64,000 nucleotides of DNA from the IMG/VR virus record IMGVR_UViG_3300028886_000042; one strand, written 5' to 3'. Shown one piece after another: positions 1 to 64,000 of this stretch (position 1 is its first letter; each line of letters begins with the position of its first letter). The DNA is from a virus (Duplodnaviria > Caudoviricetes). The notes below the pieces were generated by a model. That model saw nothing but the letters and a program-made list of their open reading frames with translations, had not been told where the DNA came from and ran no database searches. The position numbers and the translations under genes were made by a program.

Positions 1-763
1 TATCTTTAAGAATATCGTTAATCCATATCTTTTCTTGCATTGAAAATCTGTTATTATCCATTATTTGTTTTAAGTATTGGATATTTTTCAGATAAATGTA
101 AGATTCTTCCTTCTTAATATAACCATCTATATTTTCCCAAGCAAGGTAATCCTTAAAATCCATTAAATAAGCATATAAACCATTTGCAAAACCTTCACGT
201 TCTTCTTTAAAAGAAAGATAAAACATCATACCAAATAGTTTTTTAAAGTTCATTTCTTCTGATGAGTTCATATCTTTGCCATTCATTAAATCAATACTGT
301 AATCATAAAGGCTTTTGTCATTAAATGTACTACCTGATTTATTGGTTTCAAAATAATGATGGACTTCGTGTTGAATGGAATTTACATATTCATGTGTAAT
401 TAATTCATCATCAATTACTGTTAATGTTAGAAAAAAAGTACCGGTTTTCTTATTTAAAGCATTTTTCTTTAATGATAGATATTTCTTAATATTTTGTCTG
501 TAAGTTTGTGTTGTAAAATAATACATGGCTACATTGAACTTTATTAAATCACCAAATAAAGTATCAGTAAATTCAACATGTCTTTCAGGTACGTTCATTT
601 CATTATTTAACGTTTTTGGAACCCTCATAAGTTCTCCAAGAACCATATCACGTACACGATTTGTTTCTACAACCACTTCATCTAAGTTTACACCTTTTTC
701 TTCTTTTAATGAAATGATTTCATTATGCACATTTTCATTGATTTTAATTACATTCTTTTCCAT
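1..763 (-). CDS. Putative zincin metalloprotease-like protein (3'-partial, runs off left edge; absent from ORF track)
   Basis: ATG at 763 (MEKNVIKINENVHNEII...), frame open to the edge; SIQHEVHHYFE (HExxH, ~356-370) and downstream EEREGF candidate third ligand. Confidence 0.6.
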   Translation of the reverse strand, partial: MEKNVIKINENVHNEIISLKEEKGVNLDEVVVETNRVRDMVLGELMRVPKTLNNEMNVPERHVEFTDTLFGDLIKFNVAMYYFTTQTYRQNIKKYLSLKKNALNKKTGTFFLTLTVIDDELITHEYVNSIQHEVHHYFETNKSGSTFNDKSLYDYSIDLMNGKDMNSSEEMNFKKLFGMMFYLSFKEEREGFANGLYAYLMDFKDYLAWENIDGYIKKEESYIYLKNIQYLKQIMDNNRFSMQEKIWINDILKD

Positions 764-773
764 ATACTTGTCC

Positions 774-1175
774 TTATTTCTTTAATCCACTGTCATTGAT
801 GGTAATAACCAAATCCTCCGCAATGGGTACAAACATTTCACCTGACGGGAATTTCAGACCGTCTATTACGATTTCACCGTCAAATACTATCCTGAACTGA
901 CCTATATACGTACCGGCTTTATCTGTGTCCCTCTTTTTCCATCTGTATTCAATTACATATTCTTCCTCACAGCCGGAATCTTCCTTTTCAACAACATATG
1001 CAGGAGCATTCGCTATTTTCTTTATACCCGTTTCAATATCTGTCATTGAAAATGTGACAGTTGCCGACTGAAGTGCAAGATAAGCCTTGCGGAAGTCGTT
1101 TCTTCCGTCGTTTATTACCTCCATACGTAATGATGGAAGAGTTGAGCCAGTTGTAATGAAAAAATTCTGTGTCAT
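774..1175 (-). CDS. BppU N-terminal-like (Ig-like) virion protein
   Basis: FFITTGSTLPSL...IEYRWKKRDTDKAGTYIGQFRIVF pattern; late-type motif upstream at 1203-1210. Confidence 0.5.
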   Translation of the reverse strand: MTQNFFITTGSTLPSLRMEVINDGRNDFRKAYLALQSATVTFSMTDIETGIKKIANAPAYVVEKEDSGCEEEYVIEYRWKKRDTDKAGTYIGQFRIVFDGEIVIDGLKFPSGEMFVPIAEDLVITINDSGLKK

Positions 1176-1202
1176 AGGAAAAAATATACTGTTTTATATA
1201 AC

Positions 1203-1260
1203 ATAAATATATCTTTACGGACAGTTTTTGTAAATGATAAGATACTCTCAGATATTTATA
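1203..1260. promoter_or_regulatory. Divergent pair of putative late promoters (ATATTTAT on - at 1203-1210; ATATTTATA on + at 1252-1260)
   Basis: Motif in sense orientation 20-27 nt upstream of both divergent structural genes. Confidence 0.6.
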
Positions 1261-1280
1261 ATAATAAGACAGTTTTTGAG

Positions 1281-2444
1281 ATGTTATCAAAGGAAATAGA
1301 AAATCTTTTCAGAATGGTAAAGTCACGCCTCGGTGTATCTGTACGTTCCGTGGAACTTAAGGATGATACATTATGCGACCTGTTGAAGATTGCTGTAGGT
1401 GACTATACTGAAAAAGTACAGAATTTCATTATAGAAAATAACTGGGCACAATTATACGGAAAAAAATACAATAATCAGATAACTAATCAGGATATCGCCT
1501 ATGCTCTTACCGCAAGGTCACTTGATATGGTAAATGAATTCGGACAATGGTTCAGTCATAATGTAGGCTTGCAACAGACCGGAACGAAATGGGAACTTAA
1601 AAAGGATTTCTTTAAGATTGAAGAAGGCAGACAAGTGTATTTAGTACCGGCCGGTAGGGAAATAAACAAGGTACTTTGGATTACACCGCCTACAACACAA
1701 TCTGCTCTTTGGGCTAACTACGGAGGCTTCGCAACAGCATTCGGAGGAGGCGTAATGGGACAGATGGGATTAGGTGCTGCAAGCGTGTTCGGAGGTATAG
1801 GAAGCGGATATGGAATGGGTGTCGGAATGTGGGCATTGCCTATGGCAGATGTTGTGACTATGGCTTCTGACCTATCTTTTAAGAACCAAATGATTCGTAG
1901 TGATTTGGCTTATAAGGTAACGGCAGGGCCGGATGGTTCTCATCTTATTCATCTTATGTCAACACCCGGTAGTAAACTTACGTTCGGTGCCGGTGGTATG
2001 CCCGGTGTTTATTCATTAAAGGACTGCTATGTATGGTACACTTATTATGATACGGATGAAAACAATGTCGATGAATGCCGTAAGGATAATCCCTTTGTAA
2101 TTCTGTCACCCGACCAGGTTCCTATGGATGAACTTGAATATGAACTGTTGAACACACCTTCAAAGAATATAGTACGTCAGTTATTTACAGGTTTGGCAGC
2201 TGAAACGTTGGCATTGATAAGAGGCAAGTTCAGTGGTAATATCCAGATGATATCAAGTCCGCTGGTTATGGACTATGGTATGCTTATGACACTGGGTAAT
2301 AAAGAGCGTGAAAATGCTATGAATGATTTGAAGGAGAGGTTGCAGAGGATGTCACCGTATGAGGTCATGAAGAAGAATGCCGATATGGTTGAGGACTTGA
2401 GACGTATTCAGAAGGGTACTCCGTTGGGAATTTTTGTACGTTAA
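1281..2444 (+). CDS. Neck protein (T4 gp13-like head-tail adaptor)
   Basis: N-term SRLGVSVRSVEL and C-term LALIRGKFSG...LGNKERE pattern of gp13-like proteins; context. Confidence 0.7.
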   Translation: MLSKEIENLFRMVKSRLGVSVRSVELKDDTLCDLLKIAVGDYTEKVQNFIIENNWAQLYGKKYNNQITNQDIAYALTARSLDMVNEFGQWFSHNVGLQQTGTKWELKKDFFKIEEGRQVYLVPAGREINKVLWITPPTTQSALWANYGGFATAFGGGVMGQMGLGAASVFGGIGSGYGMGVGMWALPMADVVTMASDLSFKNQMIRSDLAYKVTAGPDGSHLIHLMSTPGSKLTFGAGGMPGVYSLKDCYVWYTYYDTDENNVDECRKDNPFVILSPDQVPMDELEYELLNTPSKNIVRQLFTGLAAETLALIRGKFSGNIQMISSPLVMDYGMLMTLGNKERENAMNDLKERLQRMSPYEVMKKNADMVEDLRRIQKGTPLGIFVR

Positions 2445-2487
2445 CAAATTTTAATTATTGAAAAATCATAATAAATGGAAAAAATAG

Positions 2488-2497
2488 TATCTTTGCA
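2488..2497 (+). promoter_or_regulatory. Bacteroidota -7 promoter element TATCTTTGCA; near-leaderless
   Basis: TAnnTTTG whose G lies 5 nt before the ATG at 2500. Confidence 0.6.
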
Positions 2498-2499
2498 GT

Positions 2500-4185
2500 A
2501 TGAAAAAAGAAGAAATTGAAAAAAGGGGTAAAGAGGTTCATAACGGTAAATACAGTTATATTTTCGATAAAGATGAGTATAGGGTAAATGATAAAATAAA
2601 ATGTATTTGCCCTATTCACGGTGTTTTTGAACAAGTGTTAAGGCATCATTTGAAAGGACAGGGTTGCAGACATTGTTCACAAATAAAGAATGCAAGTAAA
2701 ACACGTTTAACAATTGAACAATTCAAGGAGAAAAGTTTTAAAGTACATGGGGATAAATATGATTTATCTAAAGTTGATTATGTAAATGCAGATACAAAGG
2801 TTTGTCTAATATGTCACGAAAAAGATTATAACGGTGACGAACACGGCGAATTTTGGATGACACCAGCACATTATCTTTCAGGTGAACGTTGTCCTAAATG
2901 TGCAAGAAAAAAAATGTTAAAACAGGAATTCATTGACAAATGCAAAGAAAAATTTAAAGGACAGAATTTAAATTTTGATAATTGTGATTATGTTAATGAT
3001 AATACGAAAGTAACTTGTGTATGTGAAATACATGGTGAATTTCAGAAATACCCTTATCAGTTGTTGCGTAAAGGTGAAGGATGTCCTAAATGCAGTTTTG
3101 AGAAAAATTGTTTAAAAAGGAGGAAAACACAAGAAGATTTTATAAAGGATGTCGATAGAATACATGGAGATAAGTATGATATAAGTAATGTTACGTATGA
3201 AGTCGGATATAAAGTGATTTATCCTGTTTGTCATGTAAAATATAAAAACAGTACTGAACATGGTGCTTTTCCTATAATTGCTAATAATTTTCTACAAGGT
3301 TACGGTTGTCCTAAATGCAGTCGTTTACATTCTAATGTGGAAATAGAATTTTCAGATTTTATTTCATCTGTAGATAGTAATGTTGTAATTGAAGATAGAG
3401 AAATACTTGAAGGTAGGGAAATTGACTTATTTTTACCGGATAGAAAAATAGGATTTGAATTCGATGGTCTGTACTGGCATTCAGAAGTTAAGAAGAGTGA
3501 ATTTTATCATTTTGAAAAAACTGATGTTTGTGAGAAAAACGGAGTGAAACTATATCATGTATTCGAAGATGAGTGGGAATTTAAGAAGGATATTGTTAAA
3601 TCTAAAATAAAGTCAATTTTAGGAAAAACCGAAAATAAGATTTATGCAAGAAAGTGTTCGGTTAGGGAAATCAATTCAAAAATATTAAAAGAATTCCTTG
3701 AACACAATCATCTTCAAGGGAATGCAAATTCAAAATATCGCTACGGGTTATATTATAACGAAGAACTTGTTTCTGTAATGTCATTCGGTCATTTGAGGAA
3801 AAACCTTGGAAGTAAAAAAACCGAAAATACATATGAATTGCTAAGGTTCTGTAACAAATTAAATACAACAGTTGTAGGCGGTGCATCTAAACTACTTAAA
3901 CATTTTATTGAAGATATTAAACCGAAGTGTATAATAAGTTATGCAGACAGAAGATGGTCTGACGGAAATCTATATACAAAATTAGGCTTTACACATATTA
4001 GGAACAGTAAACCGAATTATTATTATATTGTTGGTCATAAAAGGGAAAACCGTTTCAAATACCGTAAGGATGTACTTGTTAAAGAAGGTTTTGACCCTGA
4101 TAAATCTGAAAAGGAAATAATGAAGGAACGTGGTTTTCTCAGAATTTACGATTGTGGCTCAATGGTTTTCAGACTTGATTTATAA
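2500..4185 (+). mobile_element. Free-standing Hef-like homing endonuclease: 4 DUF723-like Zn-finger repeats + PD-(D/E)xK/Vsr-like nuclease + GNAT/Mom-like domain
   Basis: Cx2H/Cx9H...GCPKC repeats; EIDLFLP..GFEFDGLYWHS; VVGGASKLL, ISYADRRWS, NLYTKLGF. Confidence 0.75.
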
Positions 4186-4216
4186 TTATATTATATACCT
4201 GTAATAAATCTGAATC

Positions 4217-4936
4217 ATGTCAAAAACAATTATCATAACAGAAAACCAGTACGAACAGTTGGTTAACGACCCTTTGCTTGATGATACACGTGAAGATTTT
4301 TCCTTTAATATACTGAAGAATTATTCATGGGAAAACTGCTGGGAGTTGGATGCCTATTGTCAGCGTTGCGGCTTGACTATGTTAGGAAGAGGTGCAGGAC
4401 GTATTGTGTATGCTTTGGATGACGGTCTGGTTCTGAAAATAGCAAACGGAGACTGTGGACAGAATGAATACGAGGTAAATGTATTTACTGATTTATCAGA
4501 TGAGTTAAAGGAACTTGTCCCTGTTATTTTTGCCTTTGACAAAAACCATATCAGACCTTTATGGATAGTTTCAGAGCGTGTTTTACCGGCTAAATATGTC
4601 GATTTCAAGAAAATATTAGGTATCGGATTCGGAGACTACTATTCAAGTCAGGATATAAGGGATGAGGAAGAAGATTTGATGACATATAATAAATATCCCT
4701 CAAAAGAACAGAATAATGACTTGACTATAACAGGATTCTTGGATGCATTTGAAGAAAAATCGATAAACGGAACACCATACAAAGAACTTATTAGGAATAA
4801 CCGTTGGTTTTCACTTCTTTACTACATGTTGAGTTACGGTTATGTTTCTTCATGGGAACTGGGTATCATTGAGAACTGGGGCTTGGTTCAGAGAAACGGA
4901 AAACCTGTTATTGTTATATTAGACATCGGTATCTGA
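4217..4936 (+). CDS. Protein-kinase-like (PKL-fold) protein
   Basis: LGRGAGRIVY Gly-loop, VLKIA, QNEYE, ENWG, terminal ILDIG. Confidence 0.6.
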   Translation: MSKTIIITENQYEQLVNDPLLDDTREDFSFNILKNYSWENCWELDAYCQRCGLTMLGRGAGRIVYALDDGLVLKIANGDCGQNEYEVNVFTDLSDELKELVPVIFAFDKNHIRPLWIVSERVLPAKYVDFKKILGIGFGDYYSSQDIRDEEEDLMTYNKYPSKEQNNDLTITGFLDAFEEKSINGTPYKELIRNNRWFSLLYYMLSYGYVSSWELGIIENWGLVQRNGKPVIVILDIGI

Positions 4937-5380
4937 TTCGGTTTCCTTTTCCACATATTTTAAGGACAGGTCACGTTGTGCAAACATTTTTTCAACGTCA
5001 TTTATATAATCTCCGAAATGTATGACTATTCTGCACGGTTCGGGATATTCCTCTGCATTGTCAAGATTCTCGTATGCTAATGCAACTATATGGTCTCTAC
5101 AGTCCTGCATACTGTAACAGCAGTTATCCTGTGCAAGGTCTAATATCAGTTCTGTCTTAAGTTCCTTTATATACTGATACATACTGCCGTCTATCATAAG
5201 CGAAGATATATTCTCATTACAGCTCGGTTTTTCAGCCCAACCTTCGGCAAATGTCTCTGAATCATCTTCTGAGAGCATAAAATGATATATATTCATTCCT
5301 TCTGAGTCCGTACCGACATATAATATGAATACGACTTTAAGATTATCCTGTGTAAATCCGTTTTCTATTTCCTCGAACAT
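4919..5380 (-). CDS. Hypothetical acidic protein
   Basis: 153-aa ORF, converges on and overlaps kinase stop by 18 nt. Confidence 0.7.
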   Translation of the reverse strand: MFEEIENGFTQDNLKVVFILYVGTDSEGMNIYHFMLSEDDSETFAEGWAEKPSCNENISSLMIDGSMYQYIKELKTELILDLAQDNCCYSMQDCRDHIVALAYENLDNAEEYPEPCRIVIHFGDYINDVEKMFAQRDLSLKYVEKETESDTDV

Positions 5381-5412
5381 GGTTTTTATCCTTTTTTTCC
5401 GGTTTATTATAA

Positions 5413-5919
5413 TTAATCGTTAAGCAGATATTTTTCTCTTATCTTAGTATATACTTCACCGCAAGCCCTTGCATCATCCAAGGCATTATGATGGTTTTTA
5501 AGCCTTACACCCAAATGTCTGCATATATTGTCAAGTTTATGGTTGCGAAGATTGTTAAGATATTTTCTGCTCAGTTTAAGTGTATCTATATAGATATACT
5601 TATTGTTTGTACCGAATTCCTCATTACATGCATTTATACAGCTTTTCTCAAAGGCTACATTATGTGCTATTATGGGACTGTCACCTATCATTTCGTCAAT
5701 TCTTTTCCAAACTTCCGGAAATGTAGGTGAATCCTTTACATCCTTGTAGTGCAAGCCGTGTGTCATTACACAGTGGTACTCCTCAAGTTTGGTTGGAGGA
5801 CATACAAGTGAATAGAACTCGTCAGTTATTCTGCCGTCCTCGAAAACAACACATCCGATAGAAATTACAGACGCTCTCCAATGCTCAAGTGTCTCGAAAT
5901 CCAAAGCAACATATCTCAT
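5413..5919 (-). CDS. DEDDh 3'-5' exonuclease (DnaQ/epsilon-like)
   Basis: VALDFET, AHNVAFE, IDTL, HNALDDA motifs. Confidence 0.9.
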   Translation of the reverse strand: MRYVALDFETLEHWRASVISIGCVVFEDGRITDEFYSLVCPPTKLEEYHCVMTHGLHYKDVKDSPTFPEVWKRIDEMIGDSPIIAHNVAFEKSCINACNEEFGTNNKYIYIDTLKLSRKYLNNLRNHKLDNICRHLGVRLKNHHNALDDARACGEVYTKIREKYLLND

Positions 5920-5937
5920 TGAAATTCAGTAAATATA

Positions 5938-6792
5938 TTATTCTTCCTTGTCCACGACTGTGATATTCTGAGGTGGTATAGGTTCAAGTGTATATATAGC
6001 AGGGTTGTCAGTCATTGTGTTTTCATCGAAATAGAACTTTATTCCTTTTTCAATCATATCACGTATATATACCATAAGCAGTGCATATTTCTCGTTTTTA
6101 CCTGTCTGTCTGAATGTGTTTGCAATTCTTTTCCATTTATCCGGTTTGTTTAAGAATAGATAAACCCTTTCAGGATGTCCTACAACCCTACCGTTAGCGT
6201 GTGGGGTTATGCCTTTTTCCATAATCTTATCCAAAACTCTTACAGGACAGATATGATAACAGTAGTCGTTAAGGCTTGAAGGTTTGAACTCTTCGTTGAA
6301 TTTCGGGTAAAATACTAAAGTGCATTGTCTGTATCTGTAATCATTAAACAGATTTTCATTGAATGTATTATATACTGAATAATTCCTCGTATCGATTAAT
6401 CCTGCATAATACCAGCCACAGGCATCCATGGTATGAATCAAATCGGTAATTGTTGCATAATCACATCTGATACCGTTTCGGAAAAACAAAGTAACCTCGA
6501 ACCATGAATTATTGTCACGTGTTGTTTTATCGGCTTTATTTGACCTGTTTCTGAACATAATAAGCATATCGTTATCCTTGTTCTTGTCAAAAGCCTCAAA
6601 GGTACATCCTATATTGTTTAAGTTATATCTTCTTCTTATAATCTCTCTTAGCCTCGGAAAAGCATATGTCATTGTCAGTCCTTCTGAAACGAGTTTTCTT
6701 TTCTCGAAAAAACTGTACAGGGGTATTGAAAACGATGATTCCAACACATGTTTAACCGATTCTACTATATCTCTTTCAGTTATCTTACGCAT
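5938..6792 (-). CDS. ADP-ribosyltransferase-fold (KptA/Tpt1-like) C-terminal domain protein
   Basis: YHICPVRVLDKIMEKGITP...RVYLF...IYTLEPIPPQNI. Confidence 0.55.
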   Translation of the reverse strand: MRKITERDIVESVKHVLESSFSIPLYSFFEKRKLVSEGLTMTYAFPRLREIIRRRYNLNNIGCTFEAFDKNKDNDMLIMFRNRSNKADKTTRDNNSWFEVTLFFRNGIRCDYATITDLIHTMDACGWYYAGLIDTRNYSVYNTFNENLFNDYRYRQCTLVFYPKFNEEFKPSSLNDYCYHICPVRVLDKIMEKGITPHANGRVVGHPERVYLFLNKPDKWKRIANTFRQTGKNEKYALLMVYIRDMIEKGIKFYFDENTMTDNPAIYTLEPIPPQNITVVDKEE

Positions 6793-7138
6793 TTTCTGTT
6801 ATATGCAGTAAATTGTTTATCTTAATTAAAATATAATGCCCGTCAATTTTTATTTCGGAGTCTGTTGTTATACGGTTTAATACCGTATTTACAGTTTCGA
6901 TATCTTCTTTTGTTACCGGTAAGAAAAGCCTTAGTATAATTTCGTTATTAACTGTGTTATAGAACAATTTATCATTTTCGTCGAGTAATACAGAGAAAAT
7001 ATGCAAAATATCTTCAAAAGTTACAACATATTCCCCTAACGTAAACTGATGTGTAAATATATATCCGATACACAACGGAAACATCGGGTCTATTGAAACA
7101 TTTTTACCTAATAAATATTCATACTTAAACTCGTCCAT
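6785..7138 (-). CDS. Hypothetical protein
   Basis: 117-aa ORF tightly packed in the minus-strand operon. Confidence 0.7.
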   Translation of the reverse strand: MDEFKYEYLLGKNVSIDPMFPLCIGYIFTHQFTLGEYVVTFEDILHIFSVLLDENDKLFYNTVNNEIILRLFLPVTKEDIETVNTVLNRITTDSEIKIDGHYILIKINNLLHITENA

Positions 7139-7144
7139 CCGTTT

Positions 7145-9103
7145 TTATTTGTTTATCTCTGATTTTATGGTTGCGTCCATGATAAGTCCCTTCCTCATGA
7201 CTTTTTCGAACATATCCTGTGAAATGGAATCGGTAAACAGCTGATAAATACATAAGGCATCTTCCTTCTGTGTTATTCTGTATATTCTGTCCTGCATCTG
7301 CCGGTTTGATGTTTCGAGCCAACTGTAACTGTTGAATATCATTATATGTGAAGCAGTAAGTGTCAGTCCTACGCCGGCAGATTCTATCTGTCCTATGAAT
7401 ACCTTAATCTTAGGATTTTCCATGAATTCCTTTTCTGACTTGTCCTTCTGCTTAGGTGTCATCTTTCCGTCATAGACAACGCATTTCTTACCGTAATACT
7501 CCTTGAATGTGTTTATTTCGCTTGTAAAGTTACATACTATGATAACCTTTTCACCGTCCTCTATGTATTCATCCGCAAGTTTTATGGTATTCGGTATCAT
7601 TTCCTTTGCAAGGAACTGTCTTACAAGCGAACCCTCAACCAACTGTCTGTATTCCTCGTTTGTGTTGTCACCGTTTTCCTCCTGTGCCCTTACATATTCG
7701 TCCCACAGTCTGTTGTACTCCGTCTTCTGTGCTTCATCAAGGTCATAGTACCGTGTATCTAAGAATTTGTTTACCATACCGCCTATTTCTGAGGCAAGTC
7801 TTCTGATATAGACGTGTTTTATCTTCTCCCTCAGTTCATTCAGATTCGTAGAACCTTGTGGTATCATTATCTTAGGACAGTTTTCACTTATATAGTCCCA
7901 AGCGTAGCCCTGTGATTTCATCCTTGACAGTTCTGACGGACTGTAGATTTCCTTACCGTCGCAGTACTTCTTGACATAGTAGTTATAATCATTCGTAACA
8001 TCCGCATCTATCAGTCTGAGAATATGATAAAGATTCATCGGGGTATTCGTAAGCGGAGTTCCGGTAAGCAGATACACATTCTTTATTTTTGATTTCCTCA
8101 GAAAATCATATATGACCTTGTAGCGTATTGAAGTGTTGTTTGACAGTTTCTGTGCCTCGTCTATGATAACACAGTCGAAACCGGAAGTGAATAACGGACT
8201 CTTAAGAAGTGCTTTTCTGATATCAGCCTTACGGTTTGACTTGACTTTCTTGTTAACCATAAGTCCGGTTTTCTTGTCCCTTACCATTACAGGAACCTTA
8301 AGTTTCTCAACCTCTCCGTTCTTACCGTGTATTTCCTCTATTCTGTATTCGTTCTCGTATGGTATTTCATAGTAGTTCTGAACGATGTCATAGTTTATTA
8401 CCGTGAACTTGCTTGTAGTACCGTCCCATTTGGAACCGCTTATGACAACAATATTCTCAGGTTTTTCAAACAGTGATATTTCACGTTTCCATGTAGATTT
8501 CAAAGAGGCAGTTGTTATAACAAGAATTTTTTCGAAACCTCCGTAAAGTGCTGATACACAGGCCGTCATCGTTTTTCCAACCCCCATACTGTCTGCTAAT
8601 ATACACTTTTTGTTGGCTGTAAGAAACTTTACACCCTCTTCCTGATGAGGCTTAAGTTTCATGCCGTATTCAGACAGTTTGTTGTTATACGGACTGAAGT
8701 CTATCTTGACAGACTTGTAATCCACAATGTGCAGTGGTGTAAGAAGTTTTCTCTTATTGATATACATAAGAGTAGGAGGAACTGATTTTCTGTATTGTGC
8801 ATAGCAGTGATATGAATTGCCCATTTCACCTATGACCTTGATAATCTTCAGTCTGTCGGGAATGAAGTCAAGCGAATAGTTCTCCTGTAACTCCTTTCCG
8901 AATTCCTCGGTTATCTTTACCACTCTGTTAACTTCATCCGTTACATAGTCATAGTTGTTCAGAATGTATTCAGTACTGAAACCGTCCTCAGTTAGAAGCA
9001 GTTTGTTGAGTGAATCCATCTTCTTGAAGTAGAGTATCTGATTGTTTGTTCCGTTATACTCCCTAAGTAACTTGTATGCCTTGCTTATATTACTCTTTTT
9101 CAT
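7145..9103 (-). CDS. SNF2-family (SMARCAL1/HARP-like) helicase; probable start MKKSN at 9103
   Basis: LADSMGVGKT, IIDEAQ, LTGTP, GVGLTLT, QMQDRIYR; promoter lies just upstream of 9103. Confidence 0.9.
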   Translation of the reverse strand: MKKSNISKAYKLLREYNGTNNQILYFKKMDSLNKLLLTEDGFSTEYILNNYDYVTDEVNRVVKITEEFGKELQENYSLDFIPDRLKIIKVIGEMGNSYHCYAQYRKSVPPTLMYINKRKLLTPLHIVDYKSVKIDFSPYNNKLSEYGMKLKPHQEEGVKFLTANKKCILADSMGVGKTMTACVSALYGGFEKILVITTASLKSTWKREISLFEKPENIVVISGSKWDGTTSKFTVINYDIVQNYYEIPYENEYRIEEIHGKNGEVEKLKVPVMVRDKKTGLMVNKKVKSNRKADIRKALLKSPLFTSGFDCVIIDEAQKLSNNTSIRYKVIYDFLRKSKIKNVYLLTGTPLTNTPMNLYHILRLIDADVTNDYNYYVKKYCDGKEIYSPSELSRMKSQGYAWDYISENCPKIMIPQGSTNLNELREKIKHVYIRRLASEIGGMVNKFLDTRYYDLDEAQKTEYNRLWDEYVRAQEENGDNTNEEYRQLVEGSLVRQFLAKEMIPNTIKLADEYIEDGEKVIIVCNFTSEINTFKEYYGKKCVVYDGKMTPKQKDKSEKEFMENPKIKVFIGQIESAGVGLTLTASHIMIFNSYSWLETSNRQMQDRIYRITQKEDALCIYQLFTDSISQDMFEKVMRKGLIMDATIKSEINK

Positions 9104-9123
9104 CGGAAAACCTTCTGAATATA

Positions 9124-9156
9124 TGCAAATATACGACTTTCGTTCCAAAGTGCAAA
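9124..9156 (-). promoter_or_regulatory. Bacteroidota sigma-A promoter TTTG-N19-TATATTTGCA for the helicase operon
   Basis: Exact consensus and spacing on the minus strand. Confidence 0.8.
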
Positions 9157-9157
9157 C

Positions 9158-9165
9158 TATTTATA
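9158..9165 (+). promoter_or_regulatory. Putative late promoter TATTTATA
   Basis: 21 nt upstream of ATG 9187. Confidence 0.6.
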
Positions 9166-9186
9166 TTTGAATTTTCATACACTATA

Positions 9187-9711
9187 ATGCCAAACAACAT
9201 AAATGCGCCGATAACGAGAAACAACAAGTTCTATTCGGAAGAGGATTTCGAATATGAGACTAATCTGCTGATGGAATACCTTGAGGAGGATTTGAATCAG
9301 ACGGTTGTCGTATATCAGGTTGACAGAGTAAAAACAAATGTAAGTGCAGTGTACAAGGAAGCTGAGGACGGTCATATAAGATTCAAGGCTCCGCGTGAAA
9401 TACCGTGTATGTATGAGATTTCGGAAGCAAACGTGAAAACATATGACTCAAAAACAAATACAGGTGTTTACGTGGTTAACGGAAATCTTACTGTATACAC
9501 AATGCCTATGATTCTTGAAAAATACAAATGCGACATAAGGCGCGGTGACTATATAGGTGTTCTGATAGATACCGGAAGAATGGTTTATTTCTCGGTAGTG
9601 AATGACGGAAAAGTGAACACTTCGAACAGAAACTATGTCGGAGCCTATAAACCGTCATGGCTTAAGATTGAATGTGCACCTGTTCCTGATAATGAATTTA
9701 ACGGAAAATAA
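9187..9711 (+). CDS. Neck/head-closure protein (T4 gp14-like); start corrected to 9187 (MPNNIN)
   Basis: FYSEEDF..LLMEYL..TVVVYQVD..VYKEA pattern; upstream in-frame extension overlaps helicase promoter. Confidence 0.6.
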   Translation: MPNNINAPITRNNKFYSEEDFEYETNLLMEYLEEDLNQTVVVYQVDRVKTNVSAVYKEAEDGHIRFKAPREIPCMYEISEANVKTYDSKTNTGVYVVNGNLTVYTMPMILEKYKCDIRRGDYIGVLIDTGRMVYFSVVNDGKVNTSNRNYVGAYKPSWLKIECAPVPDNEFNGK

Positions 9712-9720
9712 TAGTGAGAG

Positions 9721-10857
9721 ATGCGAAAAGGACAGCCTAAGAAATTTATAACACCGATGAACTTCAGAAGGAAATCATACGGTACTGAGAGGAGGAGAAA
9801 CTTTGCAAAGGAAATACTGTACAAGGAAACGGAATTTCCCAAACCTCTGAACTATGAGGATATTGACTATGCGTTCGAGGAATTTGTAAAGGAATCCGTG
9901 GCAAAGTTCAATAATGAAGTATATCCGGTATTTACGCTGTACAGTAACCAGCGTTTCAGTGAATATTCACAGAATTGGGAACATACCGACTCGGAAGGTA
10001 ACCTGCTTCTTAACTTCATAACAATGAACAGGGACAATAACCCTAAACCAGGTTCTAATCAGGGAGACTTAAGAAATATTCCCGGTGACAGATTCTATAC
10101 CATGTCCGTAAAAACGGTTCTTGATGATAACGGTACTGAAAGCTATGAGATATACTCAATGAAACAGCCTTACAGCGTCGATTTACAATACAGAATAAAT
10201 TTCGTCACCTCAACCTTTGAGAAGATAAACGGATTCAATAACAGGATAAACGAGCTTTTCAAGTCAACACAGTGCTACATAAGGCCCAACGGTCATTTCA
10301 TACCTATGGTTGTTGAAGAGGTCAATGACGAGACTTCATACAGTGTAGATGAACGTAAATTCTTCGTACAGTCAATCGGAATCAAGGTCATGGCTTATAT
10401 AATAAACAGCACTGACTTCAGGATTGACAAGAGACCCAAACGAATAATCATGATGTCTGAAGGTGATGCAAAGAGACCTTCACCAAAGGTTGACATTGAG
10501 GAATACACCTCTGAAAATCCGTTAAGGAACCGTGCTGTTGACATAACAATATCATTCGAGGAATATCATGACAAGGTTGAATTCGTGATAGATACGGACG
10601 TGAACATAGAAACATTCAGTGAAACGAATATAAGGAGTTTCAGGGTTTTCGTCAACGGTACTATGTACTACACTGAAAAGGGTTTCAGTCTGAAGAACGG
10701 TGATAACGTGAAGATTAAGATAAACAGATTCGACATGTCTGATAAATCGGAACTCGTTTTCAAAGGATATAACCCTAACGAAGTGTACAACTCGGAAATT
10801 GTACCTGAAAACGTAAGCGACGAACCCGTAAAAGAGGAAAGAATCATTATTGAATAA
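9721..10857 (+). CDS. Tail terminator/completion protein (T4 gp15-like)
   Basis: DIDYAFEEFV, PYSVDLQYRINF; located between neck and sheath. Confidence 0.6.
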   Translation: MRKGQPKKFITPMNFRRKSYGTERRRNFAKEILYKETEFPKPLNYEDIDYAFEEFVKESVAKFNNEVYPVFTLYSNQRFSEYSQNWEHTDSEGNLLLNFITMNRDNNPKPGSNQGDLRNIPGDRFYTMSVKTVLDDNGTESYEIYSMKQPYSVDLQYRINFVTSTFEKINGFNNRINELFKSTQCYIRPNGHFIPMVVEEVNDETSYSVDERKFFVQSIGIKVMAYIINSTDFRIDKRPKRIIMMSEGDAKRPSPKVDIEEYTSENPLRNRAVDITISFEEYHDKVEFVIDTDVNIETFSETNIRSFRVFVNGTMYYTEKGFSLKNGDNVKIKINRFDMSDKSELVFKGYNPNEVYNSEIVPENVSDEPVKEERIIIE

Positions 10858-10874
10858 ATTTTCTTCAGAACGTC

Positions 10875-10910
10875 AAAAAAAGCAAGCATCAGAAAGAGTG
10901 CTTGTTTTTT
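10875..10910 (+). terminator. Intrinsic terminator (possibly bidirectional)
   Basis: A-tract-GCAAGCA...TGCTTG-TTTTTT. Confidence 0.7.
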
Positions 10911-10915
10911 CCGTT

Positions 10916-11043
10916 CCAGACCTGGGTCTAGTACTAGTAATATCTTACTTAAGTTTATTTTTTTATATTTTAATTATATAAAAAAATACTAGTACTAGTA
11001 AGTATACCAAAAGAAAAAGAAAATATATAAAAGAAAAAGAAAA
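10916..11043. repeat. Palindrome and direct-repeat cluster (origin candidate)
   Basis: CTAGTACTAGTAA at 10928-10940 and 10989-11001; AT-only inverted repeat between them; AAAAGAAAAAGAAAA at 11009-11023 and 11029-11043. Confidence 0.6.
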
Positions 11044-11144
11044 GGTAAAAACAGCCTTAAAGGAACGACTGATATGCTATTCTTGTTTTTCGTTAAAAAA
11101 TGGATGATAAATATCATGTTTACGTACTTTTAGGTTTTCGCCTG

Positions 11145-11154
11145 ATATTTATTA
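11145..11154 (+). promoter_or_regulatory. Putative late promoter ATATTTATTA
   Basis: Upstream of sheath gene. Confidence 0.6.
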
Positions 11155-11183
11155 TAAAATAATTTGTTAAATAAAAGAACATA

Positions 11184-14100
11184 ATGGCAAATACAAGTAA
11201 TAATAGTACAAGACGGACTCACGTAAGCCCCGGTGTCTATACAAGAGAAATCGAGCTTAATTACGCAGCAAAGTCCCTTGGTATCACTACTTTAGGACTT
11301 GCCGGTGAAACTGTTAAAGGCCCTGCATTCCAACCCATTCCAATTGAGAATTGGAGACAGTACCAGCAGTATTTCGGAGGTACGGACACTGAGAAGTTCA
11401 GAGGAAGTCAATATCCTAAGTATGAGTTACCATATATTGCACAGTCATATTTGAAACAGTCTAATCAGTTGGAAGTTGTACGTGTATTAGGTCTGTCCGG
11501 TGTTAACGCAGGCCCTGTATGGATTGCAACGGCAGTTGGTAAAGGGAAATATAACAATATGCCTTTATTCGTACTTCGTTCAAGAGGAGAACATCTTAAG
11601 GCTTCATTCAAGAAAGAAGGTCAAGACGGTTGTCCTGATGAGTATGAATATGACACTATCAGATATTATACCAAATCAGTTACATTAAGTGCCCCTTCTG
11701 ATATTACAAATGACAGTCAATGTACACCAACGGCAACAATCACGACTACTAGAAATTGGCAAGATTTGAATGTCAACAACTATGGCCGTTTCACTATTGA
11801 TGTTAAACGATATGATGATGAAGGAGATGCTAGTAAACATTACAGTGTATCATTGAATCCCGGTGATAAAGACTACATCAAGAAAGTAATCGGAACCGAC
11901 CCTGAAATAGGTGATGCTGAAATCTATGTTGAGGAGGTATATGACGTTGCTCTCGGTAAACTGATTGAAAGTGGTGACATTACCCAAATCAACACAACTT
12001 TAGTTTACTATGATTACAAGTACATTAAACCTTCACATGCAGATGTTGATGACATTGTATTACAGGAGGAAGATACGCTCAGACGCAGTGATGTAGGTAA
12101 GCGTATGCTTTATACAAGCGAATCGGTTAACGGAAATGGAGATAAACTTGAAGTCCATATAAAGGGTACAAACGGAAAATGGACTAAAGACTATGGTACT
12201 GACGGTGTAATATATACTGTCGTTGCTTATACAACAACCGAAGGAAAACGTGTATACTACTATGGTACAGAAGCTGGTAAAGAGGAGCAGATAAAAGCAC
12301 CGACTACCGGTAGTGATACAGATGAACATCTGTACACAGAGGCTGCAATGGTTCTGTCACGCGGTTCTTATTACATTAAACCTCAAAGTTCAGAAATTGT
12401 TGTACCTTTGACACTTGATACAAACAACTATAAGGAGCAGTACAGATTCGCTTCTACACCTTGGGTACTGTCAGAACTTAAGGGTGATGCCAAGAATATC
12501 GAGGTTAATAAACTGTTCAGATTCCATACCATTTCAGACGGTGATTCCTCAAATACTGAGGTTAAGATTTCAATTGAGAATATTGACGTTTCAAACGGTA
12601 CGTTCGATGTTGTTGTACGTGATTTCTATGATGCAGATGATTCTCAGATTGTTTACGAGAGATTCAAGGGTGTTAACCTTATCCCCGGTGATAAGAACTA
12701 CATTTCACTGAGAATCGGTTCGTATGATGAGGAATATGAGAATGTTTCAAGTTTTATTACTGTAGAAGTCAACGAGAACGAAAAGACAGCACATTCTATT
12801 CCATGCGGTTTCATGGGTTATCCTGTAAGAAACTATAACGGTACAGGTGTTGTTACGCCAAATGTGACTACACAAAATTTACCTTCAATTCCATATGTAG
12901 TCTATAATACGAATGTTGACGAGGATATAAGAATCACAAAGCAGTACTTCGGTATTTCAAATATTACCGGTTTCGATACCGACCTGTTGAAGTACAAGGG
13001 TGTTGAGACTTATGATGACAACACATTCACTGACTGCTTCCACCTTGATTCACGTATTCTTACAGCAGGAGAACAATCTTCGGAATCCACAGAAACACAG
13101 GAAATCACTATTGACGGTGTAGGCGGTTTCACATGGCAGACCGTAGGTATCGGAAATCAGACCATGTACGGTGTTATGCCTAAGATGGGTACTGAGGAAG
13201 ATGTAGCAGAGACAATCTATGAAGATAAGAGATACCGTAAGTTCACATTTGCATTCTACGGCGGTTTCGACGGTTGGGACTATTACAGAACTTCAAGAGG
13301 CAACGGTGATGACTTCAGATATACCAAGTACAAGGGTTCAATTGACAAGGTATCAGGACAAGGTACTATGGTATCAGTATTGAATAATCCGGAAGCATAC
13401 GGTTTCGACGAGGATGAGAAGATTCTGAACTCAGACTACTATGCATATCTGTCAGCTTACCGCAAGTTCGCTAACCCGAAGGCTATTGACATTAACGTGT
13501 TTGCAACTCCCGGTATTGACTACGTAAATCAGAATTCACTCGTAGGCGAGGTTATCACAATGATTGAGGAGGAACGTGCAGACTCTGTATATGTTGTTAC
13601 AACACCTGACAAGCCTTATGGAGCCAGTGATTCGGAGTTCGAAATGTTCACGCCTTCTGATGCAGTAATGAATCTTGAGGAATCTGAAATCGACAGTAAC
13701 TATACATGTACTTACTATCCATGGTGCAAGTATTTCGATGCAGACAGCAACAAGTTCATCTATCTGCCTCCTACACGCGACGTAGTACGTAACTTCGCAT
13801 ATACCGACAATACCAAATATCCATGGTTCGCAGCAGCCGGATGGTATCGCGGTGAAATCGAGGACAGCGGTGTAAAGCCTAAGAAGTCACTTAAACTCGG
13901 TGAACAGGATATCCTCTATGCAAACCGACTGAACTTCATTAACACCTTTGCAAAGGAAGGCATGAAGGTATGGGGTGACAAGAACCTGCAAGTACATGAG
14001 AGTCAGATGAACAGAATCTCAAAGAGACGTTTGCTGCTGAGAATCAGAAAACTATGCTCAATCGCTTGTATCGGACTTATTTTCGACCCGAACGACAATA

Positions 14101-14321
14101 ATACAAAGCAGTCATTTGAAAGTGCCGTTAAACCGGTTCTTGACAATGTAATGGCTAACCGTGGTATTGCTGATTGGAAACTTGAAGTTGATGACAGTCA
14201 GGAAGCAAGGGATAGAATGGAAATTCCTGCAAAGATATACATTCAAGTAATTCCGAATACAGAATTTATTGATATTTCCTTCAGTGTCACCCCGCAAGGG
14301 AGTAATTGGGACAATATTTAA
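11184..14321 (+). CDS. Contractile tail sheath protein
   Basis: VSPGVYTREI, GETVKGPAF, FATPGID, YPWFAAAG, WGDKNLQ, RRLLLRI, FDPND. Confidence 0.95.
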   Translation: MANTSNNSTRRTHVSPGVYTREIELNYAAKSLGITTLGLAGETVKGPAFQPIPIENWRQYQQYFGGTDTEKFRGSQYPKYELPYIAQSYLKQSNQLEVVRVLGLSGVNAGPVWIATAVGKGKYNNMPLFVLRSRGEHLKASFKKEGQDGCPDEYEYDTIRYYTKSVTLSAPSDITNDSQCTPTATITTTRNWQDLNVNNYGRFTIDVKRYDDEGDASKHYSVSLNPGDKDYIKKVIGTDPEIGDAEIYVEEVYDVALGKLIESGDITQINTTLVYYDYKYIKPSHADVDDIVLQEEDTLRRSDVGKRMLYTSESVNGNGDKLEVHIKGTNGKWTKDYGTDGVIYTVVAYTTTEGKRVYYYGTEAGKEEQIKAPTTGSDTDEHLYTEAAMVLSRGSYYIKPQSSEIVVPLTLDTNNYKEQYRFASTPWVLSELKGDAKNIEVNKLFRFHTISDGDSSNTEVKISIENIDVSNGTFDVVVRDFYDADDSQIVYERFKGVNLIPGDKNYISLRIGSYDEEYENVSSFITVEVNENEKTAHSIPCGFMGYPVRNYNGTGVVTPNVTTQNLPSIPYVVYNTNVDEDIRITKQYFGISNITGFDTDLLKYKGVETYDDNTFTDCFHLDSRILTAGEQSSESTETQEITIDGVGGFTWQTVGIGNQTMYGVMPKMGTEEDVAETIYEDKRYRKFTFAFYGGFDGWDYYRTSRGNGDDFRYTKYKGSIDKVSGQGTMVSVLNNPEAYGFDEDEKILNSDYYAYLSAYRKFANPKAIDINVFATPGIDYVNQNSLVGEVITMIEEERADSVYVVTTPDKPYGASDSEFEMFTPSDAVMNLEESEIDSNYTCTYYPWCKYFDADSNKFIYLPPTRDVVRNFAYTDNTKYPWFAAAGWYRGEIEDSGVKPKKSLKLGEQDILYANRLNFINTFAKEGMKVWGDKNLQVHESQMNRISKRRLLLRIRKLCSIACIGLIFDPNDNNTKQSFESAVKPVLDNVMANRGIADWKLEVDDSQEARDRMEIPAKIYIQVIPNTEFIDISFSVTPQGSNWDNI

Positions 14322-14355
14322 TTAACTAAAAATTAGTAATTTATATAACTTTATT

Positions 14356-14387
14356 AAAGTGGGAGTGTAAATAACTTCCACTTTTTT
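14356..14387 (+). terminator. Intrinsic terminator after sheath
   Basis: AAAGTGGGAGT-loop-ACTTCCACTTT-TTT. Confidence 0.75.
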
Positions 14388-14408
14388 ATATAAAAATAAC
14401 ATTATTTA

Positions 14409-14442
14409 TTTGTAAGTTATCCGAAAAAGCAGTAGTTTTGCA
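14409..14442 (+). promoter_or_regulatory. Bacteroidota promoter TTTG-N20-TAGTTTTGCA; near-leaderless
   Basis: Consensus; ATG 14446 lies 6 nt after the G. Confidence 0.75.
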
Positions 14443-14445
14443 CAA

Positions 14446-16104
14446 ATGAGAGAAAAAAGGTCATTTGAAGATACATTAAAGTTATTCAGGGAAGTACACG
14501 GTGACAGATATGAATACAACAAAGATACATATCATGGAAGTTCTGATAAGATGGAAATGAAATGCCGTGTTTGTGGTAATGTATTCTATCAGACCCCTAA
14601 CAAGCATTTAATGGGAAGAGGATGTCCGGTATGTGGAAAAACAAAAAAACTCACAACGGAAGAGTTTATTTCAAGGGCAAAGGAAAGATACGGTGATAAA
14701 TTCACCTATGAAAAAACAGAATACACAAATCAGAGGGCAAAACTTATAGTTACCTGTAATATACATGGTGATATTGAAGTCAATGCAAAGCAGTTTCTTA
14801 ACGGTTGCGGATGCAAAAAGTGCAGAGAGGATGAATATAACAGATTCAAGTCGGAATTTGAAGAAAGGGCACGTAAAATACACCCTATTGAAGAAGAATT
14901 AGACTATTCTGAGAGTGTTTATGTGAATAATCATACCCCTTTAAGGATAATATGCCATAAAAAAGATGAATACGGTATTGAACACGGCGTATTTTATCAG
15001 ACACCGGCACATCATATGAGCGGTCAGGGCTGTCCTAAATGTAACGGAAACCTAAAAATGACACCGGATGAGTTTATTTCCAAGGCAAAAACGGTTCATG
15101 GTGATAAATTCACTTATTTTAGTGAAAAATACGTTTCATACAATGAAAGTACGGAGATAAAATGCAACAAATGCGGAAAAATATTCAGACAGACCCCACA
15201 TAATCACCTTTTAGGCAAGGGATGCCCGTTCTGTGGCTGTAATATATCGAAACCTGAGTCCGATATTAACGAATTCATATCAAAATATGCAAAAACATAC
15301 ACAAATAACCGTAAAATACTTGATAATTCAAAAGAAATTGACATTTTAATTGAAAATAAACCTATAGCATTTGAATATGACGGACTTATATGGCATTCAG
15401 AGAAATTCGGAAAGGATAAAAACTATCATTTAAGAAAAACAGACGAATGCATGGAAAAAGGTATACAGTTATATCATATCTTCGAAGATGAATGGGTTTT
15501 TAAGCGTAAAATAGTCGAATCAAGGATAAAAAACATACTGGGTGTTACCGAAAACAGAATATTTGCAAGGAAATGTACGATAAACGAACTGAACTACAGT
15601 GATACAAGAAAATTCCTTAATGAAAACCATATTCAGGGTGAATGTAACTCAAAATACAACTACGGACTTTACTATAAAGGTGAACTGGTATCTGTAATGA
15701 CGTTCGGACATCTAAGGAAAAACCTCGGAAGTAACGGTAATGAAAATGAATACGAACTGTTAAGGTTCTGTAATAAACTTGATACAACAGTTGTAGGCGG
15801 TGCTTCAAAACTTCTGAAATATTTCACTGACAGACTTAAACCTGAACGTATTATCAGTTATGCCGACAAAAGATGGAGTAACGGTAATCTGTATAGACAA
15901 TTAGGCTTTACACATATAAAGGACAGTAAACCGGGTTATTTCTATGTAATAGGACAGAAAAGGGAAAACAGATTCAAATACCGTAAGGATGTACTGGTAA
16001 AAGAAGGTTTCGACAAGAATAAAAGCGAATATGAAATAATGATAGGCAGAGGTATATACAGAATATATGACTGTGGAATGATGGTTTTTGAAAAGAAATT
16101 TTAA
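14446..16104 (+). mobile_element. Free-standing Hef-like homing endonuclease (4 Zn-finger repeats + nuclease + GNAT/Mom-like domain), paralog of 2500..4185
   Basis: EIDILI..AFEYDGLIWHS; VVGGASKLL; ISYADKRWS; NLYRQLGF. Confidence 0.75.
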
Positions 16105-16115
16105 TTAAAATAGAT

Positions 16116-16385
16116 ATGTTTGAGAAATTTAAGGATTTTTTCCGTAATCTAAAAAGAAAAGAGAATAAAACATGCATATCTGATGATTTTTGCTTAACAG
16201 TGACTTTCGGTGATAATGCATGGAGAATTGAGAGCAAGCCGATTGAAGGAAAATCAAATATCAAACTGTTTGCTGATAATAAGATTGTTTTTGAAGGTTC
16301 ATATTCTGAACTTGTTTCAAAAATTAAGGAAATTAATGCAATTAAACCTTTTATAAAAACAATTTATGAAAATAAGCTATATTGA
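16116..16385 (+). CDS. Small hypothetical protein with N-terminal amphipathic helix
   Basis: MFEKFKDFFRNLK..., 89 aa. Confidence 0.6.
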   Translation: MFEKFKDFFRNLKRKENKTCISDDFCLTVTFGDNAWRIESKPIEGKSNIKLFADNKIVFEGSYSELVSKIKEINAIKPFIKTIYENKLY

Positions 16386-16399
16386 ACTATATTTATAAC

Positions 16400-16581
16400 A
16401 AGAGGAGGGTCGTTACTTCTTTCACGCCCTCCAATCGAAACTCGTTACAGACGTACTGCCAATGAAAATGGTTGTGCTGCAAAATACTTGTAGGCAACTT
16501 AGTGCTTTAAACAACTTTATGTTGGTAGGTACAGACAAGCATTCATAAAAGAGGATGTGTTTAATGATACACCCTCTTTTT
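16400..16581 (+). ncRNA. Candidate ~180-nt structured RNA between a late-type motif (16389-16397) and a terminator
   Basis: Own promoter motif and terminator; multiple stems; more GC-rich than flanks; only a 28-codon ORF inside. Confidence 0.5.
16547..16581 (+). terminator. Intrinsic terminator closing the candidate RNA
   Basis: AAAAGAGG-ATGTGT-loop-ATACAC-CCTCTTTTT. Confidence 0.7.
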
Positions 16582-16619
16582 ATAATTGAGTTAAATCCTA
16601 TATGTCTCCCAAATCAAAC

Positions 16620-16656
16620 AAAAAAAGAAGGTAACAGATAACTACCTTCTTATTTT
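16620..16656 (-). terminator. Intrinsic terminator of tail tube gene
   Basis: AAGAAGGTA/TACCTTCTT stem with A-tract on the left. Confidence 0.7.
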
Positions 16657-16677
16657 TATGTACGTAAAAAAAATGAA

Positions 16678-17166
16678 TTAGAAACTCAAGATACAATACT
16701 GAGGTCTGATAGTCAATGTGATTTCAGCCAAAGAATCATCATCATAACTCAATTCACCGAATTCTACATTTGTAATCATAGCAGATTTTATAATCCATTG
16801 AGAAACTGCTGTTCCTGTCGGATCGAGCATTTCCAGTATCAAATCTCTCTTATAAGCAGCAGCATAGCCTTGTCGTCCGGTAATAGATTCTGAATGTAAT
16901 CTTACCCATTCCATTACTGCCTGTGAAGCAGAAGGGCCGATTGGGTCTCTAAGTGTTACATTTATATTTTCCCAGATATAGCGTCCAACTACCCAGCTTG
17001 AAGTATTAAGGAACTGTATTTCAGTCTCATTTTGGCTCAGTTTTGGACGTGAACAAGAAGCTACCCACCACTCCTGTATGCCTAAGTCAGAGGGAAATCT
17101 GAGCAAGAATCGGTTTTTGCGAAGTGGCTCATACTCCGTCGGCATCTTCAAAATTAAATCTCCCAT
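16678..17166 (-). CDS. Tail tube protein (T4 gp19-like)
   Basis: EPLRKNRF, GRYIWENINVTLRD, VMEWV, YKRDLILEMLD, GELSYD. Confidence 0.9.
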   Translation of the reverse strand: MGDLILKMPTEYEPLRKNRFLLRFPSDLGIQEWWVASCSRPKLSQNETEIQFLNTSSWVVGRYIWENINVTLRDPIGPSASQAVMEWVRLHSESITGRQGYAAAYKRDLILEMLDPTGTAVSQWIIKSAMITNVEFGELSYDDDSLAEITLTIRPQYCILSF

Positions 17167-17223
17167 GTCAATAAGTCAATTATATTTTTTTATTTTTATA
17201 TTCTCTTTTTAATATTTTTCAAT

Positions 17224-17311
17224 TATAAATATGTTAAATTATGTTTTTTCCTTGTTTTTTCGGTGTATTTGCAGTATTTTTGCAAAAGGAACTAATATTT
17301 ACTTATAAATA
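17224..17311. promoter_or_regulatory. Overlapping divergent control region: late motifs on - (17224-17232, 17304-17311) and host promoter TATTTTTGCA on + (17275-17284)
   Basis: Motifs visible directly. Confidence 0.6.
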
Positions 17312-17322
17312 CTGAAACTATA

Positions 17323-19179
17323 ATGACAAAAGAAGAGAGAACCGAGAGATTCAAATTAAAGGCTGTAAAAGTTCATAAGGGCTATTACATATATGATAAA
17401 GTAGATTATGTAAATAATACCACAAAGGTATGTATAATATGTCCTTTGCATGGAGAGTTCTGGCAAGAGCCTTCTTCGCATTTACGTGGCGGTACATGTC
17501 CTAAGTGTGCAAATAAAAGGAGGGGTGATGCATTAAGGGGTAATAGGGAAGAATTTATTGAAAGAGCAAAAGAAACACATGGTGACAAATATGATTATTC
17601 AAAGGTTGTATATGAAAGTATGATGAAACCTGTTGAGATAATATGTTCTGAACATGGTTCTTTTTGGCAAATTCCCATGCAGCATGTAAAAGGGCAGGGA
17701 TGTCCTAAGTGTGCAGGACGTTACAGGACAAATGATGAAATTATCAGAATGATGAAAGAAGCACATCCTGATGACAATTACGATTACAGTAAGGTTGAGT
17801 TCACTAAGATGCACAACAAGGTTTGCATAATATGTCCTGAGCATGGAGAGTTTTGGCAAACACCGGCAAAGCATATCAGAGGTCAGGGCTGTCCTAAATG
17901 TGGAAACAGCAAGAGTAATAAAAACAGAAGGATTACAGTTGAAAAATTCAAGGAGAAGTGCAGTGTATTACACAACGGAAAATATAATTATGACAAAGTG
18001 GAATTTGATAACGTACATGATAAGGTTAAGATAGTTTGTCCTGTTCACGGTGAATTTGAACAAATTGCCTGTGACCACCTTAATGGACATGGGTGTACGC
18101 AATGTGCTATAGATAAATCTAAGTCAAACACAGAGGAATTCATAAGAAAATCAAGGGAAATACATGGTGACAAGTATGGTTACTCAAAGGTTGAATATAA
18201 AGGTTCTAAAAATAAGGTATGCATAATATGTCCTGAGCATGGAGAGTTCTGGCAGACACCTGAATCACATTTAAAGGGTTGTGGATGTCCTAAGTGCGGA
18301 AAGATTATTTCAAAGGGTGAGGAGGAAATCTATGATTTCGTAAGTAATTTAGTCGGTTCCGATAATATCATAAGGAATGACCGTGAAATACTTGACGGTA
18401 AGGAGATTGACATATACATACCGTCATTAAAAATCGGAATAGAGTACAACGGTGTTGTATGGCATTCTGAGAAATTCGGAAAGGATAAGAATTATCATGT
18501 GGACAAGCTGAACTGTGCAAATGAAAAGGGTATTAGCCTTATTCAGATATTCGAGGATGAGTTTATAGACCACAAGGAAGTTGTTTTTGCAAAAATAAGG
18601 CATACGTTAGGGTTTGACAAGTATCAGGAAAAGGTTTACGGAAGAGAGTGTACCATAAGGGAAATAGACAAAGAGACAGCAAGGGAGTTCCTTGACAGAA
18701 ATCATATACAGGGTTATGCCATATCCTCAAAGCATTTGGGTGCTTATCATAATGACAGCCTTATAGGTGTAATGTCATTCAACATACTGAAGATAGGCGG
18801 TGCAGAATGGGAACTTACGAGGTTTGCGACTGATATAACAAAGTTGTGTTGCGGGGTAGGAGGTAAATTACTTAAGTATTTCATAAAGTGTTACAGACCC
18901 TTATATATAAAGTCATTTGCTGACAGAAGATGGACTGTTAATCAGAATGATAATCTCTATACGAAGTTAGGTTTTGTTCTTGATAATATACTACCACCGG
19001 ATTACAGATATATTGAGACCGGCTCATATAAGAGAATACACAAGTTCAATTACAGGAAGAACATACTCAGCAAGAAATATAAGTTACCGTTATATATGAC
19101 AGAGAGTGAAATGTGTAATGAAATCGGAGCAGACAGGGTTTGGGACTGTGGTTTGCTTAAATATGTTTGGAGAAAATAG
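17323..19179 (+). mobile_element. Free-standing Hef-like homing endonuclease (5 Zn-finger repeats + nuclease + GNAT/Mom-like domain)
   Basis: Five CxxHG.F.Q....H..G..C..C units; EIDIYIP..GIEYNGVVWHS; GVGGKLL, SFADRRW, NLYTKLGF. Confidence 0.75.
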
Positions 19180-19197
19180 CATATTTATAATAAAGAT

Positions 19198-19896
19198 ATG
19201 TTATTCATGATGAAGTTATTTCTAAACGAGGAAAAATTAAACAGAATTATAAAGGAAAACTTAAGGAAAATCATTTCAGAATCCTTTAAATCAGACAGTT
19301 TAAGGAGTTGGTTTAAAGAACACGGCGGTGTAATGAACCGTTACGAAGGAGAAGAATATGATTATCTGAAGGATAAACGGGTTCGTCAGGACGGTTTGGG
19401 TGATGTCAGTGATGAAGATATATTATCAGTAAGGGAATTTGATGATTATAACGATGCTTGTAACTATTGTTGGAGTTTAAATCATCCTAAAAGCAAATAC
19501 GGTAACGGTAACCTGCCATTTGATAATAAAGCGTTATATACTGTTTACAGGGCAAAGGACGGGAGCAGTGTTGTAGTCGGTTTGGATAAAAACAAAGTTG
19601 AAACAACTACAACGTGGGGTGGTGAGATGACAAAGAAAACAGGAGATAGGATTTGGGCAAACGGATGGAATCCGAAAACGAGAAGTAACAGGTATGTTGA
19701 TGACAGTGACAGATATTATTATAGTAGAGACGGTCAGTATTTCGGTTTACACAATAATGATAATTTTCATGGAAAAATGCGGGGTAACCGGGATATAAAG
19801 TCAGCAATGGATGATGACGAATGGAACGATTACAGTAACAGGAGAGTTCAGCATATAAGAGATTATAAAAGAAACAAAATTAAAAAGCGTCCCTGA
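19198..19896 (+). CDS. Hypothetical late protein with (I/L)-x-E leader, possible internal head protein
   Basis: ATATTTATA at 19181-19189; MKLFLNEEKLNRIIKENLRKIISE. Confidence 0.65.
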   Translation: MLFMMKLFLNEEKLNRIIKENLRKIISESFKSDSLRSWFKEHGGVMNRYEGEEYDYLKDKRVRQDGLGDVSDEDILSVREFDDYNDACNYCWSLNHPKSKYGNGNLPFDNKALYTVYRAKDGSSVVVGLDKNKVETTTTWGGEMTKKTGDRIWANGWNPKTRSNRYVDDSDRYYYSRDGQYFGLHNNDNFHGKMRGNRDIKSAMDDDEWNDYSNRRVQHIRDYKRNKIKKRP

Positions 19897-19911
19897 TTTA
19901 AGGAACGCTTT
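19883..19911. terminator. Bidirectional terminator between convergent genes
   Basis: AAAGCGTCCCT-loop-AGGAACGCTTT. Confidence 0.6.
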
Positions 19912-19917
19912 ATTTGT

Positions 19918-20325
19918 TTATTGCTGGTTATTGTTCTTAGGTTTTACTGCTTCTTCTGCCGCTTTGTCAACTGTCTGCCAAATTTTCTTAAGCATAATAT
20001 AACTTGAAGAAGTCGGGTTATTTGCAAGTTTTGCGATACCTTTAAGTGCAAGTACCCTTATCTGGTCAACCAAAGGTTTTATTTCAGCATCGACTTCTGA
20101 TACATTCTGTGCTATCTTATCATCTTCCTCAGATTCGAACGGTGTACCTTGTGAATACATTTCCTCATCTTCCCCGTAATGTCCCCCTTCAGGTGGAAGT
20201 TGGTCAACATCTGCCATAGGGTCTGTATCTTCTCCGAACACAAGGCTTTCAACTGTAAGCGAAGGAGTTTTATCCCTCAGCATCAGTTTCATTTCTTCAA
20301 TAATATTATTTTTTTTATTTGACAT
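19918..20325 (-). CDS. Hypothetical acidic late protein
   Basis: Late motif at 20356-20363 on - strand; acidic linker. Confidence 0.7.
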   Translation of the reverse strand: MSNKKNNIIEEMKLMLRDKTPSLTVESLVFGEDTDPMADVDQLPPEGGHYGEDEEMYSQGTPFESEEDDKIAQNVSEVDAEIKPLVDQIRVLALKGIAKLANNPTSSSYIMLKKIWQTVDKAAEEAVKPKNNNQQ

Positions 20326-20434
20326 ATCTTTAAAAACGTTTTTAATTTATATATAATAAATATAGGATGAAATCTAAAAAATATGTAACATGGAAAAAGA
20401 ACAGTTTTTATAAAATACAGAAAATACACTACAT

Positions 20435-21001
20435 ATGAAACAGCCGGTAAAAGGTGGTAAGAAAATAAAAACTAAAAAAAGCAGTTATTCCAATAATCCA
20501 AGTCAATTTCGTAAGAGGAGACATAAGCAGGAATACGGCACTTCAAAGTTAGAGTGCGATTTTGCTCATGATTTTCTTGATAAGTTAGGACTGAAGTATG
20601 TTTATGAATATTGTGCAAAGGATATAAAAAGGTATTTTGATTTTGCTGTTACTGCTATAGAGAATTATCCCTACAAATATGTTCTGAAAGAGGGTATTAA
20701 CAGTATTGACCAAGATGCACAGTTATTCATACCTGATTTCATGATTGAGGTGGATGGTGATTATTTTCATTCAAATCCATTATTAGTTAAGGAAAGTGAA
20801 ATGAATCCTATGCAGAAACACAACAAGTTCGTAGATAAGTTAAAGGATGAATGGTGTGCCATGCATTGTATTCCGCTTTTAAGGATATGGGAGCATGACA
20901 TAAGGAACAATCCGAAGAAGGTCATGGACATGATTTGTGACTATTCACTTAAAGCGAGGAAAAAGCAGATAATTAAGGAAAATAAGAAAAAACCGCATTA
21001 A
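20435..21001 (+). CDS. Vsr/DUF559-like PD-(D/E)xK endonuclease
   Basis: TSKLE, YFDF, IEVDGDYFH, DKLKD, LLRIWEHDI. Confidence 0.75.
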   Translation: MKQPVKGGKKIKTKKSSYSNNPSQFRKRRHKQEYGTSKLECDFAHDFLDKLGLKYVYEYCAKDIKRYFDFAVTAIENYPYKYVLKEGINSIDQDAQLFIPDFMIEVDGDYFHSNPLLVKESEMNPMQKHNKFVDKLKDEWCAMHCIPLLRIWEHDIRNNPKKVMDMICDYSLKARKKQIIKENKKKPH

Positions 21002-21066
21002 CTCTTGAAAAGTATAACTAATGCCGAATATCTTAACTTATAAGAAATATTATTTGTTTAATAAAA

Positions 21067-21699
21067 ATGAGAGCTGTACTATATGTACCATACAGTAACG
21101 GTGATGCGAGAAACGGTTTCAAGTATGACAAGGAAATAAGTCAGAAGGACTATTCCAAGTTAATGGTTGACTATTATAACGAACATAAGGACGGTATTGA
21201 CACAGTATTCATGACAAAGGGTTTAGGCCGTAACATAGCGGTTAATCCGTTTATGAAGGAGAAGGTCAAGTATAATCAGCAGACGTTCTATTATCAGCCT
21301 GTTGAGGCAAAGGTTTTTGATATTGACGGAAGGGATGAGAAAATCGACGAGCTGATTCAGTTCTATAAAACCGGTGAACAGTTCATAGTTATTATAGCCT
21401 TGCTTAATCTTTCCTCTGCTGATGACAGCGGTGAACTTGAGAGTGATATAAAGGCATGGTCAAGCGAGAGCAACAAGATAAACCGGACGAACAGAATGAC
21501 AGAGGATGAGAAACTCAAGAGTCTGTCAAAGAAAAGTCTGAAATTAAGATTCAAGGATTCAAAGTCAAGCGCAATATTGAAAAACTGCAAGATGGTAGAA
21601 GTGTTTTCAAGGAACAAATTTGCATTCCTTGTTGAAAGTATTGACTTTATACAGGAGAAAAATACAGATAGTGATGAGCGAGAAGGAGAAAATAACTGA
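21067..21699 (+). CDS. Hypothetical protein
   Basis: 210-aa ORF. Confidence 0.7.
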   Translation: MRAVLYVPYSNGDARNGFKYDKEISQKDYSKLMVDYYNEHKDGIDTVFMTKGLGRNIAVNPFMKEKVKYNQQTFYYQPVEAKVFDIDGRDEKIDELIQFYKTGEQFIVIIALLNLSSADDSGELESDIKAWSSESNKINRTNRMTEDEKLKSLSKKSLKLRFKDSKSSAILKNCKMVEVFSRNKFAFLVESIDFIQEKNTDSDEREGENN

Positions 21700-21994
21700 C
21701 AATATTTCAGAACTGGTAAAAATCCTCAAAAAAGAGAAAACAGACCCGTTGGAGTTCGGTGTTATAAGAGAATTAAGGAAAACCGTAAAGAAAATAAAAG
21801 GAAAAAAGTCGGAAACATATCATATATGCAAGTCAGATACATTTTCAGAATTACTGTTTGAAATTTCTTCGTTTCTGATATATTTAATCGGTATATCCGA
21901 AAAAGAGGATATAACCTTTTCATATAAGGCGAATACAAAGAATGATGATGAGAAATATATATGCCCCGGTTTTGTTTTCCAATGGAAGGAATAG
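21674..21994 (+). CDS. Hypothetical protein (likely start MSEKEK at 21674)
   Basis: ORF overlapping the previous gene end. Confidence 0.55.
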   Translation: MSEKEKITDNISELVKILKKEKTDPLEFGVIRELRKTVKKIKGKKSETYHICKSDTFSELLFEISSFLIYLIGISEKEDITFSYKANTKNDDEKYICPGFVFQWKE

Positions 21995-22037
21995 TTTTAT
22001 AAAATAACCCCTAAAAAAGATATTTTTTCGTTATATA

Positions 22038-23555
22038 ATGGACATAACAGATAATGACAAAAAGTTAACTCCCGAAGAATTTTCAGACAGAAGGAAGAAG
22101 GAATTAGCCATTCTCAAAGCTTCTAATCAGATGCTGGAGGATGCAAAGAATAATCTTATATCACTGAATGAAGATGAGATTGACTTAAAGAAATATTCCG
22201 GTGTACAGGAACTGTCAAAAAACGACAAGATTTCTGCCATTGAGGAAGCACAGAAGTTCAACCTTGAAATGGGTAAACGACTGTACGGTGCATCTGAACA
22301 GGAGATAGATTCTGCAACTTATCACGGGCCGGATAAAATAACAGTCGAGAAGTATAAAAGAAGGCTTAAGATGAAGGGCCTTACGGATGAGCAGATACAT
22401 GAAAAGAAACTGACAAATGCAGTAAACGGCAAGGACTCTTCATATGACGGACTGATTGAAGATTATACAGGTACCGGTAAATCACAGAGACGTACGAGAA
22501 ATGTAAAAAAGGAAGAGGAAAACGAATATTCATACTACGAAGATAAGGCTCCTGAAATTACGTTGACTCAGGATAAAACGGTTGAAATGGCAAAACAGGA
22601 ACCTGTGAACATAAAGGAGGAAACAGATAAAATCAGTAATAATACGGATGACAAATCCTATAAGTTCGACATAAGCGACATACCTGACTATGTACAGTAT
22701 GATGTGATACCGTTACCTTCAAACGGAGAATGCTATCCACATAAGATTAACAGAATACCTGTTGCATATCTTACCGGTTCTGATGAGAATATCATTGCTT
22801 CACCTAATATGTACAGGGACGGTAAACTTATTGACGTGATACTTAAACGCAAGGTTCTTGACAGCAGGATAGACGTAGATGATTTGGTTGCAGGTGACAG
22901 GGATGCCATAACGTTATGGCTTAGGGCTACGGCATACGGGCCTGAGTTTCCCATTACGACAACGAATCCTTCAAGCGGAAAACAATACGATACAACTATT
23001 AACCTGTCCGATTTCAAATACAACAAGTTCGAATTAAAGGGTGATGAGAACGGATTATTTGAATATACGGTAGGCAAGAATGTACTGAAATTCAAGTTCC
23101 TTACAAAGAAGGATGAGGATGAACTGAGACAGGAACTGATGAAACAGATTTCAGACGGTGACAAACTGAATATTATCCGCAGTATCGATACTATAAGCGA
23201 TTCTCTGTCAAGAATCGATATTTCCGACAAGGACAGGGAATATATTAATGAGGATATTGAAGAAATAAGGAATGTTGTAAACTCATCAGTATCAGAAAAA
23301 GCGGATTCATATCCGAAAACGGTAACGGAAGGCATGATAAGGCATACAGTATCAATAAACGGAAATACTGACAGTGAATATATAAGGAATTTCATTGAGA
23401 ACATGAGAGCCGGAGATGCAAGGAAATACCGTGACTATATCATGAATAATAAACCGGGAGTAGATTTTACGATTAAGATAGAAGTACCTGAGAGCGATGG
23501 AGGTGGCTCTTTCACTACGTTTCTTGGACTCGACGATTCTATTTTCTATGTATAA
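22038..23555 (+). CDS. Baseplate hub/tail assembly protein (T4 gp26-like C-terminal half) with long charged N-terminal extension
   Basis: YDVIPLPSNG, YLTGSDENII, GDRDAITLWLRATAYG. Confidence 0.7.
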   Translation: MDITDNDKKLTPEEFSDRRKKELAILKASNQMLEDAKNNLISLNEDEIDLKKYSGVQELSKNDKISAIEEAQKFNLEMGKRLYGASEQEIDSATYHGPDKITVEKYKRRLKMKGLTDEQIHEKKLTNAVNGKDSSYDGLIEDYTGTGKSQRRTRNVKKEEENEYSYYEDKAPEITLTQDKTVEMAKQEPVNIKEETDKISNNTDDKSYKFDISDIPDYVQYDVIPLPSNGECYPHKINRIPVAYLTGSDENIIASPNMYRDGKLIDVILKRKVLDSRIDVDDLVAGDRDAITLWLRATAYGPEFPITTTNPSSGKQYDTTINLSDFKYNKFELKGDENGLFEYTVGKNVLKFKFLTKKDEDELRQELMKQISDGDKLNIIRSIDTISDSLSRIDISDKDREYINEDIEEIRNVVNSSVSEKADSYPKTVTEGMIRHTVSINGNTDSEYIRNFIENMRAGDARKYRDYIMNNKPGVDFTIKIEVPESDGGGSFTTFLGLDDSIFYV

Positions 23556-23733
23556 CGGATTTGAGAAAAATCTGAAGACAGAAATGTGGCTGTGCCATGA
23601 ACACATGAATCTCTCAATGAATGAAATCTACACTATGACAGTTGCAGACAGAAAATCATTCATAACGATTCATAACAGGGAAATCGAGAAACAAAAGGAA
23701 AAACTTAAGATAAGGAAGCCAAAAACAAAATAA
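23548..23733 (+). CDS. Small gp51-like baseplate assembly protein (start 23548 or 23584)
   Basis: LSMNEIYTMTVADRKSFI; follows gp26-like gene with ATGTATAA overlap. Confidence 0.55.
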   Translation: MYNGFEKNLKTEMWLCHEHMNLSMNEIYTMTVADRKSFITIHNREIEKQKEKLKIRKPKTK

Positions 23734-23748
23734 ATAAATTTGAGAATA

Positions 23749-23792
23749 ATAGTCTGAAACTGTACGTCAAATGTACTGTTTGGACTATTTAT
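23749..23792 (+). terminator. Hairpin whose 3' arm merges with a TATTTAT late motif
   Basis: ATAGTCTGAAAC...GTTTGGACTAT followed by TTATTTTT. Confidence 0.55.
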
Positions 23793-23806
23793 TTTTATAA
23801 AAAAAC

Positions 23807-24505
23807 ATGAAAGAAAAGTACGAGACAATTGAATTGCCAAGCAAGGGCGAATGCTATCCTGACAAGATTAGGGAGGTTCACGTAAAACCGCTTACAGCAA
23901 GCGATGAGAATATAATTACGTCACCTTTTTATAATATAAACGGGACAATGTCAAGTATTCTGCTCAGAAACAAGATAACTGACAGTAATGTGGACTGTGA
24001 CAGTCTGATAAGTGTTGACAGAGGCTATATACTCTTATGGCTCAGGAGAAACGGCTACGGTGATGAATACAGATACAAGGATGATGAGGGTAATGAAAGA
24101 ACAGTAGACCTGTCAAAGGTTAAGTTTGATGATTTCACTCTAAAGGGTGACAAAAACGGTTTTTTCGGACTTACTACTGAAAAGGGTGATGCCATAAAAT
24201 ACCGTATAGTCAATTACAGACAGGAAATAATACTCAACAACTCCATTTCTTTGATTAATAAGGAAGCAGAGAACAAGAAGGATATCACGGACATTGAGTA
24301 TTACATGATGATTTCAGGCGAAATCCTAAAACATCTGATAGTAACCGTAAACGGTAAGAAATATTTCAAGAAATGGCTGAAAAATTTGGATTTCGGATAT
24401 TGCAGACATATACTAAAACAGATACAGGACGGAATGCCTAAGTCAGATACACTGGGACTGAATCTGAACGAAGGTTTGTTTAACGATTTGGTTGACATTA
24501 ATTAG
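23807..24505 (+). CDS. Second gp26-like paralog
   Basis: IELPSKGECY, LTASDENII, DRGYILLWLRRNGYG. Confidence 0.7.
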   Translation: MKEKYETIELPSKGECYPDKIREVHVKPLTASDENIITSPFYNINGTMSSILLRNKITDSNVDCDSLISVDRGYILLWLRRNGYGDEYRYKDDEGNERTVDLSKVKFDDFTLKGDKNGFFGLTTEKGDAIKYRIVNYRQEIILNNSISLINKEAENKKDITDIEYYMMISGEILKHLIVTVNGKKYFKKWLKNLDFGYCRHILKQIQDGMPKSDTLGLNLNEGLFNDLVDIN

Positions 24506-24527
24506 AAAATATTATTTTTTATTATAA

Positions 24528-27500
24528 ATGGATTTGAATGGTTTGTTATCATCATTAGACAGGATTGCCAGTGTTATAGAAAATAAGGAAGGGCAGAAAA
24601 ACAGTGCTTTGGAAGAGTTTGCAAAAGCTTTAGGGATAAGCAGTGAGAATACTGATGCCGTTAGAAGCCTCATAGAACAGTATGAGGATAATGAGGAATA
24701 TATAGAGTCACTGAATACAACAATAGGTAAATTAGATAAAGAAATCGGAGACCTTGAAACTGCTATTAATAATGAAACTGATGCTACTAAGAAGGCAGAA
24801 AAGGAAAAATTAAAAGGGGACAAGGAGAGGTTAAAAAATACATATGAAGTAGAAAGAGGAAAGGCTGAAACTTCAAAGGGAAGTATTGTGAAAAAACTTT
24901 CCAATAAAGGTGTTAACGTAAGTAAAATTGGTGATGGAACAGCTGGTGATGCAAAAACAGCAAATAAAAATTTAAACGATAAATTAAACGCGATTTTCAA
25001 AGGAACCGGAAGTTCAATTGCGAAATTTGCAAGCAGTCCGTGGTTTAAAGCTGCTGACCTTGCTGTAAAGGCTATACAGTTTGCATTCGATAAATTTACA
25101 CAGTATGTACGTCTCGAAACTGAGAATATGCTACGTCTATTCACTGCCACAACAAGAGTTGAACTGAATAAGATGAAAGTCGGTCTCGAATCGTGGACAG
25201 ACGCTGTACAGGGTGCTTATTCTGCACAGGAACTTGCAATCGACAGTCAGATGGCTATGATTGAGGCTCAGAATGCCAACACAATGGCTAATCTTAAGAT
25301 GGCCCATACATGGACTAACTGGATTCCTATATGGAAGGAATACAATGCATATAGTGAGGCACAGTTGGAACGCGAGCAGAAGATGCAGGAAGCAAGAATG
25401 AAGTTCGCACAACAGGAGTTGAATTTATTCTTACAGTATTCTAAGAAAATAGACGATTACAGCAAGGAACAGGACAAATCGGTACATCAGTATCAGGTTG
25501 AAGTAGGTTTAACAGCAGTTCAGACAGAAGAATTCGAGAACAGGATGCTTGCATTAGGTGAATCATTCGGTAAATTGAATAAAACAATTGCTGATGCTAT
25601 AAAGATGCATTCACAGTTCATTGCAACCGCCGGTAGAAATGTAAATCTTACTAATGAAGAATATAAGAAGAACTTTGCAGTCGGAAGACTTGTCGGTGAA
25701 GACAACCTTATGAATTTCGAGGGGCAGATGAACATTTTCACTCAGTCTGTTTCTGATTCTGCCGAAATTATGTATGAAATGTACAACGATGCTAACAAGA
25801 TGGGTATTTCACAGAGGAAACTTGTATCTAATGTGTTAAATAACCTTAAGTTGGCTAACAAATATGACTTCAAAAACGGCATAAAGGGATTCATTGAATT
25901 GTCAAAATGGGCAGAAAATGCACGTTTTAACCTAAGTTCACTGGGAGGTGCTTTGGAGAAGGTGCAGAGCGGAGGTATTGAAGGCTTATTGAAGCAGTCA
26001 GCAGGCCTACAAGTATTAGGAGGCTCCTTTGCAATGGGTGCGAATCCGTTAGCTATGCTATATGAATCCTATAATTCACCTGAGGACTATGCAAAACGTA
26101 TTCAGAGTATGTTCAGTACCATGGGAAGTTTTAATAAGGAAACCGGGCAAACCACCTTCAATATGCAGGAACAGCAGCTTATACGTGCAGCATCAGAACA
26201 GTTAGGTATATCTGTTGAGGATGCTAAGGATATGGCACGTGGTGCAAGGCAAAAGGAAGTTGTCAAGCGTCAGATGGGCGGTTCACCTCTTAAAGAAGCA
26301 GACCGTGATACTGTTGCTAATATGGCACAGTTTGACAAGGAGAGAAAGGAATGGTATGTTACCATGCTTAACGGTCAAAGGAAGAATGTAGGACAGGTTA
26401 CCGAACGCGATTTAGGTTTAATACGTTCTAACAACAAGGAACGTGATGCAGTGAAATATGCTGAGAGCACATTGTCCGTTGCTGAGGAGATAGAGGCAAA
26501 TACAAAGCAAATCAGTGCCATGTTAGGTATGCTGACATTTGACAAGTTCAAGGATATGTCAAAAGAACAGACTAAGAATGTACTTAATGCATTTTCGAAA
26601 TATCAGGAGGAATTCTCAAAGACATATTCAAGGAATAAGGAAGATGCTAACAAGGAACAGTTAAAGGTACTTGAAGAAAGTATAGGCAAGGCCGGAGAAA
26701 AATATGACAATTACCAAAAAATAACAAAAGCAAATGGTAAAATAAATGATGAAACAGCTGCGGTAGCATGGAGAGGTAGTAATAAAGAGGATAAAGAGGC
26801 AGCGGAATACTTAAATAAAAATCCAAAAGCACGTAAAAAATTAACTGATAAAGAAAAAGAAATTTTATATGACCAAGAAATAAATGGTGGTAGATACTGG
26901 GTTGGTTCAAAAGATGATACTGATTATATTAAACAAAGACAAATTGATAAATTAGCATCATATACTAATAATGTAGGTAACAATACTATAGGTAGTGCTA
27001 TAGCTGGCAAAATTCTAAAATATATTGCAAAAAAATCACTAAATAATGAAGCCGAAGATGCTGTTGCTTCGTCAAACGGTACTTCAATGACTGTTGAGGC
27101 ACAGAATGTAACACCCATACATGATGGTTCTGTAAAGTTGGCAAAGACAGACCCGAAGGACAGTGCTATATTTGCAAAAACAGGCGGGCCTTTTGACAAG
27201 TTGTTTGACAATATTTTCAACAAAGTATCTCAGACTTATTCTTATATTACCAACTCTGACAATGGAATTTCTACTGTTGTGGACAGTTACAGTAATGATT
27301 ATGCAACGAACAGTGATTTTGTAAATTCGACAAACAGAACTGTTAACAACACTGAATATTCCATAAAATTTGACAAGGTAACTGACATATTAAAGGAAAT
27401 AAATTCAAAGATAGGAAGTGTAAGGCAGAACAGGGAAAGCAGTTACAGAAGTACTGTAAGGAATTTCAGCAAAAACATTTTTGAAAACATTTCACATCCT

Positions 27501-28874
27501 TTGGAGTATTTCAGAAATGTACTGACCGGTGGTGATACAAACAGTAATATTACAAGACAGAGGAACAATTACTATACATATAACGGAAGGGTACCGGTAA
27601 ATGGTAACAGAGGAAATCATATAGTATCTGAATACAATACTTCAATACTTAGCAGTGACAGGAATAATACGTCAAATACACTAAATAGAAACAGCACTGC
27701 AACAAGTTTATATAGAAGAAATAACAATGTCAACACTACTGTTAATTCAAAGAGAAGTGAAAATACGATAAACAGATATGACAGTAATACTTCCTTTGCG
27801 GGAGGTAATACATATAATTCAAACGCCCGTGGAGGTAATACAAGTAACAGATATGTATATTCACCATCTGTAGGTAATAGTACGGTAAGTTCAGTCAACA
27901 GAAATGAAAATGTAATAAACAGATATGACGGTAATACATCATTTACCGGTGGTGATACATATAATTCAAACAGCCGTGGCGTTAATGTAACAAGAAACTA
28001 TGCTTCATCAGTAGTAGGTGGTAATACCTATAATTCAAACATCAGGGGTGGAAGTTCCATTACAAGATATGGTAATACAACCGCTTCATCATTTACAGGC
28101 GGTGATACATATAATTCAAACAGTCGCGGAGGAAATGTTTACAGAAATTACACATCATCCTTTGTTGGCGGTAACACTGTAAACACAAACAGCAGAAGTG
28201 GAAGTTTCATTACAAGATATGGTGATGTATCAAGTTCATCGTTTACCGGTGGTAATATTTTTGTCAGAAAAAACATAAACGGAGGTGATATAATACGTTC
28301 GTTCTATGGAGGTAATACTTCATTTGCCGGTGGTAATACATATAATTCAAACAGCCGTGGAGGTAATGTAAACAACAGATACGGTGATTTAAGTACGAAT
28401 AACAGTACTGTAAGAAATTCCGAAAAGAATGTAAGTCAGGTTTCAGTTAACGGAGGGAACAGAAATTCGTATTCAAACAGTCTGTACAGTTCAAATCCCA
28501 TATCGATGTTATATGAGGCATTCAGTAATCCCGCTTCATTTACTGAAAAGATAGAAAATGCATACAGTAATTACAGGAAAACCGAAGTAAAGCCTAATGA
28601 GCCGGTAAGATATACTGAACCCATTACAAATGAAACGAAAGGTGAATACGCGGTAAATGTAATACCTGATAACATAAAGATGTCTGATATGAATATAAAC
28701 ATCAACGGAAAACTGATGCTTGAAGGACAGAACGGACAGAGTATTGACATAATGAACGAGATAAGGAACAATCCGATGCATATCAGGAGGATTGCAGAAA
28801 TGATTACATTGCAGTTCAACAACAACTCAAACGGGGGTCGTAATGAACTTTTCCATAACAGATATGCGGGTTAA
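24528..28874 (+). CDS. Tape measure protein-like, with N/S/G/T-rich repeat insertion
   Basis: Long helical A/E/K/Q-rich protein between gp26-like and baseplate genes. Confidence 0.7.
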   Translation: MDLNGLLSSLDRIASVIENKEGQKNSALEEFAKALGISSENTDAVRSLIEQYEDNEEYIESLNTTIGKLDKEIGDLETAINNETDATKKAEKEKLKGDKERLKNTYEVERGKAETSKGSIVKKLSNKGVNVSKIGDGTAGDAKTANKNLNDKLNAIFKGTGSSIAKFASSPWFKAADLAVKAIQFAFDKFTQYVRLETENMLRLFTATTRVELNKMKVGLESWTDAVQGAYSAQELAIDSQMAMIEAQNANTMANLKMAHTWTNWIPIWKEYNAYSEAQLEREQKMQEARMKFAQQELNLFLQYSKKIDDYSKEQDKSVHQYQVEVGLTAVQTEEFENRMLALGESFGKLNKTIADAIKMHSQFIATAGRNVNLTNEEYKKNFAVGRLVGEDNLMNFEGQMNIFTQSVSDSAEIMYEMYNDANKMGISQRKLVSNVLNNLKLANKYDFKNGIKGFIELSKWAENARFNLSSLGGALEKVQSGGIEGLLKQSAGLQVLGGSFAMGANPLAMLYESYNSPEDYAKRIQSMFSTMGSFNKETGQTTFNMQEQQLIRAASEQLGISVEDAKDMARGARQKEVVKRQMGGSPLKEADRDTVANMAQFDKERKEWYVTMLNGQRKNVGQVTERDLGLIRSNNKERDAVKYAESTLSVAEEIEANTKQISAMLGMLTFDKFKDMSKEQTKNVLNAFSKYQEEFSKTYSRNKEDANKEQLKVLEESIGKAGEKYDNYQKITKANGKINDETAAVAWRGSNKEDKEAAEYLNKNPKARKKLTDKEKEILYDQEINGGRYWVGSKDDTDYIKQRQIDKLASYTNNVGNNTIGSAIAGKILKYIAKKSLNNEAEDAVASSNGTSMTVEAQNVTPIHDGSVKLAKTDPKDSAIFAKTGGPFDKLFDNIFNKVSQTYSYITNSDNGISTVVDSYSNDYATNSDFVNSTNRTVNNTEYSIKFDKVTDILKEINSKIGSVRQNRESSYRSTVRNFSKNIFENISHPLEYFRNVLTGGDTNSNITRQRNNYYTYNGRVPVNGNRGNHIVSEYNTSILSSDRNNTSNTLNRNSTATSLYRRNNNVNTTVNSKRSENTINRYDSNTSFAGGNTYNSNARGGNTSNRYVYSPSVGNSTVSSVNRNENVINRYDGNTSFTGGDTYNSNSRGVNVTRNYASSVVGGNTYNSNIRGGSSITRYGNTTASSFTGGDTYNSNSRGGNVYRNYTSSFVGGNTVNTNSRSGSFITRYGDVSSSSFTGGNIFVRKNINGGDIIRSFYGGNTSFAGGNTYNSNSRGGNVNNRYGDLSTNNSTVRNSEKNVSQVSVNGGNRNSYSNSLYSSNPISMLYEAFSNPASFTEKIENAYSNYRKTEVKPNEPVRYTEPITNETKGEYAVNVIPDNIKMSDMNININGKLMLEGQNGQSIDIMNEIRNNPMHIRRIAEMITLQFNNNSNGGRNELFHNRYAG
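27760..28390 (+). repeat. Degenerate coding repeats (SFxGG[N/D]TYNSNxRGG)
   Basis: GGT(A/G)ATAC(A/C)TATAATTCAAAC at 27804, 27951, 28020, 28101, 28332. Confidence 0.85.
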
Positions 28875-28930
28875 CATTAGAAAAATTCAACTTTAGAATA
28901 TATATTAATATACAGTTTGGCTTTACGAAC

Positions 28931-31900
28931 ATGGCAGAGATTGAGAGACGTGATAAAACACCGGGTTTTGGATATGGAGTTACTATTGTAAATTCCGGTG
29001 CAAGGCAGTTCAGAAAACTGAGTGATGACTTTATAGGCCATACACTCGGAATGAAGATTGACGAACGGGTAGATTTCAATGATTTGAACTATGAATATAT
29101 GCGTAAATTCATGGGTATGAATATCATTGAACACAATACTACCATGTCCATGTTAGGTGATGACGCACATCTTTTCGGTGATTCGAACGCCATAACCGGA
29201 ATGGCACAGAGACCAAGCTATGTAGGCAGTGCAAATTATACAGACACATTTGCTTCAAGGGTTGCAGGGTATGAAAAGGGTGGTGAAAACACAACAAGAA
29301 GTGCTGAAATACCAAATAAACAACCATATAAAAAGGTTACGAATCTTTATCCTGATGACCTTGACAGTGGAGGCTTTAAGGAAAAATGGAACGTTACTGA
29401 CAAGAATTCAATTTTGCACAAAACAAAGGAACTGTTTAAAAGGCATAAGATAAATACGCTTATTTCACGTTTCGCAACATCAGCAGATGCAGGTGAATCA
29501 AATGTAGCCGGTAACGGTGATATCGCTACTCAATTCGGAATGTCACATGGAAGGAACCTTCTTAAAAAGGCTGCTGAAAACGCTGATAAATCAGCTAAAT
29601 ACAACACAAACGGCTATAATAACCCTTATTGCCGTGTATGGACTCATCATTATCAGTATGATAAACTAAACAAACTGATACGTCCGTTTGTGGATGATGA
29701 AGGTAATCCTGTAAAACTGAGTGACCTTCATAAGTGGGGGAGTTTCACCAAATCGGATGAGACAAGGGAATATATGTGGAAGGGAAATGACCCCGGATGG
29801 GAACTTTCTTCATTGAACAAGAACGGTTTTCCCAACATAACACCGAAATATTTAGGCGGTGACGGTAAGAACATACATACAAAGGACTGTATGTTTTCCA
29901 TCGAGAACCTCGCATGGAAGGGCTATGACCCTTATTCATTCGAAAAGGCACTGTCATGGGAACAGAGAGGCCCGCTTGGTGGAAGAATCATGTGGTTCCC
30001 TCCATACGGACTTACGTTCAATGAAACAACGCAGGCAAACTGGAATTCAAATACATTCATAGGAAGAGGCGAGGATGTATATACATATATCAATACCGTA
30101 AGAAGCGGTACACTGTCATTTATCATGCTTACAGACCATCCTTCTGTAACCGACTATGCAACTTGGTATGAAAGTGACGATAATGATTTAAAAGATACTG
30201 ACATACTGAGGTTTTTTGCAGGGTGCGACAAGGACACGCTTATAAATGCTGCAAAGCCTACACCTCTTACAGATGAATTAGTACAGGTAGAGAATAATAA
30301 TCTCGAAGATAAAAAGTCTGCACCTGATACGACACCTGAGAATGAAATACCTGATGAAGAAGGTACGGTTGAATTCTATGTGTTCTACCCTAATAACTAT
30401 TCAGGTGTATATGACAGGGAAAATAATGTAATTGACCCTATTGCCTATTTGCTTTTCGGTGTTAACTGTAACATAAATACCGAAATAAGTGAAGATAACA
30501 GAACAGTTCGCAGTGAAGATATAAAAATACAGTTTGAACTATCGGGTGAAGAAGAGACACAAGGTTATGAAATGTCAGACGGTAGCGGTATAACAAAATA
30601 TGATAAACATGTAAGCGATTTTATATATGGTTCAGATTATCCGTGGTATATAAATTATATAAACCATACAACTAACCAATGGCCGGAAAGTTATAAACCT
30701 AATTTAAAACGTCAATGGTTTTATCGAATTGACGGTAAGTATGAAACACCTAAAGAAACTGATGGTACGGAAATAATTAAAAACAAATATGACGAAAAAT
30801 TAATATCTGAGGCGAATTACAAGGATTTAAAGGGTTTTTTATTAAACAAGAATGTCGGTTCTGTAAAAGAAACTATATCCGGTTTGTCTAATGGAGATTC
30901 AAGCACAGATAATCTGTATACACTGGCTGAAGTTGCTGCCGTAATTGCGAATATTAAAAAATACACTAACACTATAAATAAGTTAGGGATTAAATTTGAT
31001 GATAAGGGAAACTGTATATCAGGTGATGATGAATTCAAGGAAAGGCTTACCAAACTTATGAATTTGTTTAAGAACAGGGTTGAGGACATATCTGATATTC
31101 ACATTAAAGGTTTTTCTACCATACATGGATATGAAGAAAAAAATAACCAGTTAGCACGTGAACGTGCAAATACAATCGGTGAATGGCTTGAAAAATACGG
31201 TATTAAAGGAAAGAAAAAATATGAAACCGAAGTTGATGGCGGTATAAACGTTAACGAAAACAGCGAAAATACTTCAAAAACAGAAAATGGAGCGATATCA
31301 GGTGATATTGCAACAAGAAAAGCCAAATTCTACCGTTCAGCAAAGGTTACTATAAGGTTCACTAAGAACAAAACCGAAAAACTGAGTGATACCGACAATT
31401 CCGAAATCCATAAAAATATAGCCAACAATCCGGCAGGACGTGTATTAGGGCAAATGAAAGAACTTTATAATGATATTTTAGGTAACAGTTCGAAATGGGT
31501 GGAAAATGAAAAGGGTGTTTTCGTCAAATACAGAGAAAAGGACGAGAACAATAATGATATAATAATAGAGGGGAATGCGGCAGCTGACAGACTTGTTTAT
31601 ATGCATAATGACAATAAAATATCTAACAACAATCTCCGTTATGACCAGGAGTATCATTTCTACAAGGAACTGGAAACCAAGGATGATGCAATTATAAGGG
31701 AATTGAAGAAAAGGCTGAAGTATTTTGACCCTGCTTTCCATTCAATGTCACCTGAAGGGTTTAATGAGAGACTTACATTCCTTAATCAGTGTACACGTCA
31801 GGGAAACACTATAACGGCTTCTGACAATAACGGTACTGCAAGTAACCTTGCATTCGGAAGACCTCCGTTCTGTGTACTTAGAATAGGTGATTTCTATTAT

Positions 31901-32233
31901 CAGACAATCGTAATCGATTCTATAAGTACAAGTTTTGACGTATCGAACGGATTGCAGTGGGATTTGAATCCGGAAGGTGTAGGTATACAGCCTATGTTGG
32001 CAAGAATCGACATTAACTTCAAGTTTATCGGAGGCGGTGACTTAGGCGGGCCTATAAGGAGGCTTCAGAATGCCATGTCGTTCAATTATTATGCTAATGC
32101 AAGGCTGTATGATAACAGGGCAGACAGAATAAAGTATAACGGAAGCCATTTAGAAATGGGTGGCAACGACAGTAGTGTAAATAGTAACAGCAGTTATGCC
32201 CATACAGTTCAGATGGCAAATAATAAAAATTAA
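28931..32233 (+). CDS. Baseplate/tube-initiator-like protein with internal OmpA-C-like domain
   Basis: IHIKGFSTIHG..NNQLARERANTIGEWL; C-term PPFCVLRIGDF..WDLNPEG..PMLARIDINF. Confidence 0.6.
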   Translation: MAEIERRDKTPGFGYGVTIVNSGARQFRKLSDDFIGHTLGMKIDERVDFNDLNYEYMRKFMGMNIIEHNTTMSMLGDDAHLFGDSNAITGMAQRPSYVGSANYTDTFASRVAGYEKGGENTTRSAEIPNKQPYKKVTNLYPDDLDSGGFKEKWNVTDKNSILHKTKELFKRHKINTLISRFATSADAGESNVAGNGDIATQFGMSHGRNLLKKAAENADKSAKYNTNGYNNPYCRVWTHHYQYDKLNKLIRPFVDDEGNPVKLSDLHKWGSFTKSDETREYMWKGNDPGWELSSLNKNGFPNITPKYLGGDGKNIHTKDCMFSIENLAWKGYDPYSFEKALSWEQRGPLGGRIMWFPPYGLTFNETTQANWNSNTFIGRGEDVYTYINTVRSGTLSFIMLTDHPSVTDYATWYESDDNDLKDTDILRFFAGCDKDTLINAAKPTPLTDELVQVENNNLEDKKSAPDTTPENEIPDEEGTVEFYVFYPNNYSGVYDRENNVIDPIAYLLFGVNCNINTEISEDNRTVRSEDIKIQFELSGEEETQGYEMSDGSGITKYDKHVSDFIYGSDYPWYINYINHTTNQWPESYKPNLKRQWFYRIDGKYETPKETDGTEIIKNKYDEKLISEANYKDLKGFLLNKNVGSVKETISGLSNGDSSTDNLYTLAEVAAVIANIKKYTNTINKLGIKFDDKGNCISGDDEFKERLTKLMNLFKNRVEDISDIHIKGFSTIHGYEEKNNQLARERANTIGEWLEKYGIKGKKKYETEVDGGINVNENSENTSKTENGAISGDIATRKAKFYRSAKVTIRFTKNKTEKLSDTDNSEIHKNIANNPAGRVLGQMKELYNDILGNSSKWVENEKGVFVKYREKDENNNDIIIEGNAAADRLVYMHNDNKISNNNLRYDQEYHFYKELETKDDAIIRELKKRLKYFDPAFHSMSPEGFNERLTFLNQCTRQGNTITASDNNGTASNLAFGRPPFCVLRIGDFYYQTIVIDSISTSFDVSNGLQWDLNPEGVGIQPMLARIDINFKFIGGGDLGGPIRRLQNAMSFNYYANARLYDNRADRIKYNGSHLEMGGNDSSVNSNSSYAHTVQMANNKN

Positions 32234-32246
32234 TTAATATTTTTAT

Positions 32247-32561
32247 ATGGCTTATTATGACAGATATGCTAATTTCAGGACAAATACCGGTGTTAATGTC
32301 GTACCACCGATTGAGATAGAGAAATCTTCATCTGATATATACCTTGTATATGACAAAAACAAGATGAGGTTAGATACACTTTCTTATAAATACTACGGAG
32401 ACCCTGACTACGGATGGCTGATATTACAGGCAAATCCTTCAATCCCATCTATGGAATATCGTATAGAGGACGGCACAATCGTAAGAATACCTTATCCGCT
32501 GTCAACAGCTGTTAACCGTTACGAACAAGGTATAAACAAATATAATTCTGAAAACAATTAA
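32247..32561 (+). CDS. Baseplate wedge LysM-like protein (gp53/protein X-like)
   Basis: RLDTLSYKYYGDPDYGWLILQANP..IVRIP. Confidence 0.8.
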   Translation: MAYYDRYANFRTNTGVNVVPPIEIEKSSSDIYLVYDKNKMRLDTLSYKYYGDPDYGWLILQANPSIPSMEYRIEDGTIVRIPYPLSTAVNRYEQGINKYNSENN

Positions 32562-32581
32562 CAATATTTAACTTGAAATAA

Positions 32582-32614
32582 TTTGGTACTCAAGAAATAA
32601 CCTTTAACTTTGCA
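32582..32614 (+). promoter_or_regulatory. Bacteroidota promoter TTTG-N19-TAACTTTGCA
   Basis: Exact consensus. Confidence 0.8.
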
Positions 32615-32644
32615 ACACAAAAAATAAAATAAAGGTTTACGATT

Positions 32645-33424
32645 ATGTACAGAAGAATTATCTTAAGTGTTATTTCAGTGTTATTTACCGTTCTCTGTGT
32701 TGCAGAAAACTATGTTTCTGATTTGACTATAATAAACTACAATACAGACGGAGAGCGTTTCGAAAAATCTGTCATCTATTATAAATATTCCGGTAATACG
32801 ATTACAGGGGCAAACAAAGTAACGGTAAAAGCCATCGGTGATTTGTATGAAACTATTCCTGAATACAGAGATACATTTGTGACTTCATATATACACAATC
32901 AGAAAAAAGAGAGAATACATACATTAAGAAAGAAGGGTAAAAATGATAAAATCGAACGGTTCACTGATTATGAATATACATATAATGAATATGGTAAACT
33001 TATCGAGATAAAGAAACAGTTTTATTTAAAGGAAGAAGACGGACAATATCATCCGCGTGATATAGAATATATTTTAAATCTGAGATGGTATGAAGGAAAT
33101 ATGTACTTTTGTGACAAGAGTTTCAATATAAAATATTCGGAAAACAAAAACACACTTAACATAAACCCTAATGTATTTCTTTTTATATGCAATACATATG
33201 ATATTTTTACGGATGAACATTTTCAGTATTCAATAGACGTATTTAATTTAAAAACCGTTAACTTAATTGAATATATAAGCATTATTAGTGGATATTCATA
33301 TGAAGCATATCGTGTTGAGAATAATTTCAACGGTGACGGTACACTTAACGACATAGCACTGTATTGTAAATACAAGGACGAATGGAAACTTATGAAAACA
33401 ATTTTAATAAACTATAGGCATTGA
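32645..33424 (+). CDS. Secreted/periplasmic Tyr-rich beta protein (moron-like)
   Basis: Sec signal peptide MYRRIILSVISVLFTVLCVA; YEYTYNEYGKL YD-like strands. Confidence 0.65.
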   Translation: MYRRIILSVISVLFTVLCVAENYVSDLTIINYNTDGERFEKSVIYYKYSGNTITGANKVTVKAIGDLYETIPEYRDTFVTSYIHNQKKERIHTLRKKGKNDKIERFTDYEYTYNEYGKLIEIKKQFYLKEEDGQYHPRDIEYILNLRWYEGNMYFCDKSFNIKYSENKNTLNINPNVFLFICNTYDIFTDEHFQYSIDVFNLKTVNLIEYISIISGYSYEAYRVENNFNGDGTLNDIALYCKYKDEWKLMKTILINYRH

Positions 33425-33429
33425 AAAAA

Positions 33430-33469
33430 TAACCCGTAAATACTTATATTTAAAGTATTGCGGGTTTTT
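33430..33469 (+). terminator. Terminator containing a late-motif variant (ATACTTATA, 33440-33448)
   Basis: AACCCGTAAATACT/AGTATTGCGGGTT-TTT. Confidence 0.7.
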
Positions 33470-33474
33470 CTTTA

Positions 33475-36400
33475 ATGGCAGAGACTGAAAAGAATATTGT
33501 AAGGCAAAAAGGACGTATATTATATGTTGAGCCTAACGACATATACGGTGAGATAGACGGTGTTCCGATGACACCGGACTATTCGGATTATTGTATATCA
33601 GTAAATCTGATAGCAGAGGTTGTTTCAAGGGTAAAACAGAGTGGAGGAGAATCCACTTCAATGCTAATTGCTACGTGGATTGAACGTCCGCATTCCGATG
33701 AAAACAATGAAACGCCGAATAACGAGAACTGGATTTCATTCTTACAAGGTGAAGATGCGAAGATATACGTAGGCGGTAAAACAAATTTCCTTACAACTTA
33801 TTATACTGACATAAACTATAATGACGTTGTAAAGAAAAACATAGTAGAAGGTTTGGGTATTGAGAGTATAGAGGTATCTTTTGAGAGTTTCTATACCCCA
33901 ACCGTTGTAATCAAGTTCGTTGACGTAAGAGGCTCGTCACTTTTCGGAAGAGAAGAAGTCATACACAACCCTTCTGAAATATCAGAAAAACAGAACAGCG
34001 TTTTCGGTGCATTCTTCACAATACCGTACCCCAAATTCAAATTACAGATTAAGGGTTTTTACGGTAAGGGTGTTACATATCAGCTTACATGTTCTGATTT
34101 CAAGGCTTCATTCAATCCTAATAACGGTAATTTTGAAGCAGTTGTTACATTTATAGGATATTCATATTCACTTCTTACGGACATACCTTTAAGTTATATT
34201 ATAGCCGCACCGTTCTGTGACTATTTCGGTAAAGATTATTGGGAAAGCCATATAAACACACCTGAATGGCAATTAAGCGACGGAAACCCACCTGTAACAC
34301 TGGTTAAAATCATAGAAAAAGCAAAATCCCTTATAAATGAACGTGATTTACTCGAACATAAGGTTATGAGTAATGAAGACGGTAAAACGAAGAATGAACT
34401 TAATACAAAAAAGAACAATTTAGAGTCGATTTCAATTCATCTGAATGATTTTCTTAATGCACTGACAACACAGTTCAGTAATAAGTGTGTATATGTAGAG
34501 AGCGGTGAAGATTCCGTCAACGAACAGCTTATTCTATTTTCTGATGCTTCTGACAATCAGAAGATTACAGATAAATTAACCGTAACTCTTAACGATAATG
34601 TAGTTAATGCATGGAAAAACCTGATTAAAGCTTTTAATCTGTACAATGATTCAAGTGACGGCGAGATTTTCGATACGAAACTTCTTCCAAACGGACTTAC
34701 CGGTGAATGTAATGAATTAGTTTTCAATAAATTCTGTGACATAACAGATGATAAAGGTGTTACCTTCCTTAGAAACAGTGGAGAACAGAATGTTAAAGGT
34801 TTAACCGGTACTGTATTAAACAACAGTATCTGTCCGTCTGTAGAATTAGCCGGAAAACTTGTAGCTGATGCAAGGCCTGAAAATTTCAAGAATAACGGAA
34901 AATATTTCGGGGAATATGCCTATATATTTGAATTCAGCAAATTCAATGACATCATATCTTCACGTATTGAAAGGCTCAATGCAGAGAGTAATGAAATAAA
35001 CAGAAAGATAAAGTTAAAGGTACAGGAAACAGCCGGTGATTTATTAGGATTCACCCCACGTATAGGTGACATCTTCAAGATTATCATGTGTCACCTTGAA
35101 ACATTCATACATATGATGTGGGAGTGTTACAGGGTAATTGACGATGACGGCATGAACAACAGGCGTACATATGAATACCTTAATGTACCGAAGGGTTCGA
35201 CAGATTATCCGTCAAACTATAATTTTAAGAACGGAATAGGTGCATGGCCGGGACTTTTCAATAACGGGTTTACCGACAAACAGGGCGGTACTATAGATGA
35301 GGGTTCTGAAACTATTGCATGGGTAGGTGATTTCAGTCACAATTTCGAGGAAGAAAAACTTGTAAGGTCACTGTATTACGGTTTACAGAAAAACACAAAG
35401 GATTTGGACACTATGGACAAATCGGTTTCTTCAATACCGTTATTACCGGTAATGCCTAATGACATTAACAATTTCAGTGACATATTTTCAAATGCGACAA
35501 AGAATGATATATCTTCACTGTCAGGCTATCTTTCGTTCCGTGCTGCACAGATATTCGGTTTATTACTTGACGGTAATATAACAGAGGAAATGGCAAACAC
35601 GTTAGGCAAGATGGATGCCTTCAACTATTTCGCACATGTCAGTTCTAAGACTGACATAAAGAACCATATACTTAACCGTGATTCAGACAGAAGCCTTGAA
35701 GATATACTGTATGATATTTCGTTATGCAACAGTAATGCAGACGAATACTGTACCACTTATCAGGGTAATGATAAACGCAGATATGCATTTGAGACAGCAT
35801 ATTCAATAGACAGTGATTATAACAGGAACAAACGTCATCCTATGTTACAGGAGGCTGACATTTACCTTAAATACATACATTACTATCTGAGAATAAGAAA
35901 AGAAAAGGAAGAGGAATACACAGTCAGAAAAATATCCGTTGTACCGGATTCCATGGAGGAATTCAAGAATTACTCAAACACATTTGAAATGAGAGGAAGT
36001 AAAAAGGGCACTTATTTCAAACTTATATCAGATGATAATTCAGAGGAAAAATGGACAGGCAAACCGTTCCTACATAAGTCAAGTTCAATGACACTGTTTG
36101 ATGCCGAACTATCTGATGATATAGATAAAATGACAATTGACAATATCGGAACGAAATATGTCAATAATGATATGTTTGATATACATACGGCTGATATTAT
36201 AGTTGACGGTGTAAGGGAAAAGTACAGCGAACTTAAAACCGGTACTTTTATAGTAAACGGAGAGGAATATACGGAAAATCTTGACAGCATACTGAATAAG
36301 ATATGGAATGTCAGCAACTCATACTACGGTAAGTTTTTCGGTAATGACATGCTAAGTGAAGGGTCAGGTTTGGATGATGATGAATTATATCCGGACAATA

Positions 36401-39400
36401 ACAGTAAGAACGATACCGGCAAAGCACCGAAAAATCCGCTTGAGAGAAAATGGCTTAAAGATAAAGCTGTAAGTTTCAATACCGAAAACGGAGGATGGAA
36501 ATCCGATTCAGGAGATTTGGATATAAATAACCTTGTCATAAAATATTTCAATTCATATATTTCGTTAGGCAAGGGTGAATATACAAGACAGAACCTGTTT
36601 GCCGACCCGTTTTATTATCTACAGAATGATGAAATACAAAAAGGCGAGGAAACTGAATCCGAACAGCTGACAAGGCAGAAACGTGTAAAGGGTTTGCTGT
36701 TTCTCCATACGTTATCATATAACTATTCAGACATACCTTCATTCCTGAAACATACAAAGAACAGCGGAGGTATATACACAATACCATACGGCTATGCATT
36801 ACTGATAGGAGGTTTACTATGGAAGAAAAGATACAGTGATACACATACGGAGTTAAAAAACGGTAAGTATGTAAAAATAAGTCCGATACAGACAGGAACA
36901 TCAAATATTGAGTATTACTGTAATATCACAAGTGATGATACACTGTTCGTCAAATACGGAGGAAAATATGTTATGTGTGCCTTCAAGACAGAACAGGAAA
37001 CAACCGGTCATGTCAAGATTTCAGAACTGTTAGGCGGTGAAGATGACAGATGTATGCCGGATAACCTCGTTACGAATAAACTCATATCACTCTTCCTTGA
37101 TTTCATTGACGGGCCGTGGTCTGAAATAATGAATACACTTGAATTGCGTAACAGGTATAGTGACGGAAACATTGTACGGTATACTTATAGTGATTTCTGT
37201 AAAGAAGCAATGAATATGAAACAGTACTTCAATGACCTAAACAAAAAAACGAAGTTTTTCATAATTGACAAAAAAAGCATACCGTACAATTATTATCTCA
37301 TATACAGAATGATAAACGACCAGAAATATTTTGACGGTTTCTTCGACTCTTACAGATTCATTCTCGTAAACAGCCGTTTCGTACAGACTGACGATGCAAG
37401 GGGTATATTATTGCTTATGGATGAAAAAAACACTGTATTTCAGCAGACATTAAAGGATTTATATGCAAAGGCCGTTGTCGTAACGGATTCGTCCCGATTC
37501 CATCATTATTACAACGATATCACGAATGATAATGAGATAACATTCGCACAGAGTCTGTTCAAGTCATATCTGAAAGGCTTCAGTGGAAAATTAAGTGACA
37601 TAGCAGAGGAAAAAGAAGCAGTACCGAAGAATGAAAGTATAGATTTTGATACCAACCTCAGAAGGGATTTACTTCTGTCAATATACCTGTACCTTAAAAC
37701 ACTATGGGACAGATGGCTCGTATCTACAGGTACAAAGACAAAGGACGGAAGAACAGTAACTTACACAAACTACTATGATGTCGGTAATTTCTTTTCAAGT
37801 TTCGTATTCATAGATGCATTCTACCGTAATATATACAAGGATTTCCTTATAAACATCGAAACCTTCAAGGATATATTCGAGGGACGTTCGGACAAGAGTA
37901 CACTGTTTCAGTTTATAGGCGATATCCTCAGAAAACACAACTGTCTGTTCTTTGCATTACCTGACTATGTAGATATGGGTGCTTCTGACAACAATACGGC
38001 AATAAAGGAATTACAGAATATATTCAGACCAGTACCGTTCGTAAACAAGAATGAAATAGCAGAGGAAAACAGATTCGTCATAATATATAATCCGAGACTG
38101 TCGGAAACACCCATGGAGTTCAATTCATTCAAGACTGACTATTTCAAGATATGGAATCCTGCTATTGTTGGTGAAGAAAAATGGGATGAAAATTTACCGG
38201 GTGTATTCTATCATACCGCTATATCCGAAGGTGAGGATGCCGTTACAAGATACGGATATTATGTACCTTCGTTCGGAATAGCATTCAGTAAACAGGGTAA
38301 TCACCTGTTCAAGTCAATCAGTCTGAGCACTTCTTCACCACTTGTCACGTCTGCTTCTGCTGCTGCCGTTACCAACATAGCGATGAGCATGTCGGACAAT
38401 GCCAACAAAGTCGCATTCATGGGACAGGATTTATATCCGGTATACAGCAACTACTCCTATATATGCGAGGTTGAAATGATGGGTGATGCCCAGATACAGC
38501 CGTTTATGTATTTCCAACTGATGAACGTTGCCATGTGGAGCGGTGTATATATGATTTTCAATGTGACTCATTCAATAACAGCCGGTAACATGACAACAAA
38601 GTTCAGGGGTATGAAACTGTCAAGAAATGCTCTACCATACAGTTCTACATGGTTCTTCTATTCACCTGACAGATATGACAGTAATGAAGCAAACAGATAT
38701 AACGGAGGAAGCGGAAGCAACAACGGTAGTAGCGGTGGAGGTACAGGATATGCCGGTAATACTGTTCCTATTGTTCTTGACAGCAGCAGATACATTAAGT
38801 TTGCGGGTATGCTCGATAAGGATAATGACCATTATGACAAAGAGGAAAATTATGTAAAAAAAGATACCTACGCAACAAGATATAAGACAAACAGCGGAAA
38901 TACTGTAAGTACTTCACTGATTATGCTGTACAATACCCTCTATGAGGAAATAAAGGCAATGCAGGAAAAAACAGGTGGAATGAAATGGAATATCTGTATT
39001 TCAAGTGTAGGAACAGGTTCACATGTCGAGGGAAGTCAGCACTATACAGGCCATGCAATCGATTTACAGTTATCATATAAAAACGGTGACGGTAAAATGG
39101 TTCCTTCAAGCGGTGAAAACAAAAAACCCGACCCAAACTATTTCACTGTTATTGACATGATATATGAACTGCATTTCGATGAAGTATATCAGGTTATCTA
39201 TGAACAATACCACAAAGGGGACTGTGAACATGAAACAAAACAATACCAGCCGAAATGTCTTCATGTAGGTATAAAAGAACCGGAAAGAAACAGAACTTCC
39301 GTACAATTCTATGTAGATAACGGAAACTACGGAAAATGGTATTTCGACAGTAGGGTACGGTTACCTGAATTCAAGGGTACAGCAAAAAAATATTACATGA

Positions 39401-40041
39401 GGAACGAAAAGAATTTCTATAGCGTGTTCCCGAATTTCCAGAATATGGATGTTTCAGCTTTATTTACGGAAAAGTGGTACGGTAAAATCAAGGACATATA
39501 TGAGAGTAATGTCCGGTTGATTGATGATATAAATGATGATGCAATACCTACAGAATATGATTTGGGTAACGAATATACAGGACAGTTCGACAGTTCTGAT
39601 AAAGGAAAAAAACAATTTACTGTCACTTTATATAAATCATACAGAAGATTAGAACTGAACAAACGTATTTCACTTGTACTGGTTGCACAGGATGCAGGTG
39701 AGTCAGGATGGGGTACTTCAACGTTATCACAGTACAGTAATTACGGAGGTATAAACAATACAGCCGGTTGTAAACAGGATGTAATGACAGATGCAGACGG
39801 GCACAAGAAGGCAGGATTTGATAATGTCGGAAACTATACGTCCGAGAAAATAGCAATGTTAAGAAGGGTTTACGGTGATAACATAACCTCAAACAAAAAG
39901 GGTGTTGACTTTATGAGACAGTTACAGGGACTTAATTCGCGCAACTACTGCTACGGTGGCGAAAATGACGAACAGAGATTCAACTACGGCGTTACAATCC
40001 TTACGAAAATGGTTCCCAGTGTTTATAATCGTCTCAAATAA
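33475..40041 (+). CDS. 2188-aa baseplate hub-like protein with C-terminal M15-like peptidase and GH73-like glucosaminidase
   Basis: gp27/late-D-like EVEMMGDAQIQP..GVYMIFNVTHSI; SQHYTGHAID..CLHVG; AQDAGESGWGTS..NYGGI. Confidence 0.7.
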   Translation: MAETEKNIVRQKGRILYVEPNDIYGEIDGVPMTPDYSDYCISVNLIAEVVSRVKQSGGESTSMLIATWIERPHSDENNETPNNENWISFLQGEDAKIYVGGKTNFLTTYYTDINYNDVVKKNIVEGLGIESIEVSFESFYTPTVVIKFVDVRGSSLFGREEVIHNPSEISEKQNSVFGAFFTIPYPKFKLQIKGFYGKGVTYQLTCSDFKASFNPNNGNFEAVVTFIGYSYSLLTDIPLSYIIAAPFCDYFGKDYWESHINTPEWQLSDGNPPVTLVKIIEKAKSLINERDLLEHKVMSNEDGKTKNELNTKKNNLESISIHLNDFLNALTTQFSNKCVYVESGEDSVNEQLILFSDASDNQKITDKLTVTLNDNVVNAWKNLIKAFNLYNDSSDGEIFDTKLLPNGLTGECNELVFNKFCDITDDKGVTFLRNSGEQNVKGLTGTVLNNSICPSVELAGKLVADARPENFKNNGKYFGEYAYIFEFSKFNDIISSRIERLNAESNEINRKIKLKVQETAGDLLGFTPRIGDIFKIIMCHLETFIHMMWECYRVIDDDGMNNRRTYEYLNVPKGSTDYPSNYNFKNGIGAWPGLFNNGFTDKQGGTIDEGSETIAWVGDFSHNFEEEKLVRSLYYGLQKNTKDLDTMDKSVSSIPLLPVMPNDINNFSDIFSNATKNDISSLSGYLSFRAAQIFGLLLDGNITEEMANTLGKMDAFNYFAHVSSKTDIKNHILNRDSDRSLEDILYDISLCNSNADEYCTTYQGNDKRRYAFETAYSIDSDYNRNKRHPMLQEADIYLKYIHYYLRIRKEKEEEYTVRKISVVPDSMEEFKNYSNTFEMRGSKKGTYFKLISDDNSEEKWTGKPFLHKSSSMTLFDAELSDDIDKMTIDNIGTKYVNNDMFDIHTADIIVDGVREKYSELKTGTFIVNGEEYTENLDSILNKIWNVSNSYYGKFFGNDMLSEGSGLDDDELYPDNNSKNDTGKAPKNPLERKWLKDKAVSFNTENGGWKSDSGDLDINNLVIKYFNSYISLGKGEYTRQNLFADPFYYLQNDEIQKGEETESEQLTRQKRVKGLLFLHTLSYNYSDIPSFLKHTKNSGGIYTIPYGYALLIGGLLWKKRYSDTHTELKNGKYVKISPIQTGTSNIEYYCNITSDDTLFVKYGGKYVMCAFKTEQETTGHVKISELLGGEDDRCMPDNLVTNKLISLFLDFIDGPWSEIMNTLELRNRYSDGNIVRYTYSDFCKEAMNMKQYFNDLNKKTKFFIIDKKSIPYNYYLIYRMINDQKYFDGFFDSYRFILVNSRFVQTDDARGILLLMDEKNTVFQQTLKDLYAKAVVVTDSSRFHHYYNDITNDNEITFAQSLFKSYLKGFSGKLSDIAEEKEAVPKNESIDFDTNLRRDLLLSIYLYLKTLWDRWLVSTGTKTKDGRTVTYTNYYDVGNFFSSFVFIDAFYRNIYKDFLINIETFKDIFEGRSDKSTLFQFIGDILRKHNCLFFALPDYVDMGASDNNTAIKELQNIFRPVPFVNKNEIAEENRFVIIYNPRLSETPMEFNSFKTDYFKIWNPAIVGEEKWDENLPGVFYHTAISEGEDAVTRYGYYVPSFGIAFSKQGNHLFKSISLSTSSPLVTSASAAAVTNIAMSMSDNANKVAFMGQDLYPVYSNYSYICEVEMMGDAQIQPFMYFQLMNVAMWSGVYMIFNVTHSITAGNMTTKFRGMKLSRNALPYSSTWFFYSPDRYDSNEANRYNGGSGSNNGSSGGGTGYAGNTVPIVLDSSRYIKFAGMLDKDNDHYDKEENYVKKDTYATRYKTNSGNTVSTSLIMLYNTLYEEIKAMQEKTGGMKWNICISSVGTGSHVEGSQHYTGHAIDLQLSYKNGDGKMVPSSGENKKPDPNYFTVIDMIYELHFDEVYQVIYEQYHKGDCEHETKQYQPKCLHVGIKEPERNRTSVQFYVDNGNYGKWYFDSRVRLPEFKGTAKKYYMRNEKNFYSVFPNFQNMDVSALFTEKWYGKIKDIYESNVRLIDDINDDAIPTEYDLGNEYTGQFDSSDKGKKQFTVTLYKSYRRLELNKRISLVLVAQDAGESGWGTSTLSQYSNYGGINNTAGCKQDVMTDADGHKKAGFDNVGNYTSEKIAMLRRVYGDNITSNKKGVDFMRQLQGLNSRNYCYGGENDEQRFNYGVTILTKMVPSVYNRLK

Positions 40042-40064
40042 ATTATGGCAGAAACATGATTTTA

Positions 40065-40098
40065 TTTGTATTTTAACGTTTTTGACTGTATATTTGCA
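40065..40098 (+). promoter_or_regulatory. Bacteroidota promoter TTTG-N20-TATATTTGCA
   Basis: Exact consensus. Confidence 0.8.
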
Positions 40099-40132
40099 CA
40101 AAGAAAAAGGATGAAAAAGATAAAAACAGATA

Positions 40133-40753
40133 ATGCAAAAATTAGCAAATATCGTAACACCTTCAAAAAATAACGGTTTTCCTGAAATATATAATGTGGT
40201 AAGTTCATGCGAAGATACAGACGTGAACTTACCTACTCTGTATATAGGGCTTGACAGTGCAAGGAAATGTATTGACAATTTTTCAATTCTCAAGAAATAC
40301 TATCCGGAACAGAACTGCTGGTGGACTTTTTCAAAAACCGAGAGAAGGGACGATAATATTACCGATATTGAGAATTTTCAGGAATATGTCATCATAAATG
40401 CACTTAAAAACACAAAGTATGAATATATCGATTTTATAAAATACAGTTTAAAGAGAATAAAGAAACTTATAAACTATATATTATACTCAGATAACAGTAA
40501 GATATGCTTTCTGACAAGAGGGAGCAGTTTCATGTTTATATATGACATAAAACTCAATACGGTATTCGGTCTGTCACTGTCATTGTGCGAATATTGCGGT
40601 CTGAACAAACATAAAATCATAAAACATGTTAAAAGTAATACAAATAACGAGTTTATTAACGGAACAGACTTCATGAATAATGACCTGAAACGCATAATAG
40701 GCAGTAATACACATTATATATTGCCGTTATACTGCTATTTTACGGATAAGTGA
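40133..40753 (+). CDS. Hypothetical protein
   Basis: 206-aa ORF after host-type promoter. Confidence 0.7.
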   Translation: MQKLANIVTPSKNNGFPEIYNVVSSCEDTDVNLPTLYIGLDSARKCIDNFSILKKYYPEQNCWWTFSKTERRDDNITDIENFQEYVIINALKNTKYEYIDFIKYSLKRIKKLINYILYSDNSKICFLTRGSSFMFIYDIKLNTVFGLSLSLCEYCGLNKHKIIKHVKSNTNNEFINGTDFMNNDLKRIIGSNTHYILPLYCYFTDK

Positions 40754-40784
40754 CTATTTATAATTATAATTAATGTGATATATT

Positions 40785-41105
40785 ATGCCACAGAAATTCA
40801 TAACAAAAAATCCGAACAGGAGAATAATAAGGCCTTCAAGCAGTGTATTCCATAACACATTGAAAGTCAAGGAAGTAAATCCGGTACATAATGTAACAAA
40901 GGTTGTTGCAAGTACTGAAAATAAGGAAATTAAAGAAAATACCGAGATGAACGCAGTTGAACAACTTAAGAACATTGTTGGTGACGATGCAAAATTGCCT
41001 AAGAGAAAAGTAAAGGTTGAGAAAAAAGACAAAGGACTGTTTGAACGTACTGAAGACAGTACGATATTACTGACAGAGGAAAATAAAATGCTTCTCAACG
41101 ACTGA
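40785..41105 (+). CDS. Small late hypothetical protein
   Basis: TATTTATA at 40755-40762; C-term GLFER..ILLTEE. Confidence 0.7.
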   Translation: MPQKFITKNPNRRIIRPSSSVFHNTLKVKEVNPVHNVTKVVASTENKEIKENTEMNAVEQLKNIVGDDAKLPKRKVKVEKKDKGLFERTEDSTILLTEENKMLLND

Positions 41106-41110
41106 ACATA

Positions 41111-41941
41111 ATGGACAGAACAGACAAGGAACTTATCAGTAAATACCACCTTGAAGAAGCACAGAAACGGTTTCAGATGATAAGTGAATATTCCTTTATC
41201 ACCAAACCGCAACTGTCAGAAGAAGGTGACGAGGACAATCAGCAGCAACAGCCTGCCGGAGAAAATCCACCGATGAACGGACAGCAGCAGCCTCCTATGC
41301 CTCAACAGGACAATTCCGGTATGCCGCCTCAAGATAACAGTAATCCTGCACCTGACAACAGTCAGGCTCCTATGGGTAATATGGACGGAAACCAACCGGC
41401 AGATATGCAACAGCAGCCGCCTATGCCACCTGTAAACGGTGAAGAGGGAGATATGGATGTTGATTTCAATACTGACGAAGAAGGTGAAGAAAATACAGAT
41501 ACCATGCAGGACGGCGATGAGGTAATCGACGTTGACGAACTCACAAACGCACAGGAAACGGTAGATGCTAAAATTGACGGTGTCGATGACAAGTTACAGA
41601 ATCTTTTAGCCGTAACGAAAAAGTTCATACAAGCCGTTGACCAGAATAACAGGAAAATCGATGACCTGAAGATTGAGTTTGAACGTCGCAATCCTTCACA
41701 GGAGGAAAAACTGAACATACGCTCACAGGCATCAGCACCATATTCTGAAAGTCCGAAGGATTTTTGGGACAGAAAAGCTGAAAATTCAAACTATAATGTT
41801 ATTTTCAATAATGACGTAGACCCAAGTAAGGAAGACAAAGAGTATGTCATAAGGAAGAGTGATATTAACAGTAATGACGACAGAGGCTTGTCAAAATCAC
41901 TTGATTATCCGACAAAACTCAGTGACTACTTGGATTTCTGA
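41111..41941 (+). CDS. Acidic Q/P-rich protein, possible prohead core/scaffold-associated
   Basis: LEEAQKRFQMISEY leader, low-complexity Q/P/D/E tract, C-terminal coiled coil. Confidence 0.55.
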   Translation: MDRTDKELISKYHLEEAQKRFQMISEYSFITKPQLSEEGDEDNQQQQPAGENPPMNGQQQPPMPQQDNSGMPPQDNSNPAPDNSQAPMGNMDGNQPADMQQQPPMPPVNGEEGDMDVDFNTDEEGEENTDTMQDGDEVIDVDELTNAQETVDAKIDGVDDKLQNLLAVTKKFIQAVDQNNRKIDDLKIEFERRNPSQEEKLNIRSQASAPYSESPKDFWDRKAENSNYNVIFNNDVDPSKEDKEYVIRKSDINSNDDRGLSKSLDYPTKLSDYLDF

Positions 41942-41947
41942 TATACT

Positions 41948-41991
41948 AAACCGGTCAATAGGACTGTTTTTCCTTTATGGCCGGTTTTTTT
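41948..41991 (+). terminator. Intrinsic terminator
   Basis: AAACCGGTCA...TGGCCGGTTTTTT. Confidence 0.7.
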
Positions 41992-42002
41992 ACCTTTTTA
42001 AT

Positions 42003-42035
42003 TTTGCTATTAATGATAAAAAAAGTATATTTGCA
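42003..42035 (+). promoter_or_regulatory. Bacteroidota promoter TTTG-N19-TATATTTGCA
   Basis: Exact consensus. Confidence 0.8.
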
Positions 42036-42064
42036 TAAAATAAACATATTATATTATATAAAAA

Positions 42065-43156
42065 ATGTCAGAAAAAATCAAACTAAATGTAAACACAAGT
42101 GCAGAAGCTATTTTACAGCAACGTAATGAAATCATTGCAAGCAAGGAAAACCAGTTGGTGAAGAAGAAATTCGAATTCGATGAAAAGAATTACCTTAATC
42201 TGAGGTTAAAGGAAGGCGAGACACAGAGAAAGGTCACAGTAAGGATTTTACCTGTAAGTGCAGATGACCCTAATACCTTCCTTATATTGCACACGCATTC
42301 AATGAAAGTTCCGACAGAGGTTTCAAAGAGCGGTTACAAATCATTTATCTGCCTCAATGAGAAGAAAATAAAGAATGACGGACGCGGATGCCCTCTATGT
42401 CAGAAGTCAAACGAACTTCTCAATGAAGCAAACTCCATACCTAACGATGAAGCGCACAGTGCAGAGAGAAAAGCACTTGTAAAACAGGGAATGCAGTACC
42501 GTCCGAAGGAAACATTCATTGTACGTGTAATCGAGAGAGGACATGAAAATGAAGGTGTTAAGTTCTGGCGATTCAATGCACATAATGACGGAACAGGCAT
42601 ATATGATGACCTTATTTCAATTTTCGACAACAGAGCACAGGAATCAGTTGACAACGGTGATGCATACTATAAGGTTGTAACTGATAATGAGGGCAAGAAA
42701 ACATATGTAAAGGTAGATACGGATGAATTCAACAGCCTCGAAGAGAATGAACGTGCCGTTATTCCATATAACGTATTCGACCTGAATAACGGAAAGGATT
42801 TCATCATAACATTACAGTATTCACCTAAAACCAAAAAGACAAGTATCAGTATCAATGATGCCGGAAAAGAAACACCATTGTCAAATGACATAAACCTTGC
42901 ACTGTCATGGATTAATGACCCGAAAACATGGTCTGACCTTTATTCACTTAAAACCTATGACTACCTTGAACTGATTGCAGAAGGAAAGGTTCCCTATTAC
43001 AGCAAGGAAGCACAGAAATGGGTTGACAAGGAACTTATTAATACCGGTGATATTGCAGCGGATGAAGCACGTAAGGAACTTGCAAACGGCGGTAATATAA
43101 TGAATACGGATATTGACTCCGGTGAATCTGATACAGAAGATGATTTACCGTTCTGA
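42065..43156 (+). CDS. Single-stranded DNA-binding protein (T4 gp32-like)
   Basis: VRILP, H..C..CPLC Zn site, GVKFWRF, acidic tail ending DDLPF. Confidence 0.85.
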   Translation: MSEKIKLNVNTSAEAILQQRNEIIASKENQLVKKKFEFDEKNYLNLRLKEGETQRKVTVRILPVSADDPNTFLILHTHSMKVPTEVSKSGYKSFICLNEKKIKNDGRGCPLCQKSNELLNEANSIPNDEAHSAERKALVKQGMQYRPKETFIVRVIERGHENEGVKFWRFNAHNDGTGIYDDLISIFDNRAQESVDNGDAYYKVVTDNEGKKTYVKVDTDEFNSLEENERAVIPYNVFDLNNGKDFIITLQYSPKTKKTSISINDAGKETPLSNDINLALSWINDPKTWSDLYSLKTYDYLELIAEGKVPYYSKEAQKWVDKELINTGDIAADEARKELANGGNIMNTDIDSGESDTEDDLPF

Positions 43157-43258
43157 AAACAAATAAACCCAACTTGGCGAGGAGAATGTTACTGGCCGTC
43201 TGACTGTTTATCAGATGGCTGTAACGTTCGTTAAATAATTTTTTGGTTTTTTTTATTA

Positions 43259-43867
43259 ATGAAACTATATTACAAATACGGTGTAATGTCAAGCAGCAAA
43301 TCAGCACAACTGCTTATGACAGCACACTCCTTTGATGAAAGAGGCATACCGTTCCTCTGTATAAAACCGTCAATTGACAACAGGGAAAACGAAGATACGA
43401 TAACTTCAAGAATCGGTATATCAAGGGAATGCATATCATTTGATTCGACATATAATCTCTATGACTATATTGACAAGTACATAGTAAACGTCGTAGTACA
43501 GGGGTTTGACAAACCACAGTGGATTCTTGTCGATGAATGTCAGTTCCTGACAAGCGAACAGATTGACCAGCTTGCAGATGTGGTTGACAATCTGGATATA
43601 AACGTAATATGCTATGGACTGAGAACAGATTTCAAGACAGAATTCTTCGAAGGTTCGAAGAGACTCATGGAAATTGCCGACGATATCGAGGAAATAAAGA
43701 TTTCATGCGGATGCGGAAGAAAAGCCATTGTGAATGCAAGAATCGACGAGTTAGGACAAATCGTTACAGACGGTGAACAGATTGAAATAGGCGGTAATGA
43801 AAGATATGTGTCACTTTGCCGTAAATGCTACAGGAAACTTCTGAAAAAACAGGGACATAAAATGTAA
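43259..43867 (+). CDS. tdk: Thymidine kinase
   Basis: YGVMSSSKS, SRIG, VDECQF, YGLRTDF, YVSLCRKC. Confidence 0.95.
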   Translation: MKLYYKYGVMSSSKSAQLLMTAHSFDERGIPFLCIKPSIDNRENEDTITSRIGISRECISFDSTYNLYDYIDKYIVNVVVQGFDKPQWILVDECQFLTSEQIDQLADVVDNLDINVICYGLRTDFKTEFFEGSKRLMEIADDIEEIKISCGCGRKAIVNARIDELGQIVTDGEQIEIGGNERYVSLCRKCYRKLLKKQGHKM

Positions 43868-43895
43868 AAATAAACAAATTTAAATTTAAATCAAA

Positions 43896-45026
43896 ATGGG
43901 ACAACCGATTAAAAAAGGAGCAGGGATAAAAAAAGCAGTTAATTCACAAGAAAGAAGAGAGTTTCTACGTTCGTTTAAAGAGAAAAACGGCATAGAAAAA
44001 GCGATAGAAAAAGAACCACAGTGGCTCATAATGCCGGATGCATTTGTTAAAGCAACAAAATTAAATATACCTTTAGGTACTTGTATTCGTGTAAGAGGTA
44101 AGTCGAATACAGGAAAGAGCACAATTAAGTTAGAGGTTATAAAGGCTGCAATCAGACAAGGCATATTACCTGTTGTTTTTGAACTTGAAAATAATTTTGC
44201 ATGGTCTCATGCCAAGGAAATGGGTATTGAGGTTGAGGAAATTGTTGACGAGGAAACCGGAGAAATTTCATATGGCCCCGGTGAAGATATTCTATACTAT
44301 GATACATCAAAATTGTACGAACTATATGGTAAATTCGACCACGAACACGGCAAATGGCTAAGTAAACCGAATCGTGAAAATTATGTTATTGAAGATGTTG
44401 CCAAATGTATTAGGGATTTAATAAAAAAACAGAAAGAAGGTGAACTTCCCTTTGATATGATTTTCGTAATCGATAGTATAGGCGTTGGCGAGTGTTACCG
44501 TGCAGCTATCAACAACTCAAGTAACCAGATGTGGTTTGCGGCGGCATTATCCTCTTCTTTCAATACAATTGTCAATGATTTGATACCTTCTTCACGTAAT
44601 GTAAATTCACCTTATATAAATACACTGTTCTTCGTACAGAAAATATGGACTCAAAACACAAGTATGGGTTTACCGAGAGCAATGTCAAAGGGCGGTGAAA
44701 GCCTTGATTGGAGTGTCAGGGTAAGTATTTTCCTTGGTGGTATTGAATCTGCAAGCATTAAGGCATTAACTGCAACTTCATGTGGTAAAGATTACAAATA
44801 CGGTGTAAAAACAAAGATTCAGATAGAAAAAAATCACGTTTCAGATATCACATACACCGGTGAAATATGTTCAACAGTTCATGGGTTATGGGACCCTGAT
44901 AAACTTGACGAATATAAGAAAACTTATGCAAAGGAAATAAAACAAAAACTGGCAGAAACAAATAAAATTGATATTAATGACATTAAGGAAATAGAATTTT
45001 CTGAAGTTGACGAGGTAAATGAATAA
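43896..45026 (+). CDS. RecA/UvsX-like recombinase
   Basis: Walker A GKSNTGKST, VIDSIG, KGGESL, EKNHV. Confidence 0.85.
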   Translation: MGQPIKKGAGIKKAVNSQERREFLRSFKEKNGIEKAIEKEPQWLIMPDAFVKATKLNIPLGTCIRVRGKSNTGKSTIKLEVIKAAIRQGILPVVFELENNFAWSHAKEMGIEVEEIVDEETGEISYGPGEDILYYDTSKLYELYGKFDHEHGKWLSKPNRENYVIEDVAKCIRDLIKKQKEGELPFDMIFVIDSIGVGECYRAAINNSSNQMWFAAALSSSFNTIVNDLIPSSRNVNSPYINTLFFVQKIWTQNTSMGLPRAMSKGGESLDWSVRVSIFLGGIESASIKALTATSCGKDYKYGVKTKIQIEKNHVSDITYTGEICSTVHGLWDPDKLDEYKKTYAKEIKQKLAETNKIDINDIKEIEFSEVDEVNE

Positions 45027-45066
45027 AGTCAATAAAAGTGTTTTTAATAAAAATTAACATATTTTA

Positions 45067-45144
45067 TTTGTTTTTATTGAAAAAGTATAGTACATTTGTA
45101 TTGAGATATTATAAATTTCCCTTAACAAATAGGGAAATTTTTTT
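45067..45144 (+). promoter_or_regulatory. Host promoter TTTG-N20-TACATTTG followed by terminator-like hairpin in the leader
   Basis: Promoter 45067-45098; AAATTTCCCT/AGGGAAATTT-TTTT at 45113-45144. Confidence 0.65.
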
Positions 45145-45167
45145 ATCTTCTTAATAAAGATTTATGT

Positions 45168-46616
45168 ATGAAAGATAAAATGCAAGAAGAATTTATTTCA
45201 AGGCTTAAAGAAATATACAAAAATGAAGATTACGATTTTTCTAAAACAGAATTTAAAGGGTTAAACGAAAACGTCATTTTTCATTGTAATGTACATAACA
45301 TAGATTTAATTAAAAAGGCACAATCTTTAATTAACGGTTGCGGATGTCATTTATGCAGGAGAACCGGACATAAATACACAAATGAAGAGTGGAGAATTTT
45401 GGCTAAGATAGAACGTCCTGAGTATGACGCATCCGAAAGTACATATATTGACAAAAGTCATAAAGTTGAAGTATATTGTCACAAAAAGGATGAAAACGGG
45501 GTTGAACACGGTAAATTCTCAGTATTTCCGAATCTATTTTTACGGGGACAGCAAGATTGCCCTAAATGCCGTAAGGAAAGGGAAAGAGAAACCAAAGAGA
45601 AGAACTTTTTAGAAAAGATAAAGGTCATTTATGAAGATAAAGACTATGATTTTTCAAAAATAAGATATGTAAATGCTTCTACACCGGTTGAAATAGTATG
45701 TAATAAACATAACGTTACATTTTATCCAAGACCTGGAAATATATTGGGTTCTCATACATGTTGCCCTAAATGCGGAATAGAGAAGATTTGTGACAAAAGA
45801 CGTTTAACTGTTAATGAAATAATCGCACGTATAAAAGAGAAGTTCGGAAATAAACTTGATTGTAGTAAAGTAGTTCAGCCGAAAAACACCGAAAGTAAAA
45901 TAACACTTATTTGTCATGAAAAGGATGAAAATGGTAATGAACACGGAGAATTCCAAATAACGCCGCATAGTTTATTTTCTTCTAAATATGCTTGCCCTAA
46001 ATGTGCATGTGTAAATATAGGGTTAAACGGTCGTATCAGTAATGAAGAATTTTTAGATAAGGTTAAGAAAATACATTACGGTAAAAATTTTGACTGGAGT
46101 TTAACACATTATACAAAATATGAAGATTATGTCAAGGTTATATGCAATGAAACTGACAGATTCGGAAATAAACATGGTGAATTCAAGGTAAAGGCAGGTA
46201 ACTTATTAAACGGAAACGGATGTCCGTTGTGTAATTCAAGTCATTTAGAACAAACTGTAAGAGCAGACTTATTAATGAATAACATACAGTTTGAACAATA
46301 CAAACGTTTCGAATGGTTAGGCTTGCAATCTTTGGATTTCTATCTGCCTGAATGTGGTATAGGAATAGAATGTCAGGGTAGTCAGCATTTCAAAGATGAC
46401 TTTTTTAAATCAAAGGGTATTGAATTTTCAAAGAATTTGTTTAAAGAGACAACGCAACGTGATTCCCGTAAAAAACAGTTATGTAAGGAGAATAATGTCG
46501 AGTTAATATATTTCCTTGACAAAAAATATGTCGGATATATGTCGGATGGTGACATTTATTTTACGGATGTTAAAAAACTTACGGAATACTTAACGAATAA
46601 ATTAGTAACTGTTTGA
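45168..46616 (+). mobile_element. Free-standing homing endonuclease: 5 Zn-finger repeats + PD-(D/E)xK domain, no GNAT tail
   Basis: SHLE, SLDFYLP, GIECQGSQHF, RDSRKKQLC. Confidence 0.75.
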
Positions 46617-46653
46617 TTTACTGTTATTTAACAGTATTTTTCTCCTTTTTATA

Positions 46654-46687
46654 TTTGGTATGTTAATTTTAAAGCAGTATATTTGCA
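46654..46687 (+). promoter_or_regulatory. Bacteroidota promoter TTTG-N20-TATATTTGCA
   Basis: Exact consensus. Confidence 0.8.
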
Positions 46688-46729
46688 AAAAGAAATAATA
46701 TTAATAATTAATTAACTTACTTAATAAAA

Positions 46730-46969
46730 ATGGGAAATGTTGAAAATGTACTGAAAGAACTTATTCAGGAAATCAAGGAAGCAAAGGATTATGAACTGAT
46801 TGAAGGTGACAGGGAATCATATAAGGAAGGTTTGGCTACCGCTGCAATGTTTATTGCTGAGAAGTTGGATGAAGAGACTGATTTTGAAAACGAATATCTT
46901 GAACATGAAGGTGAATGGTGGAACGGTGATATTGACGAGAGTGTATTTTACGAAAAACCTGAATGTTAG
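46730..46969 (+). CDS. Small highly acidic early protein
   Basis: 25 D/E versus 7 K/R in 79 aa. Confidence 0.7.
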   Translation: MGNVENVLKELIQEIKEAKDYELIEGDRESYKEGLATAAMFIAEKLDEETDFENEYLEHEGEWWNGDIDESVFYEKPEC

Positions 46970-47012
46970 TGAGGAAGAAGCGTTGGATTATATCGTTTAA
47001 AAACTGTTTGTT

Positions 47013-47633
47013 ATGTTAGAACAGATTAAAAAACGGCTTACAAATAAAGTTATCTTCGAGTTAGACAAGGAGAACAACACTATCAGAGATACGGTAGAGG
47101 AAGCGGTAAGGCGGGGAATCAGTTTAAGTCGTGCTGACTTTAGTTGTGCAACTCTTAAAGGTGCTGACCTTCACGGTGCTAAATTATACAATGCAAGCTT
47201 CGCAAATGCAAATCTTGAAGGTGCAAATATAGAAGACGCACAGCTTGATAATACCATTTTGGATAATACCATCATGCCGGATTTTCCTATAGCGTGCCCT
47301 GAGACAGGTACATTCATCGGATATAAAAAAGTATTCTGTACAGAGGAATATGGATTTAAGAGAAGTTTCATAGTTAAACTTGAGATACCTGAGGATGCGA
47401 AACGTAGTTCATCCACTACGAATAAGTGCCGTTGCTCGAAGGCTAAAGTGCTTGAGGTAAAGGACATGGAGTTGGATGAAAAAGTTCGTAAGATAACTAA
47501 CATAAACATGTTTACGTGCGTTTACGAAGTAGGTGAATATGTCTACCCAGATTCCTTTGACGAATGCAGGTGGAATGAATGCAGTAATGGTATACATTTT
47601 TTCATGACAGAGGAAGAAGCAGCAAGCTATTAA
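47013..47633 (+). CDS. Pentapeptide-repeat protein with DUF5758-like C-terminus
   Basis: ADFSC ATLKG ADLHG AKLYN ASFAN ANLEG; KCRCSKAKV, ECSNGIHFF. Confidence 0.85.
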   Translation: MLEQIKKRLTNKVIFELDKENNTIRDTVEEAVRRGISLSRADFSCATLKGADLHGAKLYNASFANANLEGANIEDAQLDNTILDNTIMPDFPIACPETGTFIGYKKVFCTEEYGFKRSFIVKLEIPEDAKRSSSTTNKCRCSKAKVLEVKDMELDEKVRKITNINMFTCVYEVGEYVYPDSFDECRWNECSNGIHFFMTEEEAASY

Positions 47634-47664
47634 ATAATATAAATTAAAGAAAATAAAAAACAAG

Positions 47665-47955
47665 ATGAAAACAAGAATTATCAAGGAAGCTGAATTTGAT
47701 TTCAGTGAGGAAAAATATACGGCAATACCTAACAGTGTTTTTTCAATGCTTATAGGTGAGCCTGAGGATTATTTGGACAGTAATCCGTCTTCTCCGAAGA
47801 TTATTATGTTTGAAAATAAGGAAGATTACATTCACAATGCGTTACGTCACAATATTGACAGTTCAAAAAACTATTACGTTTCGAATAAAGGTCAGATTTT
47901 ATGTTTTTTGAAGGATGAGGTCACAACCGATACCGAAGAAGATAAAGGAGAGTAA
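47665..47955 (+). CDS. Hypothetical protein
   Basis: 96-aa ORF in operon. Confidence 0.6.
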   Translation: MKTRIIKEAEFDFSEEKYTAIPNSVFSMLIGEPEDYLDSNPSSPKIIMFENKEDYIHNALRHNIDSSKNYYVSNKGQILCFLKDEVTTDTEEDKGE

Positions 47956-49078
47956 TCCTGAGTTAGGAATAAAGACATTTAACACTCTGTTGGTGGATGG
48001 TTCTAACATATTAGAACTGTCCTCTCTTGGTGACAGGACATTATCTTCAAGCGGTAAGAGGATAGGAGGTATATTTCAGTTTCTTCTTCAACTTAAGATA
48101 ATGTTAAAGAAGGCTAATTTCAGATATGTCTATGTTTTTTGGGACGGTGACAATTCCGGTGAATACCGTTCATGGCTCTGTCAGGACTACAAAAGTAACA
48201 GGGATAAGAACTATTCTTCACCGGATGGCTTGTCTGATTACATGATAGAGTTCAACAGGAATCTGAAAAGGATGCAGAATTACATTTACAACAAGCGCAG
48301 AAGGGAGAAAACAGAGGAAGAGAAGAAGGAAAAGGAAATATTCTATGAGCAGCGTGAAGTTGTAATGAACTGTCTTGAGGAACTGTTTGTAAGGCAGTGT
48401 GTATGTGACAAGGTAGAGGCAGATGACCTTATAGCATACTACGTAAAGAACAAGAAACCGAACGAGCGTATTGTCATAATGTCGAATGACAGGGATTTGA
48501 CACAGCTGATAGATGAGGATGTGATTATATACTTACAGCAGAAGAAAATATTCATAAACACGAAGAACCATACTGATGAGATAGGTTATAATTACAAGAA
48601 TGTCCTTATCAAGAAAATGCTGTGCGGTGACAGTTCTGACAGTATAAAGGGTATTAAGGGATTCGGTGAAGTTACATTATTGAAGAATTTCCCTGAGATA
48701 AAGGAGAGGGAGATAACACTTGACGAGGTTATAGAGAAGGCCCGTAGGATTAACGAGGACAGGGCTGCAAACAGGAAGAAGCCGTTGAAGTGGGCTTATA
48801 ACATAGTTGAAGGTATAACGGACGGTTCGCAGGGTAATAAAGTATATGAGATAAACAGGATTATTATAGACCTCAGAAATCCGATAATGACGGACGAGGC
48901 GAAGGAACTGATGGATTCTATGATGTATTCCCCTATAGACCCCGAAGGAAGGAGTTTTGATAATCTGTACAAAATACTCTGTGATGAAGGTATAGAAGAA
49001 CTTACAGACCCGTCGAAATTCAGTAATTTTTTCATTGAATATGCATATCTTATAGAAAATGAGAAAAAAAACTGTTGA
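47915..49078 (+). CDS. 5'-3' exonuclease / flap endonuclease (T4 RNase H / PolA N-terminal-like)
   Basis: LLVDG, VFWDG, YKSNR, EADDLIA, SNDRDL, GDSSDSIKGIKGFG. Confidence 0.9.
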   Translation: MRSQPIPKKIKESNPELGIKTFNTLLVDGSNILELSSLGDRTLSSSGKRIGGIFQFLLQLKIMLKKANFRYVYVFWDGDNSGEYRSWLCQDYKSNRDKNYSSPDGLSDYMIEFNRNLKRMQNYIYNKRRREKTEEEKKEKEIFYEQREVVMNCLEELFVRQCVCDKVEADDLIAYYVKNKKPNERIVIMSNDRDLTQLIDEDVIIYLQQKKIFINTKNHTDEIGYNYKNVLIKKMLCGDSSDSIKGIKGFGEVTLLKNFPEIKEREITLDEVIEKARRINEDRAANRKKPLKWAYNIVEGITDGSQGNKVYEINRIIIDLRNPIMTDEAKELMDSMMYSPIDPEGRSFDNLYKILCDEGIEELTDPSKFSNFFIEYAYLIENEKKNC

Positions 49079-49084
49079 ATTTAT

Positions 49085-49117
49085 TTTGACGTTTTGAGTT
49101 TAAGACGTATATTTGCA
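49085..49117 (+). promoter_or_regulatory. Bacteroidota promoter TTTG-N19-TATATTTGCA
   Basis: Exact consensus. Confidence 0.8.
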
Positions 49118-49171
49118 AAAGAAAATCTATAAAAAGAAATTGTTTAACCATTTTTAAAGAACATTTTAATA

Positions 49172-50050
49172 ATGTCAGAAAACAACAACAACTTTAAGAA
49201 AGAGCCTAAAGTTTTGGATAACGAGGCTTATAAGGAGAGATTTCAGTTTCTGCTGTGGGTAAATGACAACATTATCTGTCAGCGTTACTTCAGAATTAAC
49301 GGTTATAACAGTGATTCGCTTAAATCACTTCAGTTCAAGAACACAATGGACGAAGTTGTTAAGATGATTCAGGATGACCTGGTATCTAAGAGCAGAATCT
49401 TCATGTGGTATACAAGAAACGAGCCCATGAAGCTTTGCGGTTTCGTTAATAAGTACGAAGGCCTTAAGGATTCAGACATATTGATGCTGTCTTCACCTGA
49501 CTATGACGGTGAAGTGGAACTGTCTGACGGTGAAACTGTTGAAAAGGAATATTTCAGTTATCCCGAAGGTATGGAGGATTCATATTCGGATAACGAGAAT
49601 CTGCCCAAATGGGAAGTTACGTTCAAATTTCAGATGGTTGTGGATGAACACACTGTCTATGAGAAAATTTGGGACGGCGGTGTATATCCCAAGTATGTAA
49701 GGAACGGTGTAGACCTTACGAATTCAGATATCATGTACCGTGACAAGGAGCCTTCTTCCCTTCATTTTGCCTACGCCATTATCCGTCACATGACCCTTGG
49801 CAAGATTGACCTTGTATATCACATTATCAGACAGATATGCGAGGTTATGAGTTACAAGTTCGAGGACAGCAACAAGTATATCAAGAGAGACAGGTACAGT
49901 GACAGAAACTATATTCTCTCAACCTACAACAAGGATTGGGTTGACAACGCAAGACAGTCATGCCTTCAAAAGACAAGAGAATATTTCAATAATTTCGATA
50001 CGTTCGGTTTGACACCCGGACAATTTGACTATATTGAGAACCGTTTATAG
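49172..50050 (+). CDS. Hypothetical protein in replication block
   Basis: 292-aa ORF with own promoter and terminator. Confidence 0.75.
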   Translation: MSENNNNFKKEPKVLDNEAYKERFQFLLWVNDNIICQRYFRINGYNSDSLKSLQFKNTMDEVVKMIQDDLVSKSRIFMWYTRNEPMKLCGFVNKYEGLKDSDILMLSSPDYDGEVELSDGETVEKEYFSYPEGMEDSYSDNENLPKWEVTFKFQMVVDEHTVYEKIWDGGVYPKYVRNGVDLTNSDIMYRDKEPSSLHFAYAIIRHMTLGKIDLVYHIIRQICEVMSYKFEDSNKYIKRDRYSDRNYILSTYNKDWVDNARQSCLQKTREYFNNFDTFGLTPGQFDYIENRL

Positions 50051-50076
50051 CATTCTCAATTCTCCATTCTGTCTAT

Positions 50077-50107
50077 AGCCGCTCTGTATAATCCGGGCGG
50101 CTTTTTT
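50077..50107 (+). terminator. Intrinsic terminator
   Basis: AGCCGCTC...GGGCGGCTTTTTT. Confidence 0.75.
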
Positions 50108-50146
50108 AAAAAGTTCCGTCTAATATTTAAAATATATATATTTTTC

Positions 50147-51580
50147 ATGTCTAAAGCAAATTTAAATGACAGAAGTAATTTAGGTTATCTTGGCGAGGAA
50201 TTTCAGGTTAAGCTTGTAAAGTGTTTTTTCGAGGACAGGAAGTTTTTTGAAAGAATAGAGGAAATTGTTGACCAGAATATGTTCAGTAATGAACACCTCA
50301 GAAGAATTGTCGGATTCATGAAGGACAGGTACAACTTCAACGAAACTGTTACGACTTATTTCGAAATTGAAACCATAATAAGAAGCAAGGTTTCCGATGC
50401 AATTTCCGTAGAACAGCTTCTTGCCTATATAGAAAGGATAAAGGGGATGAGTTTGGAAGGTATGGATTTGGTTGAGGACGAATCCGAAAAATTCTTCAAG
50501 CAGCAGAATCTTACCAAGGCTATAAATAAAGTCCGTGATATAGTTAAAAACGGTGATTTCAGCAACTATTATGTTATTGAGGATATCATAAAGAAATCAC
50601 TTGAGGTAAATACCAAGGAAGACAGTGCAAAAAGGCTTTTTGAGAATGTCGAGTCTGTTTTGTCTGAGGATGAACGTCTGAGAATACCTACCGGTGCAGA
50701 TAAGCTGGATGCTACGCTCAGAGGTGGGTTAGGTAAGGGTGAATTAGGTGTTATAATAGCACCAAGCGGAACAGGTAAAACGTCTGCCACAACAGGTTTT
50801 GCGGCAAATGCGGCTACATATAAGTGTGAAGCGAACAATTTCAACGGCTATAACGTACTTCATTACTTCTTTGAGGATGAGGAGAACAATATAGAGCGTA
50901 AATATTATGGTTTTCTTACAGGATTTGATGCCTGTGACCTTCATTTACCTGAAATACGTCCTCTTGTACTCGAAAAACTAAATGAGGACACTGAAATACG
51001 CAAGATGCTTCGTAATAACATAAAATACGAGCGTCTGATAAGCGGTGAGGTTACGGCATCACAGATTAAGAACAAGATACGCAAGGAAATAGCCCTTGGT
51101 TTCAAGCCTGACCTTGTCATAATCGACTACTTTGAATGTCTTAAGACAGAGAAGGGTGACAATACGGACAGTGAATGGTCTAAGGAAGCCCTTACCATGA
51201 GAAAATTAGAGGCTATTGCACATGAATTCAACGTAGCCATATGGGTTCCTGTTCAAGGTACACGTGATTCTATCGGTGCTGAACTTGTAGGACTTATGCA
51301 GGCAGGCGGTTCTATCAAGAAGGTACAGATTGCCCACGTAATCATTACTTTTGCAGCAACGGACAATATGAAATTACAGGGTAAACTTAATATTTCACTT
51401 GGAAAATTCAGGGCAGGCCGTATTGACAGAAACAAGTTCTTCAATGTCAGTTTCAATAACGGTACATGCAGATTCGATATGTCTGAATGTGATGACGGTA
51501 CGGGAAATACTTATGAGAATGATTATCAGTCTGCACAGTTTAACATCGCCAAACGAACAAAGCAGATGTACAACAGTTAA
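50147..51580 (+). CDS. Replicative DnaB-like (T4 gp41-like) helicase
   Basis: IPTG..LD..LRGGLGKGEL, APSGTGKT, VIIDY, KFRAG. Confidence 0.9.
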   Translation: MSKANLNDRSNLGYLGEEFQVKLVKCFFEDRKFFERIEEIVDQNMFSNEHLRRIVGFMKDRYNFNETVTTYFEIETIIRSKVSDAISVEQLLAYIERIKGMSLEGMDLVEDESEKFFKQQNLTKAINKVRDIVKNGDFSNYYVIEDIIKKSLEVNTKEDSAKRLFENVESVLSEDERLRIPTGADKLDATLRGGLGKGELGVIIAPSGTGKTSATTGFAANAATYKCEANNFNGYNVLHYFFEDEENNIERKYYGFLTGFDACDLHLPEIRPLVLEKLNEDTEIRKMLRNNIKYERLISGEVTASQIKNKIRKEIALGFKPDLVIIDYFECLKTEKGDNTDSEWSKEALTMRKLEAIAHEFNVAIWVPVQGTRDSIGAELVGLMQAGGSIKKVQIAHVIITFAATDNMKLQGKLNISLGKFRAGRIDRNKFFNVSFNNGTCRFDMSECDDGTGNTYENDYQSAQFNIAKRTKQMYNS

Positions 51581-51750
51581 TTGAGGTTATAAATAGCGAG
51601 ATAACCTTATTTTTTAGTAGAAAAAAAATTAATTTTTTTCTTCTGTGACTATCAGACAGTTATGGTTTTATTTCTGTTATTTTATATTTTCACCCAACCT
51701 TTTTAAAATTTGTAATGATAGGTATATTATACCTAAAACATTTATAAACT

Positions 51751-53964
51751 ATGCGTATTAAGAAAAGAGACAATACAACAGAAGATTTTCTGTTTGAAAA
51801 AATTGAGAATGCTATAATAAAGGCATTCAATGCGTGTGATGTTCCTGTAAACCAAAGGGTTATAGAGTGTATGAGAAATAAGTTCGATGTTGACTCGGAC
51901 ACTGTTATCAGCGTTGAGGAAGTACAGGATGAAGTTGAGGATTGTTTAATGCAGTGGTGTCCGCCTGTAGCCAAGAAATATATAATTTATCGTTACGAAC
52001 ATAAGGTAATACGTGATACAAACGATAAGCTTTACAAGGATATTACAAAGAAACTCCTCGCTAATGATGCACAGAATCAGAATGCGAATCTTGACGAACA
52101 TTCATTCGGTGGAAGAATGGGGGAAGTTAACAGACTTGTACTTAAAGACTATGCATTAAAGTACTGTATGTCAAGAAAGTCGCGTAACAATCACTTGAAT
52201 AATGAGATTTACATTCATGACTTGGATTCTTATGCTGCCGGGATGCATAACTGTCTCTCAATTCCGTTTGACGAACTGTTGGCTAACGGTTTCAATACAA
52301 GACAGACTGATGTCCGTCCGGCAAACAGTATAAATACTGCATTTCAGCTTGTAGCAGTATTGTTTCAGTTACAGTCACTTCAGCAGTTCGGCGGTGTAAG
52401 TGCAACACATCTTGACTGGACAATGGTTCCATATGTCAGGAAGTCATTTTATAAGCATTTCAGTAATTGTGTTGAGGCAATTACAGGCAATACCGTAAAT
52501 GAGGGTGAATATAATGACTCAATGAAGATTGATGATGAAAAATACAAGGCATATGGTGAGAAGTGTTATGAATTTGCACTGAAAATGACAAACAAGGAAC
52601 TGAAACAAGCTGTTGAGGGTATGTATCATAATCTTAACACATTACAGTCAAGAAGTGGAAATCAGTTGCCTTTCACGTCGATAAATTACGGTACTTGTAC
52701 ATTACCTGAAGGGCGTATGGTAACAAAGGCGTTGCTTGAAGGGTCAATAGCCGGTGTTGGTAAATTGCATAAGACCCCTATTTTCCCATGCGGTATATTC
52801 CAAATGATGAATGGTGTCAACAGAAAGGAAGGTGAGCCGAACTATGATTTGTTCAAACTTGCACTTAAGTCAACTTCAAAGAGACTATATCCTAACTATG
52901 CCAATTGTGATTGGAGTGGAAATGCCGGATATGATAAGAATGACCCGAAGACATATTTCTCGTCTATGGGGTGTCGCACGATTAACGGTTTGGATATCAA
53001 TGGGTTAGGTCAACAGAAAGATGGAAGAGGTAATATTTGTCCCGTCACTATTATTATGCCTACACTTGCCATGCAAGCTAAGGAAAAAGTTAATGAAAGA
53101 GCCATTAAGGAGGATAGAAAATACAATTATGATGAAGTTATCACTGAATTCATGAAACTTCTTGACAAGAAGATAGGCGAGGCAAAGGATATGCTACTTG
53201 AAAGGTTTGAATGGATTTGCAAACAAAGTCCGTCTTCTGCTAAGTTCATGTGGGAAAATAATACTATGACCGGTTATGTACCTGAAGAAGGTATAAGGTC
53301 TGCACTGAAACACGGTACTATTGTAATAGGTCAGTTAGGTCTCGCAGAAACACTTCAGATTCTCATAAATAGAGACCATACTACGGATGAAGGTATGGAG
53401 TTAGCGAAGGAGATAGAGGGGCTGTTCAAGAAGCGTTGTGCTGAATATAAAGAGAAGTACAAGTTAAATTTCGGTGTATATTATACCCCTGCCGAAAATT
53501 TGTGTTATACGGCAATGAAGAAATTCAGGGAAAAATATGGTGTTATAAAAAATGTATCTGACAGAGAATACTTTACGAATTCAATGCATGTTCCTGTATG
53601 GCATAAAATAACACCTTTTGAAAAGATTGACATTGAATCACAATTAACAGGTTATTCATCAGCCGGATGTATAACATATGTTGAGTTAGACAGTAGTGTA
53701 ATCCACAATACAGAAGCCCTTGAAGAGATTGTCGGTTATGCTATGGATAAGGATATACCTTATTTTGCCATAAATATTCCGAATGACCTTTGCGAATGCG
53801 GATATACAGGAGAAATAAATGAAGAGTGTCCTGTTTGCGGCAGTCATAACATACTGAGACTCAGAAGAGTAACCGGATATCTATCAGGTGACTACCTCCG
53901 AAGCTTTAACCACGGAAAACAGTGTGAAACAAATGACAGAGTAAAGCATATAAAGGAGGTCTGA
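51751..53964 (+). CDS. nrdD: Anaerobic ribonucleoside-triphosphate reductase with N-terminal ATP cone
   Basis: IKKRD ATP cone, IYIHDLD, MGCRT, TPAENL, glycyl-radical loop RRVTGYL. Confidence 0.97.
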   Translation: MRIKKRDNTTEDFLFEKIENAIIKAFNACDVPVNQRVIECMRNKFDVDSDTVISVEEVQDEVEDCLMQWCPPVAKKYIIYRYEHKVIRDTNDKLYKDITKKLLANDAQNQNANLDEHSFGGRMGEVNRLVLKDYALKYCMSRKSRNNHLNNEIYIHDLDSYAAGMHNCLSIPFDELLANGFNTRQTDVRPANSINTAFQLVAVLFQLQSLQQFGGVSATHLDWTMVPYVRKSFYKHFSNCVEAITGNTVNEGEYNDSMKIDDEKYKAYGEKCYEFALKMTNKELKQAVEGMYHNLNTLQSRSGNQLPFTSINYGTCTLPEGRMVTKALLEGSIAGVGKLHKTPIFPCGIFQMMNGVNRKEGEPNYDLFKLALKSTSKRLYPNYANCDWSGNAGYDKNDPKTYFSSMGCRTINGLDINGLGQQKDGRGNICPVTIIMPTLAMQAKEKVNERAIKEDRKYNYDEVITEFMKLLDKKIGEAKDMLLERFEWICKQSPSSAKFMWENNTMTGYVPEEGIRSALKHGTIVIGQLGLAETLQILINRDHTTDEGMELAKEIEGLFKKRCAEYKEKYKLNFGVYYTPAENLCYTAMKKFREKYGVIKNVSDREYFTNSMHVPVWHKITPFEKIDIESQLTGYSSAGCITYVELDSSVIHNTEALEEIVGYAMDKDIPYFAINIPNDLCECGYTGEINEECPVCGSHNILRLRRVTGYLSGDYLRSFNHGKQCETNDRVKHIKEV

Positions 53965-53966
53965 AG

Positions 53967-54461
53967 ATGAGAATACATAAGATAACGTATCCTGATGTCA
54001 ATAACGGTTTAGGATGCCGTGCGACTGTTTGGGTTTCAGGCTGTTCACATCACTGCAAAGGGTGTCACAACAAGGAAACGTGGTCTTTTAACTGCGGAAA
54101 AGTATTTGATGAGGGTTATAAGGAAAAACTCTTCGAAATCCTATCACTTCCTTATATGAAAGGACTGACATTATCAGGTGGAGACCCGTTGGACAGTTAT
54201 GAAGATGTTCTTGCACTTACTAAAGAAGTACGAGAGAAGTTCGGTAATACAAAGGATATTTGGCTTTATACCGGATATACTATGGAAGAAATAAACAAAA
54301 ACGGATTCGGTGAAATTTTAAAATACGTTGATTTTGTCGTTGACGGAAGATATGAAGAAAAACAAAGGGATGTTACTTTGGCATTCAGGGGTTCCGTAAA
54401 TCAGTGTATATATGAGAAAAAAGACGGTAAATTCGTCATTTCCGATTTAATGCAGCCTTAA
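53967..54461 (+). CDS. nrdG: Anaerobic RNR activase (radical SAM)
   Basis: NGLGCR, GCSHHCKGCHN, SGGDPL, FRGSVNQ. Confidence 0.97.
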   Translation: MRIHKITYPDVNNGLGCRATVWVSGCSHHCKGCHNKETWSFNCGKVFDEGYKEKLFEILSLPYMKGLTLSGGDPLDSYEDVLALTKEVREKFGNTKDIWLYTGYTMEEINKNGFGEILKYVDFVVDGRYEEKQRDVTLAFRGSVNQCIYEKKDGKFVISDLMQP

Positions 54462-54477
54462 CGGTTGCATTTTTTTT
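54449..54477 (+). terminator. Intrinsic terminator after nrdG
   Basis: AATGCAGCC/GGTTGCATT-TTTTTT. Confidence 0.7.
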
Positions 54478-54544
54478 ATCTAATTATTTCAATAATAAAC
54501 TTGTCGGGTTATATTTATAATATATATTCGATTTTTTGTCTGAT

Positions 54545-54931
54545 ATGCCTAAAACACAGAAATACGGTATTAAGTTTCCGATAAACATAACAAGTGACGA
54601 GAAAACGTTTTTCGATTTGGACAGTACACAGGAAGAAGCCATAAAATCCGAAATAATGCATCTTATCTTCACTCCTATGGGTCAGAGATTAAGAAAGCCG
54701 CTGTTCGGTTCAAAACTGATTCAGTTCATATTCAATCCGAATGACGGACAGACATGGTCTGATGTCGTAAGTGAAATAAAGGATATGGTTTCAAGAAACA
54801 TACCGAACTGTTCGATTGACAACGTAAATGTATATGAAATTAATGACGGTTTAGGGTTGGTTGCCTCCATAAAATACAGTGTGACATCCAACGGACAGAC
54901 AAAGCAGTATCAAATAATGACGAATTTGTAA
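54545..54931 (+). CDS. Baseplate wedge subunit (T4 gp25-like)
   Basis: GIKFP, LIFTPMGQRLRKPLFGS; ATATTTATA at 54511-54519. Confidence 0.85.
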   Translation: MPKTQKYGIKFPINITSDEKTFFDLDSTQEEAIKSEIMHLIFTPMGQRLRKPLFGSKLIQFIFNPNDGQTWSDVVSEIKDMVSRNIPNCSIDNVNVYEINDGLGLVASIKYSVTSNGQTKQYQIMTNL

Positions 54932-54942
54932 GGAAAAACAGT

Positions 54943-56991
54943 ATGGCTGAGAATAAGATACAATACAGTGCAAGAACATATGATGATTACAGAAAATCAC
55001 TTCTTGACATATCAAGGAAATATTATCCTGACATGGCTGACAGTTTCAATGATGCGAGTGTCGGTCAGTGGCTTATAGAATTATGTGCAAGCGTGGGTGA
55101 CGAACTCAGTTATCATATTGACAGAACGTATCAGGAAACATCCGTAACAGCAGCAGGACAGCGAAGTTCGCTTAACAGCATAGCAAGGAATAACGGTATA
55201 AAGATACCGGGTAAGAAGGCTGCTATTGTCGAGATAGAACTGTCATGTGAACTGCCTTTAAAGGCAAGCGGTGACAATTCGAACGGTAATCTTAGTGAAG
55301 CCGATACAGCTTATGCTCCCATCGTTAAAAGAGGCGCGTTATTCTCAACCGGACTTGTGACATTCGAACTTGTGAACGATGTTAATTTTGGTGAGCAGTT
55401 TGATGAGAACGGTATGCCGAACAGACAGATAATACCTAACCGTGATTCAAACGGAAACATCATAAGCTATACATACAAGAAGCTTGCTATTGCAGTTGCA
55501 GGACAGAGCAAGGTATATAAGAAAATAATAAGTAACAGTGATTTGAAGCCGTTTATGTCAGTACTGTTACAGGATAATGACATACTTGGTGTAGAGAGTA
55601 TCTTGGTCAAGGAAGGAGGTAATCTCTCAGTCAATCCGCAACTTTACGAATACAGTGTAGATGAAGAGGAATTCGAGGCTTCGGGTCAGGTAAAGACAAG
55701 CCGTTTCTTTGAAGTTGACAGTCTGATTGACCAGTATAGATTCGGGTATGAGACTGAAAAGTGTGAACAGGAAGAAGGTGAAGAAAAAAAGACTTGCATT
55801 TATAATCCTAAATGGTACACTGAAACTGAGCAGTATGAAGTAGGCGAGGGTGATGACAAGAAAACTGTAACATTAGATATAAGAAGGGTTGTACACGGAA
55901 AGTGGAAACGTCTGAAAAACAAGTTTATTACTGAATTCACAGACAATAATTCATTGAAGATTACATTCGGTTCAGGCATAAGGAACAAATACGGCACTAT
56001 ACCTGATGATGCAAGGTCGTTTACAAAATATGTCATGTCACGTATGGAGGCTAACGATTATTTGGGTGTTTTACCGGGTTGTGATTCTTCGGGTGACTCA
56101 ACCATGTACATTCTTTACCGTGTAGGCGGCGGCGAACAGAGTAATATAGCAGCCGGCAGCCTTACGAACATAATAAATATAAGTTTGTGTATTGAAGGTG
56201 AAGATGCAAGGAAGAAGAGGGATGTTACAAATTCAATCAGAGTTACCAACACAACACCTTCATATGGAGGTAAGGACGAGCCTTCTGAAGAGGAAATGAG
56301 ACAGATTATAAAATACAACTCAGGTTCAAAGAACCGCTGTGTAACACTGCATGACTATATAGAACGGATTGCACAGATGCCTCCGAAGTACGGAACACCG
56401 TTCAGATGCGGTGCTGTGGAGGAGAATAATAAGATTATCATTTATGCACTTGGCCTTGACTCTGAAGGCCATTTGGAGAGCAAACTGTCAGAATTTGTTG
56501 CAAAAAACATGACAGAATATCTGTCAATGTACAGAACGGTTAATGACTTTGTTGAAATACATTCCGGAAAGATAATAAACATTTCATTTGAAATTGACGT
56601 ATGCATTGACAAGACATATGAGAAGTCAGAGGTTGTAAAGAGGATTATAGAACTTGTTACCGACTATATGGATATAAGGAGACATGTAATGGGTGATGAG
56701 TATTATGTCGGTGATATAATGAAGGAAATATCAAAGCTTGACGGTGTAAAGAACCTTATTGACATAAAGGTATACAACAAAGTAGGAGACGGTTATTCAG
56801 ATGATGAAACGACACAGCAGCTTATCGAGGCAACTGACTGCTGTTATGAGGAATATAATGAAGGTCAGGAGAATTTCGACAGACGTATAGACCTTAAGGC
56901 AAGTGACAATATACTGTTCACTGATGCAAACAGTCTCCTAGAAATCAGATATCCTAACAAGGATATAAAAGTAAATGTACGTCAAAGATAA
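54943..56991 (+). CDS. Baseplate wedge subunit (T4 gp6 / P2 gpJ-like)
   Basis: YSARTYD, LSYHID, ITFGSG, YRVGGG, GGKDEPS, NRCVTLHDY. Confidence 0.9.
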   Translation: MAENKIQYSARTYDDYRKSLLDISRKYYPDMADSFNDASVGQWLIELCASVGDELSYHIDRTYQETSVTAAGQRSSLNSIARNNGIKIPGKKAAIVEIELSCELPLKASGDNSNGNLSEADTAYAPIVKRGALFSTGLVTFELVNDVNFGEQFDENGMPNRQIIPNRDSNGNIISYTYKKLAIAVAGQSKVYKKIISNSDLKPFMSVLLQDNDILGVESILVKEGGNLSVNPQLYEYSVDEEEFEASGQVKTSRFFEVDSLIDQYRFGYETEKCEQEEGEEKKTCIYNPKWYTETEQYEVGEGDDKKTVTLDIRRVVHGKWKRLKNKFITEFTDNNSLKITFGSGIRNKYGTIPDDARSFTKYVMSRMEANDYLGVLPGCDSSGDSTMYILYRVGGGEQSNIAAGSLTNIINISLCIEGEDARKKRDVTNSIRVTNTTPSYGGKDEPSEEEMRQIIKYNSGSKNRCVTLHDYIERIAQMPPKYGTPFRCGAVEENNKIIIYALGLDSEGHLESKLSEFVAKNMTEYLSMYRTVNDFVEIHSGKIINISFEIDVCIDKTYEKSEVVKRIIELVTDYMDIRRHVMGDEYYVGDIMKEISKLDGVKNLIDIKVYNKVGDGYSDDETTQQLIEATDCCYEEYNEGQENFDRRIDLKASDNILFTDANSLLEIRYPNKDIKVNVRQR

Positions 56992-57025
56992 TCTTTTTTA
57001 TCATAATAATTATCATTTAATTTTT

Positions 57026-57058
57026 ACCGTCCTGTTCGTGAGAATCGGGCGGTTTTTT
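57026..57058 (+). terminator. Intrinsic terminator
   Basis: ACCGTCCTGTTC-GTGA-GAATCGGGCGGT-TTTTT. Confidence 0.75.
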
Positions 57059-57061
57059 ATG

Positions 57062-57094
57062 TTTGTTGTTTTCTGATAAAGCAGTATATTTGCA
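57062..57094 (+). promoter_or_regulatory. Bacteroidota promoter TTTG-N19-TATATTTGCA
   Basis: Exact consensus. Confidence 0.8.
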
Positions 57095-57166
57095 ATAATA
57101 TAATCCTTCATTGACAAAAAAAGGAAAAAGGGCTAATTTAATATAAACAGAAAAGCATAAAATTTT

Positions 57167-57430
57167 ATGGGATGCGGTTGCAAAAGTGAAATAAGCAAAT
57201 TTGAGAAATATACGGGATATCATTCTAACGGAGAATCCGGCAATAATAAGGAAAAGCTTGGAATATTCAGTAAAATTATGAAGTTTTTCCTTCAATTATT
57301 CTTCGGAATTTTCTGTGGTGCTGTAATTATAGTTATGATAGTACCAATGCTGTTGTATATCATTATATGTTTGATGACCGGCAGACAGGCACACTTCACT
57401 ATTAAGAACTTGTTAAAGAAGAAGAACTGA
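57167..57430 (+). CDS. Small membrane protein with MGCGC N-terminus
   Basis: ~30-aa hydrophobic stretch FFLQLFFGIFCGAVIIVMIVPMLLYIIICL; basic C-tail. Confidence 0.75.
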   Translation: MGCGCKSEISKFEKYTGYHSNGESGNNKEKLGIFSKIMKFFLQLFFGIFCGAVIIVMIVPMLLYIIICLMTGRQAHFTIKNLLKKKN

Positions 57431-60400
57431 TGGCAGATAATTGTAAATCTTACAGAATAAGGACGAATGTGGGTCAGGACACACCTAACGTCATTAACGT
57501 AAAACTTGACCAGACATATGATGAATTTCAGATTCTGTCTCTTAAGATAGAAGAGGAAAATGCATATAAGTTATACCAGTCCGAAAAGGGTGTTGTTGTA
57601 GGGCGTGTTTTGGCTAACGGCGGTGTAGGTGTATCAAATGCAAAGGTATCTGTATTCATAAAGTCCGAGGACGGAATGGACATAAAGGATATGATATTAT
57701 ATCCCTATAAGTCTGTAACTGATACGAACGATGACAGTGTAAGATATAATCTTCTGCCTGATTTCATAGATGAGACATGTCATCAGATTGTCGGTACGTT
57801 TCCGAACAAGAGGCTTGTTCTTGACAATGAGGATGTGATAGAGATTTTCGATAAATACTGGAAATATACAACCGTAACAAACAGCAGCGGTGACTATATG
57901 CTGTACGGTATTCCGGTTGGTGAGCAGACCATGCACATGGATGTAGACCTGTCGGATATCGGTTTTCTGTCACAGAAACCCAGGGATTTGGTCTATAAAG
58001 GCTATAATATTAATCTTTTCGAGAATCCGAACAAATTCAAGCAGGACACGAACCTCAACAGCCTTGCACAGATAAAGTCACAGGACAAGAGTGTATATGT
58101 ATATCCTTTTTGGGGTGATACAAGTACGGACAACTCAAATGACATAGCAGTTACACGCTGTGATTTTCAGATTGACTACAAGTTTGAGCCTACCTGTATT
58201 TTCATGGGAAGTATTATTACCGATACAGGTTCAAACGCAATCGGAAAGAACTGTTCGAGTACCGACAACGCAGGTAAGATGTCGGATTTGGTTTCGGGTG
58301 AAGGCTCAATCGAAATGATACGTAAGACGATTGACAACAAGGTAGAGGAATTTCAGGTAAAGGGAAACCGTGTAATTGACGGTGACGGTGTATGGTGCTA
58401 TCAGATACCCATGAATCTTGACTATGTCATGACGGATGAGTTCGGAAACCTTGTACCTACTGACAATCCTGACAAAGGTATTCCTACAAGGACGAGAGTA
58501 AGATTCAGAATATCATTGTCTGATAATCCTGCTGACAGTGCAGCGAGGAAAAGATGTAAGTATTTAGTACCTAACAATCCGAGATTCGATGAGAAACTTT
58601 ATCCTGAGTTCACAGCAGATAAGATGCACGAACCTGATTATGAATTCGGTACGAATACGAGGGAGGAAAGCTACTGTGACCTGTTTTGGAATAAGGTGTA
58701 TACTGTCAAGAACTATATTCCGAGGTTACAGAAGAACAACAGGATAACAAACAGAAAGCATACCGGAATTAAGCTGATTAACCATTACGGTAGCAACAAT
58801 CCCATGCCGTACAACAATCTTAGTGTTAAACTGTCATTCCTTTACAGATTCATTTGTGTACTTGTGACGATTTTCATCATGCTTGTCGGCTTCCTGAACA
58901 ATATCATTTCGATATTAGGTGCAATACCGTGCCAGATAGCAAGATTCTTCAGAGCGATTGCAAGTATTTTCATATGGCCTATCAAATTCCTTGGTTATCC
59001 GTTCAAGGCTGCTGCTGCCGTGTTTGACCTGTTAACACCTCCATGTATAGCAATTTCTTCAGAATTCTGTTCTGAGGACGTTACGCATCCTTATACATTC
59101 TATCCCGGATGCGGAATGAAGGGTTTGGCTTATGTACTTGGCCCTCTGGCTGAATGTGTATGGGACAAAACACGTGACAACCACTTTGAAGATATGGAGA
59201 GTGTTCCGCAAGAAGACAGAACCTATCCTACGAACAATGAGGGTGAACTTTACAACTGTGTAGAGTCACAGCTTGCAAACGACAATGACGTAACTTCGTT
59301 CAATTTCCACAACGACTGGATAAACGGTACACTTTATGCACCCATGTGGTTCAGAAAGGTAGAGGCAAAGAAAACATATTTCTTCGGTCTGGTAAAGCGT
59401 AAGTCAAAGGATGAGTGGTGTTCTGTTGACCATCCGTATAACGGTTTGCTAAGGCTGTTCCAACCGTGTAGTGTGAAACGTAATGCATCCAAATCCTATA
59501 CTTCGCACGAAGGTAATACACAGACGGCATACTACATGGGCAGTAATCCTGAGTGTGACAGGGACTGCCATGATACAAAAACTACGGTAGGGCTTAACAA
59601 CGGACTTATAAAGTCAAAGGACAGTATGTTAGGTCAGACGATTTACTATTACAGACCGTTTGAAATCGAGAAGGGTAATAACAACCTCATGACAGACGGT
59701 GTTGACGGTACGTTAAAACTGTTATTTGCAACGGATATTGTTTTACTGGGAAGTCTGAATGACTGTGATTTGAACGGTGTTCCACAGTTCTTCAAGCATC
59801 TTGAGTCCTCAACATTCAAACTGCCTACAAATATGCTGTTTGCTGATAATAACATGATTCAGAAGTTCAATGAGGACGGTACATTGTCTACTGAATACGA
59901 CCTTGTCAGCAAGAGTGAAATGACGGGTAATGACTGGGGTAACAGTAATGCCGATATGTGCGGCGAGCCTGATACAGGTCTGTTTTACAGTGTAGGATGT
60001 TCTACGATTGAAATGAGACCTAAGTCGTGTATAAATCTTCAAAGAATATGTGAATTCGGTGTATCGTTGGATGAATCAAAGGAAATACCGACTAATATAG
60101 CTTATGTGGAAAGCGGCGGTGACAGTGTATTCGAGACTTTAAGGCCGGACGGTTATATTTCAAAGGATGAACTTTATAATATAGATGAACGCAGTATGTT
60201 CGCTACGATGAACGGTAACGAACTGCAAACAAAGGTGAATATTGAAAACGGTTTGAAGGAGTATGATTTCCGTCACCTATATGTTGACAATTTCGACAAT
60301 TCACTGTATGATTCAATGAGAATGAGGCAGAAGCGATGTGGTGATTATTCATACCGTAATAACTTCAACCTTGAAGAGTTCAGTCCCGGTTATTATGATT

Positions 60401-63400
60401 TCAGAATGGGTAAGAAACCGTTCTATTATGACGGTGCCAGAAAATTTCCGCGTTATGAGAATTCATTCTATTTCTATTTCGGATTAACAGTCGGAAAAAC
60501 AGCGATAGACAAGTTCAACAACCTCTTTTTCGCTGAGTGTTACAACCCACAAGAAGCCGTAAGTCCCATCGCCATTGAGACATTAGGCAACACGTGGTGT
60601 TCCGAGGCAGATATCACGGATATATATAATGAGAAGAATGACGGCTATGTTAAAATAGACCTGTCAAACATTGAACGTCCGTGTGATATCATAATACAGG
60701 ACAAGAACAGCAAATTTCAGATTAATTTCGATAATGTAATAAACGAGAAGATTATACTCTCAAACAAGGACAGTGAAGGGTGGACGAGAAAATGCATACA
60801 GTCAAAGGATGAGCATGACATTCTCAGAAGCATGTGTGCCTTGGACAACGGAAACTACACAATGACCGTAACTGACAGCAGCGGTGAGATTACCGTTGCG
60901 GACTTTGATTTGATGTCACCCTATCTTAAATTCGAATATATAAGCACACCGTTCAAGTTCCCGTATAATGTGCTTGTTACAAGATACGAGGGTGAATTAA
61001 CAGAGGAACAGTACCTTAAGAAGATAGCCGAAGACAAGGACGGTGTCGATTCGACTGAAAAAACACTGAATACGAGAACAATCGGTGGTACTATTACTTT
61101 GGAAAATGTCGTTGACAGTCTTGAAAACACGGCTTTGGAGTCATATAACATCAATATCACATCAAGCAGTAAGATACCACACTGGTTCAACGGCCTAAAC
61201 AGCAGTACAGGTTCAAGTGAAACAGAGGAAACAGGTGAAAACTTCATTCTGGACATTGAGGTAAGATATGATTCGGAAACTAAAACCTGGGCTGTGGATA
61301 ACCCGTCCGATTATTGGCTGAATGCCGAAAACTACACTGAATCAGGCGGAAGAAGGATAAGCGGTACACAGTTCAAGTTCATAATCGGCGTACCGAAGGG
61401 TGATGAGAGATATAAGGTAACGGTTACACAGTATTGTCCTGTTGAAAACGGACAGGGTACGGTTGAGTTTTACAAAACGAACAATACTTACACGGAAACT
61501 GTATTTGTCAGTGATGTTGTTCCCTACAAACTGTATATAAACGATATAATCGATTATGAGGTTATCAGTCACTGGGGTTCCGGTTACAAGTTGGAGAATA
61601 TAAAGGACAAAACGGGTACTGTAACAAAGATAAAACTTGTCAGCAATAACACACCGTCCTCATTTGACAGAAATTCATTCAGTGATAACTGGCTTAACAT
61701 ATCTGATTTTGACGGTAAGAACGGTGATACTTACAGGTACAAATGGGATAAACTGGTATCATATCAGAAAGCACTGAAATCATTAAACAACGGATTAAAG
61801 GAGGGTTTATATTCCGGTATCTATGATGATTTCACTTATAAGATTAAGACATTAGGTGAAATACAACAGATTAATCCGAGAGTTACGGATGCTATATATA
61901 ATATGTTTGCAAAGGAAGTGCTGCCTGATACATATGAAGGTTTCGAGGAGGCAGTACCTGATGCAGATACATTATATAAGGAGTATTATAATGCCGGAAC
62001 ATATCAGATTAAGACATTACCCCAAATACAGCAGATTAATTCATCTGTAACACAGGAGATATATAACACATTCCCTGCTACGGTTTCAGCAGAAGAATAC
62101 AATAGTTTGGATAATATACCTGATGCTAATGTCATATACAAAGCATATTATAATGAGAGTCATGTGGACAAGTATTATGAATACAAGGTAATAGAGACTT
62201 ACAGCATATTCCATGAAGCTGTCTATGATGAAGCAGGAAATGAAATAGAACCTGCATATTACGAGACTAAAGTCGTAAATGAAGATGGTTTTACATGCAA
62301 AGGTTTCCCTCTACGTGATGTTGAAGGCTTCAAGCGTTATATATACAGAATGGATGAAATGGCAGATACGTTACTTAAGACAAAAAGGTTAAGTGACGGT
62401 AATACATGTGTATTCATTGAAGGCATACTGACAAATGACATACTTAACGACCATATTTCATTCATAAGTGAAACTGACAGTAACAGGGATTCTATTATAG
62501 ATTTCCTTTATAAGATTAAGAATGCACTGGCTAATGACGAGAATATTGAGGCAAGGGACATTGCAGATACATGTGACACAGTAATCGAGGCTTGTGAACG
62601 TATTCTTGAAATAAAGGCAGAATTCATTTCGGAAATGAAGAATGCATTTTGGAAAACCTGTCCTGATGAAGAGAAGAGAGTCAAGTTCAAGGCAGTTACG
62701 GAAGATATGCCGGTTGCATTCTATATAGCACATCGTTCTGAAAAGAGTGTTGAGGAAGGTAGTGGAAATACCCTTGAATACGGTGATGCCAGAACACTTA
62801 CCTATTCATTCAATCTTGAACGTGACATTGACAATATAACAATACCGTCAATCAGTTATACATCAAGTAAGAACTACGGTGCTTATAGAGACAGAGAAGA
62901 CAGCTACATGGTTGACACCGTCAATTATCCGAATGTCTGTCTGGCACTTGATAACAGTTCACCGTTCCGCGACAAGCAGAAATATGCATTCTTTGTAGGT
63001 GTAATAAATTCATCTGAACAGAGGGTGAACAAACTAAATAAGGAAGAACCGATACCGTTCGGTGATACAGTACCGGTTGGTATTAAGAATAATGCTGCAA
63101 ATTCAAATACAAGCAGACTTTTCGGATTCCATGTCATTGACAAGGTAATGGAACTGAAACTTATAAGTTGGGCTGCATTCAACGGAATACCCTACTATAA
63201 TCCGAGGAATACGGTAAATGATAAATATGTCACTGACATTGACAAGGTAGGAAGGACAGTTGACATGTGCGGTCTGCTGTCAGGTAAGATATACAACGGA
63301 GTGATAAGTTCTATTGTATACGGTGAAAATAGTCGTAATATAGGCAGTACATTCTTCGAGTCACAGAATGTAGGAAGATTCGATATGGAGATAGCAACTC

Positions 63401-64000
63401 CTATGACTTATAAATCCAGGACTTCTTCCTCAGCAGAACTGGTTGACATAAACAATACCGAGGATTCACTGCCGACTTACAGATTCATTTCGGGTTCTAC
63501 TAATGCTGATAAATCGTATTATTCATGGGATAACTATTACACTGACGAAAATAATGTATTCTCAGATACAAAATCAGCAGGCGGTAAAACGAGACAATAC
63601 ATACCGCTTCTACCGGCAACAGTATCACTGAACATTACTGATACGAGTTTCTGTAATATGACAAAGGAAATATACGGAGGTATGTCTGTTGTATTACGTG
63701 ACAATAGCGTGAATAACTGTGACCATAAGGATAAAAGTATCTTAAGTGTTACTATTTCAGGCGGGCCTACTGAAGGTGTTGTATATTTCGGTTATCATGC
63801 ATATAGTTCAAATGAAGATGGTAAATATTTAGATATTAATCTTATATGCCGACAGAAGGCAGGTGTTGACACTCTGAACTATCCGTTGAACTTCGTACCG
63901 ATAAAGGGGTTTGATGAAGAAGGAAAAGAAAATGCATTCAATGTACTTGACATAGGTGAACTTCGGAATAAATACGATGAAGGTACATTTATGAACTGCA
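57430..64000 (+). CDS. Giant (>2190 aa, 3'-partial) Cys-rich protein with transthyretin/CarboxypepD-reg-like N-domain and internal hydrophobic segments; absent from ORF track
   Basis: ATG overlaps previous stop (TGATG); MADNCKSYRIRTNVG...; sampled segments read in frame, and no closed ORF is reported in this frame, implying it is open to the edge. Confidence 0.85.
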   Translation, partial: MADNCKSYRIRTNVGQDTPNVINVKLDQTYDEFQILSLKIEEENAYKLYQSEKGVVVGRVLANGGVGVSNAKVSVFIKSEDGMDIKDMILYPYKSVTDTNDDSVRYNLLPDFIDETCHQIVGTFPNKRLVLDNEDVIEIFDKYWKYTTVTNSSGDYMLYGIPVGEQTMHMDVDLSDIGFLSQKPRDLVYKGYNINLFENPNKFKQDTNLNSLAQIKSQDKSVYVYPFWGDTSTDNSNDIAVTRCDFQIDYKFEPTCIFMGSIITDTGSNAIGKNCSSTDNAGKMSDLVSGEGSIEMIRKTIDNKVEEFQVKGNRVIDGDGVWCYQIPMNLDYVMTDEFGNLVPTDNPDKGIPTRTRVRFRISLSDNPADSAARKRCKYLVPNNPRFDEKLYPEFTADKMHEPDYEFGTNTREESYCDLFWNKVYTVKNYIPRLQKNNRITNRKHTGIKLINHYGSNNPMPYNNLSVKLSFLYRFICVLVTIFIMLVGFLNNIISILGAIPCQIARFFRAIASIFIWPIKFLGYPFKAAAAVFDLLTPPCIAISSEFCSEDVTHPYTFYPGCGMKGLAYVLGPLAECVWDKTRDNHFEDMESVPQEDRTYPTNNEGELYNCVESQLANDNDVTSFNFHNDWINGTLYAPMWFRKVEAKKTYFFGLVKRKSKDEWCSVDHPYNGLLRLFQPCSVKRNASKSYTSHEGNTQTAYYMGSNPECDRDCHDTKTTVGLNNGLIKSKDSMLGQTIYYYRPFEIEKGNNNLMTDGVDGTLKLLFATDIVLLGSLNDCDLNGVPQFFKHLESSTFKLPTNMLFADNNMIQKFNEDGTLSTEYDLVSKSEMTGNDWGNSNADMCGEPDTGLFYSVGCSTIEMRPKSCINLQRICEFGVSLDESKEIPTNIAYVESGGDSVFETLRPDGYISKDELYNIDERSMFATMNGNELQTKVNIENGLKEYDFRHLYVDNFDNSLYDSMRMRQKRCGDYSYRNNFNLEEFSPGYYDFRMGKKPFYYDGARKFPRYENSFYFYFGLTVGKTAIDKFNNLFFAECYNPQEAVSPIAIETLGNTWCSEADITDIYNEKNDGYVKIDLSNIERPCDIIIQDKNSKFQINFDNVINEKIILSNKDSEGWTRKCIQSKDEHDILRSMCALDNGNYTMTVTDSSGEITVADFDLMSPYLKFEYISTPFKFPYNVLVTRYEGELTEEQYLKKIAEDKDGVDSTEKTLNTRTIGGTITLENVVDSLENTALESYNINITSSSKIPHWFNGLNSSTGSSETEETGENFILDIEVRYDSETKTWAVDNPSDYWLNAENYTESGGRRISGTQFKFIIGVPKGDERYKVTVTQYCPVENGQGTVEFYKTNNTYTETVFVSDVVPYKLYINDIIDYEVISHWGSGYKLENIKDKTGTVTKIKLVSNNTPSSFDRNSFSDNWLNISDFDGKNGDTYRYKWDKLVSYQKALKSLNNGLKEGLYSGIYDDFTYKIKTLGEIQQINPRVTDAIYNMFAKEVLPDTYEGFEEAVPDADTLYKEYYNAGTYQIKTLPQIQQINSSVTQEIYNTFPATVSAEEYNSLDNIPDANVIYKAYYNESHVDKYYEYKVIETYSIFHEAVYDEAGNEIEPAYYETKVVNEDGFTCKGFPLRDVEGFKRYIYRMDEMADTLLKTKRLSDGNTCVFIEGILTNDILNDHISFISETDSNRDSIIDFLYKIKNALANDENIEARDIADTCDTVIEACERILEIKAEFISEMKNAFWKTCPDEEKRVKFKAVTEDMPVAFYIAHRSEKSVEEGSGNTLEYGDARTLTYSFNLERDIDNITIPSISYTSSKNYGAYRDREDSYMVDTVNYPNVCLALDNSSPFRDKQKYAFFVGVINSSEQRVNKLNKEEPIPFGDTVPVGIKNNAANSNTSRLFGFHVIDKVMELKLISWAAFNGIPYYNPRNTVNDKYVTDIDKVGRTVDMCGLLSGKIYNGVISSIVYGENSRNIGSTFFESQNVGRFDMEIATPMTYKSRTSSSAELVDINNTEDSLPTYRFISGSTNADKSYYSWDNYYTDENNVFSDTKSAGGKTRQYIPLLPATVSLNITDTSFCNMTKEIYGGMSVVLRDNSVNNCDHKDKSILSVTISGGPTEGVVYFGYHAYSSNEDGKYLDINLICRQKAGVDTLNYPLNFVPIKGFDEEGKENAFNVLDIGELRNKYDEGTFMNC

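What the first reader, a model, noticed from the sequence alone, without database searches (positions are those of the whole stretch)
2500..19179. Three nucleases fused to a GNAT/Mom-like domain: possible single-gene cut-and-protect elements
Seen: 2500, 14446 and 17323 end in a ~190-aa domain with VVGGASKLL/GVGGKLL, IxS[YF]AD and NLYxxLGF; the fourth nuclease (45168) lacks it. 4039-4095 and 15958-16014 match at 52/57 nt, suggesting recent duplication or exchange. Known: GxxSKLL and LYxKLGF are GNAT acyl-CoA motifs; EL.R and S[YF]AD occur in Mu Mom, a GNAT-fold adenine-modifying enzyme; Hef-like endonucleases have this overall layout. Inference: the domain may modify or read modified DNA, making each gene a selfish restriction-modification-like unit for competing with co-infecting phages.
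Basis: partly seen in the sequence, partly recalled or inferred. Interest (0 to 1): 0.7.

Follow-up and report, generated by a model that had tools for sequence, protein, structure and literature searches.

The report
Hef-type homing endonucleases with Mom-like domain
Three genes of an uncultured jumbo phage are copies of a common, already described selfish DNA-cutting gene (the Hef-type homing endonuclease), and each really does end in a relative of phage Mu's DNA-modifying enzyme Mom, whose job in these proteins has been guessed at in print but never tested.

Summary
Genes 2500-4185, 14446-16104 and 17323-19179 share one layout: 4-5 Zn-ribbon repeats, an EDxHD/Vsr-like nuclease, and a ~187-aa C-terminal GNAT domain. 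The best structural match of that domain is Mu Mom (8bv8). Gene 45168 lacks the domain, and the 52/57-nt match is real.

The genes behave as free-standing homing endonucleases. The first is a clean 1.77-kb insertion that six close relatives lack. The two around the tail-tube gene are present or absent among related jumbo phages.

The nuclease+Mom core is a very large known family (PHROG 559/3339, more than 17,000 clusters, "Hef-like homing endonuclease"). The cut-and-protect reading was published by Iyer et al. 2021. This scan has flagged the same fusion many times on other genomes.

What the Mom-like domain does remains open. It packs rigidly on the nuclease and is under purifying selection. 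It keeps Mom's His, Arg, Asp, Arg and Tyr in all copies. Mom's essential Ser is Gly in 17323, and Mom's essential second Arg varies family-wide.

The 52/57 stretch is the most conserved peptide, not evidence of recent exchange. This is a new member of a known kind, of modest interest.

The parts
2445..4216 (+). Inserted cassette holding the first homing endonuclease gene. It is absent from six close relatives, where the flanking genes abut.
   Evidence: blastn collinearity with L084, L085, L087 and L088 stops at 2444-2452 and resumes at 4223-4349.
2486..2497 (+). Promoter-like motif AGTAnnTTTGCA, 2 nt before the ATG of gene 1
   Evidence: 6 matches in the window against 0.21 expected, all on the + strand, three of them directly upstream of the three genes.
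2500..3324 (+). Gene 1 (2500-4185, 561 aa): N-terminal array of 4 Zn-ribbon repeats (CapR/DUF4379 type), the presumed target-recognition module
   Evidence: Four GxGCxxC repeats are visible in the translation (counted by script). Pfam CapR and DUF4379 hits are weak. PHROG 681 and 4605 also hit.
3325..3624 (+). Gene 1: EDxHD/Vsr-like nuclease domain (E307, D309, H327, D357)
   Evidence: The profile of this region hits I-Bth0305I 3r3p at E 1.4e-5, with the catalytic D, H and D columns aligned. The tetrad is intact in all six own copies.
3625..4182 (+). Gene 1: Mom-family GNAT domain (H404, E446, R449, G460, S463, D483, R485, Y492)
14431..14442 (+). Promoter-like motif AGTAnnTTTGCA, 3 nt before the ATG of gene 2
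14446..15243 (+). Gene 2 (14446-16104, 552 aa): 4 Zn-ribbon repeats
15244..15543 (+). Gene 2: EDxHD nuclease domain
15544..16101 (+). Gene 2: Mom-family GNAT domain, 70% identical to that of gene 1, with all six Mom active-site equivalents present
17273..17284 (+). Promoter-like motif AGTAnnTTTGCA, 38 nt before the ATG of gene 3
17323..18312 (+). Gene 3 (17323-19179, 618 aa): 5 Zn-ribbon repeats
   Evidence: (DUF4379 at 2.6e-13, DUF723 at 1.3e-10)
18313..18615 (+). Gene 3: EDxHD nuclease domain
18616..19176 (+). Gene 3: Mom-family GNAT domain, divergent (about 40% identical to gene 1), with Gly in place of Mom's essential Ser (GVGG instead of GGAS)
   Evidence: Pfam Mom scores only 19.1 bits, below its cut-off.
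45168..46616 (+). Comparator: a fourth Zn-ribbon nuclease with a shorter nuclease type and no Mom-like domain
   Evidence: Two further genes of this type lie elsewhere in the contig.

Best explanation
The three genes are free-standing homing endonuclease genes of the Hef type, and the 160-kb contig holds six of them. Each is a self-contained cassette inserted between conserved phage genes, and most carry their own promoter-like motif. The N-terminal array of 4-5 Zn-ribbon repeats diverges fast between copies and probably reads a long DNA target in genomes that lack the cassette (inferred). The EDxHD/Vsr-like nuclease probably cuts that target (inferred from homology to I-Bth0305I and Hef). Recombinational repair from the co-infecting carrier genome would then copy the cassette in, which is the standard homing model. 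The C-terminal Mom-family GNAT domain is an integral, rigidly packed half of the conserved nuclease+GNAT core. I think it most likely engages the DNA at or beside the cut site through the Mom-type basic insertion and an adenine-binding cleft. I put transfer of an acyl or aminoacyl group to a base, which is the cut-and-protect idea, at about 40% for genes 1 and 2, and lower for gene 3, which lacks the Mom serine.
For: Layout and family: all three genes match PHROG 559 and 3339 ('homing endonuclease') over their full length at E 1e-90 to 1e-162. 418 phage records hold the core, often annotated 'Hef-like homing endonuclease' and once 'nuclease/acetyltransferase'. In T4-like phages the gene sits alone between the gp23 and gp24 genes. 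LIMEstone1 has Hef-like genes beside its tail-tube and baseplate genes (PMC3296691).

Nuclease: the profile hits I-Bth0305I 3r3p at E 1.4e-5 with the catalytic residues aligned. That paper places Hef in the EDxHD family (PMC3239194), and Hef of phage U5 cleaves nrdB (PMC2988022).

Mobility: gene 1 is a 1.77-kb insertion absent from six relatives whose flanking gene is 85-86% identical. A different, 36%-identical copy sits in the same slot in more distant relatives. Occupancy of the sheath-tube and tube-orf19918 slots varies among 34 related loci.

Mom-like domain: GNAT fold with Mom as the top Foldseek hit and the longest alignment, 160 residues against about 130 for other GNATs. The nuclease+GNAT core folds as one unit, with pLDDT 95 and pTM 0.90. 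Between orthologues (window against L004) pN is 0.15 where pS is saturated at 0.77, the same as for the nuclease at 0.13. The equivalents of Mom H58, R111 and Y159 are invariant in 156 sequences. The Ser and Asp equivalents are kept in 85-87%, similar to the 80% retention of the nuclease tetrad.
Against: No cleavage, homing or modification has been measured for any of these proteins, and no target site is identified. I-Bth0305I works without any GNAT domain, so the nuclease does not need one in principle. The equivalent of Mom's essential R151 is Arg in only about 55% of relatives. Mom Y59 is always Ile or Leu here. The essential Ser is Gly in gene 3 and in one other copy. So Mom-type chemistry cannot be assumed.
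Confidence: 0.8

Rival explanations
1. Single-polypeptide cut-and-protect unit, the reading of the first reader and of Iyer et al. 2021. The Mom-like domain is an active transferase that puts an acyl or aminoacyl group on adenine N6 in the carrier's own DNA. The fused nuclease then spares the carrier genome but cuts unmodified host DNA or competitor-phage DNA.
For: The domain belongs to the Mom family and has the Mom fold. Genes 1 and 2 keep all six tested Mom active-site equivalents, H, R, S, D, R and Y. An invariant Gly-x-Ala/Gly loop and the GNAT Ser and Tyr point to donor binding (roles of S114 and Y149 from PMC7261163). Active-site retention matches that of the nuclease. The idea is published for jumbo phages (PMC7824862).
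Against: The essential Arg151 equivalent is variable and Tyr59 is lost family-wide, and the Ser is lost in gene 3. Six differently targeted copies in one genome fit site-specific homing better than general protection. An enzyme acting in trans would also protect the co-infecting target genome. The insertion polymorphism is what homing predicts. No modification data exist. Silva et al. 2026 built their search profile from sequences that contain only Mom domains, and report no test of a nuclease fusion.
Confidence: 0.3
2. The Mom-like domain is a pseudo-enzyme. It would be a non-catalytic clamp that contributes DNA binding, base flipping or oligomerisation to the nuclease, having kept the cleft but lost transfer chemistry.
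For: The domain packs rigidly on the nuclease (pTM 0.90). Invariant basic residues lie in the Mom-type insertion (R515, R518, K523). Mom-essential positions are variable (R485 about 55%, S463 85%, Y59 equivalent never Tyr). Copies lacking the Ser, such as gene 3, remain otherwise well conserved.
Against: A purely structural role does not explain the invariant His, Glu-x-x-Arg, Tyr and donor-loop Gly across sequences whose synonymous sites are saturated.
Confidence: 0.35
3. The genes are not mobile elements. They would be phage weapons that degrade host DNA or exclude superinfecting phages, kept for the phage's benefit.
For: There are many copies per genome: nine nuclease genes with Zn-ribbon arrays in 160 kb. 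Iyer et al. propose an attack on host or superinfecting DNA.
Against: Close relatives lack individual copies at otherwise collinear sites, and different copies occupy the same slot. That pattern fits selfish insertion rather than a conserved beneficial arsenal. The 20% of family members with a broken nuclease tetrad also fit the decay cycle of homing genes.
Confidence: 0.1

Closest known systems
Hef (phage U5) and 'Hef-like' free-standing homing endonucleases of T4-like, ViI-like, Campylobacter and jumbo phages (PHROG 559/3339)
   Same: The nuclease + Mom-like core matches over its full length. The N-terminal DNA-binding modules are variable. The genes stand alone between conserved, often virion, genes and occur in many copies per genome.
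   Different: No near-identical relative is in the phage collection, and the best protein match there is 58% identical. I could not read the original Hef paper, so the link to U5 Hef rests on annotations and on PMC3239194 and PMC2988022.
I-Bth0305I, prototype of the EDxHD (Vsr-like) homing endonucleases, PDB 3r3p
   Same: The nuclease domain is homologous, with the catalytic Asp, His and Asp aligned.
   Different: I-Bth0305I is intron-encoded, uses NUMOD/HTH motifs for DNA binding, ends with the nuclease and has no GNAT domain.
Phage Mu Mom (PDB 8bv8), a Gly-tRNA(Gly)-dependent adenine-N6 modifying GNAT
   Same: It is the best structural match, including the Mom-specific insertion. It shares ELxR, the α3 Ser, S[FY]AD-x-R and the α4 Tyr.
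   Different: Here the domain is fused behind a nuclease rather than standing alone. The Tyr59 equivalent is Ile or Leu. The Arg151 equivalent is variable in the family. A canonical Gly-x-Ala/Gly donor loop replaces Mom's Asn-Ser-Glu. Sequence identity is only 17-19%, and activity is untested.
Jumbo-phage 'Mom domain fused to REase-fold endoDNase' systems predicted by Iyer, Anantharaman, Krishnan, Burroughs and Aravind 2021
   Same: It is the same architecture and the same proposed cut-and-protect logic.
   Different: That is a prediction only. The insertion polymorphism found here points to homing rather than a fixed restriction-modification-like defence.

Membership tests
EDxHD / Vsr-like homing endonucleases (I-Bth0305I, Hef) | Conserved catalytic residues Glu, Asp ... 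His ... Asp in a Vsr-like nuclease domain | tested here: met
   E307, D309, H327 and D357 in gene 1. The tetrad is intact in all six own copies and in 125 of 156 relatives. The profile hits 3r3p at E 1.4e-5 with these columns aligned.
EDxHD / Vsr-like homing endonucleases (I-Bth0305I, Hef) | Vsr-like three-dimensional fold of the nuclease domain | not tested
   The core model is confident, but I ran no fold search on the nuclease part alone. The evidence is from the sequence profile only.
Free-standing homing endonuclease genes | Sporadic presence or absence at the same site in otherwise collinear related genomes | tested here: met
   Gene 1 is absent from L084-L088 and L093. Genes 2 and 3 are variably present among L004-L037.
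Free-standing homing endonuclease genes | Site-specific cleavage of the cassette-less allele, and gene conversion in mixed infection | not testable with these tools
   This needs purified protein and a culturable host.
Mom family (Pfam PF25680) | Score above Pfam's gathering threshold of 27.1 bits | tested here: inconclusive
   Gene 1 scores 31.5 bits and passes. Gene 2 (23.4) and gene 3 (19.1) fall below. All three domains are mutually homologous.
Mom family (Pfam PF25680) | GNAT fold with the Mom-specific insertion between the late strands | tested here: met
Mom family (Pfam PF25680) | Residues essential for Mom activity: H58, Y59, R111, S124, D149, R151, Y159 (numbering of Silva et al. 2026) | tested here: inconclusive
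   By the hhalign and motif alignment, H, R111, D, R151 and Y159 are present in all six copies. S124 is present in four and is Gly in gene 3 and C1:38022. Y59 is Ile or Leu in all. The His register is from my own re-alignment of the motif, not from hhalign.
Mom family (Pfam PF25680) | Catalyses adenine-N6 modification of dsDNA from Gly-tRNA(Gly) | not testable with these tools
   No biochemical data exist for any nuclease-fused member that I could find.
GNAT superfamily | GNAT fold with the β4-α3 donor-binding loop (Q/R-x-x-G-x-G/A) | tested here: met
Restriction-modification-like cut-and-protect unit | The modification made by the protein blocks cleavage by the same protein | not testable with these tools
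   No modification or cleavage data exist.

The most novel reading that the evidence does not exclude
The Mom-like domain of Hef-type homing endonucleases is a working DNA-base acyl or aminoacyl transferase. It would mark the adenine at the enzyme's own recognition site, giving the carrier genome chemical immunity to its own homing nuclease. That would make a one-polypeptide, site-specific cut-and-protect system. Because the domain keeps the canonical GNAT Gly-x-Ala loop that Mu Mom lacks, it may draw on acyl-CoA rather than charged tRNA.
Probability: 0.3. Interest if true: 0.7.

Novelty: new member of a known kind. Interest (0 to 1): 0.3.

Why it matters
The genes themselves are ordinary: one more set of a very abundant selfish phage gene. 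What remains worth knowing is general rather than specific to this window. More than 17,000 protein clusters join a homing nuclease to a Mom-type GNAT domain that is conserved as strongly as the nuclease, and nobody has tested what it does. If it modifies DNA, homing endonucleases would have a chemical self-immunity mechanism, and a second class of Mom-type DNA hypermodification would exist. If it does not, it is a widespread example of an enzyme fold reused as a DNA clamp. The clean empty-site alleles found here (L084-L088) give a concrete candidate substrate for such a test.

Tried and rejected
1. A homodimer prediction of the Mom-like domain (two copies, alignment A3) scored 0.18 and 0.02 against a mark of 0.42. 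That gives no verdict and says nothing either way about dimerisation.

2. A near-identity DNA search of the first 20 kb against 50,697 phage records found nothing.

3. A single-sequence phmmer search and a profile hmmsearch of the GNAT domain against PDB sequences did not reach Mom. Only a weak hit to glyphosate N-acetyltransferase appeared. The link to Mom came from Pfam, hhalign and fold search.

4. NCBIfam gave no useful hit.

5. The idea of recent exchange at the 52/57-nt stretch is rejected as unsupported.

6. Domain-level shuffling between paralogues: gene 2's GNAT domain is closest to gene 1's (70%), while its nuclease is marginally closest to another copy (53% against 46%). The difference is a few residues over 105 aa, so I do not claim it.

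7. Coupled decay of the nuclease and Mom active sites: there is no association (odds ratio 1.2, p=0.64).

8. dN/dS could not be quantified because synonymous sites are saturated.

9. Inverted repeats that could explain the inverted tube block: only weak AT-rich matches were found.

10. The original Hef paper (PMC1275590) is not held.

11. Literature searches for an experimental test of a nuclease-Mom fusion found none.
Full report
**What is there.** The window is part of a 160.5-kb IMG/VR virus contig that CheckV estimates to be 44% complete. It is a jumbo myovirus, with a tail sheath gene at 11184-14321, a tail tube gene at 16678-17166 on the minus strand, and a baseplate hub gene at 22038.

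All three have the same layout:
- 4, 4 and 5 Zn-ribbon repeats of about 60 aa, each ending in GxGCPxC. Pfam finds CapR, DUF4379 and DUF723.
- A nuclease domain of about 100 aa.

ORF 45168-46616 has the repeats and a shorter nuclease but no C-terminal domain. The 52/57-nt match is exact as stated. A search of the whole contig finds six genes with the C-terminal domain, three of them outside the window. It also finds three Zn-ribbon nucleases without that domain.

**The C-terminal domain is a Mom-family GNAT.**
- Pfam Mom (PF25680) scores 31.5 bits for gene 1 against a cut-off of 27.1. Genes 2 and 3 score 23.4 and 19.1 bits, below the cut-off.
- PHROG 1384 'Mom-like DNA modification protein' gives 3e-14 and 4e-12 for genes 1 and 2.
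- An AF2 model built on a 45-sequence alignment is confident, with pLDDT 92 and pTM 0.81.
- Foldseek ranks Mu Mom (8bv8) first at E 2.8e-8, ahead of ordinary GNATs.
- hhalign against the Mu Mom sequence taken from AF083977 pairs ELxR, the α3 Ser, S[FY]AD-x-R and the α4 Tyr.

**How much of Mom's active site survives.** Silva et al. 2026 (PMC13219725) show that Mom transfers glycine from Gly-tRNA(Gly) to adenine N6. They list H58, Y59, R111, S124, D149, R151 and Y159 as cleft residues. R111A, S124A and R151A were inactive or nearly so, and D149A was greatly reduced. Karambelkar et al. 2020 use numbering 10 lower.

In gene 1 the equivalents are H404, L405, R449, S463, D483, R485 and Y492. The His register is my own re-alignment of the NH[IL]QG motif. 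I examined 156 sequences: six own copies plus the 150 best of 17,583 cluster representatives.
- His, Arg449 and Tyr492 are invariant, as are E446, G460, Q406 and K523.
- Ser463 is kept in 85% and Asp483 in 87%.
- Arg485 is kept in only about 55%, with Ser in about 25%.
- The Tyr59 position is always Ile or Leu.

All six own copies keep H, R, D, R and Y. Four have the Ser. Gene 3 and the copy at C1:38022 have Gly (GVGG) instead.

For comparison, the nuclease tetrad is intact in 80% of the same set. Loss of the two active sites is not correlated. The loop before the Ser is G-G/A-A/G, with G460 invariant. That is the canonical GNAT donor-binding loop, where Mu Mom has N-S-E. What this means for donor choice is my inference only.

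**The nuclease is EDxHD/Vsr-like.** A profile of the central region hits the I-Bth0305I catalytic domain (3r3p) at E 1.4e-5. The columns of its D196, H213 and D222 align to D309, H327 and D357. Members also hit Pfam MTES_1575, Vsr and DUF559 weakly. Taylor et al. 2011 (PMC3239194) place the 'Hef type' phage endonucleases in this family. Edgell et al. 2010 (PMC2988022) report that Hef of phage U5 cleaves nrdB.

**The nuclease and GNAT form one conserved core.** An AF2 model of residues 275-561 gives pLDDT 95 and pTM 0.90, meaning the relative placement of the two domains is confident. Between gene 2 and its orthologue in L004, non-synonymous divergence is 0.13 for the nuclease, 0.15 for the GNAT domain and 0.22 for the Zn repeats. 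Synonymous sites are saturated at about 0.8. So both domains are under comparable purifying selection. Among the six paralogues the N-terminal arrays are 17-33% identical, and the two core domains are 32-70% identical.

**The genes behave as mobile cassettes.**
- Gene 1: in the six closest relatives, whose upstream gene is 85-86% identical, the flanking genes orf1281 and orf4217 lie next to each other, about 20 to 290 nt apart, with no endonuclease gene between them.
- DNA collinearity ends at window 2444 and resumes at about 4223. The cassette is therefore about 2445-4216, including its own upstream motif.
- More distant relatives carry a different copy, 36% identical, in the same slot. One relative has neither.
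- Genes 2 and 3: among 34 loci found through the tail-tube protein, the sheath-tube and tube-orf19918 intervals are filled in some, such as L004, L007, L008, L013 and L017. They are empty in others, such as L005, L006, L014, L019, L032 and all the more distant loci.
- In cultured phages the same core occurs in 418 records at 1,037 places, with up to 12 per Campylobacter phage. It is annotated 'Hef-like homing endonuclease', or once 'putative nuclease/acetyltransferase protein'.
- In two T4-like genera the gene sits alone between the gp23 and gp24 genes. From memory, T4 has segD in that slot.
- LIMEstone1 has a Hef-like gene next to its tail-tube gene.

**The 52/57-nt stretch.** It is the best 57-nt window of the gene pair. 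It encodes the invariant peptide of the Mom-type insertion. 15 of its 19 codons are identical, against a 58% baseline at identical residues (p=0.05 before correcting for picking the best window). I do not read it as recent exchange.

**What is already known.** Iyer et al. [quoted passage not shown] They propose that momylation protects the phage while the nuclease attacks host or superinfecting DNA. Silva et al. 2026 built their search profile from sequences containing only Mom domains and tested two randomly chosen homologues. I found no experimental test of a fusion. This scan has already flagged and followed up the same fusion on many other genomes, with the same verdict.

**Verdict.**
- Observation: confirmed.
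- Interpretation: partly supported. The fold and family are right. The mechanism is untested and already in print. The recent-exchange inference is not supported.
- Best reading: free-standing Hef-type homing endonucleases (about 0.8).
- Role of the Mom-like domain: open, with roughly 0.3-0.4 for a working transferase and a similar weight for a non-catalytic DNA-engaging module.
- Novelty: new member of a known kind.

Noticed in passing
window 2486-2497, 14431-14442, 17273-17284, 42024-42035, 46676-46687, 57083-57094: The motif AGTAnnTTTGCA occurs 6 times, all on the + strand, against 0.21 expected. It lies 2-38 nt before the ATG of each of the three endonuclease genes. In the whole contig it occurs 13 times, and 4 of those precede Mom-fusion genes. 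It contains TAnnTTTG, which from memory is the -7 box of Bacteroidota promoters. That would suggest host-RNAP transcription, very short leaders and a Bacteroidota host.
   Followed up: partly
window 5938-7138 (minus strand): Two ORFs of 284 and 117 aa lie between orf5413 and the helicase gene and have no Pfam or PHROG match. They are absent from the close relatives L084-L088, where those two genes abut. This is another indel of unknown nature.
   Followed up: partly
window 16678-20325; loci L005, L007, L008, L037: The block of tail tube, endonuclease and orf19918 is inverted relative to the sheath gene in the window, L004 and L008, compared with L005, L006 and L007. L007 and L008 carry the same three genes in opposite orientation. 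No convincing flanking inverted repeat was found.
   Followed up: partly
window 45168-46616; contig C1:31999-33222 and C1:72708-74090: A second endonuclease family uses the same Zn-ribbon repeat arrays but a shorter nuclease (IECQGxQHF type) and has no Mom-like domain. The repeat array therefore looks like a module shared between two nuclease types.
   Followed up: no
contig C1:38022-41212 (outside the window): Two Mom-fusion endonuclease genes lie in tandem with overlapping stop and start codons. The first has a different, non-repeat N-terminal region and the Ser-to-Gly variant.
   Followed up: no
loci L089, L090, L091, L094 at about 7200-9000: In more distant relatives a different Hef-type gene occupies the slot after orf1281, and the kinase-like gene orf4217 is missing. 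L092 has neither.
   Followed up: no
The cause is unknown.
   Followed up: no
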